A stretch of 64,000 nucleotides of DNA, taken from the NCBI GenBank assembly GCA_046339535.1, contig JBKDUK010000416.1:26834-90833 (forward strand). The letters run 5' to 3'. The first letter of the stretch is position 1, and each line of letters starts with the position of its first letter. The DNA comes from Planctomycetaceae bacterium (GTDB lineage Bacteria; Planctomycetota; Planctomycetia; Planctomycetales; Planctomycetaceae). Position numbers and translations under genes: made by a program. The notes under the pieces were generated by a model that ran no database searches, had not been told where the DNA came from, and worked only from the letters and a program-made list of their open reading frames with translations. This document shows, piece by piece, positions 1 through 64,000 of the stretch.

Positions 1-1131
1 ATTCAGTGGCTTTCCAGCCCGAATGCTGGCGAACAGATCATCGTGCTCGACCTGGTACGGATTCTTCGGCCGACTTCCCTTCTCGGGCTGGTACTTCCAT
101 TCCGGTGCCCCATTGACCCGAATGATCCCCGCGGCAATGTCCGCCGAACCCTTCGTTCCCTGCGCGTGCTCCGACACACTGCTCCAACATCCCTCAATGT
201 GCCGGCACTGGCTGAACAACCGGCTCCCATCGGCGTATTCGAACTCGACCGCATGGTGGTCGAAAATCTCGCCGAACTTCTTGTCGGTTCGCACCTGCCG
301 TCCCCCCATGCCCGACGCACGGACCGGATAGGCATTCTTCAGCCAGTTGCAGACATCGAGGTTGTGGATGTGCTGTTCGCAAATGTGGTCTCCGCACAGC
401 CAGTTGAAGTAGTACCAGTTCCTCATCTGGTACTCCATTTCGGTCATGCCGGGCTGACGTTCGACAACCCACACTCCGCGATCATTCCAGTACGCACGCA
501 TCGTATGGATGTCGCCAATCGCCCCCTCCTGAAGCCGCTTGATCGTCTGGATGTACGAATCCTGATGGTGCCGCTGCAGCCCGACCCCGACTCCGAGGTT
601 TTTCTGCTTGGCTTCCGCGGCGGCGGCCAGAACCTGCCGGACCCCCGGGGCATCCACAGCCACCGGCTTCTCCATGAAAACGTGCTTGCCCGCCTTGACC
701 GCAGCCTCGAAATGCTGGGGCCGGAATCCCGGGGGAGTGGCCAGAATCACCAGATCAATCCCGGAATCGATGACCTTCTGAAAGGCGTCGAAACCGACGA
801 ATTGTCTCTCGGGAGGAACATCCACCAGATCCTTCGCACGATCTCCCAGTTCCTGCTGAATGGCCCCCAGACTGCTCTTGATTCGATCGGGAAACGCATC
901 CCCTACCGCCACCAGTTTGACCTTCCCCTTGGTGCTCAGTGCCTGAGCCGCGGCCCCCGTCCCCCGGCCTCCGCACCCGACGAGACCGACCCGAATCAGA
1001 TCGTCCCCGCCAGCGTACGCGCCCGGCAAAGGAGCCAGGACAGCCAAACCAGCGGCCCCGAGCGCCGCGACAGTCGAATCTTTCAGAAAATCCCGGCGCG
1101 TCGCCGAATCCTGGGCTGCCGTATGACTCAT
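1..1131 (-). CDS. Gfo/Idh/MocA-family NAD(P)-dependent oxidoreductase with twin-arginine signal (partial; C-terminus beyond window start)
   Basis: Minus-strand frame is open from the window edge to the ATG at 1129-1131, so it is absent from the ORF track. My manual translation reads MSHTAAQDSATRRDFLKDSTVAALGAAGLAVLAPLPGAYAGGDDLIRVGLVGCGGRGTGAA... This gives an RRDFLK Tat motif, a GxGxxG Rossmann motif and a Gfo/Idh/MocA-like C-terminal half. The + ORF 43..1155 is its antisense shadow. Confidence 0.8.
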   Translation of the reverse strand, partial: MSHTAAQDSATRRDFLKDSTVAALGAAGLAVLAPLPGAYAGGDDLIRVGLVGCGGRGTGAAAQALSTKGKVKLVAVGDAFPDRIKSSLGAIQQELGDRAKDLVDVPPERQFVGFDAFQKVIDSGIDLVILATPPGFRPQHFEAAVKAGKHVFMEKPVAVDAPGVRQVLAAAAEAKQKNLGVGVGLQRHHQDSYIQTIKRLQEGAIGDIHTMRAYWNDRGVWVVERQPGMTEMEYQMRNWYYFNWLCGDHICEQHIHNLDVCNWLKNAYPVRASGMGGRQVRTDKKFGEIFDHHAVEFEYADGSRLFSQCRHIEGCWSSVSEHAQGTKGSADIAAGIIRVNGAPEWKYQPEKGSRPKNPYQVEHDDLFASIRAGKPLN

Positions 1132-1380
1132 CGAACGAACCTCCTCAAGTTCTGAAGCGGGAGAAACAAAAACGCCTGAACGACACACCACTCAAACTCA
1201 TCAACAAATCGCAGTGCGGCTTACTGAGTCCGCCTGGTTGTAAGTCCAGTGGGACTAGGAACCGGATTCCACGGGCCAGAGTCCAGAAAAAATTCCGCCG
1301 ATCCCCTTGACTCAGGGACCTCCCTGGGTTGCTCCGTCGGATGGCCCGACACCGTGCTGCACCGACCTCTTTTTTACCGC

Positions 1381-2517
<1,137 letters not shown>

Positions 2518-2581
2518 TCGCGGCAGTGATCACCAATTCCGATTTTCGCCGGCGGGTCAAATGCCGGAGAATCCCTGAGAG

Positions 2582-3646
2582 GTGACGTGTCACCAGGATC
2601 CGTCTATGTCCCAAGCGCTGCTTTCCATCGCCTTGACCGCCGCACTGGCGGGACTCTCGGCCAACGGCGCACCGTTGCAACGGTACGCGTTTTCGGAAAT
2701 GCTCATGGGCATGCGGTTCCGAATCGTAGTATACGCACCGGATGAACAGTCCGCAAATCGGGGTGTGACCGCAGCGTTTCAGCGAATCCTGGATCTCAAC
2801 GCGGTCTGCAGTGACTACGACGCCGACAGCGAACTGAACCGCTTGTGTGCGACGGCGGGCACAGGCCGTCCGGTCGCCATCAGCCAGGATTTGTTCCGGA
2901 TTCTGACGGCATCACAGCAGTTGGCCAAAGCCAGCGACGGAGCGTTTGACCCGACCGTCGGACCGCTGACCCGCTTGTGGAGACGCAGTCGCAAAAACCG
3001 AAGGCTCCCGGACGCAGCCGTGCTGTCCCAGGCCCGACAGGCTGTCGGTTGGCAGGGTTTGTCCCTCGATCAAGAACGCCAGACGGCTACTCTCAAGCTC
3101 CCGAAAATGCAGTTGGATCTCGGCGGAATTGCGGTGGGATTCGCCATCGACGAGGCGCTCCAGGTGCTGAAAGAGCACGGGATCGAAAGTGCCCTGATTG
3201 ATGGCAGCGGTGACATTGGTGTCAGCGGCCCTCCCCCTGGGGAGCCAGGATGGCGAATCAGTGTCGCCCCTCTGGATGCCGACGGAACGCCGAGTCGCCA
3301 TCTCGTGCTGCACCATGCCGCCGTCACCACGTCGGGCGACGCGTTTCAATTCGTGGAGATCGAGGGAGTGCGGTACTCACACATCGTCGATCCAGCCACC
3401 GGCCTCGGCCTGACAACCCGGTCGAGCGTGACCATCATCGCCCCGACCTGCCTCATGGCAGACAGCCATGCCACGGCGGTCTGCGTGATGGGGTCCGAGC
3501 GGGGGCTGGCCTGGCTCAAAAAAAACGCTCCCCAGGCTGACGCCCTGTTCGTTGCTGCGAAGGGACAGGATCCAGAGGCGGTTGCCGTCACCGAAACTCC
3601 GGGATTTGCCCGGTATGAAATGACTCCCCAGTGCCCATCTCCGTGA
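2582..3646 (+). CDS. apbE: FAD:protein FMN transferase (ApbE family)
   Basis: 354-aa ORF with a signal-like N-terminus (alternative start MSQALL at about 2606). ApbE-type blocks are present: FDPTVGPL, LDLGGIAVGFAID, SGD..F. Confidence 0.85.
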   Translation: MTCHQDPSMSQALLSIALTAALAGLSANGAPLQRYAFSEMLMGMRFRIVVYAPDEQSANRGVTAAFQRILDLNAVCSDYDADSELNRLCATAGTGRPVAISQDLFRILTASQQLAKASDGAFDPTVGPLTRLWRRSRKNRRLPDAAVLSQARQAVGWQGLSLDQERQTATLKLPKMQLDLGGIAVGFAIDEALQVLKEHGIESALIDGSGDIGVSGPPPGEPGWRISVAPLDADGTPSRHLVLHHAAVTTSGDAFQFVEIEGVRYSHIVDPATGLGLTTRSSVTIIAPTCLMADSHATAVCVMGSERGLAWLKKNAPQADALFVAAKGQDPEAVAVTETPGFARYEMTPQCPSP

Positions 3647-3685
3647 CAATTCGGGGTTCAGTTCGCAATGCCCTGCCTCGCGAGT

Positions 3686-4414
3686 TCAGCTGCCCCGTCG
3701 CAGTTGCATCGCGAAGTCATCCGGCCGATATTCGTCCGGGTTGTGATTGATCAACCGCCCTTCACGAAACAGCAGATAGACACTTTGCCCCTGACTGTCG
3801 GGGCCAAATTTATAGACCTTGTCATCGACCCGGAAATCGGCCTGCTTCAGCCATTGGCTATGAGGTTCCAGTTCAGGAGTTTCGCCAACGACGGCAGCCA
3901 CTTCGTGAACTCCCATCCCGGTCGTCACACAATTCTGGAGCAGCCAGTAGAGATCTTCTCGATTGTGATGCTCGATGTAGGCCGCCCGTCGGCGTGCCAT
4001 TTCCTTCTCCGAAACAACGGGCCGACCGGCCAGTGTCTCCAGCAGACTGGTATTCAGACCGGTGGACTCGCAGCCCAATCCAGCCAGACATACCAGCAAA
4101 CCGCCCAGCAACGTGGCTGGACGAAAGACACTGTGCGAACCCGCGTGCAAACGAATCAACAGAATTGTTCCGGGAATCGAACAAGACCAGTGGAACTGGG
4201 GGAAGCAACTGCCGCACGGCCCCCGCTCATCAAACCGCGGGATACCGCCACCATTTTGCTCCGTACGCCGCGGTGCTTCTACGCCAGAGGTTGGATCAGG
4301 GTCAAGATCACCTCGCGCGTCGCATACTCCACTCGCGGTTTCAGCGGGCGATCCGCTCGAAGAATATCCTCTGAAAGCAGTCGCCAATAGCACACGTACA
4401 GATACTCCCGTCAC
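3686..4414 (-). CDS. hypothetical protein; internal lipoprotein-signal-like segment (LLGGLLVCLAGLGC) suggests the true start may be internal/non-ATG
   Basis: 242-aa ORF. The C-terminal 140 aa look protein-like (KVYKFGPDSQGQSVYLLFREGRLINHNPDEYRPDDF), whereas the overlapping + ORF 3668..4390 is low-complexity. No in-frame ATG/GTG/TTG lies directly before the lipobox-like segment, so the N-terminus is uncertain. Confidence 0.4.
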   Translation of the reverse strand: MTGVSVRVLLATAFRGYSSSGSPAETASGVCDARGDLDPDPTSGVEAPRRTEQNGGGIPRFDERGPCGSCFPQFHWSCSIPGTILLIRLHAGSHSVFRPATLLGGLLVCLAGLGCESTGLNTSLLETLAGRPVVSEKEMARRRAAYIEHHNREDLYWLLQNCVTTGMGVHEVAAVVGETPELEPHSQWLKQADFRVDDKVYKFGPDSQGQSVYLLFREGRLINHNPDEYRPDDFAMQLRRGS

Positions 4415-4570
4415 TGGATTCCCGTGACATTACGGTGTGATTGCCAGCAACCCCCCTCCTGTTGACAATGGAGATTGAGACACCAAGGTCTTAACGGCCA
4501 CGCATCCACTTGCGAACCGCAGGCGGGTCTGGGCCGGGTTCCCCCCCACCAATCCGAGTGTACAACCGCC

Positions 4571-5134
4571 ATGCCGATCGAACGTCGCGACTTTCTCTCT
4601 GTGATCGCCTTGGGGTTCCCCAGTGTCCTCACGGCCTCCCCTCTTCTGGCAGACGAGCCTCAGGAACCGAAATCCGACGAGACAAAACCGACCACCTCGA
4701 CTCGCAAAGGCACGATCCCCTCACAGGAGGAACTCGACCGCTGGTTTGCGGAAAAGTTGGCCAACTCAGCTTTTGCGGGCAACTACAGTGTCACCCAGGG
4801 GACAGAAGAGAAGGCGGCGGTGATGGAGAAATACGCCATTTCCAAAGTGTCCAAAGTAAACAATACAACCTGGCTGTTTGGTGCCAAATGGCAGATTCAG
4901 GGAAAGGAATTCCCCATTGCGGTCCCATTCCAGGTTCTCTGGGCGGGAAAAACGCCCGTCATCACCCTGGATGAGGTGACCATCCCTGGACTGGGAACCT
5001 TCTCGGCCCGGGTCCTGATCCATGAGGATTGGTATGCCGGTACCTGGGTGCATGGGAAAGTGGGGGGACATCTGTGGGGTCGGATTGAACGAGGAGCCCC
5101 CACAGCTCCTGCCAACAAACAAAACCCCCAGTGA
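4571..5134 (+). CDS. hypothetical secreted protein (Tat-type signal MPIERRDFLSVIALGF)
   Basis: ORF 4475..5134, trimmed to the internal ATG that precedes the RRDFL twin-arginine motif and a hydrophobic stretch. No recognisable family. Confidence 0.5.
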   Translation: MPIERRDFLSVIALGFPSVLTASPLLADEPQEPKSDETKPTTSTRKGTIPSQEELDRWFAEKLANSAFAGNYSVTQGTEEKAAVMEKYAISKVSKVNNTTWLFGAKWQIQGKEFPIAVPFQVLWAGKTPVITLDEVTIPGLGTFSARVLIHEDWYAGTWVHGKVGGHLWGRIERGAPTAPANKQNPQ

Positions 5135-5220
5135 TGCACACAAAAACACACCTCCACTTCGTGAACGATTCTCCAGCGCTGCACAATCAAACCATCACGT
5201 CGAGAACGTGCAGCCAGCGG

Positions 5221-5248
5221 TTGCAAACCTCGCAGCACCTGTTATGAT
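5221..5248 (+). promoter_or_regulatory. candidate sigma-70-type promoter for rpmB-gatC (TTGCAA-N16-TATGAT)
   Basis: Hexamers seen directly, about 55 nt upstream of the rpmB start. An AAGGAA ribosome-binding site lies 9 nt before the ATG at 5304. Confidence 0.3.
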
Positions 5249-5303
5249 CTTGGGCTCCCCGCTTGGGGCTCAGGATGTGAGGCTTCGAAAAGGAACTCGT
5301 TCG

Positions 5304-5564
5304 ATGGGCATGCGTTGCGACTTGTGTGAGAAACAGCCGATCCGGGGCAATCAGTTGGCCCAACGCGGCAAGGCGAAGTACCTGGGAGGCAACGGCCGGA
5401 AAACCACTGGCATTTCCCGTCGCGCCTTCCGTCCGAATCTGCAGCGGGTGCGTGTGCAGGACGGTGGCGAAGTTGTCACCAAGCGAGTCTGCACACAATG
5501 CCTCAAGAGTGGCCGCGTTGTGAAGGCTGTGATTCGCAAGCCCTTCACTCTCCCCACGAAGTAA
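5304..5564 (+). CDS. rpmB: 50S ribosomal protein L28 (bL28)
   Basis: 86-aa reading frame MGMRCDLCEKQPIRGNQLAQRGKAKYLGGNGRKTTGISRRAFRPNLQRVRVQDGGEVVTKRVCTQCLKSG. It has the bL28 CxxC...CxxC zinc ribbon and the FRPNLQ(K/R)VR block. An AAGGAA RBS lies upstream. The ORF-track frame 5022..5564 carries a 94-codon non-genic N-terminal extension. Confidence 0.85.
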   Translation: MGMRCDLCEKQPIRGNQLAQRGKAKYLGGNGRKTTGISRRAFRPNLQRVRVQDGGEVVTKRVCTQCLKSGRVVKAVIRKPFTLPTK

Positions 5565-5578
5565 ACAGGATTTCGGCT

Positions 5579-5881
5579 GTGTCCACGAGTCTGGATCGCG
5601 GGACCGTGTTGCGTGTGGCCCGTTTGGCTCGCCTGAGACTGGCCGAGTCCGAAATCGATGATTATCTGCAAAAGCTCAGCACCATTCTCGAATACGTCGA
5701 GCAACTCAAAGAAGTTCCGACGGATGAAGTGGAGCCGATGGCCCACGCAGTGGAATTGAACAACGTCTTTCGTGAAGATTCTGTTGTTCCATCACTGCCT
5801 CGGGAATTGGCGCTGGGCAATGCTCCGAAGACCGACGGCAAGTTCTTTCTGGTCCCCCAGATTATTGATTCTGGAAGCTGA
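5579..5881 (+). CDS. gatC: Asp-tRNA(Asn)/Glu-tRNA(Gln) amidotransferase subunit C
   Basis: The GTG at 5579 sits 8 nt after an AGGA and right after the rpmB stop. The 100-aa product VSTSLDRGTVLRVARLARLRLAESEIDDYLQKLSTILEYVEQLKEV...FFLVPQII matches the GatC length and its typical LARL...L.E.E...L..IL.YV..L motifs. The ORF-track start at 5498 overlaps rpmB and is unlikely. Confidence 0.8.
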   Translation: MSTSLDRGTVLRVARLARLRLAESEIDDYLQKLSTILEYVEQLKEVPTDEVEPMAHAVELNNVFREDSVVPSLPRELALGNAPKTDGKFFLVPQIIDSGS

Positions 5882-6566
5882 CGGGGAACTTCGGCGTGGG
5901 GCTGTTCGTTTCTGGCCCCTCTGTCGGACGTCCTTGCCTGAGTGGGCGGGTTTGGGCGAGCCCCTTGTCATTCCTTGTTGTTCCCGGGCATGGCGTTGTC
6001 AGTGTCTGAAGCATTCAATTCTTTCATTTTGCGCTCCTGATACCTGGCGGTAGAGTACAGGGCATTTCAATGTTTCGCTCTATGCCAGAAAGCGATTCCC
6101 CGGCCTGCTGGGTGCGAAGATTCATCCCCGTTTTGTGACCCGAGCGCATTTGAACGATTCAGAGTGCGAGGCATTCTCCCGTTTCATTTGGTAACGACCA
6201 CTGGCGCCAGGGCCGGGATGGCATATGCACAACTTCCACAAAGTCCTGTCAATGCGGCCTGAATTCGTGTGGTACACCGGCACTCGCAGCTTTCGCAGGA
6301 GACCCGTGTATCGACTCGTCCGCAGGTCACAGAACTCCGTGCCCGAGGGCGACAGACTCACATCCGATCAGGCATCCTAAGGTTCATCGGTCAACCCTAG
6401 GGGTTGTGCCGACTTCGAAAAAAAATCCCTCCATGCCGGGATTGGCGACATCAAATCCCGAATTGCAACCAGGCCCAAATCCCTGCCGATACGAACCGTT
6501 GTTGGCTGTTGCGAACCTGCCATCACGATGCGCGACACCATCCCCTGGAAATGACATCCCGACACG

Positions 6567-6869
6567 ATGCACATGCCGATGGAAGATGGATTTGAGGACG
6601 TTCGAGATCTGGAGCAGTTGCGTGCCTGGGTGCACAAGACTCTCTGCGATCGAGAAAACATTTTGCAGGAACAGTTTGGATTGACGGAGACGGTGGTCAG
6701 ACGGAACGGCACGCCCTGTGGCTTGCATTTCTGTCTCCGCGGACCACGTAGCATCCGACTTGAGGCGATCTGGGTTGCGGACCGGAACCTCATTTACTGC
6801 TACGACGCCCGCGGGGCACGTTTCCTGAAGGTTCAACTCCGGTGGCGTCTCGAATTGTGCGCCGCCTGA
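6567..6869 (+). CDS. hypothetical small protein in a lower-GC islet
   Basis: 100-aa ORF with protein-like composition (EDVRDLEQLRAWVHKTLCDRENILQEQFGLTETVVRRNGTPCGLHFCL...). GC content and codon usage are clearly lower than in neighbouring genes. A strong hairpin follows it. No recognisable family. Confidence 0.3.
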   Translation: MHMPMEDGFEDVRDLEQLRAWVHKTLCDRENILQEQFGLTETVVRRNGTPCGLHFCLRGPRSIRLEAIWVADRNLIYCYDARGARFLKVQLRWRLELCAA

Positions 6870-6961
6870 GGTCACCATCATTCCCGTGCCGAGCCCGATC
6901 TTTGGGACTTGGACTTGGCTCCGAACCCAGGGTTCACTTCGTGTGATCCCTTGAGCTGACT

Positions 6962-6996
6962 CAGGCCCGGTGGAAGTTGAACTTCCACCGGGCCTG
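6962..6996. terminator. perfect 17-bp inverted repeat (CAGGCCCGGTGGAAGTT g AACTTCCACCGGGCCTG) between convergent genes
   Basis: Seen directly in the sequence. Located between the stop of ORF 6567..6869 (+) and the stop of the permease-DtxR fusion gene (-, 7035). Confidence 0.5.
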
Positions 6997-7034
6997 TTGT
7001 CATTGATGGCCGTGCTGAAATCACGGCGTGGCCG

Positions 7035-8708
7035 TCAGCCTTCCAATTCGACAATCAACAAATCGGCCAACGGGTGGGGAATGACAAGCTGACGGCTGTT
7101 GGCGAAGCAGACCGTCCAGGTCTCCTGTTGGATGTCCCGGTCTGTGACCTGCAACCTTCCCCCCAGCTCCAGGCTTAATCCCGCAATGCGCGCAGCCCCA
7201 GTCGGATGCGCGCCAGACGACGATTGCTCGGAGTTTGTCTCCAGGCCAACCAGAACTCCACGGTCGCCCACCCGCAACTGCGACAGGGGAAACCGCCCCG
7301 GCTGTCCGGGATCACTGGGGATCCGAGGAATCTGGGAACCATGCGGATCGGTTTCGGGATGACCGAGCACATCCTCCAGCCTGGCGAGCAATGCGTCATC
7401 CAGAAGGTGTTCAAGCTCCTCAGCCGAGGGATGAACGTGATCCAGCGGCAGCCCGACTTGTTGCACCAGATAGGCTTCCCAGAGACGATGCGCCCGATCG
7501 AGTCGGCGCGCCTCTTCCATCCCGCGCGGTGTCAGCCGTACCCCACGTGCACCGTCCCGCGTAATCCACCCTTTCCAACCCAGCTGCACCAACCAAAGTG
7601 TCACAGCCAGGCGAGAGCAGCCCAATTCTCCGGCCAGCTCATCGGGTCGAGAAGTCAAATCGGCTGAGCGGGACTGTGTTTTCAGCAGCAACCGCACCAG
7701 ATTCTCCTGGCGGGTTCGCAGCCGCAATCGACCGCGCCGCAATATTCTCCAAAATGCCCCCGATTCGGGGGCCCACAGAAAGGCAAGTCCAAACTGGGCG
7801 CAGGCCACCACCACCATCGTGGGTGCCGTGGTGACATTCAGCCAATCGGCAAGATGCAAGCCCACCACAGCGGAGACTCCCCCAGCGACAGAGGACCACC
7901 ACAACATCCCGGGAAGTCGTCGTGACATCAGGAATCCGGTCGCCGGAGGTGCGGTCAGCAATCCGACCACGAGGATCGCCCCAACCGAACTGAAGGCCCC
8001 CACGACGGTGGTTGCCAACGCCACCAGGAACGCCCCCTGCACCAGGGGAACCGAGAGCCCCATCGACCGGGCCAACTGAGGATCGAAACCTGTGACCAAC
8101 AGCGGGCGATAACAGGTCAGTAACAATCCCAACAACACCAGACAAACTCCCCCCCTCTGCCAGAGGGCCAGCGGAATTCCAAATCCGAACAGAAGGAACT
8201 TCTCTTCCAGGGGCACAAAATCGAGGTTGCCGTAGAGCGAGTGCTGGACGTCAATATGCAACCGCGGCACAAAGCTCGACAGCAGCACCACCCCCAGGGC
8301 GAACAACGTCGTGAAGACAATTCCTGTGGCGGCGTCGTTTTTGACTCGTGAGCCTCGCGACACCAACTGAATCATCAGAGCAGTCAAGACAGCGGTGAAG
8401 ACCGCCGCCAGTAACAACGTCCCGCTCCCCATGCTCCCGGTCCAGAGAACCGCGAGGACCAGCCCCAGCAGCACGGTATGACTCAGGGCATCCCCCAGCA
8501 GAGCCTGCCCCTGAAGAATCAGGAAACATCCCAGCCAGGAGCAAGAGAGGGAGACAAACAGACTCAGGGCGAGGATGCACAGCGTGTCATAACGTACGGT
8601 TTTGGACCAAAGCCCCTCCCGGGCACCGCCCAAGGCGGCCGCCAGCGAACTGCCGTAAGGGCCGGTCATCAGCGTCATCCCCTGCGCCAGCAACCAGTTT
8701 CCGAACAT
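7035..8708 (-). CDS. ABC-3 family metal (Mn/Zn/Fe) transporter permease fused to a C-terminal DtxR/MntR-family repressor (HTH + metal-binding/dimerisation + FeoA/SH3-like domain)
   Basis: 557 aa. Residues 1 to about 300 form a polytopic ABC-3 permease (LGDALSHTVLLG..., GAILVVGLLTAPPATGF). Residues from about 310 onward are a DtxR-like wHTH (ENLVRLLLKTQSRSADLTSRPDELAGELGCSRLAVT), then the metal-site block HRLWEAYL...HVHPSAEELEH...GHPETDPHGSQIP, then an FeoA-like tail (RVGDRGVLVGLE...GLSLELGGRLQV). Its start codon overlaps the stop of the next permease by 1 nt (8708/8709). Confidence 0.85.
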   Translation of the reverse strand: MFGNWLLAQGMTLMTGPYGSSLAAALGGAREGLWSKTVRYDTLCILALSLFVSLSCSWLGCFLILQGQALLGDALSHTVLLGLVLAVLWTGSMGSGTLLLAAVFTAVLTALMIQLVSRGSRVKNDAATGIVFTTLFALGVVLLSSFVPRLHIDVQHSLYGNLDFVPLEEKFLLFGFGIPLALWQRGGVCLVLLGLLLTCYRPLLVTGFDPQLARSMGLSVPLVQGAFLVALATTVVGAFSSVGAILVVGLLTAPPATGFLMSRRLPGMLWWSSVAGGVSAVVGLHLADWLNVTTAPTMVVVACAQFGLAFLWAPESGAFWRILRRGRLRLRTRQENLVRLLLKTQSRSADLTSRPDELAGELGCSRLAVTLWLVQLGWKGWITRDGARGVRLTPRGMEEARRLDRAHRLWEAYLVQQVGLPLDHVHPSAEELEHLLDDALLARLEDVLGHPETDPHGSQIPRIPSDPGQPGRFPLSQLRVGDRGVLVGLETNSEQSSSGAHPTGAARIAGLSLELGGRLQVTDRDIQQETWTVCFANSRQLVIPHPLADLLIVELEG

Positions 8709-9749
8709 TCAGGCCTCTCCTCCTGGCTGGTCCGTCACCACCGAGCTCCGCCAACGTCGCAGCAGAGCACGGAGGAGTCCGTAGCGCGGGGAGAACACCC
8801 ACGCCGCCAGAAACATCAACGCCAAAACCAGCACCACAGTCGGCCCCGTCGGAAGACTGGATGCCATTCGAAGAGGAGGCCATCCGAGGCCCAGAAGCCG
8901 ACTCCATCCCCCCAGCCAATTCCACCCCTGGACCAGTACCTCAGTGCTCAGGGAGCTTAGATTCAATCCTCCAAGGCCCCCCATGACTGCGACTGCGACC
9001 GCGATCCCCAACATCCGCGGCAGTCGATCGGTCAACAACAGGGCGGTCGCGGCAGGAGTGATCAGCAAGGCGGACAAGAGCACAACTCCCACGGCCTGAA
9101 TGGCAATCACAATTGCCATGGCGGTCAGCAACACCAGCAGGTAGTGGAGCCGCCGCACAGGCAACCCCAGCGCGCAGGCGAAACCCTCATCGAAACAAAA
9201 CACAGACCATTCCTTGAACAGCGACAGCACACACAGCACGATCATGGCCGTGACGCAGCCAATCAGCAGCAGGTCGACATCCCGCAGGGCGGCCGCCTGT
9301 CCGAAGAAGAACTGATTCAGACCTCCCTGTCCTCCTCGTGGATCGGACTGGATCCGTGACATCAACATCAATCCCGCACCGAAGAATCCCGAGAGCACCA
9401 ATCCCATCGCCACATCGGGTTTCAACCGGGTGCCGCGCTGGATCAGCGCAATCAACCCTCCGGCCACAAGAGCCGCCACAAGAGCTCCGGCGAACAGCCA
9501 GACGGGATGCTTGGTCCAGGTCACCATAAATCCCAGGCACAGGCCCGGCAGAACGGCATGCCCCAGGCTATCTCCCAACAACGACATCCGCCGGAGCACA
9601 ATCAGGCTGCCCAGCAATCCACAACTGATTCCCAGCAGCACCATTCCAACGGCCGCGGTTCGCACACTTCCATCCTGAAAACTCCAAAAGCGGAGCATCT
9701 CGGTCCCCAAAGAGGCCACGGATGGACAGTTCGCGGTGGGAGTGATCAT
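8709..9749 (-). CDS. ABC-3 family metal transporter permease (MntB/ZnuB/TroD-like)
   Basis: 346-aa polytopic membrane protein with ABC-3 blocks (LLGDSLGHAVLPG, LLITPAATALLLTDRL). Its stop overlaps the ATPase gene by 4 nt. Confidence 0.85.
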   Translation of the reverse strand: MITPTANCPSVASLGTEMLRFWSFQDGSVRTAAVGMVLLGISCGLLGSLIVLRRMSLLGDSLGHAVLPGLCLGFMVTWTKHPVWLFAGALVAALVAGGLIALIQRGTRLKPDVAMGLVLSGFFGAGLMLMSRIQSDPRGGQGGLNQFFFGQAAALRDVDLLLIGCVTAMIVLCVLSLFKEWSVFCFDEGFACALGLPVRRLHYLLVLLTAMAIVIAIQAVGVVLLSALLITPAATALLLTDRLPRMLGIAVAVAVMGGLGGLNLSSLSTEVLVQGWNWLGGWSRLLGLGWPPLRMASSLPTGPTVVLVLALMFLAAWVFSPRYGLLRALLRRWRSSVVTDQPGGEA

Positions 9750-10510
9750 CGCCGAATGACCGCCACCCGGTCGGCAGCTTCCGAGAGAATGGTCAGCCGC
9801 CCACCATAAGTCTGCTGCAGAAGCTCAGGGGTGAAGACCGAAGACGTTGGACCGCTCGCCACAAGCCTCATGTTCAACAGCAGAATCCGGTCGAAATACA
9901 CCGGAGCTGTCTGCAGATCGTGATGAACGACCACCACCGTACAGCCACGTTCCTTGAGTTGCCTCAACAGCCCCATGATGGCCGACTCGGTCGCAGCGTC
10001 GACCCCGACAAAGGGCTCATCCATGAAGTACACCCGGCTCTGTTGCGCCAGTGCCCGGGCAAGAAACACCCGCTGCCGCTCACCTCCCGAGAGATTGGAG
10101 ATCTGACGATTACGAAACGGCAACATGCCAACGTCTGCCAGGCATTGATCGGCAAGTTGACGTTCCGCCACCCCCGCGGACCGAAACCATCCCAGTCGGC
10201 CGTAAGTGCCCATCAGAACCACGTCCCGGACGGTGACGGGAAAGTCCCAGTCCACGCTTTCCCGCTGCGGAACATAGCCCACCGCCAAGCGTTGCCGGGC
10301 CAGCGGCTCACCAAAGAAACGCACCCAGCCACGATCGACCGGCAGCAATCCCAGGGCCGCCTTGATCAACGTGCTTTTGCCAGCACCGTTCGGACCAATC
10401 ACCCCCACCAGTTCGCCGGCAGGCAGCGAAACATCCACATTCCAGAGCACCGGCCGCTTGTCGTAGCTGACCGTCATGTCGTGGATTTCCACAGCCGGGC
10501 TGACGTTCAT
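9746..10510 (-). CDS. metal ABC transporter ATP-binding protein (MntA/ZnuC/TroB-like)
   Basis: 254 aa. Walker A GPNGAGKST, ABC signature LSGGERQR, Walker B VYFMDEPFVGVD, H-loop VVVVHHD. Confidence 0.9.
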   Translation of the reverse strand: MNVSPAVEIHDMTVSYDKRPVLWNVDVSLPAGELVGVIGPNGAGKSTLIKAALGLLPVDRGWVRFFGEPLARQRLAVGYVPQRESVDWDFPVTVRDVVLMGTYGRLGWFRSAGVAERQLADQCLADVGMLPFRNRQISNLSGGERQRVFLARALAQQSRVYFMDEPFVGVDAATESAIMGLLRQLKERGCTVVVVHHDLQTAPVYFDRILLLNMRLVASGPTSSVFTPELLQQTYGGRLTILSEAADRVAVIRR

Positions 10511-11361
10511 AAACGAGGCTCGCGAAGTGCATCGACAATCATGTCGACATTGTATCGGATCATGCCCCGATAGGTTCCCGCTGGCCCATCCGCAGCCCCC
10601 AGAGCGTCCGAATACAACTCAGAGCCGAGGCGAACACCAGAGTCCTGGGCCACCCGCTGGACCGCCGCGGGGGAGACACTCGACTCAGGAAAAATCGCCG
10701 GGACCTGGCGATCACGAATCAGATCCACACACTCGGCCAGTCGCCGCAGACCAGCCTCACTCTCGGTGCTGATCCCCTGGATTCCAAACACTTCAAACCC
10801 ATAGGCCCGGCCAAAGTACTGGAACGCATCATGACTGGTGATGAGGACCCGCCGTTCGGCAGGAACCTCGGCGACCCTTGTGCGGCAGTATTGATCGAGA
10901 ATCTCCAACTCCCCGAGATATTGGTCACCCCGGCGACGGAATCCCTCGGCTTCAGCAGGTGCCGCGGCAGCCAGGGTGTTGATGACGACCTCCGCCGCCA
11001 TTTTCCAGAGCCCCACATCAAACCACACATGGGGATCGGGTTGAGAGCCAGACTCAGCCCCCCCCAAGAGCCGGCCGGCGGGAATTGCCGAAGTGACCGC
11101 CACGACGGTTTTTTCGCGGGACAACGACTCGAATACTTCCACCAGCTTCCCTTCCAGGTGAAGTCCGTTGTAGAGCACCACATCGGCCTGCCGCAGCCGA
11201 CGCTGGTCACGCGTCGTCGGCTGGTAAAGATGGGGATCGACTCCCGGTCCCATCAGAACCGAAACTTCTCCGGCATCTCCCACAACAGCTTGTGCGATAT
11301 CGGCGATCATCCCCGTGGTGACCAGTACCGTGACTCCCGGTCCTTCCGAAGTGGGGTTCAC
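10507..11361 (-). CDS. metal ABC transporter substrate-binding protein (TroA/ZnuA/MntC cluster-9 family), mature domain only; its signal peptide lies upstream, separated by an in-frame TGA
   Basis: 284-aa ORF starting at GTG 11359-11361 directly with the mature domain (VTVLVTTGMIADIAQAVVGD...DPHLYQPT...DPHVWFD...HDAFQYFGRAYG). In the same frame, 11425..11383 encodes MRCCLILCLFVAGSG, followed by TGA at 11380-11382 and then GPDTAKV-NPTSEG... See findings. Confidence 0.8.
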   Translation of the reverse strand: MNPTSEGPGVTVLVTTGMIADIAQAVVGDAGEVSVLMGPGVDPHLYQPTTRDQRRLRQADVVLYNGLHLEGKLVEVFESLSREKTVVAVTSAIPAGRLLGGAESGSQPDPHVWFDVGLWKMAAEVVINTLAAAAPAEAEGFRRRGDQYLGELEILDQYCRTRVAEVPAERRVLITSHDAFQYFGRAYGFEVFGIQGISTESEAGLRRLAECVDLIRDRQVPAIFPESSVSPAAVQRVAQDSGVRLGSELYSDALGAADGPAGTYRGMIRYNVDMIVDALREPRL

Positions 11362-11567
11362 TTTCGCAGTATCCGGTCCTCAGCCTGATCCAGCCACGAA
11401 CAGGCAGAGAATCAGACAGCACCGCATTCGCCGGACGAGCCCGGATCGAAGTGGGCGTGGAATTGATTCATCAGGGGAAGATGTGCAACACTTCATGCTG
11501 CGATTCTCTCCCACCCAGCCCCACGTGTCAACTACACCCAAACATTTTTTTTGACTCCTCAAAATCT

Positions 11568-12314
11568 ATGGCTAGCCTGACCGTGGAGAACTACCTCAAG
11601 ACAATCCTCCAGCAATCCCTGGTCAGCGGTGGCGACCTCGTCACAACGGGGCAACTGGCAACTGCGTTGCGGGTCTCTCCCGGCACTGTCACCGCCATGC
11701 TGAAAACCTTATCCGAGGGGGGACTGGTGAAATACCGTCCGTATGAGGGTGTTACGCTCTCGCCAGCGGGACGCAAACTTGCCCTGAGGATGGTTCGCCG
11801 GCATCGTCTGCTCGAGAGCTTTCTGGTCCGAACTCTCAGCCTCACCTGGGATGAAGTGCACGAAGAGGCGGAAAACCTCGAACATGCGGTGAGTGACGTG
11901 TTGGTGGACCGAATCGATGATTTTCTCGGGCATCCGACCGTTGACCCGCATGGTGATCCGATTCCCGCCGCCGACGGCCTGATGCGTTGTCAGTTGCAGG
12001 AGGGAATCCCCATGACCGGGTGGAGCACGGACAGCCGCGTGCGTGTTGTCCGGGTGATCGACCAATCCTCCGATTTTCTGAGATACCTGGCCGAGCAAGG
12101 ATGCACGCTCGATACTGTTGCCGAAGTCAAGCAGAACTCACGCGAGGCGGGAATTGTCACTCTGAAGATCGGAGCCAACTCATTCTCACTGGGTTATCCC
12201 GCAGCCCACCAGATCCTGGCGGTCGCCTTCGATCCCGTGCGAGAATCGGCCAAAGGCAATCACGATCTGGAAGGAAAGCCCCAGAACGTTCGGCTGACCA
12301 CTCCCAGACGGTAG
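11568..12314 (+). CDS. DtxR/MntR-family metal-dependent transcriptional regulator with C-terminal FeoA/SH3-like domain (Mn-type metal site)
   Basis: ORF 11451..12314 trimmed to MASLTVENYLKTILQ... (248 aa). It has an HTH, then RRHRLLESFL...WDEVHEEAENLEH...GHPTVDPHGDPIP, where Glu replaces the Cys102-equivalent as in Mn-specific MntR-like members. An FeoA-like tail VRVVRVIDQ...GIVTLKIG follows. It is divergent from the metal ABC operon. Confidence 0.85.
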   Translation: MASLTVENYLKTILQQSLVSGGDLVTTGQLATALRVSPGTVTAMLKTLSEGGLVKYRPYEGVTLSPAGRKLALRMVRRHRLLESFLVRTLSLTWDEVHEEAENLEHAVSDVLVDRIDDFLGHPTVDPHGDPIPAADGLMRCQLQEGIPMTGWSTDSRVRVVRVIDQSSDFLRYLAEQGCTLDTVAEVKQNSREAGIVTLKIGANSFSLGYPAAHQILAVAFDPVRESAKGNHDLEGKPQNVRLTTPRR

Positions 12315-12345
12315 ATTCGGCTCTCCCTGAAAGCAGCTTCACGAC

Positions 12346-12382
12346 GAAAAAAACTCCCGGTGACAGGACATGTCACCGGGAG
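12346..12382. terminator. bidirectional rho-independent terminator: A7-CTCCCGGTGACA-ggaca-TGTCACCGGGAG
   Basis: Perfect 12-bp stem seen directly. The T7 run follows the stem on the minus-strand transcript, where it terminates amtB. It lies between the convergent DtxR-like gene (+) and amtB (-). Confidence 0.6.
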
Positions 12383-12412
12383 TTGCAGATTGCCGCGCTG
12401 GGTAGATCGAGC

Positions 12413-14089
12413 TTACTTCACCATGAAATCCGGGTAGCCGACAGTTCCCATCTCAGGCATATCCAGCCCGCCAACTTCATCCTCCTTCGAGACCCGAATC
12501 GGAGTGATGAGGTTGCTGATCTTGAACCACACCCAGCCCATGACGAATCCAAACAGGGCAACGGTAACACACGACAGGATCTGGGCAAACAATTGGGAGG
12601 CATCACCGAAGAAAAGTCCCCGGACGCCATCGGACCCGTATTTTTCCACGAACTCCGGACGCACGACACCGTTCCAGCCATGGCCATACTTTCCATTGGC
12701 GAACAGCCCCAGAGCCAGTGTTCCCCACAGTCCGTTGGCTCCATGCACCGAAACGGCTCCCACAGGGTCATCAAGACCAAACCGGTCCCAGAAGAAGACA
12801 CTCAATACCACCAGAACGCCCCCGACCGCGCCGATCAGCAAGGCAGCCCAACTGTCGATGAACGCACAGGGAGCGGTGACGGCCACCAGGCCCGCCAGCA
12901 TGCCATTGCAGATCATGGACGGATCAGGCTTCAGCCCGGTCATCATCAGATACACCATGCAGGAGATCGCCCCACCGACGCTCCCCAACATCGTGTTGAC
13001 GACCACTGTCGACATTCGCAGATCGGTTCCGGAAAGGGTGGATCCTGAGTTGAAGGCAAACCAGCCGAAAGCCAGGATGAACGTACCGGAAATCACGAAG
13101 GGAAGATTGTGCCCGGGAATCGCCTGGGGACGCCCATTCACAAATTTGCCAATGCGGGGACCGATGATCAATCCACCGGCCAGAGCAATCGCTCCGCCCA
13201 TCGCATGCACGACACTGGAGCCGGCAAAGTCAACGACACCGTGACCGAAGCCCCAGTTGAGTCCCGATTGAGCCAGCCATCCGCCGCCCCAAACCCAGTT
13301 GGCGAACAGACAGTAGGGAAGGGCCACCCACAGCGAGAAGAGACAGAAATTTTTCCACGCCCACCGCTCCGCCATGGTCCCGGTTGGAATGGTGGCTGTC
13401 GTGTCCATGAAGACCATCATGAAGAAAAACAGAGTCATGATCCCCACGTCATCCATCCCGCTCAGACAGAACCCCTTGGTTCCGAACAGGCCGTAAGCCT
13501 TTTCCCCAATGGTGAGGGCGAAACCGGAATTGAGCAGAGACGTTCCTGGGCCCATCGGTGAATACCACCCGGGAGCGACCGGAGCGTTGAACCAGTTCCC
13601 CCACCCCAAGGCGAATCCGTAGACGTAAAACGCCAGACAACCCAGGGGATAAACCATGAGATTCATGGCAAATGTATGAGCCGAATTCTTGGCCCGACAC
13701 AGCCCTCCTTCAACCAGAGCAAAGCCCGTTTGCATGAACATCACTAGGGCCCCGCACAGCAGGATCCACAACGTGTTGATCGAGAACATGTTGTGGGCAA
13801 TGCGGTCGTACAAATCAGCCGGAGACTTCTGGGCCGGATTATCGTCCCCCACAGGACCTGCCGAAGGTGCGATCCAGTAGCCCGAACTGGCCCCCACCGG
13901 ATCAGGCCAGAGTGGTTCCTCTGGCTTGGGGCTCACTCCCGTCATGTAAGGGGGAAGCGTCACGGCAGGAGCAGCAGCGGGAGGACTCGCTTCCGAGGCT
14001 CCCTCCTGTGCCACCAGCGGGCCGTTCCATAGAAACAAAACTCCCCACAGGGCACAGACACGCGACAGTCCTAGCCAGCGATGACTCAT
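12413..14089 (-). CDS. amtB: ammonium transporter (Amt/MEP family) with N-terminal signal peptide and about 100-aa Pro/Ala-rich extension
   Basis: ORF 12413..14353 trimmed to MSHRWLGLSRVCALWGVLFLWNGPLVAQE (signal). The Amt core runs from MFSINTLWILLCGALVMFMQTGFALVEGGL onward, with typical DFAGSSVVH and NGMLAGLVAVTAPC blocks. No glnK/PII gene is adjacent. Confidence 0.85.
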   Translation of the reverse strand: MSHRWLGLSRVCALWGVLFLWNGPLVAQEGASEASPPAAAPAVTLPPYMTGVSPKPEEPLWPDPVGASSGYWIAPSAGPVGDDNPAQKSPADLYDRIAHNMFSINTLWILLCGALVMFMQTGFALVEGGLCRAKNSAHTFAMNLMVYPLGCLAFYVYGFALGWGNWFNAPVAPGWYSPMGPGTSLLNSGFALTIGEKAYGLFGTKGFCLSGMDDVGIMTLFFFMMVFMDTTATIPTGTMAERWAWKNFCLFSLWVALPYCLFANWVWGGGWLAQSGLNWGFGHGVVDFAGSSVVHAMGGAIALAGGLIIGPRIGKFVNGRPQAIPGHNLPFVISGTFILAFGWFAFNSGSTLSGTDLRMSTVVVNTMLGSVGGAISCMVYLMMTGLKPDPSMICNGMLAGLVAVTAPCAFIDSWAALLIGAVGGVLVVLSVFFWDRFGLDDPVGAVSVHGANGLWGTLALGLFANGKYGHGWNGVVRPEFVEKYGSDGVRGLFFGDASQLFAQILSCVTVALFGFVMGWVWFKISNLITPIRVSKEDEVGGLDMPEMGTVGYPDFMVK

Positions 14090-14639
14090 GATCCGAGGAT
14101 GCTCTCGTCGAGGAACTGCCAAACTCGCGGGAGACATTTCCCAAACAGCGCGGACAAATTCAGTTGGGCCGTTGAAGCTGCAAGGCGAGTTGCGTTCCAA
14201 AGTCCAGAAATTCCCCGAAAACCCGATCGAGCCTATCGCAAGAGCCCAAAATTTCCGCAGATTGAAACTCTGGAAAGACCTCGCCTGGAGAAACCTGCCG
14301 AACCGAATTCTGAAACAGCCTGCGGAAGGAATAGGCAAATCCTGCTGACACATTAAACAACTGCTGACTTTTCAGACACGATCAGACCCGACAGAGGGCA
14401 CAGCCAGGCTTCTCCCGAGGGGCGAATCGTGAACAGGAAGCGTTCCGCTCTGACCCAGCCGGAAACGAATCGGAGGCAAAGGACGGGCACCGAGCCGATC
14501 CGCGATCTTGCGCAAGTCCAGCAGGAACACGTCCTGGGCGAATCGGCCTCGAGCACTCCTCCACCAAGACTTTTCCCCGGTCGGTCGGTAATTTATGGCA
14601 TAGGGCCGGGTTCCGGCTGACTCATCAAGAGACGATCCC

Positions 14640-15938
14640 GTGAACGAAGTGCGTGCCTACCTGGTGGCTTTGGGGGTGCTGATCAGCACCGGCGCCATTT
14701 ATGTGTGGTTCGCAGCCCCTCCCATCCCTCCGCCTCCAGAGATCGACACCTCCCGGGCCTCTTCCGCGATTGCATCCGCCATCGAAGAAGCGCTCGTCGA
14801 AGCCCGTAACGAACCAGATTCAGCCCTGGCACGGGGCCGTCTTGGCATGTTGTGTTACGCCCATGAGTTCCGCCACGAGGCCCTCGAATGTTTCCAGCAG
14901 GCTGTGCGGCTCGACCCCCAGCAGTTCCGGTGGCGATATTACAAAGGGATCGTCGAGGAGGACTTCAACCTCTCGGAGGCCGCGGAGACGTATCGCAACG
15001 CGCAGCGTTACCGACCCAATTACGCCCCCCTGTTCATGAGATACGGTAACCTGCTGGTGCGGCTCAATCGGCCGGAGGAAGCGCGACGAAAATACCTGCA
15101 GGCCGCGGAACTTGCCCCGCGGAGTACCGATCCACTCCTCGGCCTCGCACGTCTTGAGATGAGTCTGGGGCAGCTCAACGAAGCCAATCAGCGCCTGCAA
15201 CAGGCACTGGAGATCAACTCCTCCTCGCGCGATGTGATGGTCGAGAAAATCCGGCTGATGAGGATGCGGGGTGACTTGATCGCTGCGGCTGATCTGGAAG
15301 AAACCGCCAGTCTGTTGCCGCCGACGCGTCCCAGCCTGCCCGACGAGTTTCTCGCGGTCATGGAGCAGGAGGACAAGTCCTCCAACCGTTTGGCCAGGAC
15401 CGCCGACGCACTGCTCTCTCAGGAGCGTTACGATGAAGCGGCCGATTTGCTGCAGAAACTGATTCAGACCCGCCCCGATCTCGCCCGATTGCGGATCAAT
15501 CTGGGTCAGATTCGGCTACGTCAGCGCCGTCTGCCCGAGGCGACCCAGATCTTTCGCGATACTGTCCAGCAGTTCCCCAACGATCCGCTTTGCCGATTCG
15601 CTCTGGGGACCGCCCTCGAAAGCGCCCGCGATTGGGAATTGGCTGCGGCGGCCTATGCCGAAGCAAGCCGACTCAAACCCGACTACTCTGAGTCAATGTA
15701 CAGACATGGCCGGGTGTTGTCTCAAATGGATCGGCACGCCGATGCCGTGGCCCCCCTGCAAGCCTGCCTGACTGTGGATCCGGTCCACAGTAGGGCCCGG
15801 GCTCTGTTGATTCAAACCCTGCAGAAACTGAACAGAACAACAGAAGCCATTGCGTTGGCGAAGGAGACTGTCACGATCTCTCCCCGCGATCCTGAAGCGC
15901 TGGAACTGCTCAAGAAGCTGACCGCGACCGAGAACTGA
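14640..15938 (+). CDS. tetratricopeptide-repeat protein with N-terminal membrane anchor
   Basis: 432 aa with a GTG start. Has an N-terminal TM helix (LVALGVLISTGAIYVWF) and multiple TPR-like 34-aa repeats (A..Y.....Y..A...Y..AL.L.P). Confidence 0.75.
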   Translation: MNEVRAYLVALGVLISTGAIYVWFAAPPIPPPPEIDTSRASSAIASAIEEALVEARNEPDSALARGRLGMLCYAHEFRHEALECFQQAVRLDPQQFRWRYYKGIVEEDFNLSEAAETYRNAQRYRPNYAPLFMRYGNLLVRLNRPEEARRKYLQAAELAPRSTDPLLGLARLEMSLGQLNEANQRLQQALEINSSSRDVMVEKIRLMRMRGDLIAAADLEETASLLPPTRPSLPDEFLAVMEQEDKSSNRLARTADALLSQERYDEAADLLQKLIQTRPDLARLRINLGQIRLRQRRLPEATQIFRDTVQQFPNDPLCRFALGTALESARDWELAAAAYAEASRLKPDYSESMYRHGRVLSQMDRHADAVAPLQACLTVDPVHSRARALLIQTLQKLNRTTEAIALAKETVTISPRDPEALELLKKLTATEN

Positions 15939-16014
15939 GACCGCTCTGGCAGTCTGTAGCGTTTGAAGCGTTTTCCCTGACAGCAACGGTCAAGAAGGTC
16001 CGAAGTGAGTCCTT

Positions 16015-17241
16015 ATGTTCCGTCTGCGCCGCTTCCTCTGCGTGGCGACTGGTCCGGGCAAGTCGAACGAGCCTGCTCGCCTTCGGCCTCCTCGAATCGG
16101 CGTGATCGCAGTCCTCATGTGCTGCTGCCTGCAAAACTCCCCCGTCACGGGAGCAGAGCCGATCCGTGGTGTTCAACCACATGGCTCACCGGGATTCGTT
16201 GGAACCTCACCCAAAAATTCCAGCTCTGTTCTCCCGGTGGACAGTCAATCGGTCGTCGACTCGGCACCGCTCGAACCGGCCGCTGCTGATCTGCCCGCCG
16301 CCGACTCTCGAACGGCTTTCCACTACTCACCCTCAAGCACTGAGGATTTTTTTGACAACCCAGAGGAAACCGCAATCCCGCCTGGGCTCTCTCCGTTCGA
16401 TCTGTCGTCCCCAACGGATCCGCTCGCCGATCCCCTGCTGATGCTCGGACTGCAGCGTGCTGCAGAGAGTGAGTCTCCGGATGAGACTTTGCCATTGGAC
16501 TGGCGGGATCTGGACCCGGCCTTGAGTGCCGAAACAGTCCCCCTGTTCACATTGCAAGACGACCTGCGTGACTGGTGGCCCGATTTCCGGTCCGATCTGC
16601 GATCTTTGTTCGTCTGGGAAAACGCCCTGATCCTCGGCATCGGTACTGGCGTCTCCCTGGGTTTGAGGGAGGAGGCCGATGGGGAGGTTCGGGCCTGGAC
16701 CGCGAGTTCGCCGGATCGGTGGGGAGCCGGTTCGCAGGTGCTGCGACAGTTTGGCGAATTCCAGTGGCAGGTCCCTACGTTGCTCCTGGGGTACACTTAC
16801 AGCTTGTGGCGGCAGGACGAACGACTGCACGATTTCTTCCGCTCAACGATCTCGGCCTATACTCTGACCTCGGCGACAACAGTCGCCATCAAAGGCATCG
16901 CCGATACCCAACGCCCCTCCAATGATTTCGAGGATGGGCGATTTGGGTTTCCGTCATTTCATGCCTCCAGTTGCTTCTCCATCGCGGCCAACATCGAAAC
17001 CTGGTACGGATGGGGTGCGGGCCTGCCGGCGTATGCGCTGGCCGGCCTGGTGGGCTGGAGTCGCATCGACCAGCGTGAGCATGACCTTTCCGACGTGGTG
17101 TTTGGATCCATTCTGGGTTACACCATAGGAAAATCGGTCGCAGTGTCCCGCCTGTCCGCGGCCGAATCCCGGTGGAAGGTCAATCCGTGGTTCGACGCAA
17201 ACCATGAGGCCTCCGGAGTCTCCTTCGATCTCAGATACTGA
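16015..17241 (+). CDS. PAP2-family (type-2 phosphatidic-acid phosphatase superfamily) membrane protein with long acidic/Pro-rich N-terminal region
   Basis: The three PAP2 motifs are present: KGIADTQRPS (KX6RP), FPSFHAS (PSGH-like) and SRIDQREHDLSDV (SRX5HX3D). Confidence 0.75.
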   Translation: MFRLRRFLCVATGPGKSNEPARLRPPRIGVIAVLMCCCLQNSPVTGAEPIRGVQPHGSPGFVGTSPKNSSSVLPVDSQSVVDSAPLEPAAADLPAADSRTAFHYSPSSTEDFFDNPEETAIPPGLSPFDLSSPTDPLADPLLMLGLQRAAESESPDETLPLDWRDLDPALSAETVPLFTLQDDLRDWWPDFRSDLRSLFVWENALILGIGTGVSLGLREEADGEVRAWTASSPDRWGAGSQVLRQFGEFQWQVPTLLLGYTYSLWRQDERLHDFFRSTISAYTLTSATTVAIKGIADTQRPSNDFEDGRFGFPSFHASSCFSIAANIETWYGWGAGLPAYALAGLVGWSRIDQREHDLSDVVFGSILGYTIGKSVAVSRLSAAESRWKVNPWFDANHEASGVSFDLRY

Positions 17242-17245
17242 ACTC

Positions 17246-18499
17246 ATGCCAGCCGAGACCATCGCCATCGGCACCGAACTCACCAGCGGTGCCAAACTCG
17301 ACACAAACAGCCAATGGCTGAGCCTGGAGCTGGCTGCGGCCGGAATTGCGGTTCACTATCACACGACGCTGGCCGACGACTTGCAGGCGAATATCAACGC
17401 CTTCCGGGTGGCGGTCGACCGGGCCGATTTGATCGTGATCACGGGAGGCCTGGGGCCTACCCTTGACGATCTGACCCGCGAGGCGTTGGCCCGGATGCTG
17501 GGGGTCGGTCTCGTCCTGCACGAGCCCTCTCTGGAGATCATCCGCGGCATGTTTGCCCGGCGGGGCCGGGAGATGCCCGAACGCAACGTCATTCAGGCAA
17601 TGTTTCCCCAGGGTTCCACCCCCATTCCGAACCCCCGTGGAACCGCCCCCGGAATCTGGCTCGAGATTCCCCGTGGAACGAGGCCTCCCTGCCTTGTTGC
17701 CGCCCTGCCGGGAGTCCCCAGTGAAATGAAACCCATGTTTCGGGAACAGATCCTGCCGAGACTGGGATCGCTGGCCACGGGACGGGTCATTCGCCATGCC
17801 CGACTCCAGTGTTTCGGGCTGGGAGAGTCTGCCGCCGAGGAACTGTTGGGAGACATCACGGCCCGAGGGCGGGATCCCGAGGTCGGAATAACAGTTCATG
17901 AAGCCACCATCACGCTGAGGATCGTTGCCGAAGCCCCCTCTCCAGACACCGCCCAGGACAAGATCCTCGCCACTCGACAGCAAATTCTCGAACGCCTCGG
18001 AGAGCACGTGTATGGCGAGGAAGAAGAAGAGCTCGAAGACATCGTCGTTCGGGAATTGCGTGCCCGCAGGAAGACCCTGGCGTCGTGCGAGGGAGCCTCG
18101 GGGGGCCTGGTGGCACGTCGGCTGCAGCGGATCGATCCGAACGGGGAGATTTATCGAGGCGGCTTGAGCGGTCTCTCAGGCGATGCACTCTCGTCGATCC
18201 TGGCGATATCCCCGTCGCAACTTCGGGAAACTGGTCCGCATGGTCCCGAGCGGGCTTCACAACTCGCCCTCGCGACTCGGGACAGACTCCAGGTCGACTA
18301 TGCGCTGGCCATCACGCCGAGATTACGATCCGCCGACCAGGAAGGGACCGTTGAAGTTCCGGTGGCCCACTATGCACTCGCCACCCCCCAAACGGTTGAG
18401 GTCCGGGAACTCAATCTGGTTGGAGATCCTGCGATTGCCCAGGCCCGCCTGACCAAGTCGGCACTCAATCTGCTGAGATTGCACCTGCGGAATTGCTGA
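17246..18499 (+). CDS. cinA: CinA-family competence/damage-inducible protein (MoCF-binding domain + C-terminal PncC-like deamidase domain)
   Basis: ORF 17204..18499 trimmed to MPAETIAIGTELTSG... It shows the typical CinA N-terminus IGTEL..G...D.N, LIVITGGLGPTLDDLT, and a C-terminal SCEGASGGLVARRL block. Confidence 0.85.
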   Translation: MPAETIAIGTELTSGAKLDTNSQWLSLELAAAGIAVHYHTTLADDLQANINAFRVAVDRADLIVITGGLGPTLDDLTREALARMLGVGLVLHEPSLEIIRGMFARRGREMPERNVIQAMFPQGSTPIPNPRGTAPGIWLEIPRGTRPPCLVAALPGVPSEMKPMFREQILPRLGSLATGRVIRHARLQCFGLGESAAEELLGDITARGRDPEVGITVHEATITLRIVAEAPSPDTAQDKILATRQQILERLGEHVYGEEEEELEDIVVRELRARRKTLASCEGASGGLVARRLQRIDPNGEIYRGGLSGLSGDALSSILAISPSQLRETGPHGPERASQLALATRDRLQVDYALAITPRLRSADQEGTVEVPVAHYALATPQTVEVRELNLVGDPAIAQARLTKSALNLLRLHLRNC

Positions 18500-19433
18500 A
18501 ACCGAGGCGCCCCCTGCCGTCTGAGCGGGTTGCGAGCGCCCTGCGCCAGGCAGCCCCGAGATACAGGGGCAAATCCGACGCAATCAATCCGGGCTCGCTC
18601 AATTCGGCAGCGGCAATGTCGCCGGCGGTTCCATGCAGCCAGACCCCCAGTCGCGCCGCTTCAAACACCTCCATTCCCTGGGCCAGCAGTGCAACCAGCA
18701 ACCCGCTGAGCACATCCCCTGTCCCCCCTGTGGCGAGGCCCGGATTGCCCGTGGAATTGATCGCCCAGCGGTCACCGTCGGTGATGATCGTTCCGGCTCC
18801 TTTCAGGACGACCGTCGTCTGCCAGCGTCGGGCGAGACTGACGGCGTGCCTCAACCTGTCCGCCTGGATCTCCGCTGTTGACAATCCGAGCAATCGCGCC
18901 ATCTCGCCAGGGTGCGGAGTGACCAGCCGAGGGCCGGCGGGGCGAACGTCACGCAGGCCCCACCCGTGCTCCGCGAGGGTATTCAATGCATCGGCATCCA
19001 GTACCAAAGGGGCGGGGAGCGAGCCCAGCCAATCCGCGACAAGGGTCCTCAACGCGGGCGAAGATCCCATCCCTGGACCGATCGCCACAGCATTCATCCC
19101 CCGGTGAAGCTCTCCCAGAGGGGCTTCGCAGCCTGCATCCAATCGCCCCTCGTGATTGTCAGGCAGACCAAGGACCAGGTACGAAGGCTCGTAACCACTG
19201 ACAATGGTTTCAATGGCGGACGGGACGGCGAGGTACACCAACCCGGCCCCACCCCTGAGGGCACCCATTCCTGCGAGACAGGCGGCACCCGACATCCCCC
19301 GACTCCCCGCCACCACCAGCACTCGTCCAAAGGTTCCCTTGTGACCGGCCGTCGGACGTGGGGGAGGCAGCGGCAGAGGAGAGTTGCTCAGATCCTCCCG
19401 GGGAGACTGGTCACTCAATTCCCGCTCACTCAT
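18465..19433 (-). CDS. nnrD: ADP-dependent NAD(P)H-hydrate dehydratase (YjeF C-terminal / Nnr2 domain)
   Basis: 322 aa with the carbohydrate-kinase-like blocks GRVLVVAGSRGMSGAA, VLDADAL and GGTGDVLSG. It is translationally coupled to the upstream PSP1 gene by a 4-nt overlap at 19430-19433. Confidence 0.8.
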   Translation of the reverse strand: MSERELSDQSPREDLSNSPLPLPPPRPTAGHKGTFGRVLVVAGSRGMSGAACLAGMGALRGGAGLVYLAVPSAIETIVSGYEPSYLVLGLPDNHEGRLDAGCEAPLGELHRGMNAVAIGPGMGSSPALRTLVADWLGSLPAPLVLDADALNTLAEHGWGLRDVRPAGPRLVTPHPGEMARLLGLSTAEIQADRLRHAVSLARRWQTTVVLKGAGTIITDGDRWAINSTGNPGLATGGTGDVLSGLLVALLAQGMEVFEAARLGVWLHGTAGDIAAAELSEPGLIASDLPLYLGAAWRRALATRSDGRGRLGFSNSAGAISAD

Positions 19434-20269
19434 TCTTCGTCCACCGGTTTCCGCCCCCGACTGACAACCGTCACCACATCGGCAAGGTCCGTCAGAACCA
19501 GTCGATTGTCTTCGTATTGGACCAGAACCTTGCGGGCGAGCAACTCCTGGGCAGTGACCCTTCCCTGTCCCCTCCGGGTCAGCACAGTCGACCCCACTCC
19601 AGGCATCTCACGGCGGTGCTCTTCGTAGGTGTCGTACTCGTATCGCAGACAACACTTCAGCCGGCCGCACCGGCCGGAAATCTTGGTCGGATCCAGCGAA
19701 GCTTTCTGCAGCTTCGCCATCTTCATCGAAACCGGGGGCATTTCCCGCAAATGCGTGTTGCAGCAGACCGGCTTGCCGCAATCCCCATAGTCAGCCAGAA
19801 ACTTGGCTTCGTCCCGGACTCCAATCTGGCGCATCTCAATCCGCAATTGAAAGCGGTTCGCCAGAGCCTTCACCAATTCGCGAAAATCCACCCGCGCTTC
19901 GGACACGTAATAGAAAACCAGCCGCTCATCCCCCAGAAGGTGCTCCACATCAACCAAGTGCATGGCCAGGGAATGCTGGGAAATCAACTCGCGACATCCC
20001 TGAAACTCTGTCGGCTCCTGATCCCGCAACTCCTCAATCCGACGTCGATCCTGGTCGTTCAACTCCCGAAGAATGTGACCCCGGATGTCGGTGGTCCCAA
20101 GATATTCCCGCGTACGTTCGGAGGCGGGACATAGCACCTCGCCCACCTCATGGCCCCGATCAGAGCGAACGACAACCTGTGCTCCGCGGGGATATTCTCC
20201 TCGTCCACGGACGCCAAACTCTGCAACATGACGGGGAAGTCCGTAGCGAACGATGTAACGCTGTTCCAT
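19430..20269 (-). CDS. PSP1 C-terminal domain protein (RicT/YaaT-like)
   Basis: 279 aa. Has the PSP1-type cysteine cluster GKPVCCNTH...GRCGRLKCCLRYE typical of RicT/YaaT homologues. Confidence 0.75.
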   Translation of the reverse strand: MEQRYIVRYGLPRHVAEFGVRGRGEYPRGAQVVVRSDRGHEVGEVLCPASERTREYLGTTDIRGHILRELNDQDRRRIEELRDQEPTEFQGCRELISQHSLAMHLVDVEHLLGDERLVFYYVSEARVDFRELVKALANRFQLRIEMRQIGVRDEAKFLADYGDCGKPVCCNTHLREMPPVSMKMAKLQKASLDPTKISGRCGRLKCCLRYEYDTYEEHRREMPGVGSTVLTRRGQGRVTAQELLARKVLVQYEDNRLVLTDLADVVTVVSRGRKPVDEE

Positions 20270-20370
20270 GAACCGGGAGCCTTGGCCTTCTGTCCTGTAG
20301 GTCTCTGGAGTGTACCTCAGAGAGCCTGCGGGGCAAAGCCCCCCGACGTCGTCGGAGGACCAGGCAATCC

Positions 20371-23148
20371 CTACTCAGACATTGAACCGCCAACAGTCGA
20401 CCAGATCCGCTGCTCCAGATCACCCGTGGTCAGTTCTGCCAGCCCTCCTGCTGATCCCGGTCGTGCTCCAGCCCGCATCAGACTCGCTGCTGAAAGGCCA
20501 TCCAGCGGCGAAGTCCAGGGGATTTCCCCAGCCGAAGAACTGAACAGCACCAGATTGTCCACGTCGGTCCAATCATTCAGCACCCGCGAAACAGTTGCCG
20601 GAGACAGTGCCGAGCCATGGAGAACTGGGGAGGTGTTCGAGAGCGATCCGAAACCGCGGTAAATCTCTGGAATCCTCGACAGAAGCTGCAGATTCTCTGG
20701 ACTGTCCCACGGCAAATCAAAGCGATATGCCGCGTACAAATCCTTGCGTCCGAGGTAGGGAAGCAACGCGACCCGCCAGCTATGCAGGGGGGCAGCAGGC
20801 TCCCTTTGCAATGCCAGAGGGGGAAATCCTCCATGATCCACTCGATAGGCCAGCAACGCACTCCGCAGAAGATCCACGGATTGTTCCAGATACGCCCTCT
20901 CATGCACCAGCCAGTGCTGTTCGAAACTGACCACTTCATCGGGCAAATCCCGCAATCGCAACGCAATTCCCAGAATGGCCGACAGGGACGCGTCAACCTG
21001 CAATCGATCAGACAGAGCCTCTGTCGGGCAGTGACTCACCAGCCGCTGACACCACGTGTTGCCATGGACCGGATCGTAGTTTTCCGGATCCTGTCCTCCA
21101 GGAGGCACTGGCTTTGCCACACGAAGCTTCCAGTCCTTTTTGAGACCCTCTACGGCGGACACAAGGGTCTGGGAGGATCCACCCGTTTTGGGGATGACCT
21201 GCAACTGAAACTGGTCGTGGTCCAGGTCCAGCGCCGCCAGAGCAAACTCGGCCGTTCGACTCCAGTCAGAAAGCTGATCGACCAGATCTCCCAGCACAGC
21301 GGTGTAGTTGGCATGTGCAACCTGAAAACGAGACACCATTCCAGGACGAAATCCGATGACGGCATCACCTGTGGCGGCACGATCCCATGCGGCAATCCAG
21401 TCCGGCGAGGGGGAATTGGAAGCCGAAGTCACCGACAGATTCAATACCATCTCATCACGGCACAGCAGCAAATTGCACTCCCCCTCCGGAGAGAGCACGG
21501 CTCTCTGCGGAGCGGGCCCTCCGAGCAGGCGGTAGCCAAGGTTTTGCTCCGGATTGTGCTTAAGATACGCAAACACCGCATCCCGAATGTCTTTCGAACG
21601 GAAATTCAAAGCCACTCCGTCCGGCAGCAAGGAATTCACTTCCCCCGTCACGGAGCCGTCGGAATCGACCCAAAACAGAGAAACCTGTTCGAGACCTTCC
21701 ACAAGCTCATCGGGCCAGCGATTTGCAGGATCGAACAGCAGGGACGAGACAGGATGCGAACCGCGGACTTGCTTCGGAGCCCAGACCACCCAAGCTGCAG
21801 CCGACTGCGGAACAAATTTCGATCCCAGACGGACCACCGGCCGTTCAGCAGCATCGGAACCGGCCAGGGGACGGAGCCCTGCCAGAACCAGTCCAACGCA
21901 CACCACCACCCCGCGGACTGCTGCCCGCCACGAGAACGAGCCCTCTCCAGCCTCCAGCTTGTTCCCCCGCAACAGTTCAACACGCGTTATCAGCATGCCA
22001 GGCTGAGGCCAAAAGGTCCGGGCAGGCCCGGGAAGCGAAGCGGTATGGTCCCTCAAGGCCATTTCCGCAAGCATCCGCAGATACGGCTTGTGCCCCCCCA
22101 AGACACGAACTGCTGCAGCGTCGGCTGCCAGTTCCTGCTCGAGATGCAGACGGTTGACCAGCCAATTGATCAGGGGGTGATAGAAGTGCAGCGATAACAC
22201 CAGTTGAGAGAACAATCCCGTAATGAAGTCATGGCGACTGACATGGGCCAACTCATGGGCCAATACCCCCAGACGCTCTTCTTCGTTCCAATCCTCCCAG
22301 TCCGCCGGAAGAATCACAACCGGACGCCACCATCCGATGGTCGCTGGCGAGGTCATTTCCGCTGTCTGTCTCAGTTCGACGGGTACCCGCACGCTCAGAG
22401 CGGCCTGCACGATATCCAGAGATTCCTGAAGGGCCGGGGAATCGATCAGTGTCGATCGATGACGGAAACGACGCAATTCCCACCACCCGACGGCCAGCCG
22501 CAGCAGGTTGAACGTCACGCCGGCCAACAGCAGCACACCAGCCAGCCATCCCCACTGCAACAGCCATTGAAATCGATCGGCCAACCTGTCGCGAAGTCCG
22601 ACAATCCCTGTCAAAACCGGCTGGAGAATTGCACTGATTTTTCCGGACCAACGCCGAGACGTCGCAGCCTGACCTTCGCGTCCAGCCGCAAGCAAGCCCG
22701 GGTTCGCGAGACTGGGAGAGCCATCCACAACGACCGGCGAGGTCAGACCAGCGTCAGCTTGAGGGCGTCGGCTATTGTCTGCGACAGCAGCCATGCCAAC
22801 TTCAAATACAGAATCCCGCGAGACGGGACCTGACAAATCTTCACGTGCGGCCACCGGCGTGGCCGCACGTTGATCCAACCCTGCAGCCGCTGTGACGGGG
22901 ACCCGTTCCACAGCGGAAACAGCACTGCCCGATGGAGTCTGTCCCAAATCGAGAACAGCCACCCAATTGGGATACGGACTCAGACAGAGGGCTGACAGTG
23001 CCAAAACGACGAACACCCCGGTGGACGCAATGGAACTGCGAAACCCAGGATGCGAGCGACGGCTGCACAAATAGCAGACCGACACCACCGCTGCGAGCAG
23101 AGTCACCTGCACAACACAAAAGGCGACCGCCAATCCCAAATCGTCCAT
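20371..23148 (-). CDS. BlaR1/MecR1-family M56 peptidase signal transducer with about 600-aa C-terminal extracellular extension
   Basis: 925 aa. N-terminal TM helices are followed by the zinc-peptidase motif HELAHVSRHD (HExxH) in the M56 context (LGVLAHELAHVSRHDFITG). It lies immediately downstream of a BlaI-family repressor gene. The large C-terminal region has no recognisable family. Confidence 0.8.
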   Translation of the reverse strand: MDDLGLAVAFCVVQVTLLAAVVSVCYLCSRRSHPGFRSSIASTGVFVVLALSALCLSPYPNWVAVLDLGQTPSGSAVSAVERVPVTAAAGLDQRAATPVAAREDLSGPVSRDSVFEVGMAAVADNSRRPQADAGLTSPVVVDGSPSLANPGLLAAGREGQAATSRRWSGKISAILQPVLTGIVGLRDRLADRFQWLLQWGWLAGVLLLAGVTFNLLRLAVGWWELRRFRHRSTLIDSPALQESLDIVQAALSVRVPVELRQTAEMTSPATIGWWRPVVILPADWEDWNEEERLGVLAHELAHVSRHDFITGLFSQLVLSLHFYHPLINWLVNRLHLEQELAADAAAVRVLGGHKPYLRMLAEMALRDHTASLPGPARTFWPQPGMLITRVELLRGNKLEAGEGSFSWRAAVRGVVVCVGLVLAGLRPLAGSDAAERPVVRLGSKFVPQSAAAWVVWAPKQVRGSHPVSSLLFDPANRWPDELVEGLEQVSLFWVDSDGSVTGEVNSLLPDGVALNFRSKDIRDAVFAYLKHNPEQNLGYRLLGGPAPQRAVLSPEGECNLLLCRDEMVLNLSVTSASNSPSPDWIAAWDRAATGDAVIGFRPGMVSRFQVAHANYTAVLGDLVDQLSDWSRTAEFALAALDLDHDQFQLQVIPKTGGSSQTLVSAVEGLKKDWKLRVAKPVPPGGQDPENYDPVHGNTWCQRLVSHCPTEALSDRLQVDASLSAILGIALRLRDLPDEVVSFEQHWLVHERAYLEQSVDLLRSALLAYRVDHGGFPPLALQREPAAPLHSWRVALLPYLGRKDLYAAYRFDLPWDSPENLQLLSRIPEIYRGFGSLSNTSPVLHGSALSPATVSRVLNDWTDVDNLVLFSSSAGEIPWTSPLDGLSAASLMRAGARPGSAGGLAELTTGDLEQRIWSTVGGSMSE

Positions 23149-23166
23149 CCCGCCTACCTCATCATC

Positions 23167-23547
23167 TCAATGGCGGTCCTTGAGAACCTCTTCAAGCAGC
23201 CGACGCTCGGCGCTGTTCAACTTCTTCTGCTCCATCAACCGCACCAGCAACTTCTCACGTGAACCCCCGAACACCTTCTTCACCATGTCGGTGACCAGAT
23301 TCGAAGACACATCCTCAAAAGTCCGGATCGGCTTGAACCGCAGTGGACGCTCGTCGTTGGTCTGCTCGAGAAATCCCTTGTCGGTCAGAATGCGAACCAG
23401 CGTCGCAACCGTCGTGTAGGCCAGTTCCCGCCCCTTGTCAGCCAATTGATCTTTCGCTGATGCGACAGTTTGTTCCCCCGACCTCCAAAAGGTATGCATG
23501 ACTTCCAACTCACGCTCAGTCAACTCAGCCGCACGGGGTCTCGCCAT
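23167..23547 (-). CDS. BlaI/MecI/CopY-family transcriptional repressor
   Basis: ORF 23167..23571 trimmed to MARPRAAELTERELEVMHTFW... (126 aa). It has the penicillinase-repressor wHTH (ELEVM..W......V..V.....AYTTVATLVRIL..KGFL) and sits 18 nt upstream of the M56 gene. Confidence 0.85.
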   Translation of the reverse strand: MARPRAAELTERELEVMHTFWRSGEQTVASAKDQLADKGRELAYTTVATLVRILTDKGFLEQTNDERPLRFKPIRTFEDVSSNLVTDMVKKVFGGSREKLLVRLMEQKKLNSAERRLLEEVLKDRH

Positions 23548-23606
23548 CGAAACAACTCCTCTGAAATGCAAAACTCATCACTGCAGCGAAGCATTCGCAA
23601 CAGTCA

Positions 23607-23634
23607 GGAAATCAACGCACCGGAAATCAACGCA
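23607..23634. repeat. tandem direct repeat GGAAATCAACGCA x2 (15-bp period) upstream of the blaI-like gene
   Basis: Seen directly as caGGAAATCAACGCAccGGAAATCAACGCAtct, 60-90 nt upstream of the BlaI start. Confidence 0.5.
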
Positions 23635-23662
23635 TCTCCTGCATGCCCGAAACTTTCGGACG

Positions 23663-23691
23663 TTCGTTGGTTTCCCGAATTCTGGTATAAT
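23663..23691 (+). promoter_or_regulatory. candidate promoter (TTCGTT-N17-TATAAT) in the BlaI / S9-peptidase divergent region
   Basis: A perfect TATAAT -10 hexamer is seen directly with 17-nt spacing from a weak -35. It lies about 190 nt upstream of the + strand S9 peptidase gene. Confidence 0.3.
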
Positions 23692-23883
23692 TGGAGCCGG
23701 ATATCGACAAGTCAAGGTCTGTTCCCCTGATTCTCTGAAAAAACAAAAAAGCCAGCAAACTGCTCGATCCCCGTCGTTTCCCCTACCATTCTGTCGTGAA
23801 CAACCCAAGCCACACGCCGGGATTCCGGCCCCCGCAATCTGTCGGTCTGCTGCTCATTTTCCAACTTTTTCTCAAGTTCTCCC

Positions 23884-25872
23884 ATGGTCCTTCCCCGATT
23901 GTCAATCGCGCTGCTCCTTTCGGTCAGCGTGTGGTTTCAACTCCACTCTCCGGGCGGGATTCTGGCCCAAACGCTCGACCCAGACAGATTTCGGCCCCCC
24001 GCCATTGAAACCCGGAGCGTGCCATCCATTCCCGCCGATCTCCCGGAACGTCTCCGACAGTACCAGTCGGTTCGTAACGCCGCATTTCGGGGATGGTATC
24101 CCGATGGACAGGGAATGCTGATCGTCACCCGATTCGGAGACACCAATCAACTCCATCGTGTTTTCCAGCCGGGAGGTCGCCGTGAGCAACTCACCTTCCA
24201 GACCGAACCGGTCAATGGTCGCCCCGTACCGGGAACCCACGATGGAGCCCTGATCCTGACCGTCAGCCAGGGGGGGAACGAGAATGATCAGGTGCTGCAT
24301 TCCAACCCCTCCACGGGACAGATCCGGATGCTGACCGATGGGACCTCCCGTAACCTGTTGGGGCCAATCCATCGCGAGTTACGCTCGGCCGTCATCCACA
24401 GCAATCGTCGCAATGGGAGGGACACCGATCTCCTGCTGGCATCCCTCGACGCCGACACTCCGCTCCAACCCCTCCTCGAGGTCCAAAACGAGCACTGGAA
24501 CGCTCTGGACTGGTCCCCCGATGGTCAGCGTCTGCTGCTGCAGAAATATGTGTCGATCAACGAGTCCCTCTCCGCCATTCTCGAAATCCCATCCCGCCGA
24601 CTGATCCCCCTGCCACTTCGAGGCGAAGCGCCCAGCGCCTCAGCGGCCATGCGGTTCTCAGCCGATGGCCGCTCGATCTACCTCGCGACCGACCTGCGGG
24701 GGGAATTCCGGGAACTGGCCAACTACGACCTCGAAACACATCAACTGCAGTGGCTCTCGGGACAGATTCCCTGGGATGTCACCGAAATCGAGGTGCACCC
24801 CAAATCCGGGCAGGTCGCGTTCCTGACGAACGAGGACGGTGCCGGCGGGCTGTACCTCCTGGAGGCGGGCCAGCCCCGCCGCTTTCCCCTCCCCCTGGGA
24901 ACGCTCGCGGACCTCGAGTTTGATCCCGACGGACAGCACTTGGGGTTCACCCTCGGGACACCCAGCGCCCCGACGGACGCCTGGTCGCTGCGGATTGCCG
25001 ATGGGGAATTGACCCGCTGGACTTACAGCGAGACCGGCGGACTCCCTCCCCAGTCCTTCGTGACCGCGCGGCGCATCGCGTTTCCCAGCTTCGACGGTCG
25101 CGAGATCCCCGCCTATTACTTCCAGCCTCGCACTGCGAACGCGCAGTCTCCGGTGCCCGTCCTGATCAACATCCATGGGGGACCTGAGTCCCAGTACCGT
25201 CCCGTGTTCAGCGGACTGGATCAATTCCATTGCAATCAACTGGGAATTGCCGTCATTCACCCCAACGTTCGTGGTTCCTCCGGCTATGGAAAAACCTATC
25301 TGACACTCGACAATTCCGAACGCCGCGAGGACTCCGTTCGCGACATCGGGGCACTGCTGGACTGGATCGCCCAACAGCCGGAACTCGATGCCTCCAGAGT
25401 CGCCGTCATGGGAGGCTCGTACGGAGGGTATATGGTGCTGGCCTCGTTGACGACCTACCCAGACCGGTTGCGCGCCGGCATCGATGTGGTTGGAATTGCC
25501 AGCTTCCGGAGTTTTCTCAAGAACACCAGCCCCTACCGCCAGGACCTGCGCCGGGCTGAATATGGGGATGAGCGAACACCCGCCATGCAGCAGTTTTTCG
25601 CCCGCATCGATCCCCTGGAGCGGGCGGATCAGATTCGGTCGAAACTCCTGGTGATACACGGCAAGAACGATCCGCGTGTTCCTTTCTCAGAAGCCCGGCA
25701 AATCGCCGACCGGGTTCGGGAACTGGGGCGCGATGTCTGGACCGTCTACGCTGACAACGAGGGGCATGGCTTTTCGAAGAAGCCCAATCGCGATTACCAG
25801 AACGCGGTCGTCGCCCTGTTCCTGCAATATGCACTTGAACTGCCACGGGCCGAGCCAGGTCAGACCCCGTAG
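23884..25872 (+). CDS. S9 family serine peptidase (prolyl oligopeptidase / acylaminoacyl-peptidase-like) with N-terminal beta-propeller, secreted
   Basis: 662 aa with a signal peptide (MVLPRLSIALLLSVSVWFQ). Propeller-like repeats are followed by an alpha/beta-hydrolase catalytic domain with GGSYGGY (GxSxG), a catalytic Asp (KNDPRV) and a His (DNEGHGF). Confidence 0.85.
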   Translation: MVLPRLSIALLLSVSVWFQLHSPGGILAQTLDPDRFRPPAIETRSVPSIPADLPERLRQYQSVRNAAFRGWYPDGQGMLIVTRFGDTNQLHRVFQPGGRREQLTFQTEPVNGRPVPGTHDGALILTVSQGGNENDQVLHSNPSTGQIRMLTDGTSRNLLGPIHRELRSAVIHSNRRNGRDTDLLLASLDADTPLQPLLEVQNEHWNALDWSPDGQRLLLQKYVSINESLSAILEIPSRRLIPLPLRGEAPSASAAMRFSADGRSIYLATDLRGEFRELANYDLETHQLQWLSGQIPWDVTEIEVHPKSGQVAFLTNEDGAGGLYLLEAGQPRRFPLPLGTLADLEFDPDGQHLGFTLGTPSAPTDAWSLRIADGELTRWTYSETGGLPPQSFVTARRIAFPSFDGREIPAYYFQPRTANAQSPVPVLINIHGGPESQYRPVFSGLDQFHCNQLGIAVIHPNVRGSSGYGKTYLTLDNSERREDSVRDIGALLDWIAQQPELDASRVAVMGGSYGGYMVLASLTTYPDRLRAGIDVVGIASFRSFLKNTSPYRQDLRRAEYGDERTPAMQQFFARIDPLERADQIRSKLLVIHGKNDPRVPFSEARQIADRVRELGRDVWTVYADNEGHGFSKKPNRDYQNAVVALFLQYALELPRAEPGQTP

Positions 25873-25950
25873 CAGTTCACCTGCGCGGCAGGCCATCCAA
25901 ATTAGAGCGCCTCGCCGCGTTCGCTGCGTTAACCGCGAGATCATTGCAAC

Positions 25951-25996
25951 CAATGAGCCGGGAGAGTGATTTTTCAGCCACTCTACCGGCTCATTG
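25951..25996. terminator. long hairpin CAATGAGCCGG-GAGAGTG-(loop)-CACTCT-a-CCGGCTCATTG between convergent genes
   Basis: Seen directly. An 11-bp perfect outer stem plus a 6-7-bp inner stem lies between the S9 peptidase stop and the MBL-fold gene stop. Confidence 0.55.
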
Positions 25997-26046
25997 TGCA
26001 TGCCGACGGCGGGAGATTTCTCACGCGACGGATATGACCGGGCCCC

Positions 26047-26982
26047 TCATTTGGTCCGGCCGCCGAGCTCTTTGAAAACGTGCTCGATGTTCTCGCCCTG
26101 CTGCCGCACGGGAACTCCAGTCCAATCCTGATACCAGGGAAAGTCGATATTCTCCTTGATTTCGGACAAGGTCTTCCCCTTCGAGACCGCTTCACCAATG
26201 AACTGGCGCAACTCGACGAAATACCGGCGCTGCAGGTCAATCAGTCCGGCGTCGCTCATTTCCCCATGCCCCGGACAGACTTTCTGAACGGGCAACTTCT
26301 TCATCTCGGTGAGGGCCCCGATCCAACTCTCGGTATTCGAATCTCCCATATAGTTGAATGGGCCATTGAGGCAGCTGTCTCCCGTGAACAGAATCCCCTG
26401 CTTCGGCAACCAGGCCACCGCATCACCCTTGGTGTGCCCATGCGCGATGTGCAGCAGCTCCACCCGCTGCCTCGAATCCTCGATCACCAGCTTCTTGGGG
26501 AAATACAGACTGGGGGTCAGGTAGTCGAGCTTCCCATACTCGGCCGACTTGTCCTTCTTTGCCCGCTCGAATCCCTGAATGCCCTTCGTCCGGAACTCTT
26601 CGGCCGCGTTTTCGGACGCGATCGCGGTGGCACCAATCTTGCCAAAAATCGGGTTTCCATCCGCATGGTCGCCATGGTAATGCGTGTCGAAGACATAACG
26701 GATCGGCTTGTCAGTCGTCTTCCGGATCAGCGGAATGATCTCCTCCGCCTGGTTGGGGAAGTTCGCATCGATGACCAGAACGAAGTCGTTGAAGATCACC
26801 CACCCCTGATTGCAGCCGATGAAGTCTGGCTTCCAGCGGGTCTTGCGAAACCAGACGCCCGGGGCCACCTCGGTGACCGTGGTCTCATCGGACTTGAACC
26901 AGCCGACGGCAAACCCTCCGACCCCCAGCAGCATCGCGCCGGTCAAAACACTCACGATCACTCGACGGGGAATCTGGTTCAT
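26047..26982 (-). CDS. MBL-fold metallo-hydrolase (metallo-beta-lactamase superfamily), secreted/membrane-anchored
   Basis: 311 aa with an N-terminal hydrophobic anchor. Has the HxHxDH motif THYHGDHADG plus downstream His (HIAHGHTKGD) and Asp/His ligands (TGD..., CPGHG). Confidence 0.85.
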   Translation of the reverse strand: MNQIPRRVIVSVLTGAMLLGVGGFAVGWFKSDETTVTEVAPGVWFRKTRWKPDFIGCNQGWVIFNDFVLVIDANFPNQAEEIIPLIRKTTDKPIRYVFDTHYHGDHADGNPIFGKIGATAIASENAAEEFRTKGIQGFERAKKDKSAEYGKLDYLTPSLYFPKKLVIEDSRQRVELLHIAHGHTKGDAVAWLPKQGILFTGDSCLNGPFNYMGDSNTESWIGALTEMKKLPVQKVCPGHGEMSDAGLIDLQRRYFVELRQFIGEAVSKGKTLSEIKENIDFPWYQDWTGVPVRQQGENIEHVFKELGGRTK

Positions 26983-27232
26983 CTGCGACTCACCAAGTAG
27001 GTTTCAGTGACGGCTTCGGGGCGTAAAGCGGCCCTCTCGCGATTATGTTCGCCGCCCAAAAAATCCTCAACTCCCCCCAGCACCCGCGGCGTGTTGGCTT
27101 GGGAGTGCGAACAACGACGGGCCCCGGTTCCTGCGGCCCCGGTTCCACTGCGGCGTTCCGGTTGTCACTGGCATCCGTTAATCTCGACGAGCGATCACCC
27201 ACACCCGACTCCAATCAGCCGCGGTTGCTCCC

Positions 27233-28249
27233 ATGAACCCCGCTCCACACGGCCCCACACCTGCCCGGATTCTCGAGACACTGAACGCTTTTCAGCGCAG
27301 CGCAGCCCTCAAGGCGGCCATCGATCTCGACCTGTTCACTCATCTGGGGCGGGGGGCGGCGACGGCTGGGGCACTTGCAGCCGCCTGTGGCGGAGACCCT
27401 CGGGCCACTCGCATTTTGTGCGATTATCTCACTGTCCAGGGGTTTCTGCGGAAGCAGGCAGAGAACTATGAGGCCGCTCCGGATGCCGCCTTGTTCCTCG
27501 ATCACAATTCCCCAGCGTACTTTGGATCGGTCACCGACTTTCTGCATTCGGGCCCGCTGCTCGACGCCTTCCGCGACATGGCCCAGACCGTTCGTCGGGG
27601 CCGGACACCATTGCCGGGTTCCGGAACGGTCGAAACGAACTTCGCAGGATGGGTCGATTTCGCCCGCTCGATGGTTCCCATGATGCGAAACCCAGCCGCC
27701 TTCCTCGGGCCATTCGCTGCCCGGCTGCGCCCCGGACCAATCCGGGTTCTGGATCTCGCCGCAGGACACGGTTTGTTCGGAATTGCCGTGGCCCGGGAGA
27801 ATCCCGCCGCACGGATCGTCGCCCTCGACTGGGCCCCGGTGCTGCAGGTGGCCCGCGAAAACGCCATCGCCGCGGGAGTGGCCGACCGGCACACACTGCA
27901 TCCGGGAGATGCCCTGCAGGTGGATCTGGAGGGGCCCTACCAGCTCATCCTCGTGACGAATTTCCTGCATCACTTTTCCCGCGAGACAAACGTCGCACTT
28001 CTCCAGCGGCTGGCGGGAGCCCTGGCTCCCGACGGACTGGTTTTGACGCTGGAATTCATCCCCAACGCCGATCGCATCTCGCCCCCCATGCCGGCCGAAT
28101 TCGCCCTGACCATGCTGGGGACGACGGCCGAGGGGGATGCCTATACCTTCGAAGAGTACGCGTCCATGTTCGAAGCGGCGGGCCTGACCCAAAACGAATG
28201 TCTGGACGTACCCGCTTCGACTCAACGGCTCATCATCAGCGGCCGCTGA
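27233..28249 (+). CDS. class I SAM-dependent O-methyltransferase (Methyltransf_2 / COMT-like, with N-terminal dimerisation domain)
   Basis: 338 aa. SAM-binding motif VLDLAAGHGLFG, plus LVTNFLHHF and the typical C-terminal O-MT family 2 blocks. Confidence 0.85.
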   Translation: MNPAPHGPTPARILETLNAFQRSAALKAAIDLDLFTHLGRGAATAGALAAACGGDPRATRILCDYLTVQGFLRKQAENYEAAPDAALFLDHNSPAYFGSVTDFLHSGPLLDAFRDMAQTVRRGRTPLPGSGTVETNFAGWVDFARSMVPMMRNPAAFLGPFAARLRPGPIRVLDLAAGHGLFGIAVARENPAARIVALDWAPVLQVARENAIAAGVADRHTLHPGDALQVDLEGPYQLILVTNFLHHFSRETNVALLQRLAGALAPDGLVLTLEFIPNADRISPPMPAEFALTMLGTTAEGDAYTFEEYASMFEAAGLTQNECLDVPASTQRLIISGR

Positions 28250-28329
28250 CCCGCCGGCGCAGGCCCCACCCGAAACGCCCCGACCATCCGACCTCTCCAG
28301 GAGCCCCATGACAGCCGGGGCTGCCCTCC

Positions 28330-29790
28330 ATGGCCAACTCTCAGCACAGCCCTCAATTCTCCCCCCACATCATCATCGTGGGCGGGGGTGTTTCCGGTCT
28401 GGCGGCTGCCCACCGGCTGGGTGAATTGACCCAACAGACTGGTCGTCCGTTGCGAATCACGCTGCTGGAGGCGCAGGATTCGCTGGGCGGACTGGTGGGA
28501 ACACGGGAGACAGACGGCTATCGAATCGAGACCGGTGCCGATTCTTTCATCACCAACAAACCGGGAGCAATTCGACTCTGCGAGCGGATTGGATTGGCCG
28601 GTGAACTGATTCCGACCGACGCCCGCTACCGGCGGTCCCTCGTGCTGTCACGGGGTCACGCTGTGGCTGTGCCCGAGGGGTTTCAACTATTGGCTCCGAA
28701 CGCCCTGTGGCCGGTCTGGAAATCTCCAATTTTCTCTCTCGCCGGCAAGCTGCGTCTCGCAGCCGAACCGTTCGTTCCGCGTCCGAGGCAGCCCGTGCAG
28801 GACGAAAGCCTCGCCAGTTTCGTGCGTCGCCGGCTGGGAACCGAAGCACTGGAGAGGCTGGTGCAACCGCTGGTTGGGGGGATCTATACCTCCGATCCGG
28901 AACGTCTCAGCCTGCGGGCGACCATGCCCCGCTTTCTCGACATGGAGGCGCGTTACGGCAGCCTGATCCGTGGACTCCAAGCCGAGGGACGCGAAACGCT
29001 CCCTCAGGATCGCGCGGCCAGCGGAGCCCGCTATGGTCTGTTTGCCACCCCTCGCTGGGGGATCTCCCAACTGGTGGAATCTCTCACCGCGCGGGTCCGC
29101 CAATCTGCCGAGATCAGGACCGCGAGCCCGGTTCTGAACATTCGACACCGCGTCCAACCCGAGGGATTTCAACTCGATTTACCGAAGGGTGAGTCGCTGG
29201 AATGCGACGGCCTGGTGCTCGCCGCGCCCGCCCATCGCGCCGCGCAACTGCTGACAGCCGTTCGTCCTGTGGCTGCTTCTGCCCTGGGAAAGATCGAGTA
29301 TGCCTCGACTGTCATCGTCGTCAGCGGACATCGACTGGCCGACGTGGCCCATCCCCTGGATGCGTTTGGACTGGTCATCCCGGCGGTCGAACGCCGCCGA
29401 ATTCTCGCCGTCTCATTTACCAGCCGAAAGTTCCCGAATCGAGCCCCCGAGGGCTCGGTCCAATTGAGAACTTTCGTCGGGGGAGCGATGCAGCCCCAAT
29501 TCGTGGGTCTGTCCGACGAGGCGATCGTCGACCTGGTCCGGGAAGAACTGGCCGACCTGCTGGGAGTGAAATGGCGTCCCGAGGTGGTGGTCGTGGCCCG
29601 CTGGATGAACTCGATGCCCCAATACCATGTGGGTCACCTCGACATCGTCACCCAGATCGAGCAAGACCTCGCCACACTTCCCCGCCTGGCCCTGGGAGGG
29701 AACGCTCTGTACGGGGTGGGCCTCCCCGACACCATTGCGAGCGGCGAGGCGGCTGCCGAGCGCGTCTTCCAGGCCCTGTCCAACCACTGA
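28330..29790 (+). CDS. hemY: protoporphyrinogen / coproporphyrinogen III oxidase (HemY/CgoX family FAD oxidase)
   Basis: 486 aa. FAD dinucleotide fold IIIVGGGVSGLAAA, plus TDGYRIETGADSF, LSLRATMPRF, SMPQYHVGH and GVGLPD blocks that match Bacillus HemY block-for-block (from memory). Confidence 0.85.
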   Translation: MANSQHSPQFSPHIIIVGGGVSGLAAAHRLGELTQQTGRPLRITLLEAQDSLGGLVGTRETDGYRIETGADSFITNKPGAIRLCERIGLAGELIPTDARYRRSLVLSRGHAVAVPEGFQLLAPNALWPVWKSPIFSLAGKLRLAAEPFVPRPRQPVQDESLASFVRRRLGTEALERLVQPLVGGIYTSDPERLSLRATMPRFLDMEARYGSLIRGLQAEGRETLPQDRAASGARYGLFATPRWGISQLVESLTARVRQSAEIRTASPVLNIRHRVQPEGFQLDLPKGESLECDGLVLAAPAHRAAQLLTAVRPVAASALGKIEYASTVIVVSGHRLADVAHPLDAFGLVIPAVERRRILAVSFTSRKFPNRAPEGSVQLRTFVGGAMQPQFVGLSDEAIVDLVREELADLLGVKWRPEVVVVARWMNSMPQYHVGHLDIVTQIEQDLATLPRLALGGNALYGVGLPDTIASGEAAAERVFQALSNH

Positions 29791-29821
29791 TCGCGGCATC
29801 GCCCGATGCAACGCAGGTTCG

Positions 29822-31291
29822 TCAGGCCGTCACGGGAGGACGCTCCAGAATGCCTGAGACAATCTGACCGGCCTGTCCATCAAGAATGGTGCCGAGGCCA
29901 GTGGGACGGGGAAATGCAACCTTCGCCGCGTCCAATCCGAAAAGATAGAACAACGTGGCGTGGTAGTCGTAATGATTGACGACATTCTCGACCGCCTTGT
30001 GGCCAAATTCGTCGGTGGTCCCCCAGGTGAGCCCCCGCTTGATGCCCCCTCCCGCCAGCCACATGCTGAAGCCGTAGGTATTGTGATCGCGGCCAATGTT
30101 CTTCTCGTTTTGGATCACTGGCAACCGGCCCATCTCGCCCCCCCAGTGCACGAGCGTCTGGTCGAGCAGACCTCGCTGCTTCAGATCTTTGATCAGCCCC
30201 GCGACGGGGAGATCAGTCCGAGAGCAGATGTCGGGCAGGGCCGTCACAATGCCTCCGTGGTGATCCCAGGTCTGGTTCCCGGTACAGATTTCCACAAACC
30301 GCACACCGCGCTCGACCAGTCTACGGGCCAGCAGGCAACGAATGCCAAACTCGCGGGTCTTGGGATTGTCCAAGCCATAGAGTTTTTGTGTGGCTTCGGT
30401 CTCCTGCTGGAAATCGAGCGCCTCACGAGCCGAAGTCTGCATCCGGGCGGCAAGTTCAAAACTTGCGATCCGGGCGGCCAGTTCGTGTTCCCCCGGGCGC
30501 TGTGACAACTGGTCCCGGTTGACGGAATCGAGCAGCTTGAGGAATTGCTGCTGTGTGGCGAGGTTGGAGCGGCGGGGAGGATCGAGATTGAGGATCCGTG
30601 GCTCCTGGGGACGAATGACCGTCCCCTGATACAGCGAGGGAAGCCAACCATTGTGCCAATTCTCGACACCCAGCACGGGCAACCCCCCGGGATCGGTCAA
30701 TACGAGGTAGGCGGGCAGAGTCTGGTTTTCGGCCCCAAGCGCAAATGTCAGCCAGCTCCCCAGCGCGGGCCGGCCTCCGGTCGGACGCCCACCATTCAGG
30801 GCGTAGATCGACTGTCCGTGGTTGTTGACCCCGGTATGCATGGAACGAATCAGGGTGATGTCGTCGCAGACTTCCGCCAGACCTGGCAGCAGTTCGCTCA
30901 ACTCCATGCCGCATTGCCCGTGTCGGGCGAATTTCCAGGGACCATAAAACAGCTTCGGGCTCGATTCCGCGGCGTTGTCGTACTTGATTTCGCCGCCGAA
31001 GTTTTCGCCCGAACGCTTCTGCAGCTCCGGCTTGTTGTCAAACAGATCGAGATGACTGGGCCCCCCCTGCATGAAGAACGAAATCATCGCCTGCGCCTGG
31101 GGGGGAGCGGCGGGCTGTTTCGGCTTCAGATCGAACTGGCTGGGCAGATCGACCGGTTTGGGGGGGGCGGCAGTCGCCGCGCGCGTTGCCTCCCAGGCGA
31201 GCGCCAAAGTTCCCAGTCGCAACGACTGCTCGGACAGAAAATGTCGGCGTGAGCCCCGCAATCCGTCCGTCTTCGAAGACTCATTCGACAT
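29822..31291 (-). CDS. DUF1501 domain protein (sulfatase-like, Tat signal)
   Basis: ORF 29822..31438 trimmed to MSNESSKTDGLRGSRRHFLSEQSLRLGTLALA (RRHFL twin-arginine signal). It is typical DUF1501 (MHTGVNNHGQS...). Its start overlaps the stop of the upstream DUF1549/DUF1553 gene by 11 nt. Confidence 0.85.
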   Translation of the reverse strand: MSNESSKTDGLRGSRRHFLSEQSLRLGTLALAWEATRAATAAPPKPVDLPSQFDLKPKQPAAPPQAQAMISFFMQGGPSHLDLFDNKPELQKRSGENFGGEIKYDNAAESSPKLFYGPWKFARHGQCGMELSELLPGLAEVCDDITLIRSMHTGVNNHGQSIYALNGGRPTGGRPALGSWLTFALGAENQTLPAYLVLTDPGGLPVLGVENWHNGWLPSLYQGTVIRPQEPRILNLDPPRRSNLATQQQFLKLLDSVNRDQLSQRPGEHELAARIASFELAARMQTSAREALDFQQETEATQKLYGLDNPKTREFGIRCLLARRLVERGVRFVEICTGNQTWDHHGGIVTALPDICSRTDLPVAGLIKDLKQRGLLDQTLVHWGGEMGRLPVIQNEKNIGRDHNTYGFSMWLAGGGIKRGLTWGTTDEFGHKAVENVVNHYDYHATLFYLFGLDAAKVAFPRPTGLGTILDGQAGQIVSGILERPPVTA

Positions 31292-33911
31292 ACAACACCC
31301 GGTTCGAACAGAGGATCGCCTGGCAGTAACTCGCGAGTGCCGACAATGCCGGGTCGGGGCGCTGCTCGGGCTTTTCCCCCTCCACCTGCAGCCCCGCGAA
31401 CGCAGCTGTCTGGGCATCCAGGAATTCCCACGCCTCAATCAACTGGCGTTCCGAGGGAGTCAACCCCGTCGCCAGCCGCCAGACCAGTCGTACCTGCTCG
31501 GCTCGACTGTTGCCCGCCAAGACCATGACCCTCCGGGCGAGGTCGGTCGATCGTTGCGAAACGAAGTCGCTGTTCATCATCAGCAGAGCCTGCGGGGCGA
31601 CTGTGGAGCTGTTCCGCAGGGTGCAATTCGGCCGCATGTCGGGAACATCGAAGGATTCCAGAAACGACAGGGGCATCGACCGGCGGACCTGCACATACAG
31701 GCTGCGCCGGAACTCATCCTCGCCAAGCGACACCATTTTGCCAGTCGGACGACCAGCCGAATCGCGGGTATCGACCGCCACTACGATTTGCCCGACTTCA
31801 TCGGGAGCCACGGGAACAGGGACTCCCGCCATACGGCTGGAGAGTTGCCCCGAGATGGCGAGGAGGGAATCGCGCACCACTTCCGCCTCCAGCCGACGGA
31901 TCGCCGCCCGGCCCCAGAGACGATTCTCGGGATCCACCCGCTCAAGCTCGGGAGTCCGCTGTGAACTCTGCCGATAGGTGGCCGAGTGGACCAGCAGACG
32001 GTGCAGATCTTTGAGGCTCCACCCCGACGCCACGAACCGGTCCGCCAGCCAATCCAGCAACTCGGGATGAGTGGGCCGGGCCCCCAAGGCCCCAAAGTCG
32101 CCGGGAGTTGCCACAATGCCGGCTCCAAAATGATGCAGCCAGACCCGGTTCACCAAAACCCGGGCCACCAGCGGATGCCGTCCACTCGTCAGATGCCGGG
32201 CCCAGGCCAGCCGTCGGCCGCTGGTAGGCAGTGTGGGGTCCTTGGCGGAAATCTGGGCCGGCGAACTGCTGCAGAGAATCGACAACTCGGCGGGAGCGAC
32301 CTCCTCGCGGGGCTGGTTGAAGTCTCCCCGGGCGAAAATGCGCGTCGCAGGCGCCGCCCCGGGAACCTCGGTCAGACAATGCGCGAAATCCTCGGGGGGA
32401 CGCTGGGCATTCAACTGGGCGGTCAGATCGTCGTATTTCTTGTTGTGCTCATTGATCTTCTGCGGCTCGTAGAGATACACACTGCCCCGATCGACGTTGA
32501 GGGCCGGAAAGTCCTTGAGCAACTGCTGCTGCCCGGGAGTCCGCTGATCCGAGGCGGCCCCTTTGGCGGCGCGGGCGTCGGCCCGGCGTTCCTCGGGAAC
32601 CTTGAGCAACTCCCGCTCAAACACCTCCGAGACAATTCCATCCAGAATTCTGGTCCGCTCGTCGTTGAGCACCTGTTTTTTCTGGTCGATCTCGGCCGCC
32701 TTGGCGAAGTGCTCGTCGTGCCACAACGAGACTAGCCGGGCTGTGGGATTGCGCCAGTTCGACACATCGAAGGCTGGTTCAAAAATGGCCCGCATCCGGT
32801 AATAGTCGGCCTGCGGGATCGGATCGTAGCGATGGTCGTGGCACTGCGAGCAGCCCACGGTCAGTCCCAGCACAGAGGTGCTCACGATCTTGATCGTTTC
32901 GGCGATCACCTCCTGCCGCGCCGTCTGGACCTCTCCCTCGCCATCCCCGGTTCCATCCGGTCCCATCCGCAGAAAGCCAGTCGCGATGAGGCGTGCGGCC
33001 TGTTCGGACGTCAGATTCCTGTAGGGAGGAGCGAGCAACTCGTCACCCGCAATCTGCTCGACCAGAAATTCATTCCAGGGCAAATCGTGGTTGAGACTGG
33101 CCACGACGTAGTCGCGGTATTTCCAGGCATATTTTCGCTCCAGATCGCGGGTGCTGTAGCCATCACTGTCGGCATAGCCAGCGGCGTCGAGCCAGTGGCG
33201 CCCCCAGCGTTCTCCATAGCGGGGCGAAGCCAGCAACCGCTCGACGAGTCGGGAATAGGCTTCGGGACTCGCATCCGAGACAAATTCGTCAATCTGCTCC
33301 GGAGTGGGAGGCAGTCCCCAGAGGTCGAGGGTCAAACGACGGATCAGAGTCACCCGATCGGCCGGAGGCGACAGCGGCAACCCCTGCTGTTCCAACCCCG
33401 CGGCAATGAACAGATCGACCTCGTTTTCCAGGCCGCTCTGCCGTACCGTGGGCAGGGTCGGCCGCACCACCGGCCGAAATGACCAGAACCCCAGTTCTTC
33501 CTCGGTGAACGAAGAACTCGTCTCAGGATTCTCGGGTTCGGTCCGTGAGGTCGGTGCGCCCTTTTCCAACCAGCTCTTGAGCACCCCCATTTCGGCCGCG
33601 GACAGCTTTTTGTTGCCCGGAGGCATTTCCCCGGAGACAACGCGCTGCCAGAGCGGGCTCTCGAGCGGTTGGTCGCGAAGCAACGCCGGACCGGAATCGC
33701 CTCCTTGAATCATGCGGCGAACCTGCCGCAGATCGAGCCCCCCTTTGGTCTCACCCGCCTCACCATGGCAATGCCAGCAGTGGGCCTTGAGCAGGGGACG
33801 AATGTGCGACTCGAATACGGGCCCGGCCTGCGGATCTCCCCAGGCGGGGGACCCAGAGCCGAGAGCCAGCAGGATCATGCCCAACCACAGGGGGCATTGA
33901 CGGCGAATCAT
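31281..33911 (-). CDS. planctomycete cytochrome C (PSCyt1) - DUF1549 - DUF1553 domain protein
   Basis: 876 aa with a signal peptide. N-terminal haem-binding CWHCHG with FESHIRPLLKAHC. DUF1549 region (RRLTLDLWGLPPTPEQIDEF). Internal CSQCHDHRYDPI of the DUF1553/PSD region. Confidence 0.85.
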   Translation of the reverse strand: MIRRQCPLWLGMILLALGSGSPAWGDPQAGPVFESHIRPLLKAHCWHCHGEAGETKGGLDLRQVRRMIQGGDSGPALLRDQPLESPLWQRVVSGEMPPGNKKLSAAEMGVLKSWLEKGAPTSRTEPENPETSSSFTEEELGFWSFRPVVRPTLPTVRQSGLENEVDLFIAAGLEQQGLPLSPPADRVTLIRRLTLDLWGLPPTPEQIDEFVSDASPEAYSRLVERLLASPRYGERWGRHWLDAAGYADSDGYSTRDLERKYAWKYRDYVVASLNHDLPWNEFLVEQIAGDELLAPPYRNLTSEQAARLIATGFLRMGPDGTGDGEGEVQTARQEVIAETIKIVSTSVLGLTVGCSQCHDHRYDPIPQADYYRMRAIFEPAFDVSNWRNPTARLVSLWHDEHFAKAAEIDQKKQVLNDERTRILDGIVSEVFERELLKVPEERRADARAAKGAASDQRTPGQQQLLKDFPALNVDRGSVYLYEPQKINEHNKKYDDLTAQLNAQRPPEDFAHCLTEVPGAAPATRIFARGDFNQPREEVAPAELSILCSSSPAQISAKDPTLPTSGRRLAWARHLTSGRHPLVARVLVNRVWLHHFGAGIVATPGDFGALGARPTHPELLDWLADRFVASGWSLKDLHRLLVHSATYRQSSQRTPELERVDPENRLWGRAAIRRLEAEVVRDSLLAISGQLSSRMAGVPVPVAPDEVGQIVVAVDTRDSAGRPTGKMVSLGEDEFRRSLYVQVRRSMPLSFLESFDVPDMRPNCTLRNSSTVAPQALLMMNSDFVSQRSTDLARRVMVLAGNSRAEQVRLVWRLATGLTPSERQLIEAWEFLDAQTAAFAGLQVEGEKPEQRPDPALSALASYCQAILCSNRVLYVE

Positions 33912-34209
33912 GGGGGGACTCGCAGAGTGTTTTCAGCGGCCCGATCTGGCCGGGAGCCGGCCGACCCGCCGCGGCGGAAGGGACATCGGTCACAGTGACC
34001 GGGAGGGACGCACGCAGTGCTGACAGTTTGGTCAGTCGTCGCGCGCTCTGCAAGGTGTCTTGCCCTGCGGTTCGGCTTCCTCCCCCGGTAGGGGATCCGA
34101 ATCCAGGCTCCCCCTTGCCATCGAGGATCATCGGCAAGAAGATGACCCTCTCCTCTGGACGGCCCAGGCCGAATTTCCTCCCTCCTCATCCCCTGCTCCG
34201 CTTCGCTCC

Positions 34210-35505
34210 ATGTCAACCCACGAAAAATCCAAGGAACTCTACGAGCGTGCCTGTCGGGTCCTGTCGGGAGGTGTGGCCAGCGAATTCCGGAAGTTCTCGA
34301 CTCCCCACCCCCTGTTCTATTCCCGGGGTGAGGGGAGCCGGCTGTGGGATGTGGACGGCAACGAGTATCTCGATTTCACCCTCAGCCAGGGGCCGCTGGT
34401 CCTGGGACATTCCCAGCCGGAGGTGCTCTCCGCCGTCGCTGAAGCCAGCCAGCAGGGCCAACTCTTCGCCGGGCAGCACCTGCAGGAACTGGAATTGGCC
34501 GAGATGCTGCAGCGGTTGATCCCCTGCGCGGAACGCCTGCGGTTCAGTCTGTCGGGGTCCGAGGCGGACCATGCCGCCCTGCGATTGGCCCGGGCGGTGA
34601 CCGGGCGGCCCAAATTCCTGCGATTCGAAGGGCACTACCACGGTTGGTTCGACAGTGTCGCGTGGAGCGTGGGTGGTGCTCTCGCGGACCTCGGTCCCCG
34701 GGACGAGCCCACTCCGGTCCCCTGGTCGCAAGGATTGCCGGCGGACAGCCGAGACGAGTTTCTGGTGCTCCCCTGGAACGATCTGGAACTGGTGGAGCGG
34801 GAGTTCGCCGAGCACGCCGGAGAACTGGCCGCAGTCATCACCGAACCGGTGATGTGCAACAACGGCTGCGTCCCCCCCCAACCCGGTTTTCTGCGCGGAC
34901 TGCGAGAGTTGTGCGACCGGCATGGCGTGTTGCTGATTTTCGACGAGGTCATCACGGGCTTCCGAACCGCACTGGGCGGTGCACAACAGTATTTCGCCAT
35001 CACTCCCGATCTGGCGGTCTTCGGCAAAGCCATGGCCAGTGGGTATCCAATCAGTGTGCTGGCCGGGCAAGAGCGCTTCATGCGGCTCATTGCCGATGGC
35101 AAGGTAATTCACGCCGGCACGATGAACTCGGGGAATCCCAGCGTGGCTGCCGCGCTGAAGACATTGCAGATCCTCGAGCGTGACCGGGTTCCGGAAGAAT
35201 TGCGGCGAAAGGGGGAGTTCCTGATGGCTGGACTGACGGAGGCCTCGAGGCGGGCGAATCAACCCCTGCTCATCCAGGGACTGGGCCCGATGTTCCATGC
35301 CGGTTTCAGTCCCCTGCCGGCAGTCCGCGATTACCGGGAGACCCTCACCTACGACAAGGGGGCCTATGCGCGGTTTGTCGCGGGAATGCATGCCCGGGGA
35401 ATCCGTCTGATTGGCCGCGGACTGTGGTATGTCTCGGCGGCCCACTCTCAGGCCGATCTGGAACGGGCGATTTCCACAGCCCATGATGTACTGCGGGCGA
35501 TGTGA
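34210..35505 (+). CDS. class-III (aspartate aminotransferase family) PLP-dependent aminotransferase, glutamate-1-semialdehyde aminomutase-like
   Basis: ORF 34060..35505 trimmed to MSTHEKSKELYERA... The blocks are collinear with HemL-type enzymes (GG..S..R, DVDGNEYLDF, EPV..N.G, LIFDEV.TGFR, GKAMASG with PLP-Lys). The 509-aa minus ORF 34213..35742 is its antisense shadow. Confidence 0.8.
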   Translation: MSTHEKSKELYERACRVLSGGVASEFRKFSTPHPLFYSRGEGSRLWDVDGNEYLDFTLSQGPLVLGHSQPEVLSAVAEASQQGQLFAGQHLQELELAEMLQRLIPCAERLRFSLSGSEADHAALRLARAVTGRPKFLRFEGHYHGWFDSVAWSVGGALADLGPRDEPTPVPWSQGLPADSRDEFLVLPWNDLELVEREFAEHAGELAAVITEPVMCNNGCVPPQPGFLRGLRELCDRHGVLLIFDEVITGFRTALGGAQQYFAITPDLAVFGKAMASGYPISVLAGQERFMRLIADGKVIHAGTMNSGNPSVAAALKTLQILERDRVPEELRRKGEFLMAGLTEASRRANQPLLIQGLGPMFHAGFSPLPAVRDYRETLTYDKGAYARFVAGMHARGIRLIGRGLWYVSAAHSQADLERAISTAHDVLRAM

Positions 35506-35764
35506 GCTTCGAACCGCACCGCATAACCGACAGACACGCGGATCAACCGGCGAACCTGGGAACAGGTCTGCACCGGTCGCGGCGAAATGGCCCGATTCGT
35601 GTGGAACCTCCATCACGGGTCCGGGAACAGTTCCTGATGCCATTCCAGTTTTGGGGGAATGGACGTTCATCAGGGAAGTCCCTCGCGCCGGGAACGCCGT
35701 AGGCCGATCTCGCGAAAATTGCCCGGATTTTTCTGGACACATTCAACCGGGAAGTTATCTTGAA

Positions 35765-36172
35765 ATGCGCGTTCGAGAGTCATCCAGGGAAGATCGACCC
35801 AGTCGAGGACACGACATGCAAAAACCAAACCGTACCGGAACAGAACCGGTTCCCGGTCTGCAATCGACCCCTTTGTGCGAGATCGATGCTCTCTCGCTGA
35901 CCATAGCAGCGGGCGATTGCGACTGCGTTACGGGCACAGATCCCGACCACCAATTGGAACGCGCGATTCAGAGGGTTCTGCAAGAACTTCCCGGAGTGAC
36001 ATTCGACTCGCTGGTGATCCGCCGGGTTCCGTCCGGGGTGTGTCTGCAGGGGTATGCAACCATTGAAGATCACGATCTCGATCTGGGTCAAATCACTCGT
36101 GGAGTCGACGGTGTTGGCGACGTTCTCGACCGCATCGTCGCGATTCGCCGCCGCACTCTTCCTCCGCGGTAA
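35765..36172 (+). CDS. hypothetical protein, possible BON-like domain
   Basis: Tail of ORF 35411..36172 after the upstream gene ends. The hydrophobic-alternating segment VTFDSLVIRRVPSGVCLQGYATIEDHDLDLGQITRGVDGVGDVLDRIVAI resembles BON domains. The start is ambiguous (ATG at 35765 or 35816). Confidence 0.35.
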   Translation: MRVRESSREDRPSRGHDMQKPNRTGTEPVPGLQSTPLCEIDALSLTIAAGDCDCVTGTDPDHQLERAIQRVLQELPGVTFDSLVIRRVPSGVCLQGYATIEDHDLDLGQITRGVDGVGDVLDRIVAIRRRTLPPR

Positions 36173-36836
36173 AGTCTCCGGGAAACTCTGGGGTTCGACC
36201 CGGGTGGTAGCGTTTCGCAGCCGTTCCCGTCCCAGCAATTCGGGGTGTTCGGGAGCACAATGAATCCGGCGACCTGCCCCTCTGCCCCAGAGTCCAGGCC
36301 CGGAATGCATGCCCAACCACCACAGACAAATGGAGTTACGACAAATCAAAACAAATTGATCCACAAAATCGCGGGCTGTCTTGGTAAAATCTGGAGAGCA
36401 GCCGAGTCCCGGAGCTGAATCCGGGAGCGGGGGACCCAACGAATTCTCCCTTGGGGAGAGTTCTGGGGCGAAGATTGGCCACCAGGCGGGGGGAGAAATC
36501 CGCGCCAGAGGCCAGTCCGGGTGTCATTCAAGCCCGAGCCCGTCAGCTAACCTCGCAGGCTCGAACCACCATGGTGGTGGTTCAGATTGAATGGGCATTT
36601 CGTCTGCAATTCTCCACGACGCAGTGCCCTGTTGGTCAGTTTTGGCTTCACAGCGGTTCTGCACTGCGTCGCGCCGGCTTCCCCGGCGCCGATCTGGTTT
36701 CGCACAGTTAGACCCCTGCGGGTGGTCTCTGGCGGCATTCCTCTGCTCCCTGGCACTGCGAGCTCCCTCCGGGCGTCTCGCTGCGCCCTGAGCCGGGGTT
36801 CGCCCAACTGCGGTACCGCAGTGTCGCCGGAAAGGC

Positions 36837-39107
36837 ATGGCCATGTTCCTGGCTTTGTTTGTCCCGTCGGCTTCTGTATCGGCTCTCTTCTCCAGCTGGA
36901 ATCTCAGCGGGTGGATCTGGTGTCTGCTCATCTTCGCGTTGGGCTACCTGTTTTTGTGTGTGCGGTACATTCCCAACCATCGCGTGGGAGTTGTTGAGAA
37001 ACTCTGGTCAAACGCGGGATCCGTCCAGCAGGGAGGGATTCTGGCCCTCGATGGTGAAGCCGGCTTCGAGGCCGAACTGCTCCGTGGTGGGCTGCATTTC
37101 CATTACCCCCGCTGGCAGTATCGCATCCACTTCCATCCTCTGGTGACGATCCGCCAGGGACGGATTGGTTAGGTCTACGCCCGCGACGGCGAAGCGCTTC
37201 CCGCAGGGCAGACCTTGGCTCGCGTTGTGGAGTGCAACCACTTTCAGGATGCGCGTCGCTTCCTGACCGGTACGCCCGGAGAGCGGACTCCGTGCGGACA
37301 GCGCGGACGGCAACGGGCGATCCTGCGGGAAGGAGTCTACGCCATCAATCCCGCACTGTTTGTGGTCATTACCGAAGAAAAGGTGCATGCTCTGCGCAGT
37401 GGAATCCTCGACACCGAGTTCAGCCAGGTCCAGCAATGGGCCGAACTGCTGAAGTCGATGCGGGCCTTTCAGCCGGTGGTGGTGGGCGACACCATGACCG
37501 CCGCCGATCCCCTGCATCCCGAACAGGTCCACGAGGTCGACAGCATTGCGATTGTTACGGTGCATGACGGCCCCTCGCTCGAACCTGGCGCCATCATCGC
37601 CCCGCCGGTCGCAACCACACCGGGTGAGGAACATTACCACAACAACTTTCAGGACCCAGAAGCCTTCCTGGCTGCCGGCGGTCGGCGGGGGCGACAGTAT
37701 CAGCCGCTCACTGACGGTTCCTATTTCCTCAACCACTGGTTCGCCACGGTCCAAAAGATACCCAAGACGGTGGTGCCGATCGGCTATGTCGGGGTCGTGG
37801 TCAGCTATTACGGCAAAGCCGGGAAAGATCTCTCGGGGGTGAGTTTCCGCCATGGAGAACGGGTCTCGGAAGGCGAGCGGGGTGTCTGGGAGAGGCCCCT
37901 TGGACCGGGCAAATACGCCTTCAACACGTATGCGGGAAGCATTGTGCTGGTCCCGACAACCAACTTCGTCCTCCACTGGATCACCGGCAAGTCCGAGACA
38001 CACCGGTATGACGAAAGTCTTCGTTCCATCGACCTGGTCACCCGCGACGCCTACGAACCCCGTTTGCCGCTGTCGGTGGTGGTGCACATCGACTACCAAC
38101 GCGCTCCCAACGTCATTCAGCGGTTCGGAGATGTCAAAAAGCTGATCACGCAGACTCTGGACCCCATGCTGAGTGCCTATTTTCGCGATGTGGCCCACAA
38201 GAAGACCATGCTCGAACTGCTCCATGACCGGGATGCCATTCAACGGGAAGCCCGGGAAGAACTGCATCGCAAGTTCCATGAGTTCGACATGGAGTGCGTC
38301 GATGTGCTCATTGGCAAACCCGACGCCCAGGAGGGAGACACGAAAATCAACCAACTGCTCGAACAACTCCGCACCCGGCAGTTGTCCATCGAGCAACTCG
38401 AGACCTACGACCGTCAACGTGATGCCGCCGATCGACTGCGGATGTTGAACGAGGCGCAAGCCCAGGCCAACATGCAGACGCAGTTGACCAATGCCCGGGT
38501 CCAGATTGAGATTGTCGAAAACCAGGCGGCGGCCGAGTTGGCCAAATCGCGGAAGCAGGCCGAACAAGCCGCGGTCCACGCCGAAGGAGAACTCAACCGG
38601 GCCCGCAAACAAGCCGAGCAGGCCGTGGTCATGGCCGACGCCGAACTGCAGCGTGCCCGCCGTCAGGCTGACCAGACGGTCCTCATCGCCGAGGCCGACA
38701 GCCGCAGTACCATCCTCGCCGGGCGCGGCGAAGCCCAACGCGCCATGCAGATTGGTCTCGCGGAAGCGGCGGTCCTGCTGAAAAAGGTCTCGTCCTATGG
38801 CGATCCCCGGCTGTTCGCCCTGTCGTGTGTCTCGAAGAACCTCTCCGAGGCCACGCAACCGCTCGTCCCCGAACGGGTCTTCATGGCCCCCGGGGGAACC
38901 GCCGACGGGTCGGGAGCGAACGCCGCCTCGGGCCTGGTGGGGGTGTTGCTGAACCTGCTGATTGCCGAGAAATCAGGCTTCCAGCTCGTCGACGGCCCCG
39001 AGCAACAGCAACTCCGCGAACTGGCAGACAACCTCTCCCGTGAAGCGTTGGTGAACCTCCAGCATGGTGGATCGTCCCCTCAGACCAAAGAGATTCCCTC
39101 CGCGTGA
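36837..39107 (+). pseudogene. SPFH/band-7 (flotillin-like) membrane protein gene interrupted by a single in-frame TAG at 37170-37172 (fragments 36837..37172 and TTG-initiated 37215..39107)
   Basis: ORFs 36837..37172 and 37215..39107 are in the same frame. The read-through sequence is continuous: ...HFHPLVTIRQGRIG*VYARDGEALPAGQTLARVVECNHF. It has an N-terminal TM helix (LSGWIWCLLIFALGYLFLCV), an SPFH core, and a C-terminal coiled-coil region rich in Q/A/E/R (AELAKSRKQAEQAAVHAEGELNRARKQAEQA). Confidence 0.6.
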
Positions 39108-39239
39108 GTGGGATCGCGCCAGTCGTCGGATTGATCGCAAGTCCCGCCGGCCGGAATCCCCGGTCGGCGGGGCGGGCGGCGGCGGTTTCCCGTCACCCGG
39201 CGATCGGCTGGGCAGACAACCCCGATCCTCCGACAGCAC

Positions 39240-40280
39240 TCAGGGCTTGCCGAACAGATAGTGCGAGACGCCCCACTCTTCACCCTGGGCGTAGTCAAAC
39301 AATTCGGCACACGCCATGAAGAACACCCGCCAGCGATGAAACCACAGTTCGGCGGCGTCGGCTCCGTAGGCCTCGGCCAGAATCGGCATCACCGTCGACC
39401 GCCGGGCGTCCTGGAGGGCCAGCCAGGCGTTGCAGGTCTGCGCGTAGTGCCTGCCGTTCCACCGCCAGCGATGCCGAAGCTGCAAATCCCGCTGGAAACG
39501 ATGCAACAGTCCGTCACTGGGCATGATCCCCCCGGTGAAGAAGTACTTCCCCATCCAGTCGTCGGGCCCCTCAGTCTCGAAAGGGTAAGCCAGTCGATCG
39601 TGCGTAAAAATGTGCACGAAGAGACATCCCCCGGACCGCAGCCACGTACTGATCCGGCGCAGGAGCTCTTCATAATTCCGCATATGTTCGAACATCTCGA
39701 CAGAGACCACCCGGTCGAACTCTCCTTCCGGCTGGAAGTGGTTCATGTCGGCGGTCAGCACCGTGACGTTGGACAGGCCCCGCCCCCTGGCCAGCTTCTC
39801 GATTTCAAGGCGTTGCGGCGTGGAATTCGAAACTGCGGTGATCTTCGCCTGCGGATATCGGGCGGCCATCCACAAGGTCAACGAGCCCCAGCCACATCCC
39901 AACTCGAGAATGCGGGCCCCATCAAACAGTTCCGCTCGTGCACAGGTGACCTCGAGCGCCCGCTCCTCCGCCTGGTCTAGCGTTTGGACTCCCTGATCCC
40001 AAAGGCAGCAGCTGTATTTGCGGTGCTTCCCCAGCACTTGCTGAAAGAACCCGGGCGGGACCTCGTAATGCTGTTCATTGGCCTTCTCGGGAACGAGTGC
40101 CACAGGACTTTGGCGTAGCCGTTCCACGAACCTCTCAATCGACTCCTGGTTGCGCTCGCATTCGAGGTTGTCAGGTTCGGCCAGGCGGGCCGCCAGCAGC
40201 TTGCGGATTCCCATCCGAGTCATCCAGTCGGGCAGTCGTCCCCGTTCCGCCTGCAACGCTCCCCAGGAAGTGATGCTCAT
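39240..40280 (-). CDS. cyclopropane-fatty-acyl-phospholipid synthase family SAM-dependent methyltransferase
   Basis: ORF 39240..40502 trimmed to MSITSWGALQ... (346 aa). Has the SAM motif ILELGCGWGSL and Cfa-family blocks (HYE.P..FF, VSVEMFEHM, GG.MPS). Its ATG overlaps the upstream DUF1295 stop (ATGA). Confidence 0.85.
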   Translation of the reverse strand: MSITSWGALQAERGRLPDWMTRMGIRKLLAARLAEPDNLECERNQESIERFVERLRQSPVALVPEKANEQHYEVPPGFFQQVLGKHRKYSCCLWDQGVQTLDQAEERALEVTCARAELFDGARILELGCGWGSLTLWMAARYPQAKITAVSNSTPQRLEIEKLARGRGLSNVTVLTADMNHFQPEGEFDRVVSVEMFEHMRNYEELLRRISTWLRSGGCLFVHIFTHDRLAYPFETEGPDDWMGKYFFTGGIMPSDGLLHRFQRDLQLRHRWRWNGRHYAQTCNAWLALQDARRSTVMPILAEAYGADAAELWFHRWRVFFMACAELFDYAQGEEWGVSHYLFGKP

Positions 40281-41074
40281 CAGATCGCCCGCTTCTCCCT
40301 GGGAAACCAGGGGAAAAAACTGTTTGTGGTCGCCTGGTATTCCCGGTAGGCAGCGCCCCGTGAGCGCAGGGCCTGGGCCTCGGTGGGAGGGATCCCGGTC
40401 ACCCGGGTCAGAAACCAATACATGACCAGCGGTCCAGCGAGGGCGAATCCTCCCCCCGGAGCCCCCACAGCCAGCAGGGGGTAAACCCACCAATGGAGCC
40501 ACTCAAAAAAGTAATTGGGGTGCCGGGTGTAGTACCAGAAGCCCGTCCGACAGACCTGCCCCCGATTGGCGGGATTCATCCGAAACCGCTGCAGTTGCCA
40601 GTCTGCGACCGCCTCGCCCGCCACGGCCAGCAGCCAGAGCGTGATTCCCGCCCAATCGGTGGGCCCTGGGAATGGGCTCGGGTTCGAGGCGGCGAACAGA
40701 ATGGGGAGGGCGAAAAGCACACTCCACAATGCCTGCAGCTGAAAAAAGCCAAACAGCTTACGCTGGGCGTTGGGTCCCCACTCTTCCCGCAAACTCTGAT
40801 AGCGGCCATCCTCGGGCATCCGACGCAGCCGGGCCGCGATGTGTGCCGAGAGCCTGAGTGACCAGATCAATACCAGACTCGCGAGCAGCAGCCGGCGGTT
40901 GGGGTTCCCGTGCTCCGACAGCCAGCAGAACAGGGTACCAAGCAATCCAACTCCCAGCCCCCAGGCCACATCGACAATCCCGGCATCACCCCGCCGCAAC
41001 TGATACCACCACAGGGCGGACATGGCGATGCTCATGCCCACCCAACCCAGCAGCAAGGCAAAAACCAACTCCAT
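40280..41074 (-). CDS. DUF1295 domain membrane protein (steroid 5-alpha-reductase / ICMT-like fold)
   Basis: ORF 40280..41227 trimmed to [18 protein letters not shown]... It is polytopic, with the DUF1295 C-terminal block GFWYYTRHPNYFFEWLHWW. It has ATGA overlaps at both ends with the flanking cfa genes. Confidence 0.8.
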   Translation of the reverse strand: MELVFALLLGWVGMSIAMSALWWYQLRRGDAGIVDVAWGLGVGLLGTLFCWLSEHGNPNRRLLLASLVLIWSLRLSAHIAARLRRMPEDGRYQSLREEWGPNAQRKLFGFFQLQALWSVLFALPILFAASNPSPFPGPTDWAGITLWLLAVAGEAVADWQLQRFRMNPANRGQVCRTGFWYYTRHPNYFFEWLHWWVYPLLAVGAPGGGFALAGPLVMYWFLTRVTGIPPTEAQALRSRGAAYREYQATTNSFFPWFPREKRAI

Positions 41075-42411
41075 CAGTCGCGCTCCGAGATCTGGAACCG
41101 TCGTTGGGGCCGGACTGTGGCCGGTTCCACAGGTCGGCCAACATCGATCGGATCGCCCCGCCAGCCCGCTTTGGCCAGCATCAACTGCGAGAGACCGATG
41201 TACCGCTCCTGAAACGCCGCCTCGCAATAGCAGAAGTAATAGGTCCAGATGCGGATGAACCGCTCGTCGAACCCAAGACCGCGAACCTCTTCCAGACGCG
41301 TCTCAAACCGTTCCCGCCAGCAACGCAGAGTCCGGGCGTAGTGCTCGGCGAAATCCTCCATGTGCAGAGGATAGAGATCCGTGGTTCGGGCAGCTGCCCC
41401 GGTCAATGCGGAGACGGTGGGCAGACATCCGCCTGGAAAGACGTAGCGCTGGATGAAGTCGGTGGACTTCAGGTACGCCTGATATCGCTGCTCGAACATG
41501 ACGATTCCCTGCAGCAGCATCAGTCCATCGGGCTTGAGCAACTCCCCACACTTGCGGAAGAACGTGTCGAAGAATTGATGCCCGACCGCCTCGATCATCT
41601 CAATCGAGGCGATCTTGTCGTACTGCCCCTCGAGGTGTCGGTAATCGCACTTCAGGACACGAACCCGATCCGCAAGCCCGGCTTCCGCGATTCTCCGGGT
41701 GGCGAACGAGTGCTGCTCTTCCGAGATCGTGGTCGTCGTGATCCGGCAGCCATACGTTCCTGCCGCATGCAGGGCAAATCCTCCCCACCCGGTCACAATC
41801 TCCAGCAAATGATCCCGGGACGAGAGCCGCAGTTTGCGGCAGACACGATCGATCTTTTCCACGGACGCCTCGTGAAGCGAGGCCTCCGGATGCGGGAAAA
41901 TCCCGCTGGAATACATCATTGTTTCGTCGAGAAACAAGCGAAAAAAGTCATTGCCCAGATCGTAGTGGGCGGCAATATTCCGACGGCTTCCCCCGGGAGT
42001 GTTCTTGCGCAGCCAATGCCACGCCTGGGCTCCCCAGTTTGCAACGCGGGCCATGCCGGTATCCATCGACATCAACAGCGATTCGTTCCGCACGAACAGC
42101 CGGATCAGGTTGGTGAGATCATCCACCTCCCATTCGCCGTCGATGTATCCCTCCCCTGCCCCCAGGCTGCCGCCCCACAACATGCGGCCATACACCCGCG
42201 GATTGTGAATCGTGACCTCGCACTCAATCGAATCCTGAAAGGCTGAATCGGGTGTTCCCAGGGTCTGGGTACCGCACGGTTCGTGCAGCAAAATCCGCCC
42301 CCCCCGCAAGGCTGCCATCTGACCCAGGACCAACCGTCGCGCCTGGCGATCACTCCAGCGGGAGCGACGCTGCGTCGGGGCTGCGGAGGAGGATGAGGGG
42401 CTGGCAATCAT
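41074..42411 (-). CDS. cfa: cyclopropane-fatty-acyl-phospholipid synthase
   Basis: ORF 41074..42558 trimmed to MIASPSSS... (445 aa). Shows full-length Cfa architecture with [17 protein letters not shown] motif [15 protein letters not shown], and [11 protein letters not shown]. Confidence 0.85.
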
Positions 42412-43175
42412 GATTTCGATTCCTTGTGCGAGAGCGCCCCGGGATGCGGGACGTAGGGCACCCGTTTGGTCCACAACCGCAGTGCCTGCCAATAGATTCC
42501 TGCTGTGACCTGGGCGGTCATGAGGGGATACCTCATCAGCACCCGGGAAAGATTCCATCCAGACATTGACTGACGTTGCAGCCGCAACGCCGCGTCGAAC
42601 AACAACTCTTCACCACGTCGGTTCTGGATGCCGACACGCAGCAAATCTCCAGGCACGGACAGCCTCCAGACGTAGTCCATGTCCATCTGCATGAACGGCG
42701 ACACATGAAACTGTTTCGCGTGCCTGTTCGTCAACTCTTCCGGGTCTTGGTCGCGGACATCAATCACGTAGCAATGCCGCTCTCCCCAGGGAGTGTTGTG
42801 GACCTCGGCCACCAATGTCTCGACGCGGATTCCCTCCCGATCGAAGCAGTAGTAGAAACTGACCGGGTTCATCACGTACCCGAAGTGTCGAACCTGGGTC
42901 AGCAGGCGGATGGGTCCGTCGGGTAAGGAATGGGTCTGCGACCGGACAAGTTCGCGAACGGAATCGGCCAGGGACACATTGGGATCCCCCAGGTGATCGG
43001 ACCGGCGGAACCACGCCAGATTAAAACCTCGAGTCGACCAGAACCAGCGTCCCCGAAAGACCTCATCGACCTCCTCGAGGTCGAGGTAGGTCATGTAGAG
43101 CCGGTAGCCGAATTCGTGGCGAACGGGAGTGAAGCGACAGTGTCTGACCCAGCCTTCGTAGAGACAACTGTGCAT
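42408..43175 (-). CDS. DUF1365 domain protein
   Basis: 255 aa. The N-terminus [33 protein letters not shown] matches the characteristic DUF1365 start (L/MY.G.V.H.R..P..H.F.Y..F...LDL). Confidence 0.8.
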
Positions 43176-44497
43176 GCTTCTTCCTCACCGAGCAGGGCGC
43201 TGCAGACAGCCAGCGCGCTCTTGACGCCATCCTCATGAAACCCGTTCCCCCAGTAGGCCCCGCAGAAAGAAGAGCGATTCTGGTTGAGCAACTCGCCGTG
43301 CCGCTTCTGGGCGGCGGCTCGTCGGGTCGTGTAGACCGGATGGGCGTAAGTGTAGCGGCCCAGAACCCGTCTGGGATCGATCTTGGCAGTCGAATTCAAC
43401 GTGACGAGGTAACGGTGCCTCTTCCGCAGGTTTTGCAGGAGATTCATGTCGTAGGTCAGGGTGGCTTCGGCAGCCGTATCCAGACCGATGTGGTAGTTCC
43501 AGGCGGCCCACGCGCCCCGTCTTCGGGGCATGACCTCCACGTCCGTGTGCAAAACCACATCGTTGACGTGGTAGGGAAACTCAGCGAGCACTTCCCGCTC
43601 CGTCGCGCTCGGTTGATCCAGCATTCTCAGTGCCTGGTCACTGTGGCACGCAAAGACCACGTGATCAAACGTTCCCAGATTCCCTTCCGAGGAATGCAAG
43701 GTGACGGATTCCTCACCTCGCATCACCCGGCTTACGGGAGTCTGGAGCCGAATCGCAGACTGAAATGGCTCCGTCAGGCGGCGGACGTACTCTCGGGAAC
43801 CTCCCACGATCGTTCGCCACGTGGGACGCTGAGTGACGCTCAGAAGTCCATGATTCTTGTAGAATTCAACGATGAAGCGGATGGGAAACTCCGCGAACAC
43901 TCCCGGAGGACAGGTCCAAATCGAGGCCCCCATGGGAATGAGATATCGATCGGCGAAAGAAACACCGTATCCCATTCGGTGCAAATAGGCCCCAACCGTC
44001 TCGGCATTGTCCGGATCGGCCAAAATCCCGGGCGAATCACGATTGAACCTCAGGATGTCTTGGATCATCCTCCAGAAGGCCGGGCGAAACAGATTGCGCT
44101 TTTGCACAAACATCCCACCCAACGTTCCGCCATTGTACTCCCATCCGGAGCGGTCACAACGGACACTGAAGCTCATATTCGTGTCCTGCCAGGACACCCC
44201 CAACTCATTCAACAGCCGGATAAAATTTGGATAGGTCCAATCGTTGAAGACGATAAAACCGGTATCGATTGTTGATTGTTCACCCTCAAACTCCACATCG
44301 ACCGTGTGGGTATGTCCTCCCACATAATCGGCCCCATCAAACATCGTCACTTCATGTCGCCGCCTCAAATAATGGGCCGCGGTCAATCCGGAAATCCCTG
44401 TGCCGACAATCGCAATCCGCAAGTTCCACTCCAGTCGAAGATCGTGGGCACAGGGTCCAACCCGCTCAACAACCACCCTCAGCCCGCGGTCTGCCAA
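43091..44497 (-). CDS. FAD-dependent oxidoreductase (flavin amine-oxidase family)
   Basis: 468 aa. Dinucleotide-binding [17 protein letters not shown], followed by amine-oxidase family blocks. It overlaps the downstream DUF1365 gene by 85 nt. The N-terminal 27 codons may be an over-extension. Confidence 0.85.
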
Positions 44498-45489
44498 CGG
44501 GTGATGGTCGCTCCCCGCTGCATCTTCTCAATGGCCTTCAGTTCAATCTGACGCACCCGTTCCTTGCTGACCTGAAGTGCGTCCGCCACCACCTGCAACG
44601 TGGCGGGCTCACTTCCCGGCTGCAGTCCAAACCGAAGTGCCACCACCAGTTGTTCACGCTCGCTGAGTTGCTGCGACATCAACTCGCGAACCTGGCTTGC
44701 CTGCCGCAGTTTGTCGGTTTCAACGCTCACCGGATCCGAGTCATCCGGAGAGTTGGCGAGCATCTCAGAGATCCCCAGTGTGCAACGAGCGCTCTCATTC
44801 CGCCGCTTCCGGATGATTCGGAAGAAGTCGCGTTGGACGGCATGGGTCGCGTAGGTGCTGAACCTGAAACCGCGACCGTAGTCAAATTTCTCAACCGCAT
44901 TCAGCAAAGCAACATTGCCGTCACTGACGAGGTCATCAAACGAACAGAGGTCATTCGCGAACCGTCGGGCAATCGAAACGACGAGCCGCAGGTTTGCACG
45001 GATGATCCGATCCCGAACTTGGCCTGCCAGAGCGATCCAGCCCTCAGCCTCAGACACCAGATTCGAAGCCGGAGCTTCAGGATTGATCTCCGAGCGCAGT
45101 GAATTGGCCCTGAATTTGAACAGATTCATCAGGCGGAACAGAGCTTTTTCCTCATCTGCAGTCAGCAGTGGGGTGGCATAAAGTTCCTGAAAATAGGCCG
45201 GAACATCAGCAGGAGCTTGCCGCGTCCGACCCGCTCCATTCGGCGACATCGAATGGAACTCCGCCTTCGCCTTCTCAACATCCATGCGGGAGAACGCCCG
45301 GTTGTGAATGAAGGCAATCTCGCGACGGAGCAGTTTCTCTGCCCGAGCCGGCAGGGTGGGGTCCGAAAATTGAGCCTTGGATCGGGCCACACTGGACCGG
45401 GGGGTGCCGGACTTGCCGGCTCCGCCCGTCTTGGAAGCGCCCTTAGCCGTCGTGGAACCCTGGGAGCGGGAAATCGAACGAGACTTCAT
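44479..45489 (-). CDS. sigma-70 family RNA polymerase sigma factor (non-ECF; regions 1.2-4 present) with Ser/Gly/Lys-rich N-terminal tail
   Basis: ORF 44479..45564 trimmed to MKSRSISRSQG... (336 aa). Region 2 RANLRLVVSIARRF...FDDLVSDGNVALLNAVEKFDYGRGFRFSTYATHAVQ, region 3, and region 4 HTH LQVVADALQVSKERVRQIELKAIEKM are all present. It is transcribed toward the cfa cluster. Confidence 0.8.
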   Translation of the reverse strand: MKSRSISRSQGSTTAKGASKTGGAGKSGTPRSSVARSKAQFSDPTLPARAEKLLRREIAFIHNRAFSRMDVEKAKAEFHSMSPNGAGRTRQAPADVPAYFQELYATPLLTADEEKALFRLMNLFKFRANSLRSEINPEAPASNLVSEAEGWIALAGQVRDRIIRANLRLVVSIARRFANDLCSFDDLVSDGNVALLNAVEKFDYGRGFRFSTYATHAVQRDFFRIIRKRRNESARCTLGISEMLANSPDDSDPVSVETDKLRQASQVRELMSQQLSEREQLVVALRFGLQPGSEPATLQVVADALQVSKERVRQIELKAIEKMQRGATITRWQTAG

Positions 45490-45540
45490 GATCGTTGATC
45501 CTTGAGGCGAGAGACACTGTGTTCCATCGGAATTCCGACG

Positions 45541-45630
45541 AACAAAATCGTTCAATTCGTGCACCGGATTATTGACCCCTCCTTAACGATTTTGCAAGCA
45601 GAAAAACGTGCAAATCGTTCATTTCCAGAA
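45541..45630. promoter_or_regulatory. three copies of CAAAATCGTT (direct, inverted, direct) in the sigma-factor / CarH-like divergent intergenic region: candidate operator
   Basis: Seen directly as acAAAATCGTTCAattcg (about 45543), ttAACGATTTTGcaag (about 45585, inverted) and gCAAATCGTTCAtttcc (about 45613). A degenerate fourth copy aatCAGTCGTTCGaat lies near 45681. Confidence 0.35.
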
Positions 45631-45719
45631 ATTCGCCGCAAATACATGCCAGAATGGATCTTAAGAAGACTGGCCTTGAAATCAGTCGTTCGAATCATAC
45701 CATTTTGAGCGATTTGTGA

Positions 45720-46637
45720 ATGATTCGGAGGGAATCATCGATCGCTTTTTTCAATACATCTCGCCGAGATTCCATCGTGCAGGAACTTGTGACGCCGAAG
45801 CAAGTCGCCAGGGCGATTGATGTCAGTGAATCATCGGTCAAACGCTGGTGCGACCGGGGAATCATTCCGTCCGTCAAAACTGCGGGGGGTCACCGTCGGA
45901 TTCCGATCGCTGCCGTCATCTCTTATCTCAGGGAGACCAAACAACCGTTGGTGGCTCCAGAGGTATTGGGGCTTCCCGCAACGTCTGGTCAATCCCGGTG
46001 GGTTCAAGATCGTGCGTTGGATGTGATTCTTCAGGCCTTGACGGCTGGAGACGCAGACCGGTCGCGGCAAATCCTGTTCGACCTGTGGCTGTCGGGAAAG
46101 CCGCTGGCGGTCATTTTTGACGAGGTCGTTGCCCCGGCCTTCGCACGGATTGGGCAGCAATGGGCCTGCGGCGAACTGGAGATTTACCGCGAGCGGCAAG
46201 CCTGCGAAATCATGACCCGGGTTCTGTTCGAATTCCGCCTCGGAACTCCCCCCGGTGATCCGGGGCTCCTGGCCCTGGGGGGCACCATTCCCGGGGACCA
46301 TTATGTGATCCCGACCACAATGGTCGAACTTGTGCTGCAATCGGCGGGCTGGAACTCCCGCTCTTTGGGGAATTCTGTCCCCTTTTCCTCGTTCTGCAAG
46401 GCCATTGCGGAGAATCGTCCGCGTCTGTTTTGGCTGAGTATTTCTCATGTCGAGACCCCTGACGAGATTGTGCCCGGGGTCCGCTCGCTCTACGAAGCGA
46501 TCAAGGATGTGAGGGGATTCCTGGTGATTGGGGGGAATGGCCTGGCTCCCGAGATCCGGGAACAGTTGCCGATGGATCATTTTTGCTGCAGCCTGCAGCA
46601 ACTGGTTCGATTTGCCGACAGTGTGAAGCCAAGCTAG
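45720..46637 (+). CDS. CarH/LitR-like transcriptional regulator: MerR-family HTH fused to a cobalamin (B12)-binding domain
   Basis: 305 aa. N-terminal MerR/excisionase-type HTH (VTPKQVARAIDVSESSVKRWCDRGIIPSVKTAGGHRRI). Then a helical B12-binding cap with conserved Trp (FARIGQQWACGELEIYRERQACEIMTRVL). Then a Rossmann-like B12-binding fold with the DxH motif (LGGTIPGDHYVIPTTMVELVLQSAGW...LSISHVETPD). Confidence 0.75.
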   Translation: MIRRESSIAFFNTSRRDSIVQELVTPKQVARAIDVSESSVKRWCDRGIIPSVKTAGGHRRIPIAAVISYLRETKQPLVAPEVLGLPATSGQSRWVQDRALDVILQALTAGDADRSRQILFDLWLSGKPLAVIFDEVVAPAFARIGQQWACGELEIYRERQACEIMTRVLFEFRLGTPPGDPGLLALGGTIPGDHYVIPTTMVELVLQSAGWNSRSLGNSVPFSSFCKAIAENRPRLFWLSISHVETPDEIVPGVRSLYEAIKDVRGFLVIGGNGLAPEIREQLPMDHFCCSLQQLVRFADSVKPS

Positions 46638-46734
46638 ACCGGGGAACTGTTCCCTGCGAAGATCGAGTTGTCTCCTGCTGGCAGGGGGCTTCGAACCAAA
46701 ACGGTTCGGTTCCCATCACTCGAACGTCTGCAGC

Positions 46735-49164
46735 ATGTCTCACTCGACTTTCGTTACCGCTCTGGCCGGCTTTCTCGGTTGTTGGTTTTTCGGTGTCTCG
46801 GCTTTGGCCGCCCCGGACAAACCTCTCGATTTCACCCATGAAATCGTCCCCCTTCTGAGAAAACACTGCGCCAAGTGTCATACCGGTGCACGAAAACAGG
46901 GAGGTTTTTCATTTGATACGCGCCGCAGCCTCATTCAGGGGGGTGAATCGGGTGTGTCTGTCGCGGTCGGCGACTCTTCAAAAAGTCCTCTTGTCGAGCG
47001 GATCACCTCGCGGGATTCCGACCTGCAAATGCCTCCGGAAGGGCCACGGCTGACCGATGCCGAAGTTTCACTGATCCGTCGTTGGATCGACTCCGGGCTC
47101 CCTTGGGATGATGGATTCGCCTTTGCGAAAAGCAACTATGAAGCCCCTCTGCTGCCTCGCGAGGTGAAGCTTCCCGAAGCCAAACCGGGCCGCGACCATC
47201 CAATTGATCGACTGGTCGACGCCCATCCGAACCAACCCGCTCCCCGCGCCGGTATTTCCGATCGCGAGTTTGCCCGGCGTGTCTCGCTGGACCTGACCGG
47301 TTTACTCCCCACCCCGGAGCAACTGAAGGATTTTCTGGATCATCCTCCCCAAACCCGTCGTCAGCAGTTGATCGACAGTCTGCTCGACAACTCGATCGCT
47401 TATGCCGACCATTGGCTGACGTTCTGGAACGATATTCTGCGAAATGATTACACCGGAACCGGGTTTATCACCGGTGGCCGGAAGCAAATCACCTCCTGGC
47501 TGCATACCTCGCTGGTCGCCAACAAGCCTTACGACACAATGGTCAGGGAACTGATTTCCCCCACTCCGGAATCGGAGGGATTCATCCAGGGGATTCGCTG
47601 GCGGGGTGAGGTTTCAGCCAGTCAAACCAATGAAATCCAGTTTGCGCAGAGCATTTCCCAGGCATTTCTGGGCATCAACCTCAAGTGCGCCTCGTGTCAC
47701 GACAGTTTCATCGACCGCTGGAAACTGCAAGAAGCCTATGGGCTTGCAGCGATTTATGCCGATGCCCCGCTCCCGGTCTTTCGCTGCGACAAGCCAACGG
47801 GTGAAGTGGCCCAGCCTGTCTGGTTGTTCCCCGAGCTCGGACAGGTCGACCCGCAGGCCCCTAAAGCTGAGCGGCTCCGGCAACTCGCGAACCTGCTGAC
47901 CCACCCGCAAAATGGACGCCTGAGCCGGTCGATTGTCAACCGCCTCTGGCACCGACTGATGGGGCTGGGACTGGTCCATCCCGTCGATGCCCTGAACACC
48001 GAGCCCCGCGATTCGAATCTTCTCGATTACCTCGCCTGGGACTTCAGCCAGCACGGATACGATCTGAAGCACACCTTGCGATTGATCGCCACCTCGGCCA
48101 CCTACCAGCAGGAGATCCCTGCCGACAGCTCCCCCGAGGGTGAGAATTGGCAGGACCTCAGCCCGATTCCCCGACGAATGACGGCGGAGCAGTTCGTCGA
48201 CGCCGTCTGGCAACTGACCGGCAGTCATCCTGCCAAGGCCGACGCGGTTGTGACCCGGCGGGTGGCCCCTGGCAATCCGGGCTCCCGGCCACAGGCCCGG
48301 TGGATCTGGACAAACGATCAGAAACAGTCGGCCTCTCCCGGCGGAGAGACGGCCACTTTCGAAGTGTCATTCAAACTGCCCGTTCTACCCCAGGACGCCG
48401 CAATCGCCCTGACCTGCGACAATGACTATGTCCTGTTCGTCAACGGTCGCCGCATTGCCGCCGATGCAAACTGGGAGACTGTCGAAGTCGTCTCACCAGT
48501 CGATTTCTTGCGGGCGGGAGACAACACGCTTCGCATTGTGGCCAAAAACGGGGGCGAAGGCCCCAATCCCGCCGGACTGCTGGTGGTGGGACAGATCCGC
48601 ATTCCCGGCCAGCCGTTGATCACCATCACCACGGGGCCCGACTGGCGCTGGACGCGGAGGGTTCCCGATGGCGAGGGAGAATTCTCTGCCGACCCGCAAG
48701 ATTGGGCACCAGCCGTTACCTTGGCCGAACCCACCGTCTGGTCGGGCAGGATCGGCGATGCGCCGTCGCAAGCGTTGGAAGAGGCGCTCGACCCACAACG
48801 GGCCCGGGTTCGGGCCGCTCTGGTCAAGGCGGATGAACTGATGCGGGCTTTGGGAAGGCCCAACCGAGATCAAATTGTGACCAGCCGGCCCACTCAGTTC
48901 ACCACGCTGGAGGCCCTGGAACTGGCCAATGGCGATGCCCTGAAAGCAATGCTCGAGGCGGGCGCACAGCGTCTTGCCAGGCGTTTCGCCGAACGTCCGG
49001 CCGAACTGGTCGACTGGTTGTACACCTTTGGCACGTCCCATCCCCCCAGTGACCACACCCGGGAAGCCGCGCTCCAGTTCCTGGGGAAGAACCCGCAGGC
49101 CCCCGACGTGGAAGATCTGTTGTGGTCATTGGTGCTGCAACCCGAGTTTCTCCACGTTCGCTGA
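46735..49164 (+). CDS. planctomycete cytochrome C (PSCyt) - DUF1549 - DUF1553 domain protein
   Basis: 809 aa with a signal peptide. FTHEIVPLLRKHCAKCHTG (haem CxxCH), DUF1549 block (RRVSLDLTGLLPTPEQLKDF), and CASCHDSFIDRW of DUF1553. Confidence 0.85.
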   Translation: MSHSTFVTALAGFLGCWFFGVSALAAPDKPLDFTHEIVPLLRKHCAKCHTGARKQGGFSFDTRRSLIQGGESGVSVAVGDSSKSPLVERITSRDSDLQMPPEGPRLTDAEVSLIRRWIDSGLPWDDGFAFAKSNYEAPLLPREVKLPEAKPGRDHPIDRLVDAHPNQPAPRAGISDREFARRVSLDLTGLLPTPEQLKDFLDHPPQTRRQQLIDSLLDNSIAYADHWLTFWNDILRNDYTGTGFITGGRKQITSWLHTSLVANKPYDTMVRELISPTPESEGFIQGIRWRGEVSASQTNEIQFAQSISQAFLGINLKCASCHDSFIDRWKLQEAYGLAAIYADAPLPVFRCDKPTGEVAQPVWLFPELGQVDPQAPKAERLRQLANLLTHPQNGRLSRSIVNRLWHRLMGLGLVHPVDALNTEPRDSNLLDYLAWDFSQHGYDLKHTLRLIATSATYQQEIPADSSPEGENWQDLSPIPRRMTAEQFVDAVWQLTGSHPAKADAVVTRRVAPGNPGSRPQARWIWTNDQKQSASPGGETATFEVSFKLPVLPQDAAIALTCDNDYVLFVNGRRIAADANWETVEVVSPVDFLRAGDNTLRIVAKNGGEGPNPAGLLVVGQIRIPGQPLITITTGPDWRWTRRVPDGEGEFSADPQDWAPAVTLAEPTVWSGRIGDAPSQALEEALDPQRARVRAALVKADELMRALGRPNRDQIVTSRPTQFTTLEALELANGDALKAMLEAGAQRLARRFAERPAELVDWLYTFGTSHPPSDHTREAALQFLGKNPQAPDVEDLLWSLVLQPEFLHVR

Positions 49165-49260
49165 CGAGAGTGTCGCCATCGTCTCAGTCCGCCTGAACGA
49201 CGGATCTCCCTTCTGCCAGATGGCACACAGGCCGAAAGTCGTTTTCACACCCGTTTCAAG

Positions 49261-50763
49261 ATGGTTAAAGGACTGTCCCCCAGGACACGTTCGGAGGATT
49301 CTGAGATGTTCCACCCCGATTGCCCCGAAAAGGGAATCCCGTCCCGGAATGAGCAGCAGGCTCGCCGTCTGTTTTTGCAGCAACTCTCCGCCGCTTCGGC
49401 AGCCGCCTGGGCGGGGGCAGCCCCCCGCTTGCTGACCGCCGAAGATGGTTCGGACAAGGCCCCCCCAGCTACAGCCGACGCCTGTATCGTGCTCTGGATG
49501 GCCGGGGGCATGGCCGCTCCCGAGACCTTTGACCCGAAACGCTATCATCCGTTCGAGATCGGCACGCCAGTCGAGAAGGTGATGAGCACGTTCCGCTCGA
49601 TCGACACTGCGGTCGACAACATCAAAATCTGCGAGGGGTTGGAAGAAATCGGTCAGGTGCTCGACCGGGGCACCCTGATTCGCTCGCATGTGCTGCCCGA
49701 CCTGGGAAGCATTCTGCATTCGCGTCACCAGTATCACTGGCATACTGGATATGTTCCTCCCCAGACGGTGGCGGCACCCCATATTGGGGCGTGGATGTCG
49801 CGGGTCCTGGGCCCCCGCAACCCGGTGATCCCGGCGTTCATCAACATTGGCCAGAGGCTCGAAGGGATTGGCGAAAACGAAGAGATCAAGGCTTTCACCC
49901 AGGCCGGCTTTTTCTGCAGCGACCATGGCCCGATGAACCTGCCTTTTCCGGAAGAGGCGGCCCGGGCGGTCAAACCCCCTCGTGGGATGGACCCGATGCG
50001 CTTCTCGAAGCGCGAGAGACTCTACAAGGAACTTCTCAAGCGAACCGACGCCAGCGAATTCCGGCAAGACTCGCTGCTCCGTTCTCTCGAGAACGCCCAC
50101 CGCCTGCTGGGCTCCGCGGATCGGGAGGCCTTCGACATTTCCCGGGAGCCCAAAGAAAGCTTTGATCGCTACAACACCGGCCGGTTTGGCCAGGGATGTC
50201 TGCTGGCCCGACGGCTGGTCGAGGCGGGAGCCCGGTATGTCGAGGTCACCACCGAGTACATTCCCTTTGTCCATTGGGATACCCATGCCAATGGACATGA
50301 GACGGTGGACCGGCTGCACCACGAGATCGACCGCCCCATCGCGACGCTGATCCGTGATCTGGAATCACGGGGGCTGCTCGACCGGACCCTTGTCGTGCTG
50401 GCCAGCGAATTCAGCCGCGACATGATTATCGAGGGGGTCCCCGGATCTACGGCGAAAGACCAGGCCACGGCCCCCACCGATGTCCTGCGGGAACTGAAGC
50501 ACTATGGCATGCACCGGCATTTCACCGGAGCCTCCTGCGTGCTGATGTTTGGCGGGGGAATCAAGCGGGGGTTCCTGTATGGGGAAACCGCTCCGGAGCG
50601 CCCCTGCATCGCCATCAAGAATCCGATCTCAGTGCGGGACCTGCATGCGACCATCTTCACCGCGATGGGAATCAGCCCGGCCACCTCGTTCGAGGTGGAA
50701 CGCCGACCTTTCTACGCGACAGAAGACGGCAAGGGCCAGGCCGCCCGCGATTTGTTTGCCTAA
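49261..50763 (+). CDS. DUF1501 domain protein (Tat signal)
   Basis: 500 aa. Twin-arginine signal (QQARRLFLQQLSAASAAAWAGA), typical DUF1501 blocks. The alternative start ATG at about 49306 is equally plausible. Confidence 0.85.
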   Translation: MVKGLSPRTRSEDSEMFHPDCPEKGIPSRNEQQARRLFLQQLSAASAAAWAGAAPRLLTAEDGSDKAPPATADACIVLWMAGGMAAPETFDPKRYHPFEIGTPVEKVMSTFRSIDTAVDNIKICEGLEEIGQVLDRGTLIRSHVLPDLGSILHSRHQYHWHTGYVPPQTVAAPHIGAWMSRVLGPRNPVIPAFINIGQRLEGIGENEEIKAFTQAGFFCSDHGPMNLPFPEEAARAVKPPRGMDPMRFSKRERLYKELLKRTDASEFRQDSLLRSLENAHRLLGSADREAFDISREPKESFDRYNTGRFGQGCLLARRLVEAGARYVEVTTEYIPFVHWDTHANGHETVDRLHHEIDRPIATLIRDLESRGLLDRTLVVLASEFSRDMIIEGVPGSTAKDQATAPTDVLRELKHYGMHRHFTGASCVLMFGGGIKRGFLYGETAPERPCIAIKNPISVRDLHATIFTAMGISPATSFEVERRPFYATEDGKGQAARDLFA

Positions 50764-50769
50764 CCTCTG

Positions 50770-52725
50770 ATGGCCCGCTCCAGTGCCTCACCATCCACTC
50801 CGGTGAAGGGCCAGACCATGGCCTCCGGATATCGTGTCAGCCCGAACGACCTCGCTTCCATGCAGTCTGGAACCCACTGTCTGATGTATTCGCTGCTGGG
50901 TGCCCATCCCGATTCGGTCGATGGTGTCGCCGGCAGCCGCTGCGCTGTCTGGGCTCCCAACGCCCGCGAGGTTTCGGTCGTGTTCGACGCGAATGGATGG
51001 GAACACGGGCGGCATCAGCTGGGTTCCTCCGATGCCGGGATCTGGTCGGGCTTCGTCCCGGGGTTGTGCCACGGGATGGCCTACAAGTATTCGCTGCAGG
51101 AGCAGTCTGGTCAGATCGAGCAGAAGTCTGATCCTGTCGCCTTCCACGCCGAATTGCGTCCCAAGTCCGCCTCGATTGTCTACGAGCTTTCGGGCTACGA
51201 CTGGCACGACCTCGACTGGCTGCGGCGACGGGAACGGACCAATTGGCTGGAACAACCCGTCTCGATTTACGAAGTGCAACTTGGCTCATGGCGGCGTCCC
51301 CGCGATGGCCGGGCATTTTTCAACTATCGCGAACTGGCCCACATGCTGGTCGACTACGCCCATCAAATGGGCTACACCCACCTGCAATTGCTGCCGATCA
51401 CCGAGTATCCGTTCGACGGATCGTGGGGTTACCAGACCACCGGCTACTTCGCACCCACCAGCCGCTTTGGAACTCCCCACGATTTCATGTATTTCGTCGA
51501 TCACTGCCATCGGAATGGCATCGGGGTGCTGGTCGACTGGGTTCCCGCCCATTTCCCCAGCGACGCGCACGGCCTGGAGCGATTCGACGGGACGTGTCTC
51601 TACGAACATGAAGATCCCCGCCAGGGATCGCACCCCGACTGGGGCACACTGGTCTTCAACTACGGACGGACTGAAGTCCGCAACTTCCTGCTCTCGAGCG
51701 CGCGATTCTGGCTCGATGTCTATCACGTCGATGGGCTGCGAGTCGATGCCGTCGCCTCGATGCTGTATCTCGACTACTCCCGCAAACCGGGAGAGTGGAT
51801 TCCCAACCCCTACGGCGGCCGGGAAAACCTCGAGGCGGTCCAATTCCTGCAGGATCTCAACACCATCGTCCACGGCGAATTTCCCGGCGTGGTCACCATC
51901 GCCGAGGAATCGACCGCCTGGGGAGGCGTTTCACGTCCGGTCTATACGGGGGGCCTCGGGTTCACCATGAAATGGGACATGGGGTGGATGAATGACACCC
52001 TGCGCTACCTGCGGCGCGATCCCATACACCGTCAGTACCACCAGAATGAGTTGTCGTTCCGGATGGTCTATGCCTTCACAGAGAACTTCGTCCTGCCCCT
52101 CTCCCATGACGAAGTGGTGCACGGCAAGCGTTCACTGGTGTCGCAGATGCCGGGAGATTATTGGCAGCGGTTCGCCAACCTGCGCCTGTTGTACGCGTAC
52201 CAGTACACCACCCCTGGCAAGAAGCTGCTGTTCATGGGAGGCGAACTGGGCCAGTGGACCGAGTGGAACCATGACCAGGAGATCGACTGGGCGCTCTGCG
52301 GGCATGCCTCCCATGATGGTGTCCGCCGGCTCGTGGGGGATCTCAACCGCATTTACCGCGAGTCGTTCCCCCTGCATGAGCTCGACATGCAATCCGAAGG
52401 ATTCCGGTGGATTTCGTGCGACGACTCGGCCAATAGCGTGTTCGCCTGGCTCAGACTCGGAAGAAATCCCAGGGATTTCCTGATTGTTGCGATGAACTGC
52501 ACCCCAGTCCCACGCGATGGCTATCGTCTCGGAGTTCCTGCCAACGGCTATTTCACCGAACTGTTCAACAGCGATGCCGCCATCTACGGGGGAAGCAATC
52601 TGGGCAATCTGGGAGGGGTCTATTCTGAACCGATCCCCCTGCATGGCCAGCCCCACAGCATCCGTGTCTGTCTGCCCCCTCTCGCGCTGTTGGTGATGCG
52701 CCCGGTAACGCCCCGGGCCGGGTGA
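50770..52725 (+). CDS. glgB: 1,4-alpha-glucan branching enzyme
   Basis: 651 aa. GH13 catalytic signatures [39 protein letters not shown]. It has the short-N-terminus GlgB architecture. Confidence 0.9.
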
Positions 52726-52967
52726 GTTTGATTGGCATTTGAGTTCCGGCTCCACAGGGAAGTCCCGCCGTGCCCCAATCATTCGCTGACTGCCAGATCG
52801 CGATGCACCGCTCGGCAGCTTGATGCCCCCGGGAATGCGACCGAGCCCGCTTCGGTTGCCGGCAGAGACGATGACGGATCTCGGACTCCTTTTCATTCGC
52901 AAATCGCGGGGTTATCGTCTGGCAGTCTGGAACTTTCGATGTCGCCCGTCGCACGGAGCTTCGCGCC

Positions 52968-54749
52968 ATGAAGAAACGACTGTGTCTCTCACTGGTGGTC
53001 TGGCAAGTATCCCTGGCCGTCTGCCTGGCACCACTGCAGGCCCAGGAAACTGGCTGGCCCTCGACCGTGGCCACGAATGCGAAACTGGTATCGGTCTACA
53101 GCGATCCTCGTTTTTTCGAAGGCCCGGTCTGGGACGGAGTGACCGGCAAGCTGTATTTCACGGCGTTTGGAAAAGAAAAGGCCGATACCCAGATTCTTTG
53201 TCTCGACGAGCCCGGCAAGGTGACTGTCTGGGCCGACAAAACCGAGGGAGTCAACGGTATGGCCCTCGGAAACGATGGACGATTGATCGGTGCCCAGGCG
53301 TTTGGTCATCGCATCCTCAGTTACGCCATCGGTCCGAATGGACCGACCGACACCCAGGTGCTGCTGTTCAACACCGCGCTGCACCAGCCCAACGATGTCG
53401 CCCAGGCTCCCAACGGAGACATCTACTTCACCGATCCCGATTTCGACGGGAAGAACAAAACCAGTGCCGTGCACCTGCTGACAGCCAACGGCACCTCACG
53501 CAAGATCATTGAGGACATGCAGGTCCCCAATGGACTCAAGGTTTCGAACGACGGGCGCTGGCTGTACGTGGCCGACGATGGTCCGATGAACTGGCGACGG
53601 TATCCCATTCAGGCCGACGGCACCGTCGGTGCCGGCCGGCTCTTTTTCGATCCTCCCGTCGCCGCTGACAAGCGGACGGCTCCCGACGGTTTCACCATCG
53701 ACGAACGGGGCAACCTCTACCTCTCGGGCAGCGGCGGGGTCTGGGTGGTCGATCGCGATGGGGTCTCCCTGGGCCTCATCCCCATTCCCGAGTTCTGTTC
53801 AAACGTGGCGTTTGGCGGACCAGACGGCAAGACGCTCTACATGACGTGCGACAAGCAGGTCTACAGTCTCGCGATGAAGGTCCGCGGAGGTCAGTTCACC
53901 CGTACCAACAAGCCGCGCGACGCGGCTGCCTCGCCCCTGGTGGGGGCCGCCCCCCAACCCTCCTATCTGCTGCAGCAGAATGTGCAGTATGGCACCGGTG
54001 GCGGAGAGCCGTTGACCCTCCATTTCGCTCGTCCCGCCACAGGCAATGGTCCGTTTCCCGTCGTGGTGTTCATCCATGGTGGCGGCTGGTCGGGGGGCAA
54101 GAAAGAAGACCATACGGCACAGGCCATCGAGGCGGCTCAAAAGGGTTATGCCTCGGCCACCATCGGCTATCGTTTGGCCCCCAAGCATCGCTTCCCGGCT
54201 CAGGTGGAAGATGTGAAGTGCGCGATCCGCTGGCTGCGAGCCCACGCCAAGGACCTCAAGATCCGTCCCGACCGGATCGGTGCAGTCGGATTCTCAGCCG
54301 GTGCCCACCTGGCCATGATGCTGGGAACGATGGATCCCGCTGATGGCCTGGAGGGCGAAGGGGGTTGGCACGATCAGTCGAGCAAGGTACAGGTGGTGGT
54401 CGACTTCGTCGGCCCGACAGATCTGTCCGCCACACTACCCGAAGTGTCTCAAGGCATTCTCAAGAACTTCCTGGGAGGACCCCGGGAGGAAATGCCCGAA
54501 GCCTACAAGAAGGCCTCGCCCATCACCTATGTGAACGCCGGCGACGCCCCCATGCTGTTGATGCAGGGAACCAAGGACCCGCTGGTCCCGGGAGAACAGG
54601 CCTGGTTCATGGCCGAAGCCCTCACCAACGCCGGTATCCCTGGACGCGTCGAACTGATGCTGGGGGACGGACATGGCTGGGGAGGCAAGAAACTCGAGGA
54701 TTCGGTCCGCGGAATGTGGGAATTCCTCGACCGCAATCTCAAACCCTGA
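52968..54749 (+). CDS. secreted fusion protein: N-terminal SMP-30/gluconolactonase/LRE-like beta-propeller + C-terminal alpha/beta-hydrolase esterase
   Basis: 593 aa with a signal peptide. The N-half has SGL-type repeats (GPVWDG, GDIYFTDP, PNGLKVSNDGRWLYVAD, PDGFTIDERGNLY). The C-half has the esterase oxyanion motif VFIHGGGW, the nucleophile elbow GFSAGAHLA (GxSxG), an Asp, and His in GDGHGW. Confidence 0.8.
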   Translation: MKKRLCLSLVVWQVSLAVCLAPLQAQETGWPSTVATNAKLVSVYSDPRFFEGPVWDGVTGKLYFTAFGKEKADTQILCLDEPGKVTVWADKTEGVNGMALGNDGRLIGAQAFGHRILSYAIGPNGPTDTQVLLFNTALHQPNDVAQAPNGDIYFTDPDFDGKNKTSAVHLLTANGTSRKIIEDMQVPNGLKVSNDGRWLYVADDGPMNWRRYPIQADGTVGAGRLFFDPPVAADKRTAPDGFTIDERGNLYLSGSGGVWVVDRDGVSLGLIPIPEFCSNVAFGGPDGKTLYMTCDKQVYSLAMKVRGGQFTRTNKPRDAAASPLVGAAPQPSYLLQQNVQYGTGGGEPLTLHFARPATGNGPFPVVVFIHGGGWSGGKKEDHTAQAIEAAQKGYASATIGYRLAPKHRFPAQVEDVKCAIRWLRAHAKDLKIRPDRIGAVGFSAGAHLAMMLGTMDPADGLEGEGGWHDQSSKVQVVVDFVGPTDLSATLPEVSQGILKNFLGGPREEMPEAYKKASPITYVNAGDAPMLLMQGTKDPLVPGEQAWFMAEALTNAGIPGRVELMLGDGHGWGGKKLEDSVRGMWEFLDRNLKP

Positions 54750-54829
54750 TCTGGTTCTCAGTCACCTGTCATTCACCGAAGGGTTTCCCGCCTGACTACT
54801 TCGGGGGTTGATCATGGCTTTCGGGAGTC

Positions 54830-55555
54830 TCAGTGCGAACAGATCGTCCAGTGCCGGTCGCTGGTAGCCGTCACCCAGGAGGACGGCAGGCCCACCTGCT
54901 GTAACAGGTGGGCCACTTCATCGACGGTCAGGGCGGCCCGCAACGACTCGGCGAACAACCGCCGCTGGTGCGGATTGGCACCGGCGGCATGTTGCTCGAC
55001 CAGGCATTCCAGGATCGCCTGATCAGTCGGACGCATCAGGTCCCGCACAAACAAGGCACCGCCGGGTCGCAATACCCGCACCATCTCGCGCAGAGAATGC
55101 AGCGGCTCCGGGATGTGGTGAATGATGCTGTTCGAAATGACGGCGTCGTAACTCGCCGATGCATACGGAAGTCGCTTGGCATCCACCAGTTCCAGGCGAA
55201 TGGCCGCGGTCACTCCTGCCCGCTCCAGATTGCGCTGCCCCAATTTCAGCATCTCGCGGGACAGGTCAATCGCCACGATGTCGACATCGGGCCGGCGCCG
55301 GACAATCTCAATCGGGATTTGGGCCGTCCCCGTTCCCACATCCAAAACCCGGCAGCGCCCCGCAGGCCGGTCGGTGCTGTTCTGCAGCAACTGGGCGAAC
55401 TGATCGGCAAACAGACCATTCACGAACGAATGATCCATCGTGTCGTAGTCGAGTGCCTCCTCGGCCGTGTCCATCACTTCCGGTTCCAGCACACGCGACA
55501 ACATCGGAACATCCTCTTCATTTTCAAGGTGGGGGCCAGAGTGCCGCCGGGGCAT
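54830..55555 (-). CDS. class I SAM-dependent methyltransferase
   Basis: 241 aa. SAM motif VLDVGTGTAQIP and DIVAIDLS. The last gene of a minus-strand run after the PQQ-propeller gene (stop/start adjacent). Confidence 0.8.
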   Translation of the reverse strand: MPRRHSGPHLENEEDVPMLSRVLEPEVMDTAEEALDYDTMDHSFVNGLFADQFAQLLQNSTDRPAGRCRVLDVGTGTAQIPIEIVRRRPDVDIVAIDLSREMLKLGQRNLERAGVTAAIRLELVDAKRLPYASASYDAVISNSIIHHIPEPLHSLREMVRVLRPGGALFVRDLMRPTDQAILECLVEQHAAGANPHQRRLFAESLRAALTVDEVAHLLQQVGLPSSWVTATSDRHWTICSH

Positions 55556-57076
55556 TCATTCCGCAGCCAGGTCGAGCGCAATCAGGTGGTACTCATAATC
55601 GGTGAACCCACCCAGCCCCCGGAACTGACGGGCCCCGGTGATGAACAACCGCCGGCGTGAGAGCACGGGTGCCGTCCAGCACGGATAGCCCATCTCGGGA
55701 AATTTCACCCGGCTGATCTCCCGAAACTCTTTGGGATTCAGATCGACGAGGGCCAGGGTTCCCCGTTCTCCCATCACGATCAGCCGACCATCTGCGAGGA
55801 TAGCTGAGCCGCGGCCATAGTACCTGGGAACACTGACCCCCAGGCCTGCCTTCGGGTCGGGTTCTTCGTCTTCGTTCACATCGCGGGTTCGCCACATCAG
55901 CTCACCATCACTCGCCCGCAGGCATCGCAGGTTCGAGCCCGGTTCGTGCCGTCCGCTGAAGCCGTACAGAAAACCGTGATGCTCGATGGTGGTGGACCAG
56001 TGCGTTTGCATTGCGTCAAGGTCTTTCCAGACTTCTTCCGCTCCCTTGCCATCGGGCTGGACCTTCAGCATCAAGGCACCGGTCTCATATGCCGCCGAGA
56101 GAAAAATCTGGTCGCCGGTCACCACCGGTCGGGCCGCATTGACCGAATCATGAATTGGCGACCGGAACCAGGTGGCGAAGTTGACCTCGCCCGTCTCGGG
56201 TTCGAGCGAGACCAGTCCCGGCCGCATGAAACAGAGTAGATGTTTGCGGCCGTGAATCGTGGCCAGCAATGGAGACGAGTAACTGGCCAGCTTGGCGGGA
56301 GGCCGGTCGCGCTCGATCCGCATGGGGGCATTGGGAAATGTTTCCGGGCCAACGTTTTCCCAGAGTGTTTTCCCGGTCTTCCGATCGAAGGCGACCATCC
56401 CCGACTTGGGGTGCCCGCCCACCATCACAAACAACCGGTCGCCATCCAGAACGGGAGTCGAACCGACGCCAAAAAAACCGCGGGGAATCCGGAAGTCTTT
56501 CTGCGTATCACGCTGCCAGATCTGTTTTCCGGACGCAAGATCGAGGCACGTGAGCTTCCCCTCGGCTCCATAGGTGAAGCAGTGCTCAGCGGTCAGCAGC
56601 GGAGAACAGCGGGGACCGCCATTGTATCCGTAGGGATCACTGAAACTGGTTGGGTACGAGTGACTCCAGACCTCCGCCCCGGTCTCGGGAACAAAACAGT
56701 CGATTCGCTCTTCGTCCTCGATGCGATGAAAGAACACCAGCCGGTCGCCCCGGATCGACGGGGCGGCGTAGCCTTCACCCACCTTCTTTTTCCACAACAC
56801 CGGCGGCCCCTTCGCGGCCCATTCCGGCAAGAGTCCCGTCTCTCCCGAGATCCCCGTTCCCCGGGGCCCCAGAAACTCGGGCCAGTCCTCACCCATTCGC
56901 CTCTGGGCCGGCGTAATGCCCGCCTGGGTCTGGGGAACTTCCGGGATCTCTTCCCGGTGGAAGTGCGGATTGGCGGAAGATCCCCGCTGGTCATCCCCAC
57001 GCCCAACGGCGGTGAACACACTCAGCAGGCCGACACCAGCGAGGGCCCAACCCCAGCCACGACGCGCATTTGGCAT
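55556..57076 (-). CDS. PQQ-like (BamB/quinoprotein-type) beta-propeller repeat protein, secreted
   Basis: ORF 55556..57304 trimmed to MPNARRGWGWALAGVGLLSVFTAVG (signal). Has repeated PQQ-like W-motifs (GAEVWSH, GKQIWQRD, GKTLWEN, GELMWRTRD). Confidence 0.75.
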   Translation of the reverse strand: MPNARRGWGWALAGVGLLSVFTAVGRGDDQRGSSANPHFHREEIPEVPQTQAGITPAQRRMGEDWPEFLGPRGTGISGETGLLPEWAAKGPPVLWKKKVGEGYAAPSIRGDRLVFFHRIEDEERIDCFVPETGAEVWSHSYPTSFSDPYGYNGGPRCSPLLTAEHCFTYGAEGKLTCLDLASGKQIWQRDTQKDFRIPRGFFGVGSTPVLDGDRLFVMVGGHPKSGMVAFDRKTGKTLWENVGPETFPNAPMRIERDRPPAKLASYSSPLLATIHGRKHLLCFMRPGLVSLEPETGEVNFATWFRSPIHDSVNAARPVVTGDQIFLSAAYETGALMLKVQPDGKGAEEVWKDLDAMQTHWSTTIEHHGFLYGFSGRHEPGSNLRCLRASDGELMWRTRDVNEDEEPDPKAGLGVSVPRYYGRGSAILADGRLIVMGERGTLALVDLNPKEFREISRVKFPEMGYPCWTAPVLSRRRLFITGARQFRGLGGFTDYEYHLIALDLAAE

Positions 57077-57194
57077 GACGCCACCCGTTCCATCCCGAGT
57101 TCCAGGCACAGTCACCGCGCGGGCGTCCGCTGTCGCCGAACCAGACGCTTCCGAATTGAATCGCATTTCCCCTCCGGAATTCAAGGACAACGTG

Positions 57195-60140
57195 TCATTC
57201 TTCCCGGGACTCTTCCCGGCCCGCTTGGCGCAGCAGGTCCCGACTGGGGTTCCCCAGGAACTCCAGCAGGTCTGCGAGAGATGTCCCGGGAAGCTTCTGT
57301 TCAAATCCTTCGGGCATCAACGATTGACCAGTGCTGCGGACCTCCACGATGCCGGCCACGGGAATCTGCTCCGTACTTCCATCCGCCCGCTTGAGGACCA
57401 GGGTTTGTGCGGTCTCGGCCATAATCAGCCCCGATACCACCACTCCCGATTTCAATTCCACCGACTGGACGACAAAGTTGGGGTTCACCTGGCGATTGGG
57501 ATCGAGCAGGTCAACCAGCACCGCCTCGCGCGGCCGACCCCCGATTCCTGACAGATCCGGCCCCACCGCCCCCCCCTCCCGTTGGACCTGGTGACAGACC
57601 AGACAATGCTGTCGGAACAACCGGGCCCCTGCCAGGGCGTTTCCCCGATGGGAGAGGGCCTCCTGATGAGCGTCCACCACCTGTCGTCGATCGGTGTTCA
57701 CCGCCCGAGCGACTTCCCGGGCAAGCCCCCGCAAATCGACGGAGTCCGACTGCACCAGTGTCACCAAAATGTCGGCCGGGAAATCGGCCGGCGAAATCAT
57801 TCCCTCCCGCCATCCCTCCAACACCATTTGCCCCAGAGCAAGTGAGCGGGCGGCCCCCCGCAACAACTCCCGACGGGCAGGCGTTCCCGCCTCGGTCCAC
57901 ACCCCAAGCAGTTCCTCAACCGAGGACGGCGTCGCCACTTCCCCGATGACAAAGGCGGCCAGCGACTGCACTTCTGCCGGTTGTCCCCGTTTCACCAGAC
58001 GCATCAAATCACGGAGCGTCGCATCAGGCTCGCCCCAGACGAGCAGTCCCAACGGGGCGGCCCACATCGCTGGATCGGCTGGCTTCACCTCCGAATCCAG
58101 CTTTTCCAGCACCATCCGGCGGGCCCAGTCGACCAGGGCCGGGTCCTTCCAGGCCAACGTTGCTTTCAGAGACTTTCCCAGCGGAACTCCACTTTCCGAC
58201 ATCCCCGCGAGAATCCAACCCACACCCGCGGGTTCACTTCGGTCGCGTGCCAGCTGCAACAGATTTTCGAGCCCCTCTGCATCGTGTTCGTCCAGCGGAT
58301 CCACTCCAAGCCGGCGTCCCACTCCACGCAGGAATCGGCTTCGTCCGTCATCGGGACTCAGCCACGCCTGCGGCTCATCACGAACCAGTTGACCCACCAC
58401 ATCCAGCATTTGGCCGGGCGTTCGTGCCGCGACCGCCAGCACCACCTCGGTCAGCGGAGACTCTCCCGGAGCCAGACGAATGAGCGACTTCAGCAGTTCT
58501 CCGCGCTCCTCGTCCTGCCACTTCACCGAAGACAACGCCAACTGGAAGCGGATCAACGACGAACCCTGACCGGCCAGATTCCGACACGTCTGCCGCAGTG
58601 TCTCATCCTGCGGCAGCAGTGACCCGGAAAGGGCAATTCCCTGGCACCGGACCAGATCTGATTCATCGGACAGAGCGCTCTGCAGGTCAGCCACTTTCAG
58701 CTCCCCCAATCCCTCCAGCGTCCACATGGCCTGCAGTCGTCCCTGCGCGGTGGCCGCCGACGACCAGACACGGCGCACGTCACCTGCGAGACGGTGCAGT
58801 CTGCGCTCAACCAGCACACGCCGGGCCGTATCCCGCTGCCAGCCGACAGGATGTTCGAGTCGGGCGACCAGTTCCGACGAAGACAAATCCGCCGGAGGCA
58901 CGGGGGGCTGGCGCGTCTGTCGCTCTCCCCGGCGGGAAACGCGCCAGATGCGGCCATGCTCAGCTCCCTGCCGCCAGTCGATCTCACGGCGTGCCTGTTC
59001 AGAGACCACATAAATCGGATGCTCGACCAAAGGACGGTAGAAATCGCAGAGATACAACGCCCCATCGGGTCCAGTCGCCAGAAACACGGGATGAAACCAC
59101 GAGTCGCTGGAGGCCAGAAAGTCACTTTTGGGATTGGGCCGTTGCGTCCTGGCGACAACGCCGGTCGCATCGAGCTTTCGGCGAATCACGAGGTTGCTCA
59201 GGGACTCTCCCACAAACGCATTCCCCTCGTAGTCGCTCCCCAGAAAAGGGCTGTGCAAAATCGTCAGGCCGCACAGGGCGTTGTAAAAGCTCGCCCGCTC
59301 GGCGTTGAACTGTCGCGGGGGCGGACTGAGAGGAAAGATTTCACCGGAATCTCCGGGCTCGGCGACGTCGACAATCGCCAGCGACGCCAGGTCGGGACAC
59401 GCCTCGAGAAACCAGCCCGGAAGCAATTGCTGTCGAACGGGAATGGTGTTCCAGGAAAGAAACCGCCGGCCCCAATCATCATGGACCTGGCCAAACTGGC
59501 TTTGTCCGACCACGGCTTCAAACGCGGCCGGCTGCAGTCGAAAGCGGAAATCGCGCGACCGGATGGAGATCGCTCCGCCCCCCTCGGGACGAGTCACCTC
59601 TCCATCGTTGCGGCCATTCGCACCGTGGATCCAGTTGTCGGGGCCCCAATGCAGAGCATTCGCTCGCAACTGCTGGGATCCGGGTCGAAAACCTGTCCAG
59701 ACAATCTGGCGTTCATCTGCCTCGCCATCCGCATTGGTGTCGCGCAGCAACCAGATATGCGGAGCATCGGCAACCAGCACCCCCGCCTCGACGGGCATGA
59801 CCGAAGCGGGAAAGTCGAATCCCCCGGCAAACGCCTGGACGTGCTCGTAGCGTCCGTCACGGTCACGATCTTCGAGCCGGGTGATTCGCCCCAGTCCGGG
59901 AGTCTCGGGATAACCAATCATCTCGGCCACATACAGCCGTTGCGAGGCATCCCACGCCAGTGCCACCGGGCTGCGTACCGCCGGCTCACTGGCCACAAGC
60001 TGCACTTCCAACCCGGGATCGTCGAGTACAAACGTACCGACTTCTTCTCCGGGAGGAAGAGGTGATTCTCCCCCGGCTTGAGCCTCCCGGGAAACCACCG
60101 TCAGCAGCAGTGTAAGCAGTCCGAGTCGAATCCAGTGCAT
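57195..60140 (-). CDS. large secreted dehydrogenase-like beta-propeller / HEAT-repeat / C-terminal mono-haem cytochrome c protein
   Basis: ORF 57195..60236 trimmed to MHWIRLGLLTLLLTVVSREAQA (signal). The N-terminal glucose/sorbosone-dehydrogenase-like propeller (VALAWDASQRLYVAEMIGYPE, GPDGALYLCDFYR) is followed by a central repeat-rich (HEAT-like) region. A C-terminal haem motif CLVCHQV precedes a Met-rich region (GQSLMPEGF). Confidence 0.8.
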   Translation of the reverse strand: MHWIRLGLLTLLLTVVSREAQAGGESPLPPGEEVGTFVLDDPGLEVQLVASEPAVRSPVALAWDASQRLYVAEMIGYPETPGLGRITRLEDRDRDGRYEHVQAFAGGFDFPASVMPVEAGVLVADAPHIWLLRDTNADGEADERQIVWTGFRPGSQQLRANALHWGPDNWIHGANGRNDGEVTRPEGGGAISIRSRDFRFRLQPAAFEAVVGQSQFGQVHDDWGRRFLSWNTIPVRQQLLPGWFLEACPDLASLAIVDVAEPGDSGEIFPLSPPPRQFNAERASFYNALCGLTILHSPFLGSDYEGNAFVGESLSNLVIRRKLDATGVVARTQRPNPKSDFLASSDSWFHPVFLATGPDGALYLCDFYRPLVEHPIYVVSEQARREIDWRQGAEHGRIWRVSRRGERQTRQPPVPPADLSSSELVARLEHPVGWQRDTARRVLVERRLHRLAGDVRRVWSSAATAQGRLQAMWTLEGLGELKVADLQSALSDESDLVRCQGIALSGSLLPQDETLRQTCRNLAGQGSSLIRFQLALSSVKWQDEERGELLKSLIRLAPGESPLTEVVLAVAARTPGQMLDVVGQLVRDEPQAWLSPDDGRSRFLRGVGRRLGVDPLDEHDAEGLENLLQLARDRSEPAGVGWILAGMSESGVPLGKSLKATLAWKDPALVDWARRMVLEKLDSEVKPADPAMWAAPLGLLVWGEPDATLRDLMRLVKRGQPAEVQSLAAFVIGEVATPSSVEELLGVWTEAGTPARRELLRGAARSLALGQMVLEGWREGMISPADFPADILVTLVQSDSVDLRGLAREVARAVNTDRRQVVDAHQEALSHRGNALAGARLFRQHCLVCHQVQREGGAVGPDLSGIGGRPREAVLVDLLDPNRQVNPNFVVQSVELKSGVVVSGLIMAETAQTLVLKRADGSTEQIPVAGIVEVRSTGQSLMPEGFEQKLPGTSLADLLEFLGNPSRDLLRQAGREESREE

Positions 60141-60455
60141 GGCGGAATCAATGCGGGGAAGGAAATGCCGGCCCGCAAGATACCGGATTGCCATCTCCAT
60201 GACAGCCAGACTGGCCCACGCGGTCGGCGGCCTCATCCGGGGGAATCAGAATGACAACGCGGGCGTCTGATCCTCATCACAGGATCAAACCCGCATCAAT
60301 CTGCGGAACCGCCTGGAACCAAGGCTGTCTCTGCCGCCGATCCCTCGTGGCCAGACTCACAGCCTGCCCCTGTTGACCTGGCGGAAGACCGGCTAAGCTG
60401 CAAACCGCGGGCTGTTCCCGTTGCCTCCTCTCCGCAGTGCCAAGGCGTCGCTCCG

Positions 60456-61868
60456 ATGAAGATGTTTCTCGCAGGCCAGTGGCAAGACCGACCCCGGTCG
60501 ATCGAAGTCCGCAATCCGTACAACGGCGAGGTGATCGACACGGTGCCTCACGGGACTCCCGACGATGTGAACCTGGCGGTCACCGGGCTGGTCGAAGGGG
60601 CCCGGCTGATGCGTGACATGCCGGCGTATGACCGCTCGGCGATCCTGCGCCGGGCGGCGGTGCTCATGCAGGGACGTGAACCCGAGTTGGGACGCACCAT
60701 CAGCCAGGAAGAGGGCAAGACCCTGGCCGAGGGAACCTTCGAAGCGAGCCGGGCCCGCGAAACGATCGATGTGTCGGCCGATGAAGCCCGCCGTATCAGC
60801 AGCGAAGTCATTCCCCTCGACGCCGCACCGGGAGGGAAGGGAAAACTCGGGTTCACCCTGCGGGTTCCCTGTGGGATTGTGGCGGCCATCACCCCGTTCA
60901 ACTTCCCGTTGAATCTGGTTGCCCACAAGGTAGGACCTGCCCTTGCCGCGGGGAACGCCGTCTGCATCAAGCCGGCCAGCGACACTCCGTTGTCGGCCCT
61001 CACACTGGTGGAAATCCTGCTGGAAGCCGGGCTCCCGCCCCAGGCGATCGCCTGTGTCACGGGGGGAGGCGGCGAATTGGGCAAGGCGCTGTGTACTGAC
61101 CGCCGCATCCGCAAGATCAGCTTCACCGGCAGCTATGCCATCGGCGACGCCATCTGCCGTATGGCGGGGGTCAAGCGGGTCACGATGGAACTCGGCAGCA
61201 ACAGTCCGGTGATCCTGCTCGACGATGCCGACATTGAACAGGCCGCATCCCTCGTCGCCGTGTCGGGTTACTCCAATGCCGGTCAGGTGTGTATCTCGAC
61301 CCAGAGGATTTTGGCCACTCCCCAGGCCTACGGCGAATTTCTCGATGCACTGACCCCCCGGGTCAGAGAGCTGCGGACTGGCAATCCACTCGACCCGGCC
61401 ACCCGGATGGGGCCGATGATTCGCGAACAGGATGCCTGTCGTGTGGAAGCATGGGTCCAGGAAGCGGTCTCCGGCGGGGCCCGGTTGGTCACCGGCGGAA
61501 AGCGGGAGGGGACCCTCTTCGAACCCACGATCCTCGCTGACGTCGCCCCTGGCCTGCGCATCAGTTGTGAGGAGCTGTTTGGGCCCGCCGTCGCGGTGAC
61601 TCGGGTCGACAGTTTCGATGAGGCGATCCGCCTCGCGAACGACAGCCCCTACGGCCTGGCGGCTTCACTCTTCACTCGCGATATCGCGCGTGCCCTACGG
61701 TTCGCCCGGGAAGTGGACAGCGGCAATCTGCATATCAACTGGGGAACCCAGTGGCGGGCCGACCTGATGCCCTACGGGGGTCTGAAAGACAGCGGTCTGG
61801 GAAAAGAAGGACCGCACTACGCCATCCGTGAAATGACCGAAGAAAAGATGGTCGTTATTCACGGCTGA
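60456..61868 (+). CDS. NAD(P)-dependent aldehyde dehydrogenase family protein
   Basis: 470 aa. ALDH signatures are present: catalytic Cys (AGQVCIST), ELGSNSP (ELGG-type Glu motif) and FTGSYAIG Rossmann region. Confidence 0.9.
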   Translation: MKMFLAGQWQDRPRSIEVRNPYNGEVIDTVPHGTPDDVNLAVTGLVEGARLMRDMPAYDRSAILRRAAVLMQGREPELGRTISQEEGKTLAEGTFEASRARETIDVSADEARRISSEVIPLDAAPGGKGKLGFTLRVPCGIVAAITPFNFPLNLVAHKVGPALAAGNAVCIKPASDTPLSALTLVEILLEAGLPPQAIACVTGGGGELGKALCTDRRIRKISFTGSYAIGDAICRMAGVKRVTMELGSNSPVILLDDADIEQAASLVAVSGYSNAGQVCISTQRILATPQAYGEFLDALTPRVRELRTGNPLDPATRMGPMIREQDACRVEAWVQEAVSGGARLVTGGKREGTLFEPTILADVAPGLRISCEELFGPAVAVTRVDSFDEAIRLANDSPYGLAASLFTRDIARALRFAREVDSGNLHINWGTQWRADLMPYGGLKDSGLGKEGPHYAIREMTEEKMVVIHG

Positions 61869-63625
61869 GGGGGGGAGGAGTCCAGCCGTTTCAATCCCGA
61901 CAGCCAGACCCCCTCCCGGGTCGTGCTGACTACGAAATCGGCCGTTGTCAGATTCCGATACTCCGGGGGCAGGTATTCCGGCCGGTTGATCAGCAGCACA
62001 TACTCTGCCTGTTCTGCCTCCCGGGTCCCGAAGGGAACCAACGTCCAACGCTGCTGTCGGCCAACCGGCAATTGTTTCTGGAACTCCCCGGCCTGAGACT
62101 CGTAGAGCGTGGGGGCCAAGGCCAGAGTGCCTCCAGACGGTACATGTTGGTCGATTTCCCGCCACAGGTCGCGAGTCAATCCGTCCCCCCAGTAGCTGGG
62201 GGGCAATCCCAGCGTGACAGCCCCCTTCAGGCCCCCTGCCACCGCGTTGTAATACGAGAGCCAGGCCGGGGACAGCGCCCACAATCCCCACCCCTGGGTC
62301 ACTAACAGCAGCAGACTGACGAACTCAACCACCGCCCGATTTCGCCCCTTGGAGTGCCAGCACACGGCCACTGCTCCCGCTCCGCGTCCAATCAGCAAGG
62401 CCCAGAGGGGAAAGATGATCGAGAACAGACGTTCGCCGTCGTAGACCGCGATCCCGGGAAGACTGAAAACGATCAGGGGAATGGCCAGGCCCAACAGAAA
62501 CAGAGATTCTGCCGCCGCCTTCCGCCAATCCCGCGCGGACTGAATCACTCCCCAGATCCCTACGAGATGTAACCCCAGCGGGACCGTGGTGCCCCACAGA
62601 ACCCACGGGTAGTGCCAAGGAAGGTCCCGATCGGCCCAGGGCTGCCCCACATACCACGCCTTGATCGTCGCCCGGGCGGTGGTCTTGCCGAGGTAGAGCC
62701 GGGCATTCCCGAGGGGATCGTCCCACAGCCAGGGCCAACCCGCGACGAAGACCAGGGCCGCGATTCCTCCCACCATCAGCCCCCAGAGGACGGCCCGGCC
62801 GCGCAGCCAGAACAAACCCCAGATCGCCAGCACGGGCAACAGAAAGATCGCCTGGATCTTGATCAGCCACGCTCCCCCCAGCGCCAGCCCGGTCCACAGG
62901 GCCGAACGGACCAGTCGGGCCGACCACCACCATGTTTCGTTCCCCGGGGCCAGTCGCTGGTTTGATCGGCCAAGGGCATCCCACGCCCCGAGGGCCGCCA
63001 ACAGGGTCACGAGATATCCCAGGTTGATGGCAGTCTCGAGGGAAGCCAAATGCGCATGTCCGAAACTGCGGGGCATCAGGACCAGAGAGAACCCAGCCCA
63101 GATTCCCGCCGCGGGCCCCCACCGGCGAGCTGCCGTCCAACCGACCAAGGCCACCGTCACCCCAAACAACAACGCGGGCATGATCCGCGCACAGGCGATG
63201 GAGTAGGCGGCCCCGGTCTCAGCCGGGGGCCAGAGCATCCAGGCGATCTCATGACCCAACCCCAGAGCGACGCGGCCCAGCGGAGGGTAGTCGGGCAGTG
63301 CCGCATCCACTCGACGGAAACCTGTCAGGTCGAGGTTGAAGACCCGATCCGCGAGCAGCACCCCTTGGGCGACGTTCAGCGGTTCGTCGGTTGTGATGCC
63401 CGGCCCCGACCAGCCTCCCGGATGATCACCTGCCGGATCGAGCTGCAGGGAGACGGCTACGGAGGCCGCCAGTCCCAGCAACCACCAGGGCCATTTCCGG
63501 CTCCACAGCGACCGGTCTGATTTATGCAGCGACTCTGCCGGGTGCGAAGCCATGAGCGAAGTAAACAGGGGGTCGCTTTGGACGATCTCCCGGCCAGGCC
63601 TCGGGACAGCACCGCGCCGGGACAA
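61859..63625 (-). CDS. GT39/GT83-like (ArnT/PMT family) membrane glycosyltransferase
   Basis: 588-aa polytopic protein with an N-terminal loop carrying a DE-type motif (TTDEPLN) typical of dolichyl/undecaprenyl-phosphate-sugar transferases. The alternative start MASHPAES at 63553 is possible. Its 3' end overlaps the aldehyde dehydrogenase stop by 10 nt (convergent). Confidence 0.8.
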   Translation of the reverse strand: MSRRGAVPRPGREIVQSDPLFTSLMASHPAESLHKSDRSLWSRKWPWWLLGLAASVAVSLQLDPAGDHPGGWSGPGITTDEPLNVAQGVLLADRVFNLDLTGFRRVDAALPDYPPLGRVALGLGHEIAWMLWPPAETGAAYSIACARIMPALLFGVTVALVGWTAARRWGPAAGIWAGFSLVLMPRSFGHAHLASLETAINLGYLVTLLAALGAWDALGRSNQRLAPGNETWWWSARLVRSALWTGLALGGAWLIKIQAIFLLPVLAIWGLFWLRGRAVLWGLMVGGIAALVFVAGWPWLWDDPLGNARLYLGKTTARATIKAWYVGQPWADRDLPWHYPWVLWGTTVPLGLHLVGIWGVIQSARDWRKAAAESLFLLGLAIPLIVFSLPGIAVYDGERLFSIIFPLWALLIGRGAGAVAVCWHSKGRNRAVVEFVSLLLLVTQGWGLWALSPAWLSYYNAVAGGLKGAVTLGLPPSYWGDGLTRDLWREIDQHVPSGGTLALAPTLYESQAGEFQKQLPVGRQQRWTLVPFGTREAEQAEYVLLINRPEYLPPEYRNLTTADFVVSTTREGVWLSGLKRLDSSPPQP

Positions 63626-63888
63626 TCAGACGCGAAGATACCGAGCAACCTCACTGGCCTGCCACTTGCCGGTCCGGTTGGTTCCAGGCGGCGGGCCCTT
63701 CGATGAGGGATCCGGATGAAAAAGCGAACCGGCCCGGCTCAGAGTTCTGAGCGGGCCGGTCGGCGAAAACAGCGGTCATCCCGCGTTCGACGGGCAGTCG
63801 GAGGGACCAAACTTCCGGGGCGGGCCGTCCCTGGCTTCGCTGAACTGGTGCCGGAAGTGAACTGCCGCGAACGAAAGACCCCCGATCA

Positions 63889-64000
63889 CTAGGCCAACTG
63901 CTTGCGGCGGCTGACCAGGGTGCGAATCCGTTCGGCCAGCAGGGCCGTGTCGAATGGTTTCCGGAAGGTTTCGCTGAAGATCGAACGGTCGAAACCGCTC
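63889..64000 (-). CDS. C-terminal end of a response-regulator receiver domain (partial, runs off window end)
   Basis: Minus-strand translation of the last 110 nt gives ...GFDRSIFSETFRKPFDTALLAERIRTLVSRRKQLA*. The KPFD...L...I motif is the conserved end of CheY-like receiver domains. Confidence 0.45.
   Translation of the reverse strand, partial: SGFDRSIFSETFRKPFDTALLAERIRTLVSRRKQLA

Follow-up and report, generated by a model that had tools for sequence, protein, structure and literature searches.

The closest described system is YtgC-YtgR of Chlamydia trachomatis (CT069/CTL0325), an ABC-3 permease::DtxR fusion that is cleaved during infection. The released YtgR represses ytgABCD and trpBA in a metal-dependent manner, and orthologous permease::DtxR fusions have been reported in 11 bacterial phyla (PMC5599777, PMC6504234, PMC7755916). 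The TroD::TroR protein described here, encoded in a 64,000-nucleotide stretch of DNA from a Planctomycetaceae MAG (the window), is a permease-regulator fusion of this same kind, an architecture that is already known and widespread. A sequence-only reading of the locus had called this architecture mechanistically unusual, a description that does not survive the characterization of YtgC-YtgR, the 11 phyla or our own architecture search, in which related ABC-3::DtxR fusions are common (653 database matches, at least 80 species genomes confirmed and more than 100 database proteins with a single ORF).

The operon very probably encodes a Tro/Ytg-type transition-metal ABC importer, and the ORF of its second permease continues in frame into a three-domain DtxR module. 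The operon lies on the minus strand in the order SBP-ATPase-P1-P2::R (troA-B-C-D::R), and the locus comprises the following features:

11568..12314, plus strand, divergent: stand-alone three-domain DtxR/MntR/TroR-like regulator, 248 aa (Pfam PF01325, PF02742 and FeoA)
11549..11564, no strand: 16-bp palindrome TTTTGA-N4-TCAAAA, conserved across planctomycete loci
11503..11531, minus strand: candidate sigma-70-like promoter TTGACA-17-GAGAAT for the transporter operon (10/12 matches)
10507..11427, minus strand: gene for a TroA-type substrate-binding lipoprotein (SBP; Pfam ZnuA, 264.8 bits)
9746..10510, minus strand: TroB/MntA-like ABC ATPase, 254 aa (Pfam ABC_tran; NCBIfam MntA and AztA models)
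8709..9749, minus strand: first permease, TroC-like and unfused, 346 aa (Pfam ABC-3, 207 bits)
7035..8708, minus strand: troD::troR-like fusion gene, an uninterrupted ORF of 557 aa plus stop
6962..6996, no strand given: hairpin with a 16-bp stem, just downstream of the stop codon of the fusion gene

Given the minus-strand orientation, the fusion gene closes the operon and its permease is the second one; it had been misread as the first gene and first permease. The gene junctions, previously given as 1 or 4 nt, are 4-nt, 4-nt and 0-nt (TGA and ATG abutting), and the hairpin is likely the end of the operon. The first permease shares 28% identity with the fused permease domain and, when its tail is compared with those of double-fused relatives, stops just past its own Arg-rich C-terminal helix. 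The present locus has one DtxR module per heterodimeric transporter, and both permeases carry a module in related loci L005, L008-L012 and L014.

Among proteins of solved structure the SBP comes closest to T. pallidum TroA (E 6.6e-70), and the motifs DPHLY / DPHVW / (T/S)HDAF / SDA(M/L)G are kept at what we take to be the TroA ligand positions (His3Asp). A TroA-like SBP with His3Asp ligands leaves the earlier designation of the operon as Mn-type unestablished. An in-frame TGA (11382..11380) replaces the lipobox Cys codon of the SBP gene and parts the codons for the signal peptide (starting at ATG 11427 or 11496) from the mature part (ORF 10507..11361). Relative locus L001 has TGC where this TGA stands, and the lipobox Cys is found in 11 relatives. 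The sequence-only reading had overlooked the TGA. With its SBP gene thus interrupted, the system may be inactive in this genome.

The fusion protein is divided as follows:

7758..8708, minus strand: ABC-3 (PsaC/TroD-like) permease domain, aa 1-317 (Pfam, AlphaFold2 and PsaC match)
7668..7757, minus strand: Arg-rich connecting helix running on into DtxR helix 1, aa 318-347 (AlphaFold2)
7530..7667, minus strand: divergent winged-helix (wHTH) domain, aa 348-393 (AlphaFold2 fold; sequence not conserved)
7317..7529, minus strand: DtxR metal-binding/dimerisation domain, aa 394-464 (PF02742)
7038..7316, minus strand: SH3/FeoA-like third domain, aa 465-557 (AlphaFold2 beta-strands; full-length matches to three-domain DtxR proteins)

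Pfam places ABC-3 at residues 46-310 (162 bits) and Fe_dep_repr_C (PF02742) at residues 393-462 (83.6 bits), and an NCBIfam MntR model spans residues 337-554. In Foldseek searches with the AlphaFold2 model (pLDDT 88.5, pTM 0.78), the permease part resembles PsaC (7kyp, TMt 0.84) and full-length three-domain DtxR-family structures are matched over about 225 columns (Mtb MntR, SloR, IdeR, ScaR, MtsR and DtxR). Together with the uninterrupted ORF, these results bear out the 557-aa ABC-3 + DtxR fusion that had been proposed. An NCBI protein (P0001) is 100% identical and likewise a single ORF, and the fusion is a single ORF, with no stop or frameshift between permease and regulator, in 80/80 kept loci from genomes of different species. 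The proposal of a full DtxR module stands for the metal domain by Pfam, while the wHTH and SH3-like domains are recovered through structure prediction and the NCBIfam alignment: neither PF01325 (the family HTH model) nor FeoA matches the fusion protein in Pfam even at E<=10. Among 33 long-form fusions, PF01325 is found in 0/33 versus 33/33 for PF02742, and FeoA is matched in 21/33.

The fused permease domain is predicted to have nine TM helices, with coupling helices at about aa 200-215, and a channel coordination site D73-x3-H77 in which both residues are invariant (115 sequences); the corresponding site of PsaC is Asp46/His50 (PMC8346216). In the model, TM9 and DtxR helix 1 form one continuous helix without flexible linker, and the whole-chain pTM suggests a defined mutual arrangement of permease and module. 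The PsaC-like nine-helix topology puts the C-terminus on the coupling-helix side and the junction is Arg-rich, in agreement with the earlier proposal that the module is cytoplasmic. Residues R324, R331, E335 and N336 of the connecting helix are invariant or nearly so, E335 being nearly invariant and position 336 being N in long and D in short forms. The E335-N336 pair aligns with DtxR E9-M10 and MntR E7-D8 (alignment made to Mtb MntR 5zr4 and to the ENYLK of the free paralogue).

With site definitions from PMC2628430 and an offset of +328 to DtxR numbering taken from DtxR alignments, the ligand equivalents of the fused module are H407, E411 and H426 (site 1) and E430, E433 and H434 (site 2). 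All but E430 are invariant in 115 fused sequences, and E430 is 99% Glu in 81 long-form sequences. Both modules therefore do carry Glu at the position of DtxR Cys102, as had been read from the sequence, namely E102 of the free protein and, applying the +328 offset, E430 of the fusion. The Mn selectivity drawn from it is weak, since T. denticola TroR (E102) responds to Mn and Fe (PMC2628430) and the SBP is TroA-type.

The wHTH elements are predicted with pLDDT above 90 (helices 355-362 and 366-379, strands 382-384 and 390-392), and the fold, length and RRGW motif are kept. Column entropy in this region is 2-3.4 bits, the recognition helix being the least conserved part of the module. In nine genomes with both proteins, mean pairwise HTH identity is 0.27 for the fused module versus 0.72 for the free regulator; the dimerisation/metal domain reaches 0.72 in the fusion and 0.83 in the free protein, and the fused permease 0.58. 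Sixty Saprospiraceae fusions repeat this pattern (permease 0.70, HTH 0.28, dimerisation domain 0.67). At the positions of DtxR P39, T40, Q43, R47 and R50 the fusion has L, A, L, Q and W, and these positions vary across the family. The fused HTH region contains 1-4 Trp and has a net charge of 0 to +4, that is, not acidic. Over the HTH and dimerisation domain the fused module and the free paralogue share 39% identity, and the start of the dimerisation helix differs systematically (RAHRLWE fused versus RRHRLLE free).

The stand-alone divergent paralogue is confirmed by its Pfam HTH, dimerisation and FeoA domains. Its orthologues all open with M[AP]SLTVENYLK, which supports the start at 11568, and it is present in 10/11 related loci that retain the SBP gene and sequence upstream. 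Its recognition helix, VSPGTVT[AS]MLKTL, is invariant across nine genomes, whereas the fused recognition helix differs at nearly all positions in the same genomes. The palindrome TTTTGA-N4-TCAAAA is unique in the window (chance expectation 0.17; at least one match in 15/100 shuffles) and occurs at the same place in nine planctomycete loci, exact in 7/9 and with one mismatch in two, making it a candidate operator of the free regulator on sequence grounds. No second conserved operator was seen beside it in the promoter region. A single sigma-70-like site such as the one listed also arises in shuffles and is thus weak alone; its TTGAC box is kept in nine related loci.

Two mechanistic options had been put forward, a tethered or released transcription factor and a cytoplasmic metal-sensing gate. 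Both are live hypotheses, and the accompanying analogy to ToxR/CadC is dispensable. We lean, short of an even chance, toward the fused module being a tethered cytoplasmic metal sensor that throttles its own transporter. Transcription of the operon would be controlled by the free regulator at the palindrome, and the fused module would stay attached on the cytoplasmic face and sense metal for the transporter itself. Rising cytosolic metal would fill the conserved sites formed by E335/N336, on the helix continuing from TM9, and H407, E411, H426, E430, E433 and H434; this filling would shift helix and module, so that the importer is slowed or locked (trans-inhibition). In this reading the wHTH fold would persist as scaffolding for the metal sites and would not read specific DNA sequences.

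Several observations argue for this sensor: the cytoplasmic side indicated by topology and Arg-rich junction; the near-invariant metal ligands; an HTH that has diverged in the fusion beside a conserved metal domain, in Saprospiraceae as well; the Pfam contrast between PF01325 and PF02742, with variable DNA-contact equivalents; a sole conserved promoter palindrome that tracks the invariant helix of the free regulator, not the fused one; and the continuous, linker-free junction with its pTM of 0.78. Double-fused loci, or the single fused permease in Saprospiraceae (which would give two modules per transporter), point the same way, as either arrangement would place a DtxR-type dimer under the transporter. 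Against it, the single module here makes a DtxR-type dimer within one transporter impossible, and the retained wHTH fold, length, RRGW motif and non-acidic charge make DNA binding with lineage-specific operators conceivable. The fast-evolving HTH of the Saprospiraceae fusions, where a free regulator may or may not be present, and the TGA-broken SBP gene of this genome also count against it. Gating of a transporter by a DtxR domain has, to our knowledge, no precedent, and the sole experimental data for the architecture, on YtgCR, show that the protein is cleaved and that the freed domain binds DNA (PMC5599777, PMC6504234, PMC7755916).

The main rival follows from those data: cleavage near the permease/module junction would free the three-domain module, which would dimerise, bind metal and repress the operon or other genes, the fusion keeping regulator production in step with the transporter. 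We consider this possible but rather unlikely, despite the experimental precedent within the same PVC superphylum (PMC5599777, PMC6504234, PMC7755916), a complete DtxR fold including the wHTH predicted at high confidence, the conservation of all metal ligands and of the dimerisation domain, the HTH net charge, and the tryptophan-rich character of chlamydial YtgR (PMC7755916), which the fused HTH shares. The recognition helix that a released repressor would use is the least conserved part and the HTH model fails in 33/33, the predicted TM9-helix 1 rod offers no flexible linker, and the promoter region shows no second conserved operator. Moreover, a canonical free regulator with a matching palindrome is already present in 10/11 of the related loci described above, unlike in Chlamydia, which has no other DtxR-type regulator (PMC6504234).

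Less probable still, and in our view improbable, is something like an anti-repressor or sequestration loop: the tethered module would pair, by way of its dimerisation domain, with the soluble paralogue (or with a module on another transporter), so that the free repressor is retained at the membrane or has its activity tied to the amount of transporter. No part of the fused module is better conserved than the dimerisation/metal domain, the 39% identity between module and free paralogue and their co-occurrence fit such pairing, and the single module per heterodimeric transporter leaves no intra-transporter dimer. However, the dimerisation-helix signatures differ systematically, and double-fused and orphan single-fused relatives need no soluble partner. 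We give almost no weight to a false fusion (a sequencing or assembly error merging troD and troR) or a decaying, non-functional relic: the window is from a MAG, the SBP gene bears a probable error or nonsense codon and treponeme troR is a separate gene straight after troD (PMC2628430), but conservation of the in-frame ORF across species effectively refutes an assembly artefact, and the invariant or nearly invariant junction residues (P314, G317, R324, E335) and metal ligands indicate purifying selection, not decay.

The present fusion differs from YtgC-YtgR in the permease that is fused, the SH3-like domain, the adjoining free paralogue and a divergent HTH with invariant ligands. In common with Chlamydia ytgABCD it has a DtxR-like module C-terminal to an ABC-3 permease, an SBP-ATPase-permease-permease operon and the DtxR metal residues, and the PVC superphylum is common to both organisms. 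In Chlamydia, however, the module is attached to the first, TroC-like permease and YtgD, which comes next, is unfused, whereas here the second permease carries it and the first is unfused. The module here has an SH3-like third domain, whereas the chlamydial full-length protein, at about 49 kDa, has the size of the short, SH3-less fusions seen in this analysis. Chlamydia lacks another DtxR-type regulator, whereas the operon here adjoins a canonical free paralogue that has a conserved candidate operator of its own. Cleavage and DNA binding have been shown for YtgR and are hypothetical for the present module, whose HTH is highly divergent. The comparison with CT069 draws on published descriptions.

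The genes run in the same order in Treponema troABCD-troR, where the regulator immediately follows the second permease, and T. pallidum TroA shares its His3Asp ligand motifs with the SBP here; like both modules here, T. denticola TroR combines E102 with an SH3-like domain (PMC2628430). In treponemes, however, troR stands as a separate gene in an operon without a second regulator, whereas here troD and troR form one ORF beside a divergent free regulator. The Mn importer PsaBC of S. pneumoniae (7kyp) has the same nine-helix fold (about 30% identity) and Asp-x3-His site, but PsaC is a homodimer without cytoplasmic C-terminal domain, its SBP PsaA is of the His2GluAsp Mn type, and the regulator PsaR is separate. 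Soluble repressors (Mtb MntR 5zr4/5zr6, MtsR 6o5c, ScaR, SloR, IdeR and DtxR) share with the fused module the three-domain fold, the ligands H79/E83/H98 and E102/E105/H106 and the helix-1 EN/ED motif. Their recognition helices are conserved and they exist as free dimers in the cytosol, whereas the fused module is tethered, has no PF01325 match and does not conserve the equivalents of their DNA contacts. In the MetNI C2 domain, Methanosarcina ModBC-A and the MalK regulatory domain, cytosolic substrate binds the attached domain and import is inhibited (trans-inhibition); these sensors sit on the ATPase subunit and do not have a transcription-factor fold. If the gating reading is true, the present sensor would, unlike these ATPase-fused ones, be DtxR-derived and sit on the membrane subunit.

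The fused gene sits in a transporter operon whose four genes lie on the minus strand, with a free DtxR/MntR-like paralogue divergent from them on the plus strand. The annotated features are:

10507..11361 plus the signal-peptide codons upstream (gene 10507..11427), minus strand: ZnuA/TroA-family substrate-binding protein (SBP) (Pfam)
9746..10510, minus strand: ABC ATPase (Pfam, NCBIfam)
8709..9749, minus strand: ABC-3 permease 1, 346 aa (Pfam)
7035..8708, minus strand: ABC-3 permease 2 fused to a DtxR module, 557 aa (Pfam, NCBIfam)
11568..12314, plus strand, divergent: free three-domain DtxR/MntR-like protein (Pfam; start backed by orthologues)

The genes for a cluster A-I SBP and its partner ATPase thus stand directly upstream of the permeases on one strand. 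The sequence-only reading had taken the fused gene for the first of the operon; its coordinates on the minus strand place it at the end of the operon, as its second permease. The same reading described junctions overlapping by 1 or 4 nt, of which the 4-nt overlap was found at two junctions, while at the third the genes abut with 0 nt between TGA and ATG. A hairpin with a 16-bp stem (6962..6996) lies 3' of the fusion gene. An Rfam scan returned no family in the operon leader and therefore no metal riboswitch there; the sole Rfam match in the window is a c-di-AMP riboswitch at 36390..36576 on the plus strand (RF00379, 61.4 bits, gathering score 38). A search for tRNA genes in the window was negative. 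Also in the window, the best Pfam stretch of an ammonium transporter (12413..14353, minus strand, 646 aa) starts at residue 276, so that up to ~270 residues with little or no match to any domain precede it as an N-terminal extension, and a hairpin-plus-T-run terminator (12352..12384) lies 3' of its gene.

The permease part of the fusion is an ABC-3 metal permease by Pfam score, fold, metal site and partner genes. Residues 46-310 match the Pfam ABC-3 family with 162.2 bits (gathering cut-off 20.1). In an AlphaFold2 model based on 115 homologues (pLDDT 88.5, pTM 0.78), nine long helices span residues 39-312, accompanied by short coupling helices at 200-215, and Foldseek aligns the model with PsaC of the pneumococcal Mn importer (7kyp) at a TMt of 0.84. 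In PsaC, with its nine TM helices, Asp46 and His50 form the channel site (PMC8346216); the equivalents in TM2 of the fusion are D73 and H77, an Asp-x3-His site (GDALSH) invariant in the 115 sequences. The counterpart in permease 1 (8709..9749) is GDSLGH. Permease 1 also carries a Trp/Gly-rich insertion of ~30-40 residues (VLVQGWNWLGGWSRLLGLGWPPLRMASSLP, residues ~262-300) before its last TM helix, which is absent from the fused permease.

Downstream of the permease, residues 393-462 match PF02742 with 83.6 bits (cut-off 27) and an alignment to the NCBIfam MntR model covers 337-554. The AlphaFold2 model divides this part of the fusion as follows:

Residues 318-347: continuous helix
Residues 355-392: winged helix
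Residues 394-448: three dimerisation helices
Residues 465-557: SH3-like domain, beta-rich over 472-555

Foldseek matches the module to full-length three-domain DtxR-family proteins over ~225 columns, and its C-terminal domain is SH3-like by fold; the FeoA Pfam model matches 21 of 33 fusion orthologues and gives no match in the window's own fusion. The SH3-like domain is optional in the DtxR/MntR family and is carried by DtxR, IdeR and T. denticola TroR (PMC2628430). With the family's ligand definitions (PMC2628430) and DtxR alignments transferred at an offset of +328, the equivalents of site 1 (DtxR H79, E83, H98) are H407, E411 and H426, those of site 2 (DtxR C/E102, E105, H106) are E430, E433 and H434, and E335-N336 aligns with DtxR E9-M10. 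This alignment therefore bears out the earlier claim of a Glu at the DtxR Cys102 position in both the fused and the free module. At the junction the model shows one continuous helix and no flexible linker, so that the module is predicted to be rigidly continuous with TM9. It is also predicted to have an intact, metal-binding DtxR fold, and the nine-helix topology and the Arg-rich junction put it in the cytoplasm.

The DNA-binding part of the module is divergent. A wHTH fold is predicted by AlphaFold2 and aligns with solved DtxR-family members, but the PF01325 sequence signature is missing: the profile gives no match in the fused module even at E<=10, and it matches 0 of 33 long-form fusions (those with the SH3-like third domain) against 33 of 33 for PF02742. 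Mean pairwise identities were calculated by domain.

Mean pairwise identity of free regulators and fusions
Free regulator, 9 genomes: permease n/a; HTH 0.72; dimerisation/metal domain 0.83
Fused module, same 9 genomes: permease 0.58; HTH 0.27; dimerisation/metal domain 0.72
60 Saprospiraceae fusions: permease 0.70; HTH 0.28; dimerisation/metal domain 0.67

Column entropy in the HTH of the fused module reaches 2-3.4 bits, and the recognition helix lacks the conservation among orthologues that operator recognition would lead one to expect. At the equivalents of DtxR P39, T40, Q43, R47 and R50, which we take to be the DNA contacts in DtxR-operator structures, the fusion has L, A, L, Q and W, and these positions vary family-wide. 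Selection on the fused module is strong at its metal and dimerisation residues and weak at its DNA-reading surface. The fused HTH (7530..7667) and its orthologues are Trp-rich, with 1-4 Trp where their free counterparts from the same genomes have 0-1; a tryptophan-rich character has also been described for chlamydial YtgR (PMC7755916).

The free regulator presents a different picture from the fused HTH. Its start at 11568 is supported by the orthologues, every one of which begins M[AP]SLTVENYLK, and its recognition helix VSPGTVT[AS]MLKTL is invariant. Between this gene and the operon lies a 16-bp palindrome, TTTTGA-N4-TCAAAA (11549..11564), found by a script with 6-bp arms; an inverted-repeat tool with a minimum length of 8 returned nothing in 11340..11620. 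The palindrome is unique within the 64-kb window and is the one conserved palindrome of the promoter region, upstream of a conserved TTGAC box. Its position is kept in 9 of 9 planctomycete loci examined among L001-L011 (7 exact, 2 with one mismatch), and in one of the related loci, L005, it is a perfect 16-mer, TTTTGATTAATCAAAA. Nothing in the fused HTH varies together with it. The window has the free paralogue upstream of the operon in divergent orientation, as do 10 of the 11 related loci in which the SBP gene and its upstream sequence are preserved. The palindrome is likely the operator of the free DtxR paralogue; it would pair more naturally with that protein's invariant recognition helix than with the fused module. 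Nearby, 55 of 56 nt at 11441..11496 (minus strand) are identical between the window and the related locus L001, in a surrounding alignment of 86% identity; this stretch could code an N-terminal extension of the SBP (MKCCTSxPDESIPRPLRSG), or may instead belong to the 5'-UTR as a conserved element 3' of the predicted promoter.

The identity of the transported metal was also considered. Among solved relatives, T. pallidum TroA is the best match to the SBP (E 6.6e-70), which retains the motifs DPHLY, DPHVW, SHDAF and SDALG; these carry the His3Asp ligands of TroA and not the His2GluAsp set of PsaA. T. denticola TroR also has E102, and it responds to both Mn and Fe (PMC2628430). Because the SBP is TroA-like and E102 occurs in a Mn/Fe-responsive regulator, the label 'Mn-type' given to the system from sequence is unsupported, and 'Tro-type general transition-metal importer' is safer. 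The SBP gene has an in-frame TGA (11382..11380, minus strand) exactly at the codon of the lipobox +1 Cys (…CLFVAGSG*GPD…), a codon that reads TGC in L001 (89% identical) and encodes the lipobox Cys in 11 relatives. Selenocysteine was rejected at this position, since those 11 relatives carry Cys there and lipidation requires a thiol. More likely is a nonsense mutation, which would leave the SBP without its signal peptide, or an error in the metagenome-assembled genome (MAG); the transporter system may be inactive in this organism, unless the MAG is in error.

Surveyed by Pfam architecture and taxonomy, the fusion proved common and present in several phyla. Searching 5.8 billion proteins yielded 653 matches, and nearly all of the best 120 combine PF00950 with PF02742, in two length classes of ~550 aa and ~430-440 aa. 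For one match, 100% identical to the fusion, the annotation reads simply 'metal ABC transporter permease [Planctomycetaceae bacterium]'; homologues in JGI are named with both COG functions. With one genome per GTDB species, at least 596 of the 600 candidates listed encode relatives, and hosts among the loci listed include Planctomycetota, Bacteroidota (Saprospiraceae), Sumerlaeota, Xenobia and others, with Lewinella cohaerens and Flavilitoribacter nigricans as cultured Saprospiraceae. The DtxR part is reached in frame in 80 of 80 kept loci, and an artefactual fusion was rejected on this ground. The window's arrangement, with permease 1 free and permease 2 fused, recurs in L001-L004 and L006. 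Several loci of Planctomycetota and one of Xenobia have both permeases fused (L005, 6474..9578; L008-L012; L014, 7821..10402), with a short module that lacks the SH3-like domain on permease 1 and a long one that includes it on permease 2; these loci often have a free regulator too. In the permease-1 modules of L005, L009 and L011, the H79 equivalent is Tyr or Phe, and L005 also has Glu at the equivalent of H98; given these substitutions the ancillary metal site has probably been lost and the primary site kept. Saprospiraceae usually have one fused permease on its own, without an adjacent SBP or ATPase gene. The fused gene is ~495 aa in Lewinella cohaerens DSM 23179 (L018, 7956..9461) and ~55 other Saprospiraceae loci, and genes for a glycosyltransferase and an aminotransferase lie on either side of it in L018.

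We prefer, tentatively and at a little less than an even chance, a reading in which the two DtxR proteins divide the work. The free regulator would control transcription of the operon, and the fused module, still tethered, would sense cytosolic metal and inhibit the importer it belongs to, with coupling through the helix carrying E335/N336. Counting against it, we know of no case in which a DtxR domain gates a transporter, the window locus has a single module per transporter, and the wHTH fold appears from the model to be retained. The main rival, cleavage of the module followed by repression as for YtgR, has experimental backing in Chlamydia but fits the HTH data of the fused modules poorly, and we hold it to be less likely; the net charge of the HTH region does not discriminate between the models. 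Pairing of the fused module with the free regulator is a minor and improbable rival, and a fusion that is an artefact or relic is very hard to credit.

Returning to gating by a tethered sensor, it is possible, and we advance this with more reserve, that in planctomycetes and Saprospiraceae the fused module is no longer a transcription factor. The repressor fold would have been re-used as an allosteric, membrane-tethered sensor that shuts the importer when cytosolic metal is replete, with transcription left to the free paralogue, and where both permeases are fused, or the fused permease is homodimeric, the modules would make up a DtxR-like dimer directly beneath the translocation pathway. Since it concerns both groups, this reading would cover hundreds of species. 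To our knowledge, work on permease-DtxR fusions has so far been confined to Chlamydia, in which genetics is difficult and iron regulation depends on the fused domain alone. Planctomycetes offer a natural 'separation of function' case: a canonical free regulator with its conserved operator stands beside a fused module that strictly conserves its metal site but not its DNA-reading helix. If gating is true, it would be a new route of post-translational control of metal import, in which a repressor fold is re-used as a transporter regulatory domain; if the module is cleaved and binds DNA, the YtgR mechanism would extend to free-living bacteria. Either way, the annotation 'metal ABC transporter permease' hides a sensor domain.

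The closest characterised system is YtgC (CT069) of C. trachomatis, an ABC-3 permease whose C-terminal DtxR-like domain, YtgR, is cleaved off during infection and acts as a metal-dependent repressor of ytgABCD and trpBA (PMC5599777, PMC6504234, PMC7755916). According to a review, orthologous permease-repressor fusions occur in 11 bacterial phyla (PMC5599777). Because the Chlamydia fusion is characterised and its orthologues are so widespread, the sequence-only reading's view of the architecture as unusual does not hold. Like YtgCR, the protein joins an ABC-3 permease to a DtxR-like module in one uninterrupted ORF within a ytgABCD/troABCD-type operon, the likeness being one of architecture and shared Pfam domains. 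Unlike Chlamydia, which fuses the TroC-like first permease and leaves YtgD free (PMC5599777, PMC7755916), the window locus fuses the second permease and leaves the first free; and whereas YtgR is the sole DtxR-type regulator in Chlamydia (PMC6504234), here a free paralogue adjoins the operon. The window locus is a YtgCR-type fusion in a Tro-type operon, of a known and common kind and itself uncharacterised, and its pattern of conservation raises a testable alternative function for such fusions.

Follow-up and report, generated by a model that had tools for sequence, protein, structure and literature searches.

A TGA codon stands in frame at the lipobox cysteine position of a TroA/ZnuA-type metal-binding protein gene in the window, as we call the whole 64-kb stretch of planctomycete DNA analysed here. 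Among the assemblies compared, only this one has the TGA allele, and the differences peculiar to it have an unnatural spectrum. We consider it quite likely that the TGA is a base-call or assembly error in one MAG and that the gene is that of an ordinary TroA-type metal-binding lipoprotein. The original prediction had offered three readings: an assembly or base-call error, a recent nonsense mutation, and a recoding event. We favour the first, the second is the remaining rival, and the third did not hold up.

An in-frame TGA at the lipobox cysteine codon

The codon, the gene that contains it and the neighbouring genes are arranged as follows.

11380..11382, minus strand: in-frame TGA at the lipobox Cys position; the A at 11380 (T on the plus strand) is private to the assembly
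11383..11496, minus strand: signal-peptide coding region MKCCTSSPDESIPRPLRSGLVRRMRCCLILCLFVAGSG, with the probable start ATG at 11496..11494; the ATG at 11427..11425 is not conserved
10507..11379, minus strand: mature TroA/ZnuA-type domain, a linker of ~17 residues followed by PF01297, intact
9746..10510, minus strand: ABC transporter ATP-binding subunit (TroB/MntA-like), intact
8709..9749, minus strand: ABC-3 permease (TroC-like), intact
7035..8708, minus strand: ABC-3 permease fused to a C-terminal DtxR/MntR-like domain (PF00950 and PF02742), with a private difference at 8155 (M185R)
11568..12314, plus strand: DtxR/MntR-family metal-dependent repressor, divergent (PF01325, PF02742, PF04023)

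On the minus strand the frame runs ATG (11427..11425) CGG TGC TGT CTG ATT CTC TGC CTG TTC GTG GCT GGA TCA GGC (11385..11383) and continues TGA (11382..11380) GGA CCG GAT ACT GCG AAA GTG (11363..11361). The translation across the stop is MRCCLILCLFVAGSG*GPDTAKV, after which the frame is open to 10507. The TGA directly follows a signal-peptide-like stretch and is followed in frame by the TroA/ZnuA-type metal-binding domain. An in-frame TGA at the lipobox Cys of a TroA-like binding protein is what had been predicted, and the window sequence and the Cys of the relatives both agree with it; the span given, 11380-11427, is correct, although 11425 had been taken as the first base of the ATG and is its last. 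The GTG at 11361, named in the prediction as the first possible restart, begins the longest ORF after the stop, which the ORF list gives as 284 aa. TGA differs from TGC by one transversion, C to A on the coding strand and G to T on the plus strand at 11380, and this single-base difference, also proposed beforehand, was seen in direct comparison with six other contigs.

The gene belongs to a Tro/Mnt-like operon

The domain downstream of the TGA matches the Pfam ZnuA profile PF01297 over positions 1-263 of 263 (E=1e-78), with the match beginning 18 residues past the TGA. The closest solved structure is T. pallidum TroA (1TOA, E=4e-70), with which the DPH, DPH, SHD and YSD ligand motifs align; we take the DPH, DPH, (S/A)HD and (Y/F)SD motifs to be the His/His/His/Asp metal ligands of TroA. 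The full-length domain, the metal-ligand motifs and the operon context all indicate membership in the ZnuA/TroA family, and the lipobox Cys, which is a TGA in the window as written, is present in the other assemblies and in the relatives inspected.

The binding-protein gene heads the operon, with the same gene order in relatives, and its stop, a TGA at 10509..10507, overlaps the ATG of the ATPase gene. The arrangement resembles Treponema pallidum troABCDR, with a binding protein, an ATPase, two ABC-3 permeases and a DtxR-family regulator in the same order, and the likeness to TroA extends to an N-terminal lipoprotein signal with Cys in relatives of the window protein. There are also differences: the lipobox Cys codon reads TGA in this assembly, the n-region of the signal peptide is unusually long, the lipobox is of the form G-x-G-C instead of L-A/S-G-C, and the second permease is fused to a DtxR-like domain while a second DtxR/MntR gene lies divergent. 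Mn, Zn or Fe are putative substrates, and the matches to the AztC/MntC-type NCBIfam equivalogs are all below cut-off. The permease-DtxR fusion (PF02742, 7035-8708) is conserved in L004, L085 and L100, besides the separate divergent MntR-like repressor, and may be a membrane-tethered metal sensor.

The aligned codon is TGC in other assemblies and in a sister lineage

A homologue search with the Cys-restored protein as query returned a 99%-identical 306-aa protein and a graded series from Planctomycetaceae. All full-length relatives inspected, with identities between 99% and 58%, have a Cys aligned with the TGA, and the placement of the TGA is therefore not a chance alignment. The lipobox motifs are ...AGSGC, LGLGC and MGPGC in close relatives and LAGC or LSGC at ~58-64% identity. 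At the DNA level, the codon is TGC in L001, L085/L087, L086, L089, L090 and the sister L100; the assemblies with TGC are ENA ERZ27247987 and ERZ27248034, JGI 3300042691 and 3300031963, Logan SRR7687104 and, for the sister lineage, SRR23086389. Comparison with close relatives, which had been proposed as a check, thus gave TGC in all five same-population assemblies and in the ~99% sister, and the stop allele that would mark a true pseudogene was found in none of these independent assemblies. Judged from these sequences, the ancestral codon is TGC (Cys). The truncated 284-aa product is represented in its 90% cluster by only one NCBI MAG protein, MFN9374608.1, which is identical to the window ORF and presumably comes from the same MAG.

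Short homologues of 265-285 aa (P0008, P0089, P0120 and others) were considered as cases of a recurrent lipobox stop and rejected, as their upstream frames are intact and carry LAGC/GPGC lipoboxes; contig ends or the choice of start codon account for the short calls. The 267-aa call P0122, on a JGI contig, was likewise rejected as independent support for the TGA, the DNA there reading TGC. An exact-pattern scan of a metagenome contig collection that lacks these samples gave 0 matches for either allele, and the nearest species representative in a genome-contig scan (GTDB), Planctomycetaceae UBA10511, is only 69% identical.

The precursor probably starts at an upstream ATG

The start at 11427 with an 'MR n-region', as first described, is probably wrong, and a conserved start lies 69 nt upstream. 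Where the window has the inner ATG (11427..11425), the sister lineage L100 reads ATA (Ile), and P0126 and P0127, both of 329 aa and starting MKCRTSS, have Ile instead of the inner Met. The upstream ATG at 11496 (MKCCTSSPDES...) is conserved as MKC/MQC-R/C-TS in relatives to ~70% identity, the MKC/MQC start being kept in P0004, P0007, P0009, P0010 and L005. Because of the ATA in L100 and the conservation of the upstream ATG, the inner ATG is unlikely to be the start. The alignment suggests that translation probably begins at ATG 11496..11494, which would give a precursor of 329 aa with a 38-residue signal peptide and a long Arg-rich n-region.

The conserved extension MKC(C/R)TS.P... at 11428-11496 (minus strand) is what makes the n-region unusually long, and the lipobox Cys is residue 39 here, whereas more distant relatives have it at residue ~53-60. 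Judged by eye, the start lies in an imperfect palindrome (GAAGTGTTGCACATCTTC), which could overlap the operator of the repressor; a repeat search of the intergenic region for inverted repeats that might serve as operator returned none.

Private substitutions across the contig

Same-population assemblies were retrieved via neighbouring window proteins (ENA ERZ27247987, ERZ27248034 and ERZ27247978; JGI 3300042691, 3300032050, 3300031963, 3300032093 and 3300032116; and Logan runs) and cover 55.2 kb of the 64-kb window. These other assemblies of a freshwater Planctomycetaceae population are near-clonal, with 0-8 private differences each over 55 kb. In the 55 kb compared, with the tract at 17760-17812 left aside, the window has 13 private substitutions, of which those in the binding-protein gene are numbered from the ATG at 11427.

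8155: M185R, polarised by only one other assembly
11340: T29P
11349: A26S
11362: N22K
11380: C16*, the TGA
14121: outside assigned genes
25304: K474T
37172: Y112* (TAG)
41795: outside assigned genes
48144: D470E, polarised by only one other assembly
49915: G219C
52910: outside assigned genes
59731: E169A

All 13 are transversions, 10 of them A<->C or G<->T and the other three C<->G or A<->T. Every one of the 10 private changes in assigned genes alters the protein, two of them through premature stops. As a natural baseline we used the sister L100 (SRR23086389) against the population consensus, which gave 107 differences at 11,987 sites, with 65 transitions vs 42 transversions (61% transitions) and 68 synonymous vs 26 non-synonymous changes (72% synonymous). 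The private set differs from this baseline both in spectrum (Fisher, P=1.7e-5) and in coding effect (P=1e-5). Two features of the private set are set out separately.

11340..11380: four private transversions within 41 nt, at 11340, 11349, 11362 and 11380
37170..37172, plus strand: private premature stop TAG for TAT (Tyr112) in the 756-aa Band_7/SPFH gene at 36837-39107

Given the rate of isolated private differences, the probability of four in 41 nt anywhere in the compared sequence is ~4e-6, and so the four changes are not independent. The Band_7 gene is intact in four other assemblies, all of which have T at 37172, and the private transversion behind its TAG is of the same class as that behind the TGA; on account of this stop, the window ORF list shows only a 630-aa remnant of the 756-aa gene. 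The private D470E change similarly explains why an exact look-up of the 809-aa gene at 46735-49164 found no match.

The tract that was left aside, 53 nt at 17760-17812 (plus strand) in a cinA-like gene (17246-18499), carries 10 substitutions relative to five other assemblies. In the ungapped alignment, nine of the 10 are synonymous and one is R/K, and they are mostly transitions. The pattern suggests natural mosaicism, whether from a short segment imported by recombination or from strains joined into a chimera during assembly, and its contrast with the private scatter means that real variation can be told apart from that scatter within the same contig.

Two observations concern neighbouring genes. 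The ammonium-transporter gene at 12413-14353 (minus strand) is a 646-aa ORF with a long upstream in-frame extension and is called as 479 or 558 aa in other assemblies, the private substitution at 14121 lying in this N-terminal or leader part, whose extent is uncertain. At 36390-36576 on the plus strand, 260 nt upstream of the Band_7/SPFH gene, Rfam identifies a c-di-AMP (ydaO-type) riboswitch (RF00379, 61 bits); genes of this type are not known to be among the targets of the riboswitch class.

Sequencing or assembly error as the probable source of the private differences

A>C and G>T are the leading substitution errors of Illumina sequencing, since one laser channel serves A and C and the other G and T, and errors become about ten times as frequent toward the ends of reads (Dohm et al. 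2008, PMC2532726). The private differences resemble such miscalls in that A<->C and G<->T dominate, the cluster has the size of a read end, only one assembly shows the changes and they fall without regard to codon position. The likeness is incomplete, however, as C<->G and A<->T account for three of the 13 changes and Illumina may not be the platform of this MAG. From the private allele, the lack of transitions, the blindness to codon position and the read-end-sized cluster, we infer that the cause of the private differences is most probably sequencing or assembly and not biology.

An error of this kind would be a G-to-T miscall on the plus strand within a 41-nt stretch holding four errors, where a single low-quality read end may have carried the assembly, and the TGA would belong to the scatter of miscall-type transversions over the contig. 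The real codon would then be TGC. By analogy with the family, the precursor, probably of 329 aa from ATG 11496, would be exported, the Cys of the ...AGSG-C lipobox would be lipid-modified and the precursor would be cut by signal peptidase II. The mature protein, tethered via a short variable linker, would deliver Mn, Zn or Fe to the permeases of what would be a Tro/Mnt-like ABC importer with a cluster A-I binding protein. Several considerations count against an error. Two of the 13 sites (8155 and 48144) are polarised by a single other assembly, and oxidative mutagenesis in vivo gives a similar transversion spectrum. Assemblers usually require k-mers to be seen more than once, and four errors in a row therefore imply unusually thin or poor coverage. 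In addition, the sister lineage also differs at site 11349, where it has yet another base, which means that the linker tolerates real change.

The remaining rival, an unlikely though credible one in our judgment, holds that the TGA is real, very recent and private to the sampled genotype. The precursor would be truncated at the lipobox, and a restart at GTG 11361 would yield a cytoplasmic, useless binding protein, so that Tro/Mnt-type uptake would be inactivated; the clustered four would be one multi-nucleotide event, for example from error-prone repair, and the all-transversion scatter would stem from oxidative or mutator-type mutagenesis. Consistent with this, the TGA is present in the deposited sequence and the annotated 284-aa product agrees with it. 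Oxidative mutagenesis through 8-oxoG in vivo gives G:C>T:A plus A:T>C:G, and 10 of the 13 private changes are in these classes. The changes also appear unselected (all non-synonymous, two stops), as for very young mutations, and the linker region varies naturally among strains. Against it, neither the sister lineage nor any of five other assemblies of the clonal population carries the allele, and the operon has no other decay, being identical to the population contigs (the ATPase gene at 9746..10510 over the compared region) except for the private missense change at 8155 (M185R), which is of the same transversion class. Moreover, the MAG is a population consensus and would have to contain 13 unselected mutations with no transition, no synonymous change and two knock-outs of conserved genes; as the population is otherwise invariant across samples, fixation of 13 such changes is unlikely. 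If the TGA were real, it would mean only the loss of a metal importer by one genotype, and no recoding question would be opened.

The cluster at 11340-11380 could also be read as targeted hypermutation of the linker, by a diversity-generating retroelement (DGR) or something similar, with the stop as a by-product. There are indeed four non-synonymous changes in 41 nt of a surface-exposed linker, and neighbouring strains vary in the linker, with three alleles at one site, yet we regard this explanation as extremely improbable. DGR-like mutagenesis was rejected because C, T, G and A were all among the template bases that changed, which is not adenine-specific mutagenesis, and because the matching contigs have no annotated reverse transcriptase in the vicinity of the gene. 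Furthermore, isolated transversions of identical type are scattered over the whole contig, and the linker differences between other strains are ordinary single changes.

Recoding of the TGA as selenocysteine is very improbable

Selenoprotein genes usually first come to notice through a TGA at a position where homologues have Cys, a feature that the window shares with bacterial selenoproteins. Recoding as selenocysteine via a downstream SECIS hairpin, or low-level readthrough, would allow a full-length exported protein to be made, and a hairpin does have its apical loop ~21 nt downstream of the UGA. Complete Sec machinery occurs in some Planctomycetes (PMC4807772), and phylogeny alone therefore does not exclude selenocysteine.

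The remaining evidence leaves this reading of the TGA with almost no probability. No full-length protein inspected and no DNA locus examined has a TGA at the position, although a selenoprotein gene would be expected to show its UGA in orthologues too. As the downstream sequence is nearly unchanged in the 99.9%-identical population, where the codon is TGC, no SECIS can have evolved here. We folded the 81 nt and the 60 nt downstream, compared the TGC allele and ran an Rfam E-value scan. The folding was no better than that of shuffled sequences (z=0.01 for 81 nt and -0.27 for 60 nt; 76 of 200 shuffles equalled or surpassed it), and the scan of the downstream sequence gave nothing relevant, only noise. 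G/U is typical of bacterial SECIS loops, and the hairpin loop, AACCC, is without the G/U of this consensus. Known selenoproteins are mostly redox enzymes, but the Cys here is the lipid-attachment residue and not a redox residue. A private change of the same class and origin creates the TAG at 37170-37172, which cannot encode selenocysteine. No Sec-machinery Pfam families were found among the genes called on the matching contigs, and neither tRNA genes nor other Sec genes were found in the 64-kb window. An alternative genetic code was rejected, as TGA ends 38 of the 46 ORFs of at least 300 aa in the window, the binding-protein gene included. The recoding offered in the original prediction thus fails on several counts: no relative has the TGA, the hairpin folds no better than shuffled sequence, a second private stop is a TAG, and TGA is the normal stop here.

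A further version, in which the organism does carry the TGA and tolerates it, either by inserting Sec or another residue at the lipobox or with the importer switched off by an oxidative burst of clustered mutagenesis, we find scarcely believable. If true, the switched-off importer would show mutator-driven gene loss caught in progress in a clonal planctomycete from freshwater. To our knowledge, no selenocysteine occurs at a lipoprotein lipidation site, and for this reason only the recoding version would be truly new.

Consequences for annotation

We suggest that the contig be taken as a quality flag: it has at least two premature stops (TGA at 11380-11382 and TAG at 37170-37172) and about ten missense changes, all of which are probably absent from the organism. 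The public annotation of a signal-less 284-aa 'solute-binding protein' is a result of the TGA at 11380-11382. Elsewhere in the family, at L003, L004 and L085 (P0089, P0120 and P0122), callers often start at an internal Met (MIAD... or MLATTG...) with an intact signal peptide and lipobox upstream of the called start, and such starts leave many database entries of the binding-protein family without an export signal for annotation reasons only.

Follow-up and report, generated by a model that had tools for sequence, protein, structure and literature searches.

A Tyr-variant CarH/LitR-family regulator, furan-fatty-acid-type genes and a sigma factor in a putative photo-oxidative-stress module of Planctomycetota

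The 64-kb stretch of DNA analysed here (64,000 nucleotides, hereafter the window) contains a locus that is probably a planctomycete photo-oxidative-stress module whose regulator is a non-canonical CarH/LitR-family protein. Six minus-strand genes diverge from this regulator, termed B12R (45720..46637, plus strand), which carries an HTH and a B12-binding domain; Pfam searches bore out the gene content and coordinates given in an earlier note on the sequence, and the same genes appear in independent calls on metagenome contigs that encode an identical regulator protein. In order from B12R, the string comprises a 336-aa sigma-70 family factor (44479..45489, within ORF 44479-45564; Pfam Sigma70_r2, 63 bits; Sigma70_r4, 48 bits), a UfaD-like FAD-dependent fatty-acyl desaturase (43091..44422 by gene call, ORF 43091-44497; Amino_oxidase/NAD_binding_8), a UfaO-like DUF1365 protein (42408..43175; 284 bits), a cfa-family SAM methylase in the UfaM position (41074..42411, ORF 41074-42558; CMAS, 279 bits), a DUF1295 membrane protein of the steroid-reductase-like fold family (40280..41074, ORF 40280-41227; 243 bits) and a second, divergent cfa-like SAM methylase (39240..40280, ORF 39240-40502; CMAS, 132 bits).

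Start and stop codons overlap at four junctions of this string. The ATGA overlaps that had been proposed throughout hold for the DUF1365/cfa junction, but the cfa/DUF1295 and DUF1295/cfa-like junctions are instead TGATG (a 1-nt overlap), and the sigma and oxidase genes are separated by a gap, the ufaD-like gene beginning with TTG 56 nt past the sigma stop codon. Another ATGA, at the oxidase stop, corresponds to a later DUF1365 start at 43094 that was picked by the gene caller; with the ATG at 43175, ufaD and DUF1365 overlap by 85 nt, and the Pfam DUF1365 match begins at residue 5 of the resulting 255-aa ORF.

Comparison with characterised systems identifies the likely chemistry of the encoded enzymes. 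The cluster had been read as a membrane-lipid cyclopropanation unit; its enzymes instead match the UfaD-UfaO-UfaM pathway for furan fatty acids (FuFAs), in which UfaD is RSP1091/RPA2571, UfaO is the DUF1365 protein RSP1090 and UfaM is a cfa-like methylase (PMC7380195). In R. palustris, the three genes RPA2571-2569 are enough for 9M5-FuFA synthesis (PMC7380195), and their ufaD-ufaO-methylase order is identical here. The UfaD-like protein is 42-45% identical to FAD-dependent oxidoreductases of ChrR-linked Mesorhizobium and Pseudoalteromonas clusters, the first methylase 40% identical to its syntenic cfa counterparts in ChrR-linked clusters, and the UfaO-like protein, which would likely carry out the O2-dependent furan-ring-forming step, 38% identical to proteobacterial homologues. 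The second methylase shares only ~25% identity with the first and is a candidate FufM-type second methylase, FufM itself being 26% identical to UfaM (PMC7380195). Taken together, these assignments make furan fatty acids the inferred product of the cluster.

The wider gene set has a clear counterpart in proteobacteria. As the earlier note had stated, oxidase-DUF1365-cfa(-DUF1295-cfa) genes are tied there to an ECF sigma/ChrR pair, both in the literature (PMC3546557) and on a Mesorhizobium terrae plasmid, where homologues of all five genes (38-52% identity) surround rpoE-chrR and fasciclin and photolyase genes are also present. The DUF1295 protein is 43% identical to the DUF1295 protein of that rpoE-chrR operon, and the second methylase 52% identical to the cfa-family gene that follows it. 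The window ORFs tested, a set that covers ORFs <110 aa non-exhaustively, include no ECF sigma or ChrR gene, and the proteobacterial pair is replaced at this locus by a CarH/LitR-family protein and a non-ECF sigma factor.

The intergenic region between B12R and the sigma gene holds an operator of two 18-bp sites placed 58 bp apart (start to start); in each, two 9-bp AAWTCGTTC repeats of BldC type stand in tandem. Site 1 (45545..45562, plus strand; AAATCGTTC AATTCGTGC) and site 2 (45603..45620, plus strand; tandem direct repeats AAAACGTGC AAATCGTTC) are the only occurrences in the window of the 18-mer AAWTCGTTCAAWTCGTTC at <=2 mismatches, as compared with 0 expected from 100 shuffles. Between them lies a sigma-70-like sequence on the minus strand, with a -35 element TTGCAA (45597..45592), an 18-nt spacer and a -10 element AATAAT (45573..45568), which was detected in a consensus scan (2 promoter-like sites versus 0.2 expected) and which we infer to be the promoter of the sigma-ufa operon (45568..45597). 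Site 1 overlies the predicted transcription start, with 5 nt between it and the -10 upstream, and site 2 sits immediately upstream of the -35, adjoining B12R's own promoter region. We know of no characterised precedent for such a two-operator sandwich around a promoter.

This arrangement is conserved. Across 81 loci, sequence upstream of B12R is 14-25-fold enriched in the motif (~3 nine-mers per 360 nt against a background of 0.216), which always lies on the B12R strand and has a same-strand repeat spacing of exactly 9 bp in 73 cases. Paired sites laid out in this way are present in 33 loci (the window and 32 related ones), at inter-site distances of 56-60 bp (mode 58), and in these the intervening segment keeps TTGC..(N17-18)..TATAAt at set positions relative to both sites; fasciclin(-DUF2867-photolyase) operons have further operators upstream. 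The AAWTCGTTC unit also fits the protomer site of BldC, which binds head-to-tail on AATTxxxxC 9-mers (PMC5859096), and the DNA-binding domain of B12R aligns with BldC without gaps, base-contacting Arg included.

Inspection of the sigma factor revealed an unusual domain composition. It had been described as full-length, with regions 1.2-4; Sigma70_r2 and Sigma70_r4 are indeed matched, but Sigma70_r3 is absent and r1_2 reaches just 17.8 against a Pfam threshold of 22. Alignment to PDB HrdB/SigA, covering regions 1.2-2 and 4, leaves a linker of 43 residues between regions 2 and 4, as compared with 103 in HrdB, so that, judged by these alignments, the protein has regions 1.2, 2 and 4 and no region 3. 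Its layout is a basic low-complexity N-terminal tail, a conserved EIxFIxNxxF, region 1.2, region 2, the short linker and region 4. The NCBIfam RpoD, RpoS and SigB models each give ~120 bits, far below their cut-offs. The protein belongs to an orthogroup that occurs almost exclusively beside B12R, one 41-leaf clade holding 37/39 of the B12R-adjacent sigma factors.

The proposal that ufa transcription passes through this sigma factor is not required, as the genes form a tight string behind a sigma-70-like promoter flanked by operators. That promoter could be read by a housekeeping sigma factor or by the cluster's own, and a search for a sigma-dependent promoter motif found none. Control of the ufa cluster dispenses with an intervening sigma gene in 16-17 related loci, and 15/16 divergent no-sigma loci, as well as L055, have an operator-like site in the interval from B12R to the ufa cluster. 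Five loci (L012, L014, L015, L028 and L033) have a sigma gene and a ufa cluster with no operator in view.

Association of the regulator with these partners extends across Planctomycetota in the gene-neighbourhood comparison that had been suggested; carriers include Gimesia, Adhaeretor mobilis HG15A2 and Lacipirellula limnantheis I41. Among 80 planctomycete loci, B12R neighbours include the ufa cluster in 44, a sigma factor in 39 and DUF1295 in 32, together with fasciclin, photolyase, folE and Dps genes, in at least five gene orders. Where full 10-kb flanks are available (n=37), ufa is present in 21/37, sigma in 21/37, either in 31/37 and at least one recurrent partner in 33/37. The class II photolyase neighbour was confirmed at E 8e-71, and folE, Dps and DCC1 neighbours by Pfam.

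B12R itself consists of a BldC/HTH_17-type winged helix (HTH_17, 42 bits), a four-helix bundle and a Rossmann B12-binding-like domain. Of the MerR, B12-binding and B12-binding_2 matches that had been anticipated, the last was obtained (36.3 bits, cut-off 23), while B12-binding (21.3 <32.1) and MerR (25.6 <28.2) fell short. In the PDB it is closest to the AdoCbl photoreceptors CtMerR (8JBS, sequence E 2.7e-27) and TtCarH, and an AF2 model (pLDDT 87.6) superposes in Foldseek on the B12-binding domain of 8JBS with a TM of 0.85 and an rmsd of 2.1 A, indicating that the predicted fold is that of CarH/CtMerR. Residues 1-20 are disordered in the model and homologues begin at about residue 20; the GTG at 45777 may be the actual start codon.

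Examination of the ligand-binding positions shows where B12R departs from these photoreceptors. The residues in question are W148, E158-R159, D193-x-Y195, G217xxxP221, S240xS242 and G271G272, with H194 at a variable position of the alignment; thus the Trp ligand that had been looked for is retained, but Tyr195 occupies the canonical His position and ER replaces the EH pair, making B12R, by sequence, a Tyr variant (Wx9ER and DxY instead of Wx9EH and the cobalt-ligand His). Across 150 family representatives, the cobalt-ligand position is Tyr in 137, Phe in 7 and His in 1, and EH has become ER in 135, whereas G145xxW148, E158, D193, G217xxxP221, S240xS242 and G271G272 are near-invariant (86-100%). 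A published, experimentally validated light-response signature has four elements (PMC11796333), and because of these substitutions B12R has 2/4 only (ER for EH, GxY for GxxH); it is thus possible that B12R is no light sensor itself, or does not bind B12 in any form. Since Phe replaces Tyr in 7/150 representatives, the position is probably no metal ligand, and the sensing chemistry, as read from these residues, cannot be canonical His-on adenosylcobalamin. Retention of the Rossmann pocket motifs nevertheless suggests that the pocket still holds a corrinoid or another tetrapyrrole, His-off, over the invariant Tyr.

Direct control by adenosyl-B12 photolysis, as first proposed, thus draws no support from a sub-threshold B12-binding match and a missing His ligand. 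We regard as doubtful a reading in which B12R is a genuine CarH-type photoreceptor, with AdoCbl tetramers that would repress in the dark until Co-C photolysis frees the DNA and the sigma factor transcribes the lipid genes. The fold and domain order, the kept W148 and E158 of the Ado-contacting motif, the GxxxP, SxS and GG pocket motifs, a regulon of photoprotective flavour that includes photolyase, and the label "light-induced transcriptional regulator" borne by homologues in source databases all fit such a sensor, but the His and Wx9EH motif that are altered throughout the family are treated as crucial in the CarH literature (PMC9304148). It is possible that B12R is instead a chromophore-free, B12-independent repressor relieved indirectly, candidate routes being a photoreceptor or antirepressor partner whose gene lies elsewhere, oxidation of conserved Cys residues, or a lipid-derived singlet-oxygen product. 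Loss of both His of CarH photochemistry is consistent with this idea, as are the B12-independent Myxococcus CarA (PMC9304148), class II LitR acting as effector of a LOV protein (PMC9758184), the feedback of Rhodobacter FuFA genes on singlet-oxygen signalling (PMC3546557) and clade-specific Cys residues (C44, 92%; C150, C162 and C289 in close relatives), although C150 is conserved in only 67/150 representatives. A pocket motif set that stays near-invariant despite the His loss is, however, hard to explain without a ligand; CarA, which lost the Trp that B12R keeps, and class II LitR, which lost the Rossmann domain whose motifs B12R retains, degenerated differently; and the gene families around B12R include no recurrent LOV, BLUF or antirepressor-like member.

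It is highly improbable, in our estimation, that B12R senses the supply of a cofactor (cobalamin, heme or another tetrapyrrole) and that the operon is a response in metabolism or membrane remodelling with no link to photo-oxidative stress. Heme is commonly ligated by Tyr, and the conserved pocket motifs would suit such a role. The SCHIC domain of AppA, a B12-binding-like domain that binds heme, offers a precedent (PMC3760249), but the neighbouring class II photolyase, folE, Dps, fasciclin and FuFA genes form a set that is light- or singlet-oxygen-controlled in Pseudomonas, Rhodobacter and Vibrio (PMC5241685), no B12/heme biosynthesis or transport genes recur beside B12R, and the 64-kb window has no cobalamin riboswitch. 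Unlikely, too, is a product that is cyclopropane or simply methyl-branched rather than furan, with the oxidase and DUF1365 protein in another role. Two CMAS-family methylases are present, and the syntenic one could be the counterpart not of UfaM but of RSP1089, a cfa-like gene of the RSP1091-1087 operon that is dispensable for FuFA synthesis in R. sphaeroides (PMC7380195); yet this methylase scores 272 bits against a cut-off of 400 for the NCBIfam Cfa equivalog, and homologues of both UfaD and UfaO are translationally coupled to it, in the order that suffices for FuFA synthesis in R. palustris.

In the photo-oxidative-stress module that we favour, B12R would bind head-to-tail, through its BldC-type winged helix, to both operators bracketing the promoter, four DNA-binding domains filling the four repeats in a manner matching the CarH and CtMerR tetramers. 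Although MerR-family proteins can act as activators, such bridging would keep the divergent operon, and probably B12R's own promoter, off in the resting state. Since genes for photolyase, GTP cyclohydrolase I, Dps and fasciclin also belong to the regulon in relatives, light or something that follows from it is the most likely signal. Derepression would yield one transcript for the sigma factor, UfaD, UfaO, the UfaM-type methylase, DUF1295 and the second methylase, and vaccenate chains of membrane phospholipids would be converted to singlet-oxygen-scavenging methylated furan fatty acids; the sigma factor would most likely carry the response to unlinked genes.

The arrangement had been put forward as one not known to be described for planctomycete-like genomes. 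Class II LitR is known to mediate light induction of phrB, ufaM and folE in Pseudomonas (PMC9758184), and a cascade of LitR and a sigma factor (LitS) has been described in Streptomyces (PMC9758184, PMC11519972); the Tyr-variant planctomycete regulator and its operators are new. The locus would thus represent a variant of LitR/CarH-type photoprotection control that joins furan-fatty-acid genes to a dedicated sigma factor.

Pfam searches of the region spanning 39240-46637 bore out the seven genes that had been proposed there in the earlier note. Six of these run on the minus strand, beginning with a sigma-70 family gene (44479-45489; Sigma70_r2, 63 bits; Sigma70_r4, 48 bits) that is followed by a flavoprotein with Amino_oxidase and NAD_binding_8 matches (43091-44422), a DUF1365 protein (42408-43175; 284 bits), a cfa-type CMAS methylase (41074-42411; 279 bits), a DUF1295 protein (40280-41074; 243 bits) and a second CMAS protein with a weaker match (132 bits), whose gene (39240-40280) closes the string at 39240. 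The divergent plus-strand gene (45720-46637) encodes a regulator of the CarH/LitR family, here termed B12R, with matches to HTH_17 (42 bits), B12-binding_2 (36.3 bits) and B12-binding (21.3 bits). A protein identical to B12R occurs on 21 metagenome contigs, with the same gene calls at the three places listed, and the best related loci, from Planctomycetaceae MAGs, stand at 92% and 86% identity. The minus-strand genes had been described as joined by ATGA overlaps; the junctions are tight, but not of one kind. The sigma stop codon and the flavoprotein start, a TTG at 44422, are separated by 56 nt, the flavoprotein and DUF1365 genes overlap by 85 nt (43091-43175), ATGA links DUF1365 to the first methylase, and TGATG forms the junctions on either side of DUF1295. 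The short gap and the start/stop overlaps together indicate a tightly coupled gene string. The ATG at 43175 is supported as the DUF1365 start by a Pfam match that begins at residue 5; an automatic gene caller took a later ATG, with an ATGA overlap, and so dropped 27 residues that match the DUF1365 profile. Converging on the end of the operon is a Band_7/SPFH gene (36837-39107, plus strand), just upstream of which lies a c-di-AMP riboswitch (ydaO/yuaA, RF00379; 36390-36576, plus strand; 61.4 bits versus a gathering score of 38).

The enzymes of this string resemble those of furan fatty acid (FuFA) synthesis. In Rhodobacter sphaeroides, the desaturase UfaD is RSP1091, the DUF1365 protein RSP1090 (UfaO) forms the furan ring by insertion of O2, and the cfa homologue RSP2144 is UfaM (PMC7380195). 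The three ufa genes of Rhodopseudomonas palustris, contiguous as RPA2571-2570-2569, are sufficient for 9M5-FuFA synthesis, and a further methylase, FufM, 26% identical to UfaM, yields the dimethyl form (PMC7380195). The flavoprotein-DUF1365-methylase order of the window is the ufaD-ufaO-ufaM order of R. palustris. The DUF1365 match is that expected of UfaO; the flavoprotein carries the Amino_oxidase and NAD_binding_8 domains of UfaD, and its gene lies directly upstream of, and overlaps, ufaO; and the first methylase, which combines a CMAS domain with the R. palustris-like gene order, scores 272 bits against the NCBI Cfa equivalog model, below the cut-off of 400. Where the earlier note spoke of cyclopropanation, the presence of UfaD, UfaO and methylase homologues in this order instead implies FuFA synthesis, which is the pathway we predict for the window. 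The second methylase is a candidate FufM, with the role of UfaM left between the two methylases as candidates. We found no mention of planctomycetes in the FuFA pathway paper (PMC7380195). A second Amino_oxidase flavoprotein (28330-29790, plus strand; 192 bits) follows an O-methyltransferase with a dimerisation domain (27233-28249), and neither of these is related to the ufa cluster.

The earlier note's assignment of this gene set to the core targets of the ChrR/sigma-E system proved right, since a tblastn search of plasmids returned proteobacterial clusters with homologues at 38-52% identity (second methylase, 52%; DUF1295, 43%; methylase, 40%; DUF1365, 38%), in agreement with the literature (PMC3546557). 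In Mesorhizobium terrae, a plasmid encodes an ECF sigma-ChrR operon that runs on into DUF1295 and a cfa-family gene; opposite it lie genes for a FAD oxidoreductase, DUF1365, cfa and fasciclin, in that order, and a member of the photolyase family is encoded close by. On a Pseudoalteromonas (P. donghaensis) plasmid, the order is sigma-ChrR-DUF523-phrB-...-FAD oxidoreductase-DUF1365-cfa. The window flavoprotein is 42-45% identical to the FAD oxidoreductases of such ChrR-linked clusters. The singlet-oxygen regulon of RpoE-ChrR, known from R. sphaeroides and other proteobacteria, thus shares its effectors with the present system (ufaD, ufaO, cfa-type methylases, DUF1295, fasciclin and photolyase), as well as the divergent layout of regulator genes and ufaD operon (PMC3546557; M. 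terrae and P. donghaensis plasmids). The control differs: RpoE-ChrR relies on anti-sigma proteolysis, whereas here a DNA-binding repressor with operators is predicted. As the earlier note had also stated, the ufaD operon has no such neighbors: the scan of the larger window ORFs turned up neither an ECF sigma gene nor one for a ChrR anti-sigma factor.

The regulator has the architecture of a cobalamin-dependent photoreceptor. Its winged helix is recognized by HTH_17, above cut-off, with the MerR profile (25.6) just under its threshold of 28.2; B12-binding_2 passes (cut-off 23), and the Rossmann-type B12-binding domain falls below its cut-off of 32.1. The domain content forecast for this gene therefore stood for B12-binding_2, and the MerR and B12-binding matches stayed under their thresholds. 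Among solved structures, the best match is CtMerR of Chloracidobacterium thermophilum (8JBS/8JBT; E 2.7e-27); photocobilins and TtCarH (5C8D) come next. An AlphaFold model of B12R (pLDDT 87.6, with residues 1-20 disordered) superposes on the B12-binding domain of CtMerR with a TM score of 0.85 and an rmsd of 2.1 Å, and the same succession of winged helix, four-helix bundle and Rossmann B12-binding domain is seen in CtMerR and TtCarH. The DNA-binding domain aligns with those of CtMerR and BldC, and is almost identical to the former (SESSVKRW.D...T.GGHRR). CtMerR is an experimentally validated AdoCbl photoreceptor, and the light-responsive signature given in the same paper comprises GxxW, EH, GxxH and GxxxP (PMC11796333). 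B12R retains the first and last of these (G145-Q-Q-W148 and G217-x3-P221) and lacks EH and GxxH.

Inspection of the pocket shows that both losses are properties of a clade. The Wx9EH motif of the four-helix bundle, which in CarH contacts the upper Ado ligand, reads W148-x9-E158-R159, with Arg at the EH-His position in 120 of 121 sequences (B12R and its 120 closest homologues) and in 135 of 150 representatives of 50%-identity clusters. At the position of the ligand His, B12R reads G192-D193-H194-Y195; Tyr is found here in all 121 close homologues and in 137 of the 150 representatives, the others including seven Phe and one His. By the classical definition of the B12 motif, in which this His is the lower cobalt ligand (PMC9304148), the Rossmann motif of B12R (D193-H194-Y195-V-I-P198 ... 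S240-I-S242 ... G271-G272) is complete save for the exchange of His for Tyr, and its remaining elements (D193, P198-type, S240xS242, G271G272) are kept at 86-100% among the 150 representatives. Relative to CtMerR and TtCarH, the Trp, Glu, GxxxP, SxT/S and GG motifs are likewise preserved, whereas the lower-ligand His and the EH-His are replaced, clade-wide, by Tyr195 and Arg159. At 50% identity, the members of the clade with Tyr in place of His group into at least 579 clusters.

These substitutions bear on what B12R might bind. The earlier note had placed the operon under direct light control through AdoCbl photolysis, and had named beforehand a sub-threshold B12-binding domain or missing ligand residues as grounds for giving that idea up; because the domain scores below its cut-off and the His is absent, the sequence does not support canonical AdoCbl ligation. 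Displacement of the cobalt ligand to the neighboring H194 was considered as well and rejected, because residues there differ among homologues (Q, P, H or N), in contrast to the invariant Y195. A conserved Cys could mark an Fe-S or redox site, for which C44 is kept at 92% but C150 at only 45% in the wide family, leaving this a minor possibility. The retained pocket argues for some bound ligand. Rossmann-type B12 domains that hold cobalamin base-off/His-off exist, as in the corrinoid Fe-S protein and TsrM, and the SCHIC domain of AppA is a B12-like domain that binds heme (PMC3760249). By the motifs that define class I (AdoCbl) CarH, B12R falls outside that class, and it fits none of the published descriptions of LitR classes II-V (PMC9758184). 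Literature searches, of incomplete coverage, returned nothing relevant on planctomycete CarH/LitR proteins or on the Tyr variant.

A partial precedent is offered by CarA of Myxococcus xanthus, a B12-independent paralogue of CarH and a repressor of the same fold, which serves a response to light and singlet oxygen despite an incomplete chromophore signature (PMC9304148). The two proteins have decayed in opposite ways, in that CarA keeps the His motif and EH but has lost the Trp (PMC9304148), whereas the Tyr clade keeps the Trp and has lost both His. Repression by CarA is lifted by CarS, an antirepressor, for which no counterpart was seen at B12R loci.

A pattern scan using one genome per species yielded at least 587 relatives of B12R, of which the best 80, all from Planctomycetota (Planctomycetaceae, Gimesia, Schlesneria, Pirellulales, Thermoguttaceae, Adhaeretor mobilis and Lacipirellula limnantheis among them), were fetched as loci. 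Neighbor families were defined by tblastn with window proteins and by ORF clustering across these 80 loci; with many short contigs in the set, the resulting counts are minimum values. UfaD lies near B12R in 44 loci, UfaO in 43, the sigma factor and cfa in 39 each, DUF1295 in 32, a membrane and SRPBCC protein in 26, fasciclin in 20, NAD_binding_10 with DUF2867 in 18, and a DCC1-like protein and a class II CPD photolyase in eight each. The photolyase-like ORF has no Pfam match and was recognized by a PDB sequence search (E 8e-71 to 8OET). Genes for GTP cyclohydrolase I (folE) and Dps likewise occur near B12R. Full flanks are available for 37 loci; the ufa cluster is present in 21 of these, the sigma gene in 21, either or both in 31 and at least one of the recurrent neighbors in 33. 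The arrangement varies: the sigma gene heads the cluster in 15 cases, the window included; in 16-17 loci the cluster is divergent from B12R without a sigma gene, usually with an SRPBCC gene first; in seven it is co-directional downstream of B12R, after a PQQ_2 gene; in five it is convergent and the sigma gene divergent; and in one it lies upstream. PQQ_2 β-propellers, found near B12R in 27 of the 80 relatives and often directly after it, have a window member (55556-57304, minus strand) that is 9 kb from B12R and adjoins a UbiE-type methyltransferase (54830-55555).

The 230-bp intergenic region between B12R and the sigma gene contains repeated AAATCGTT(C) words, and such 8-mers are 14-25-fold enriched in the 350 nt upstream of B12R across 81 loci. 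Alignment of all CGTTCA occurrences revealed a 9-bp period. The consensus AAWTCGTTC (at most one mismatch) occurs at about 3 sites per 360 nt upstream of B12R versus 0.216 in the rest of the loci, and same-strand neighbors lie exactly 9 bp apart in 73 cases. The 18-mer double repeat (at most two mismatches) is present twice in the window, at 45545-45562 (site 1) and 45603-45620 (site 2), both on the plus strand, with none expected from 100 shuffles. Across loci, the 18-mers are almost always on the B12R strand, and two of them stand 56-60 bp apart in 33 loci, with a mode of 58 that is also the window spacing. On the minus strand of the intervening 38-42 nt, TTGC(A/C) appears 4-5 nt after site 2 and a TATAAt-like element some 17-18 nt further on, 5-7 nt before site 1; in the window, this sigma-70-like promoter (45568-45597) reads TTGCAA-18-AATAAT. 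Fasciclin(-DUF2867-photolyase) strings have additional operators upstream, as does ufaD in one relative (L055), and the two-site sandwich also heads the fasciclin operon in three loci (L034, L059 and L075). One Planctomycetaceae MAG contig (JACKHM010000001.1) carries two regulator and sigma pairs (L042 and L054), each with a two-site operator, indicating that paralogous modules coexist in one genome.

The DNA-binding domain of B12R aligns without gaps to BldC (6AMA; E 2e-6) and keeps the base-contacting Arg, R42, which is conserved at 99% in the B12R family; the NCBIfam HTH_BldC model gives 39.5, below its cut-off of 77. In BldC, where the Arg reads a C-G pair, each 18-mer takes up two protomers arranged head-to-tail on 9-bp AATTxxxxC repeats (PMC5859096), and AAWTCGTTC fits this formula. 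Given the 9-bp repeats, their conservation, the BldC-like domain and the matching formula, we read the repeats as the predicted operator of B12R. They are unlikely to be promoter elements of the sigma factor, a role that we rejected because they are present at loci without a sigma gene, match the BldC protomer site and flank a separate -35/-10 pair. As B12R operator, each site would hold two protomers and each promoter four, with site 1 covering the start point and site 2 abutting both the -35 element and the promoter region of B12R itself. By analogy with CarH, B12R would act as a repressor. The parallel with BldC extends to the head-to-tail protomer sites in 9-bp register that match the tandem AAWTCGTTC repeats (PMC5859096). 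BldC, a developmental regulator of Streptomyces, is in contrast a protein of 68 residues without a sensor domain that forms filaments on variable repeat numbers, whereas here each promoter has as a rule two sites, each of exactly two repeats. The TtCarH operator consists of contiguous 11-bp repeats, as opposed to two separated 18-bp sites around a promoter. Direct-repeat operators of the CarH type have been described (PMC9304148).

The adjacent sigma factor is of unusual build. It had been expected to match Sigma70_r2, r3 and r4; the r2 and r4 domains were recovered, and Pfam gave no Sigma70_r3 match. Alignment with HrdB covers region 1.2-2.4 and region 4, with 43 residues between them versus 103 in HrdB, indicating that the sigma-3 domain is missing. 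Among NCBIfam models the protein is nearest to RpoD, RpoS and SigB, at about 120 bits and far under every cut-off. A segment resembling region 1.2 (YFQELYATPLLTADEEKALF) aligns to that region of HrdB (Pfam r1_2, 17.8 bits, below threshold), which separates the protein from ECF (group 4) factors, defined by regions 2 and 4 without region 1.2, although sigma-3 is absent as in these; lack of region 3 separates it from groups 1-3. The build without region 3 and an N-terminal EIxFIxNxxF motif are common to 17 aligned family members. In the orthogroup, this motif belongs to a conserved segment, RAxxLLxxEIxFIxNxxF, ahead of region 1.2, and in the window protein a basic Ser/Thr/Gly/Lys-rich tail of some 50-55 residues precedes it. 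Primary sigma factors have a Trp pair in region 2.4 ('YATWW'), at which position the present family reads YATHA or YAYRA.

Not every sigma factor of this type marks the module: in a scan of metagenome contigs, the relatives were mostly paralogues, with only one of 80 adjoining B12R, and that notion was rejected. No operators were found upstream of the non-adjacent paralogues, apart from two whose contigs end on that side. In a neighbor-joining tree, 37 of 39 B12R-adjacent sigma factors fall into one clade of 41 leaves, and thus form a dedicated orthogroup; the other four leaves comprise three loci with less than 1.1 kb of DNA upstream of the sigma gene, one bearing operator sites, and a fourth in which the sigma gene lies at the far end of the ufa cluster. 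An operator-like site stands between B12R and the cluster in 15 of 16 divergent loci without a sigma gene, plus L055, and five sigma-bearing loci have no operator in view at the ufa cluster. From this we infer that unlinked promoters receive the signal through the sigma factor; in the window, the ufa genes are carried on the transcript of the sigma gene, and their expression may be wholly independent of the sigma factor. Comparison of operator-less ufa cluster heads (L014, L028 and L015) returned no sigma-specific promoter motif, only an uninformative palindromic element in two closely related Pirellulaceae. This palindrome of about 45 nt (GGGGTTGCCTAACTTCTAGCATATTAGCTGACCGGCAACCC; L014, 6880-6925; L028, 10655-10700) lies in a divergent DUF1295/cfa-like promoter region and could be a site for another regulator.

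Taken as a whole, the module appears to work like a LitR/CarH photoprotection switch and, with the sigma factor, like the LitR-LitS cascade of Streptomyces, in which a B12-binding MerR-type regulator and a dedicated sigma factor also lead to photoprotective genes (PMC11519972). LitS is an ECF factor, whereas the sigma here has region 1.2 and a group-1/2-like region 2 without region 3; Streptomyces LitR is a canonical AdoCbl protein with carotenoid genes as targets. Carotenoid genes are also the targets of CtMerR and TtCarH, in place of the FuFA genes and sigma factor found here. Nearly the same gene set as around B12R is controlled by class II LitR of Pseudomonas (PplR1-3/PmlR), a repressor of light-induced phrB, ufaM, a FAD oxidoreductase, folE and their neighbors (PMC9758184). 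Class II LitR consists of the four-helix bundle alone and depends on a LOV photoreceptor, whereas B12R has the full Rossmann domain and no recurrent LOV neighbor; no sigma factor has been reported for the Pseudomonas system. What seems new, judged from sequence, is the Tyr/Arg clade, the BldC-type operator of two sites bracketing a promoter, the sigma factor of regions 1.2, 2 and 4 alone, and the predicted planctomycete FuFA.

A bolder reading, which we put forward tentatively and regard as rather improbable, is that the Tyr clade constitutes a new photochemical class of the B12 family, in which a corrinoid or tetrapyrrole would sit His-off above the invariant aromatic residue, sense light directly and govern a two-site tetramer clamp and a sigma relay. 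The same doubtful proposal would have the sigma factor, built of regions 1.2, 2 and 4 without region 3, carry the response from FuFA synthesis to photolyase and other genes; a promoter flanked by two clamped double repeats of BldC type would then be an operator geometry not described before.

Elsewhere in the window, the minus strand carries an operon for an ABC transporter of the Znu/Mnt type (ZnuA, 10507-11361; ATPase, 9746-10510; ABC-3 permease, 8709-9749), which includes a second permease (7035-8708) with a fused C-terminal Fe_dep_repr_C domain, the DtxR-type metal-binding domain, and is divergent from a DtxR-family repressor with a FeoA domain (11451-12314), the whole region spanning 7035-12314. 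The neighboring ammonium transporter ORF (12413-14353, minus strand; 646 aa) matches Ammonium_transp at residues 276-640 only, so that either some 275 residues extend the protein at its N-terminus or the start is wrongly placed.

The 18-bp operator and the sandwiched promoter offer a direct experimental handle in cultured carriers of the module (Gimesia, Adhaeretor mobilis and Lacipirellula limnantheis). By the published signature, the large Tyr clade would be called non-photoreceptive, though it keeps all cobalamin-pocket motifs except the two His; if it nevertheless binds a chromophore, the recognition rules for B12-type photoreceptors and the optogenetic toolbox would need widening. The prediction for the enzymes is that Planctomycetota would make furan fatty acids. 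One photoprotection set (FuFA genes, photolyase, fasciclin and folE) would then be wired, in different phyla, to three unrelated sensory systems, namely ChrR with an ECF sigma factor, LOV with class II LitR, and a Tyr-variant CarH-like repressor, a case of regulator replacement around fixed effectors.
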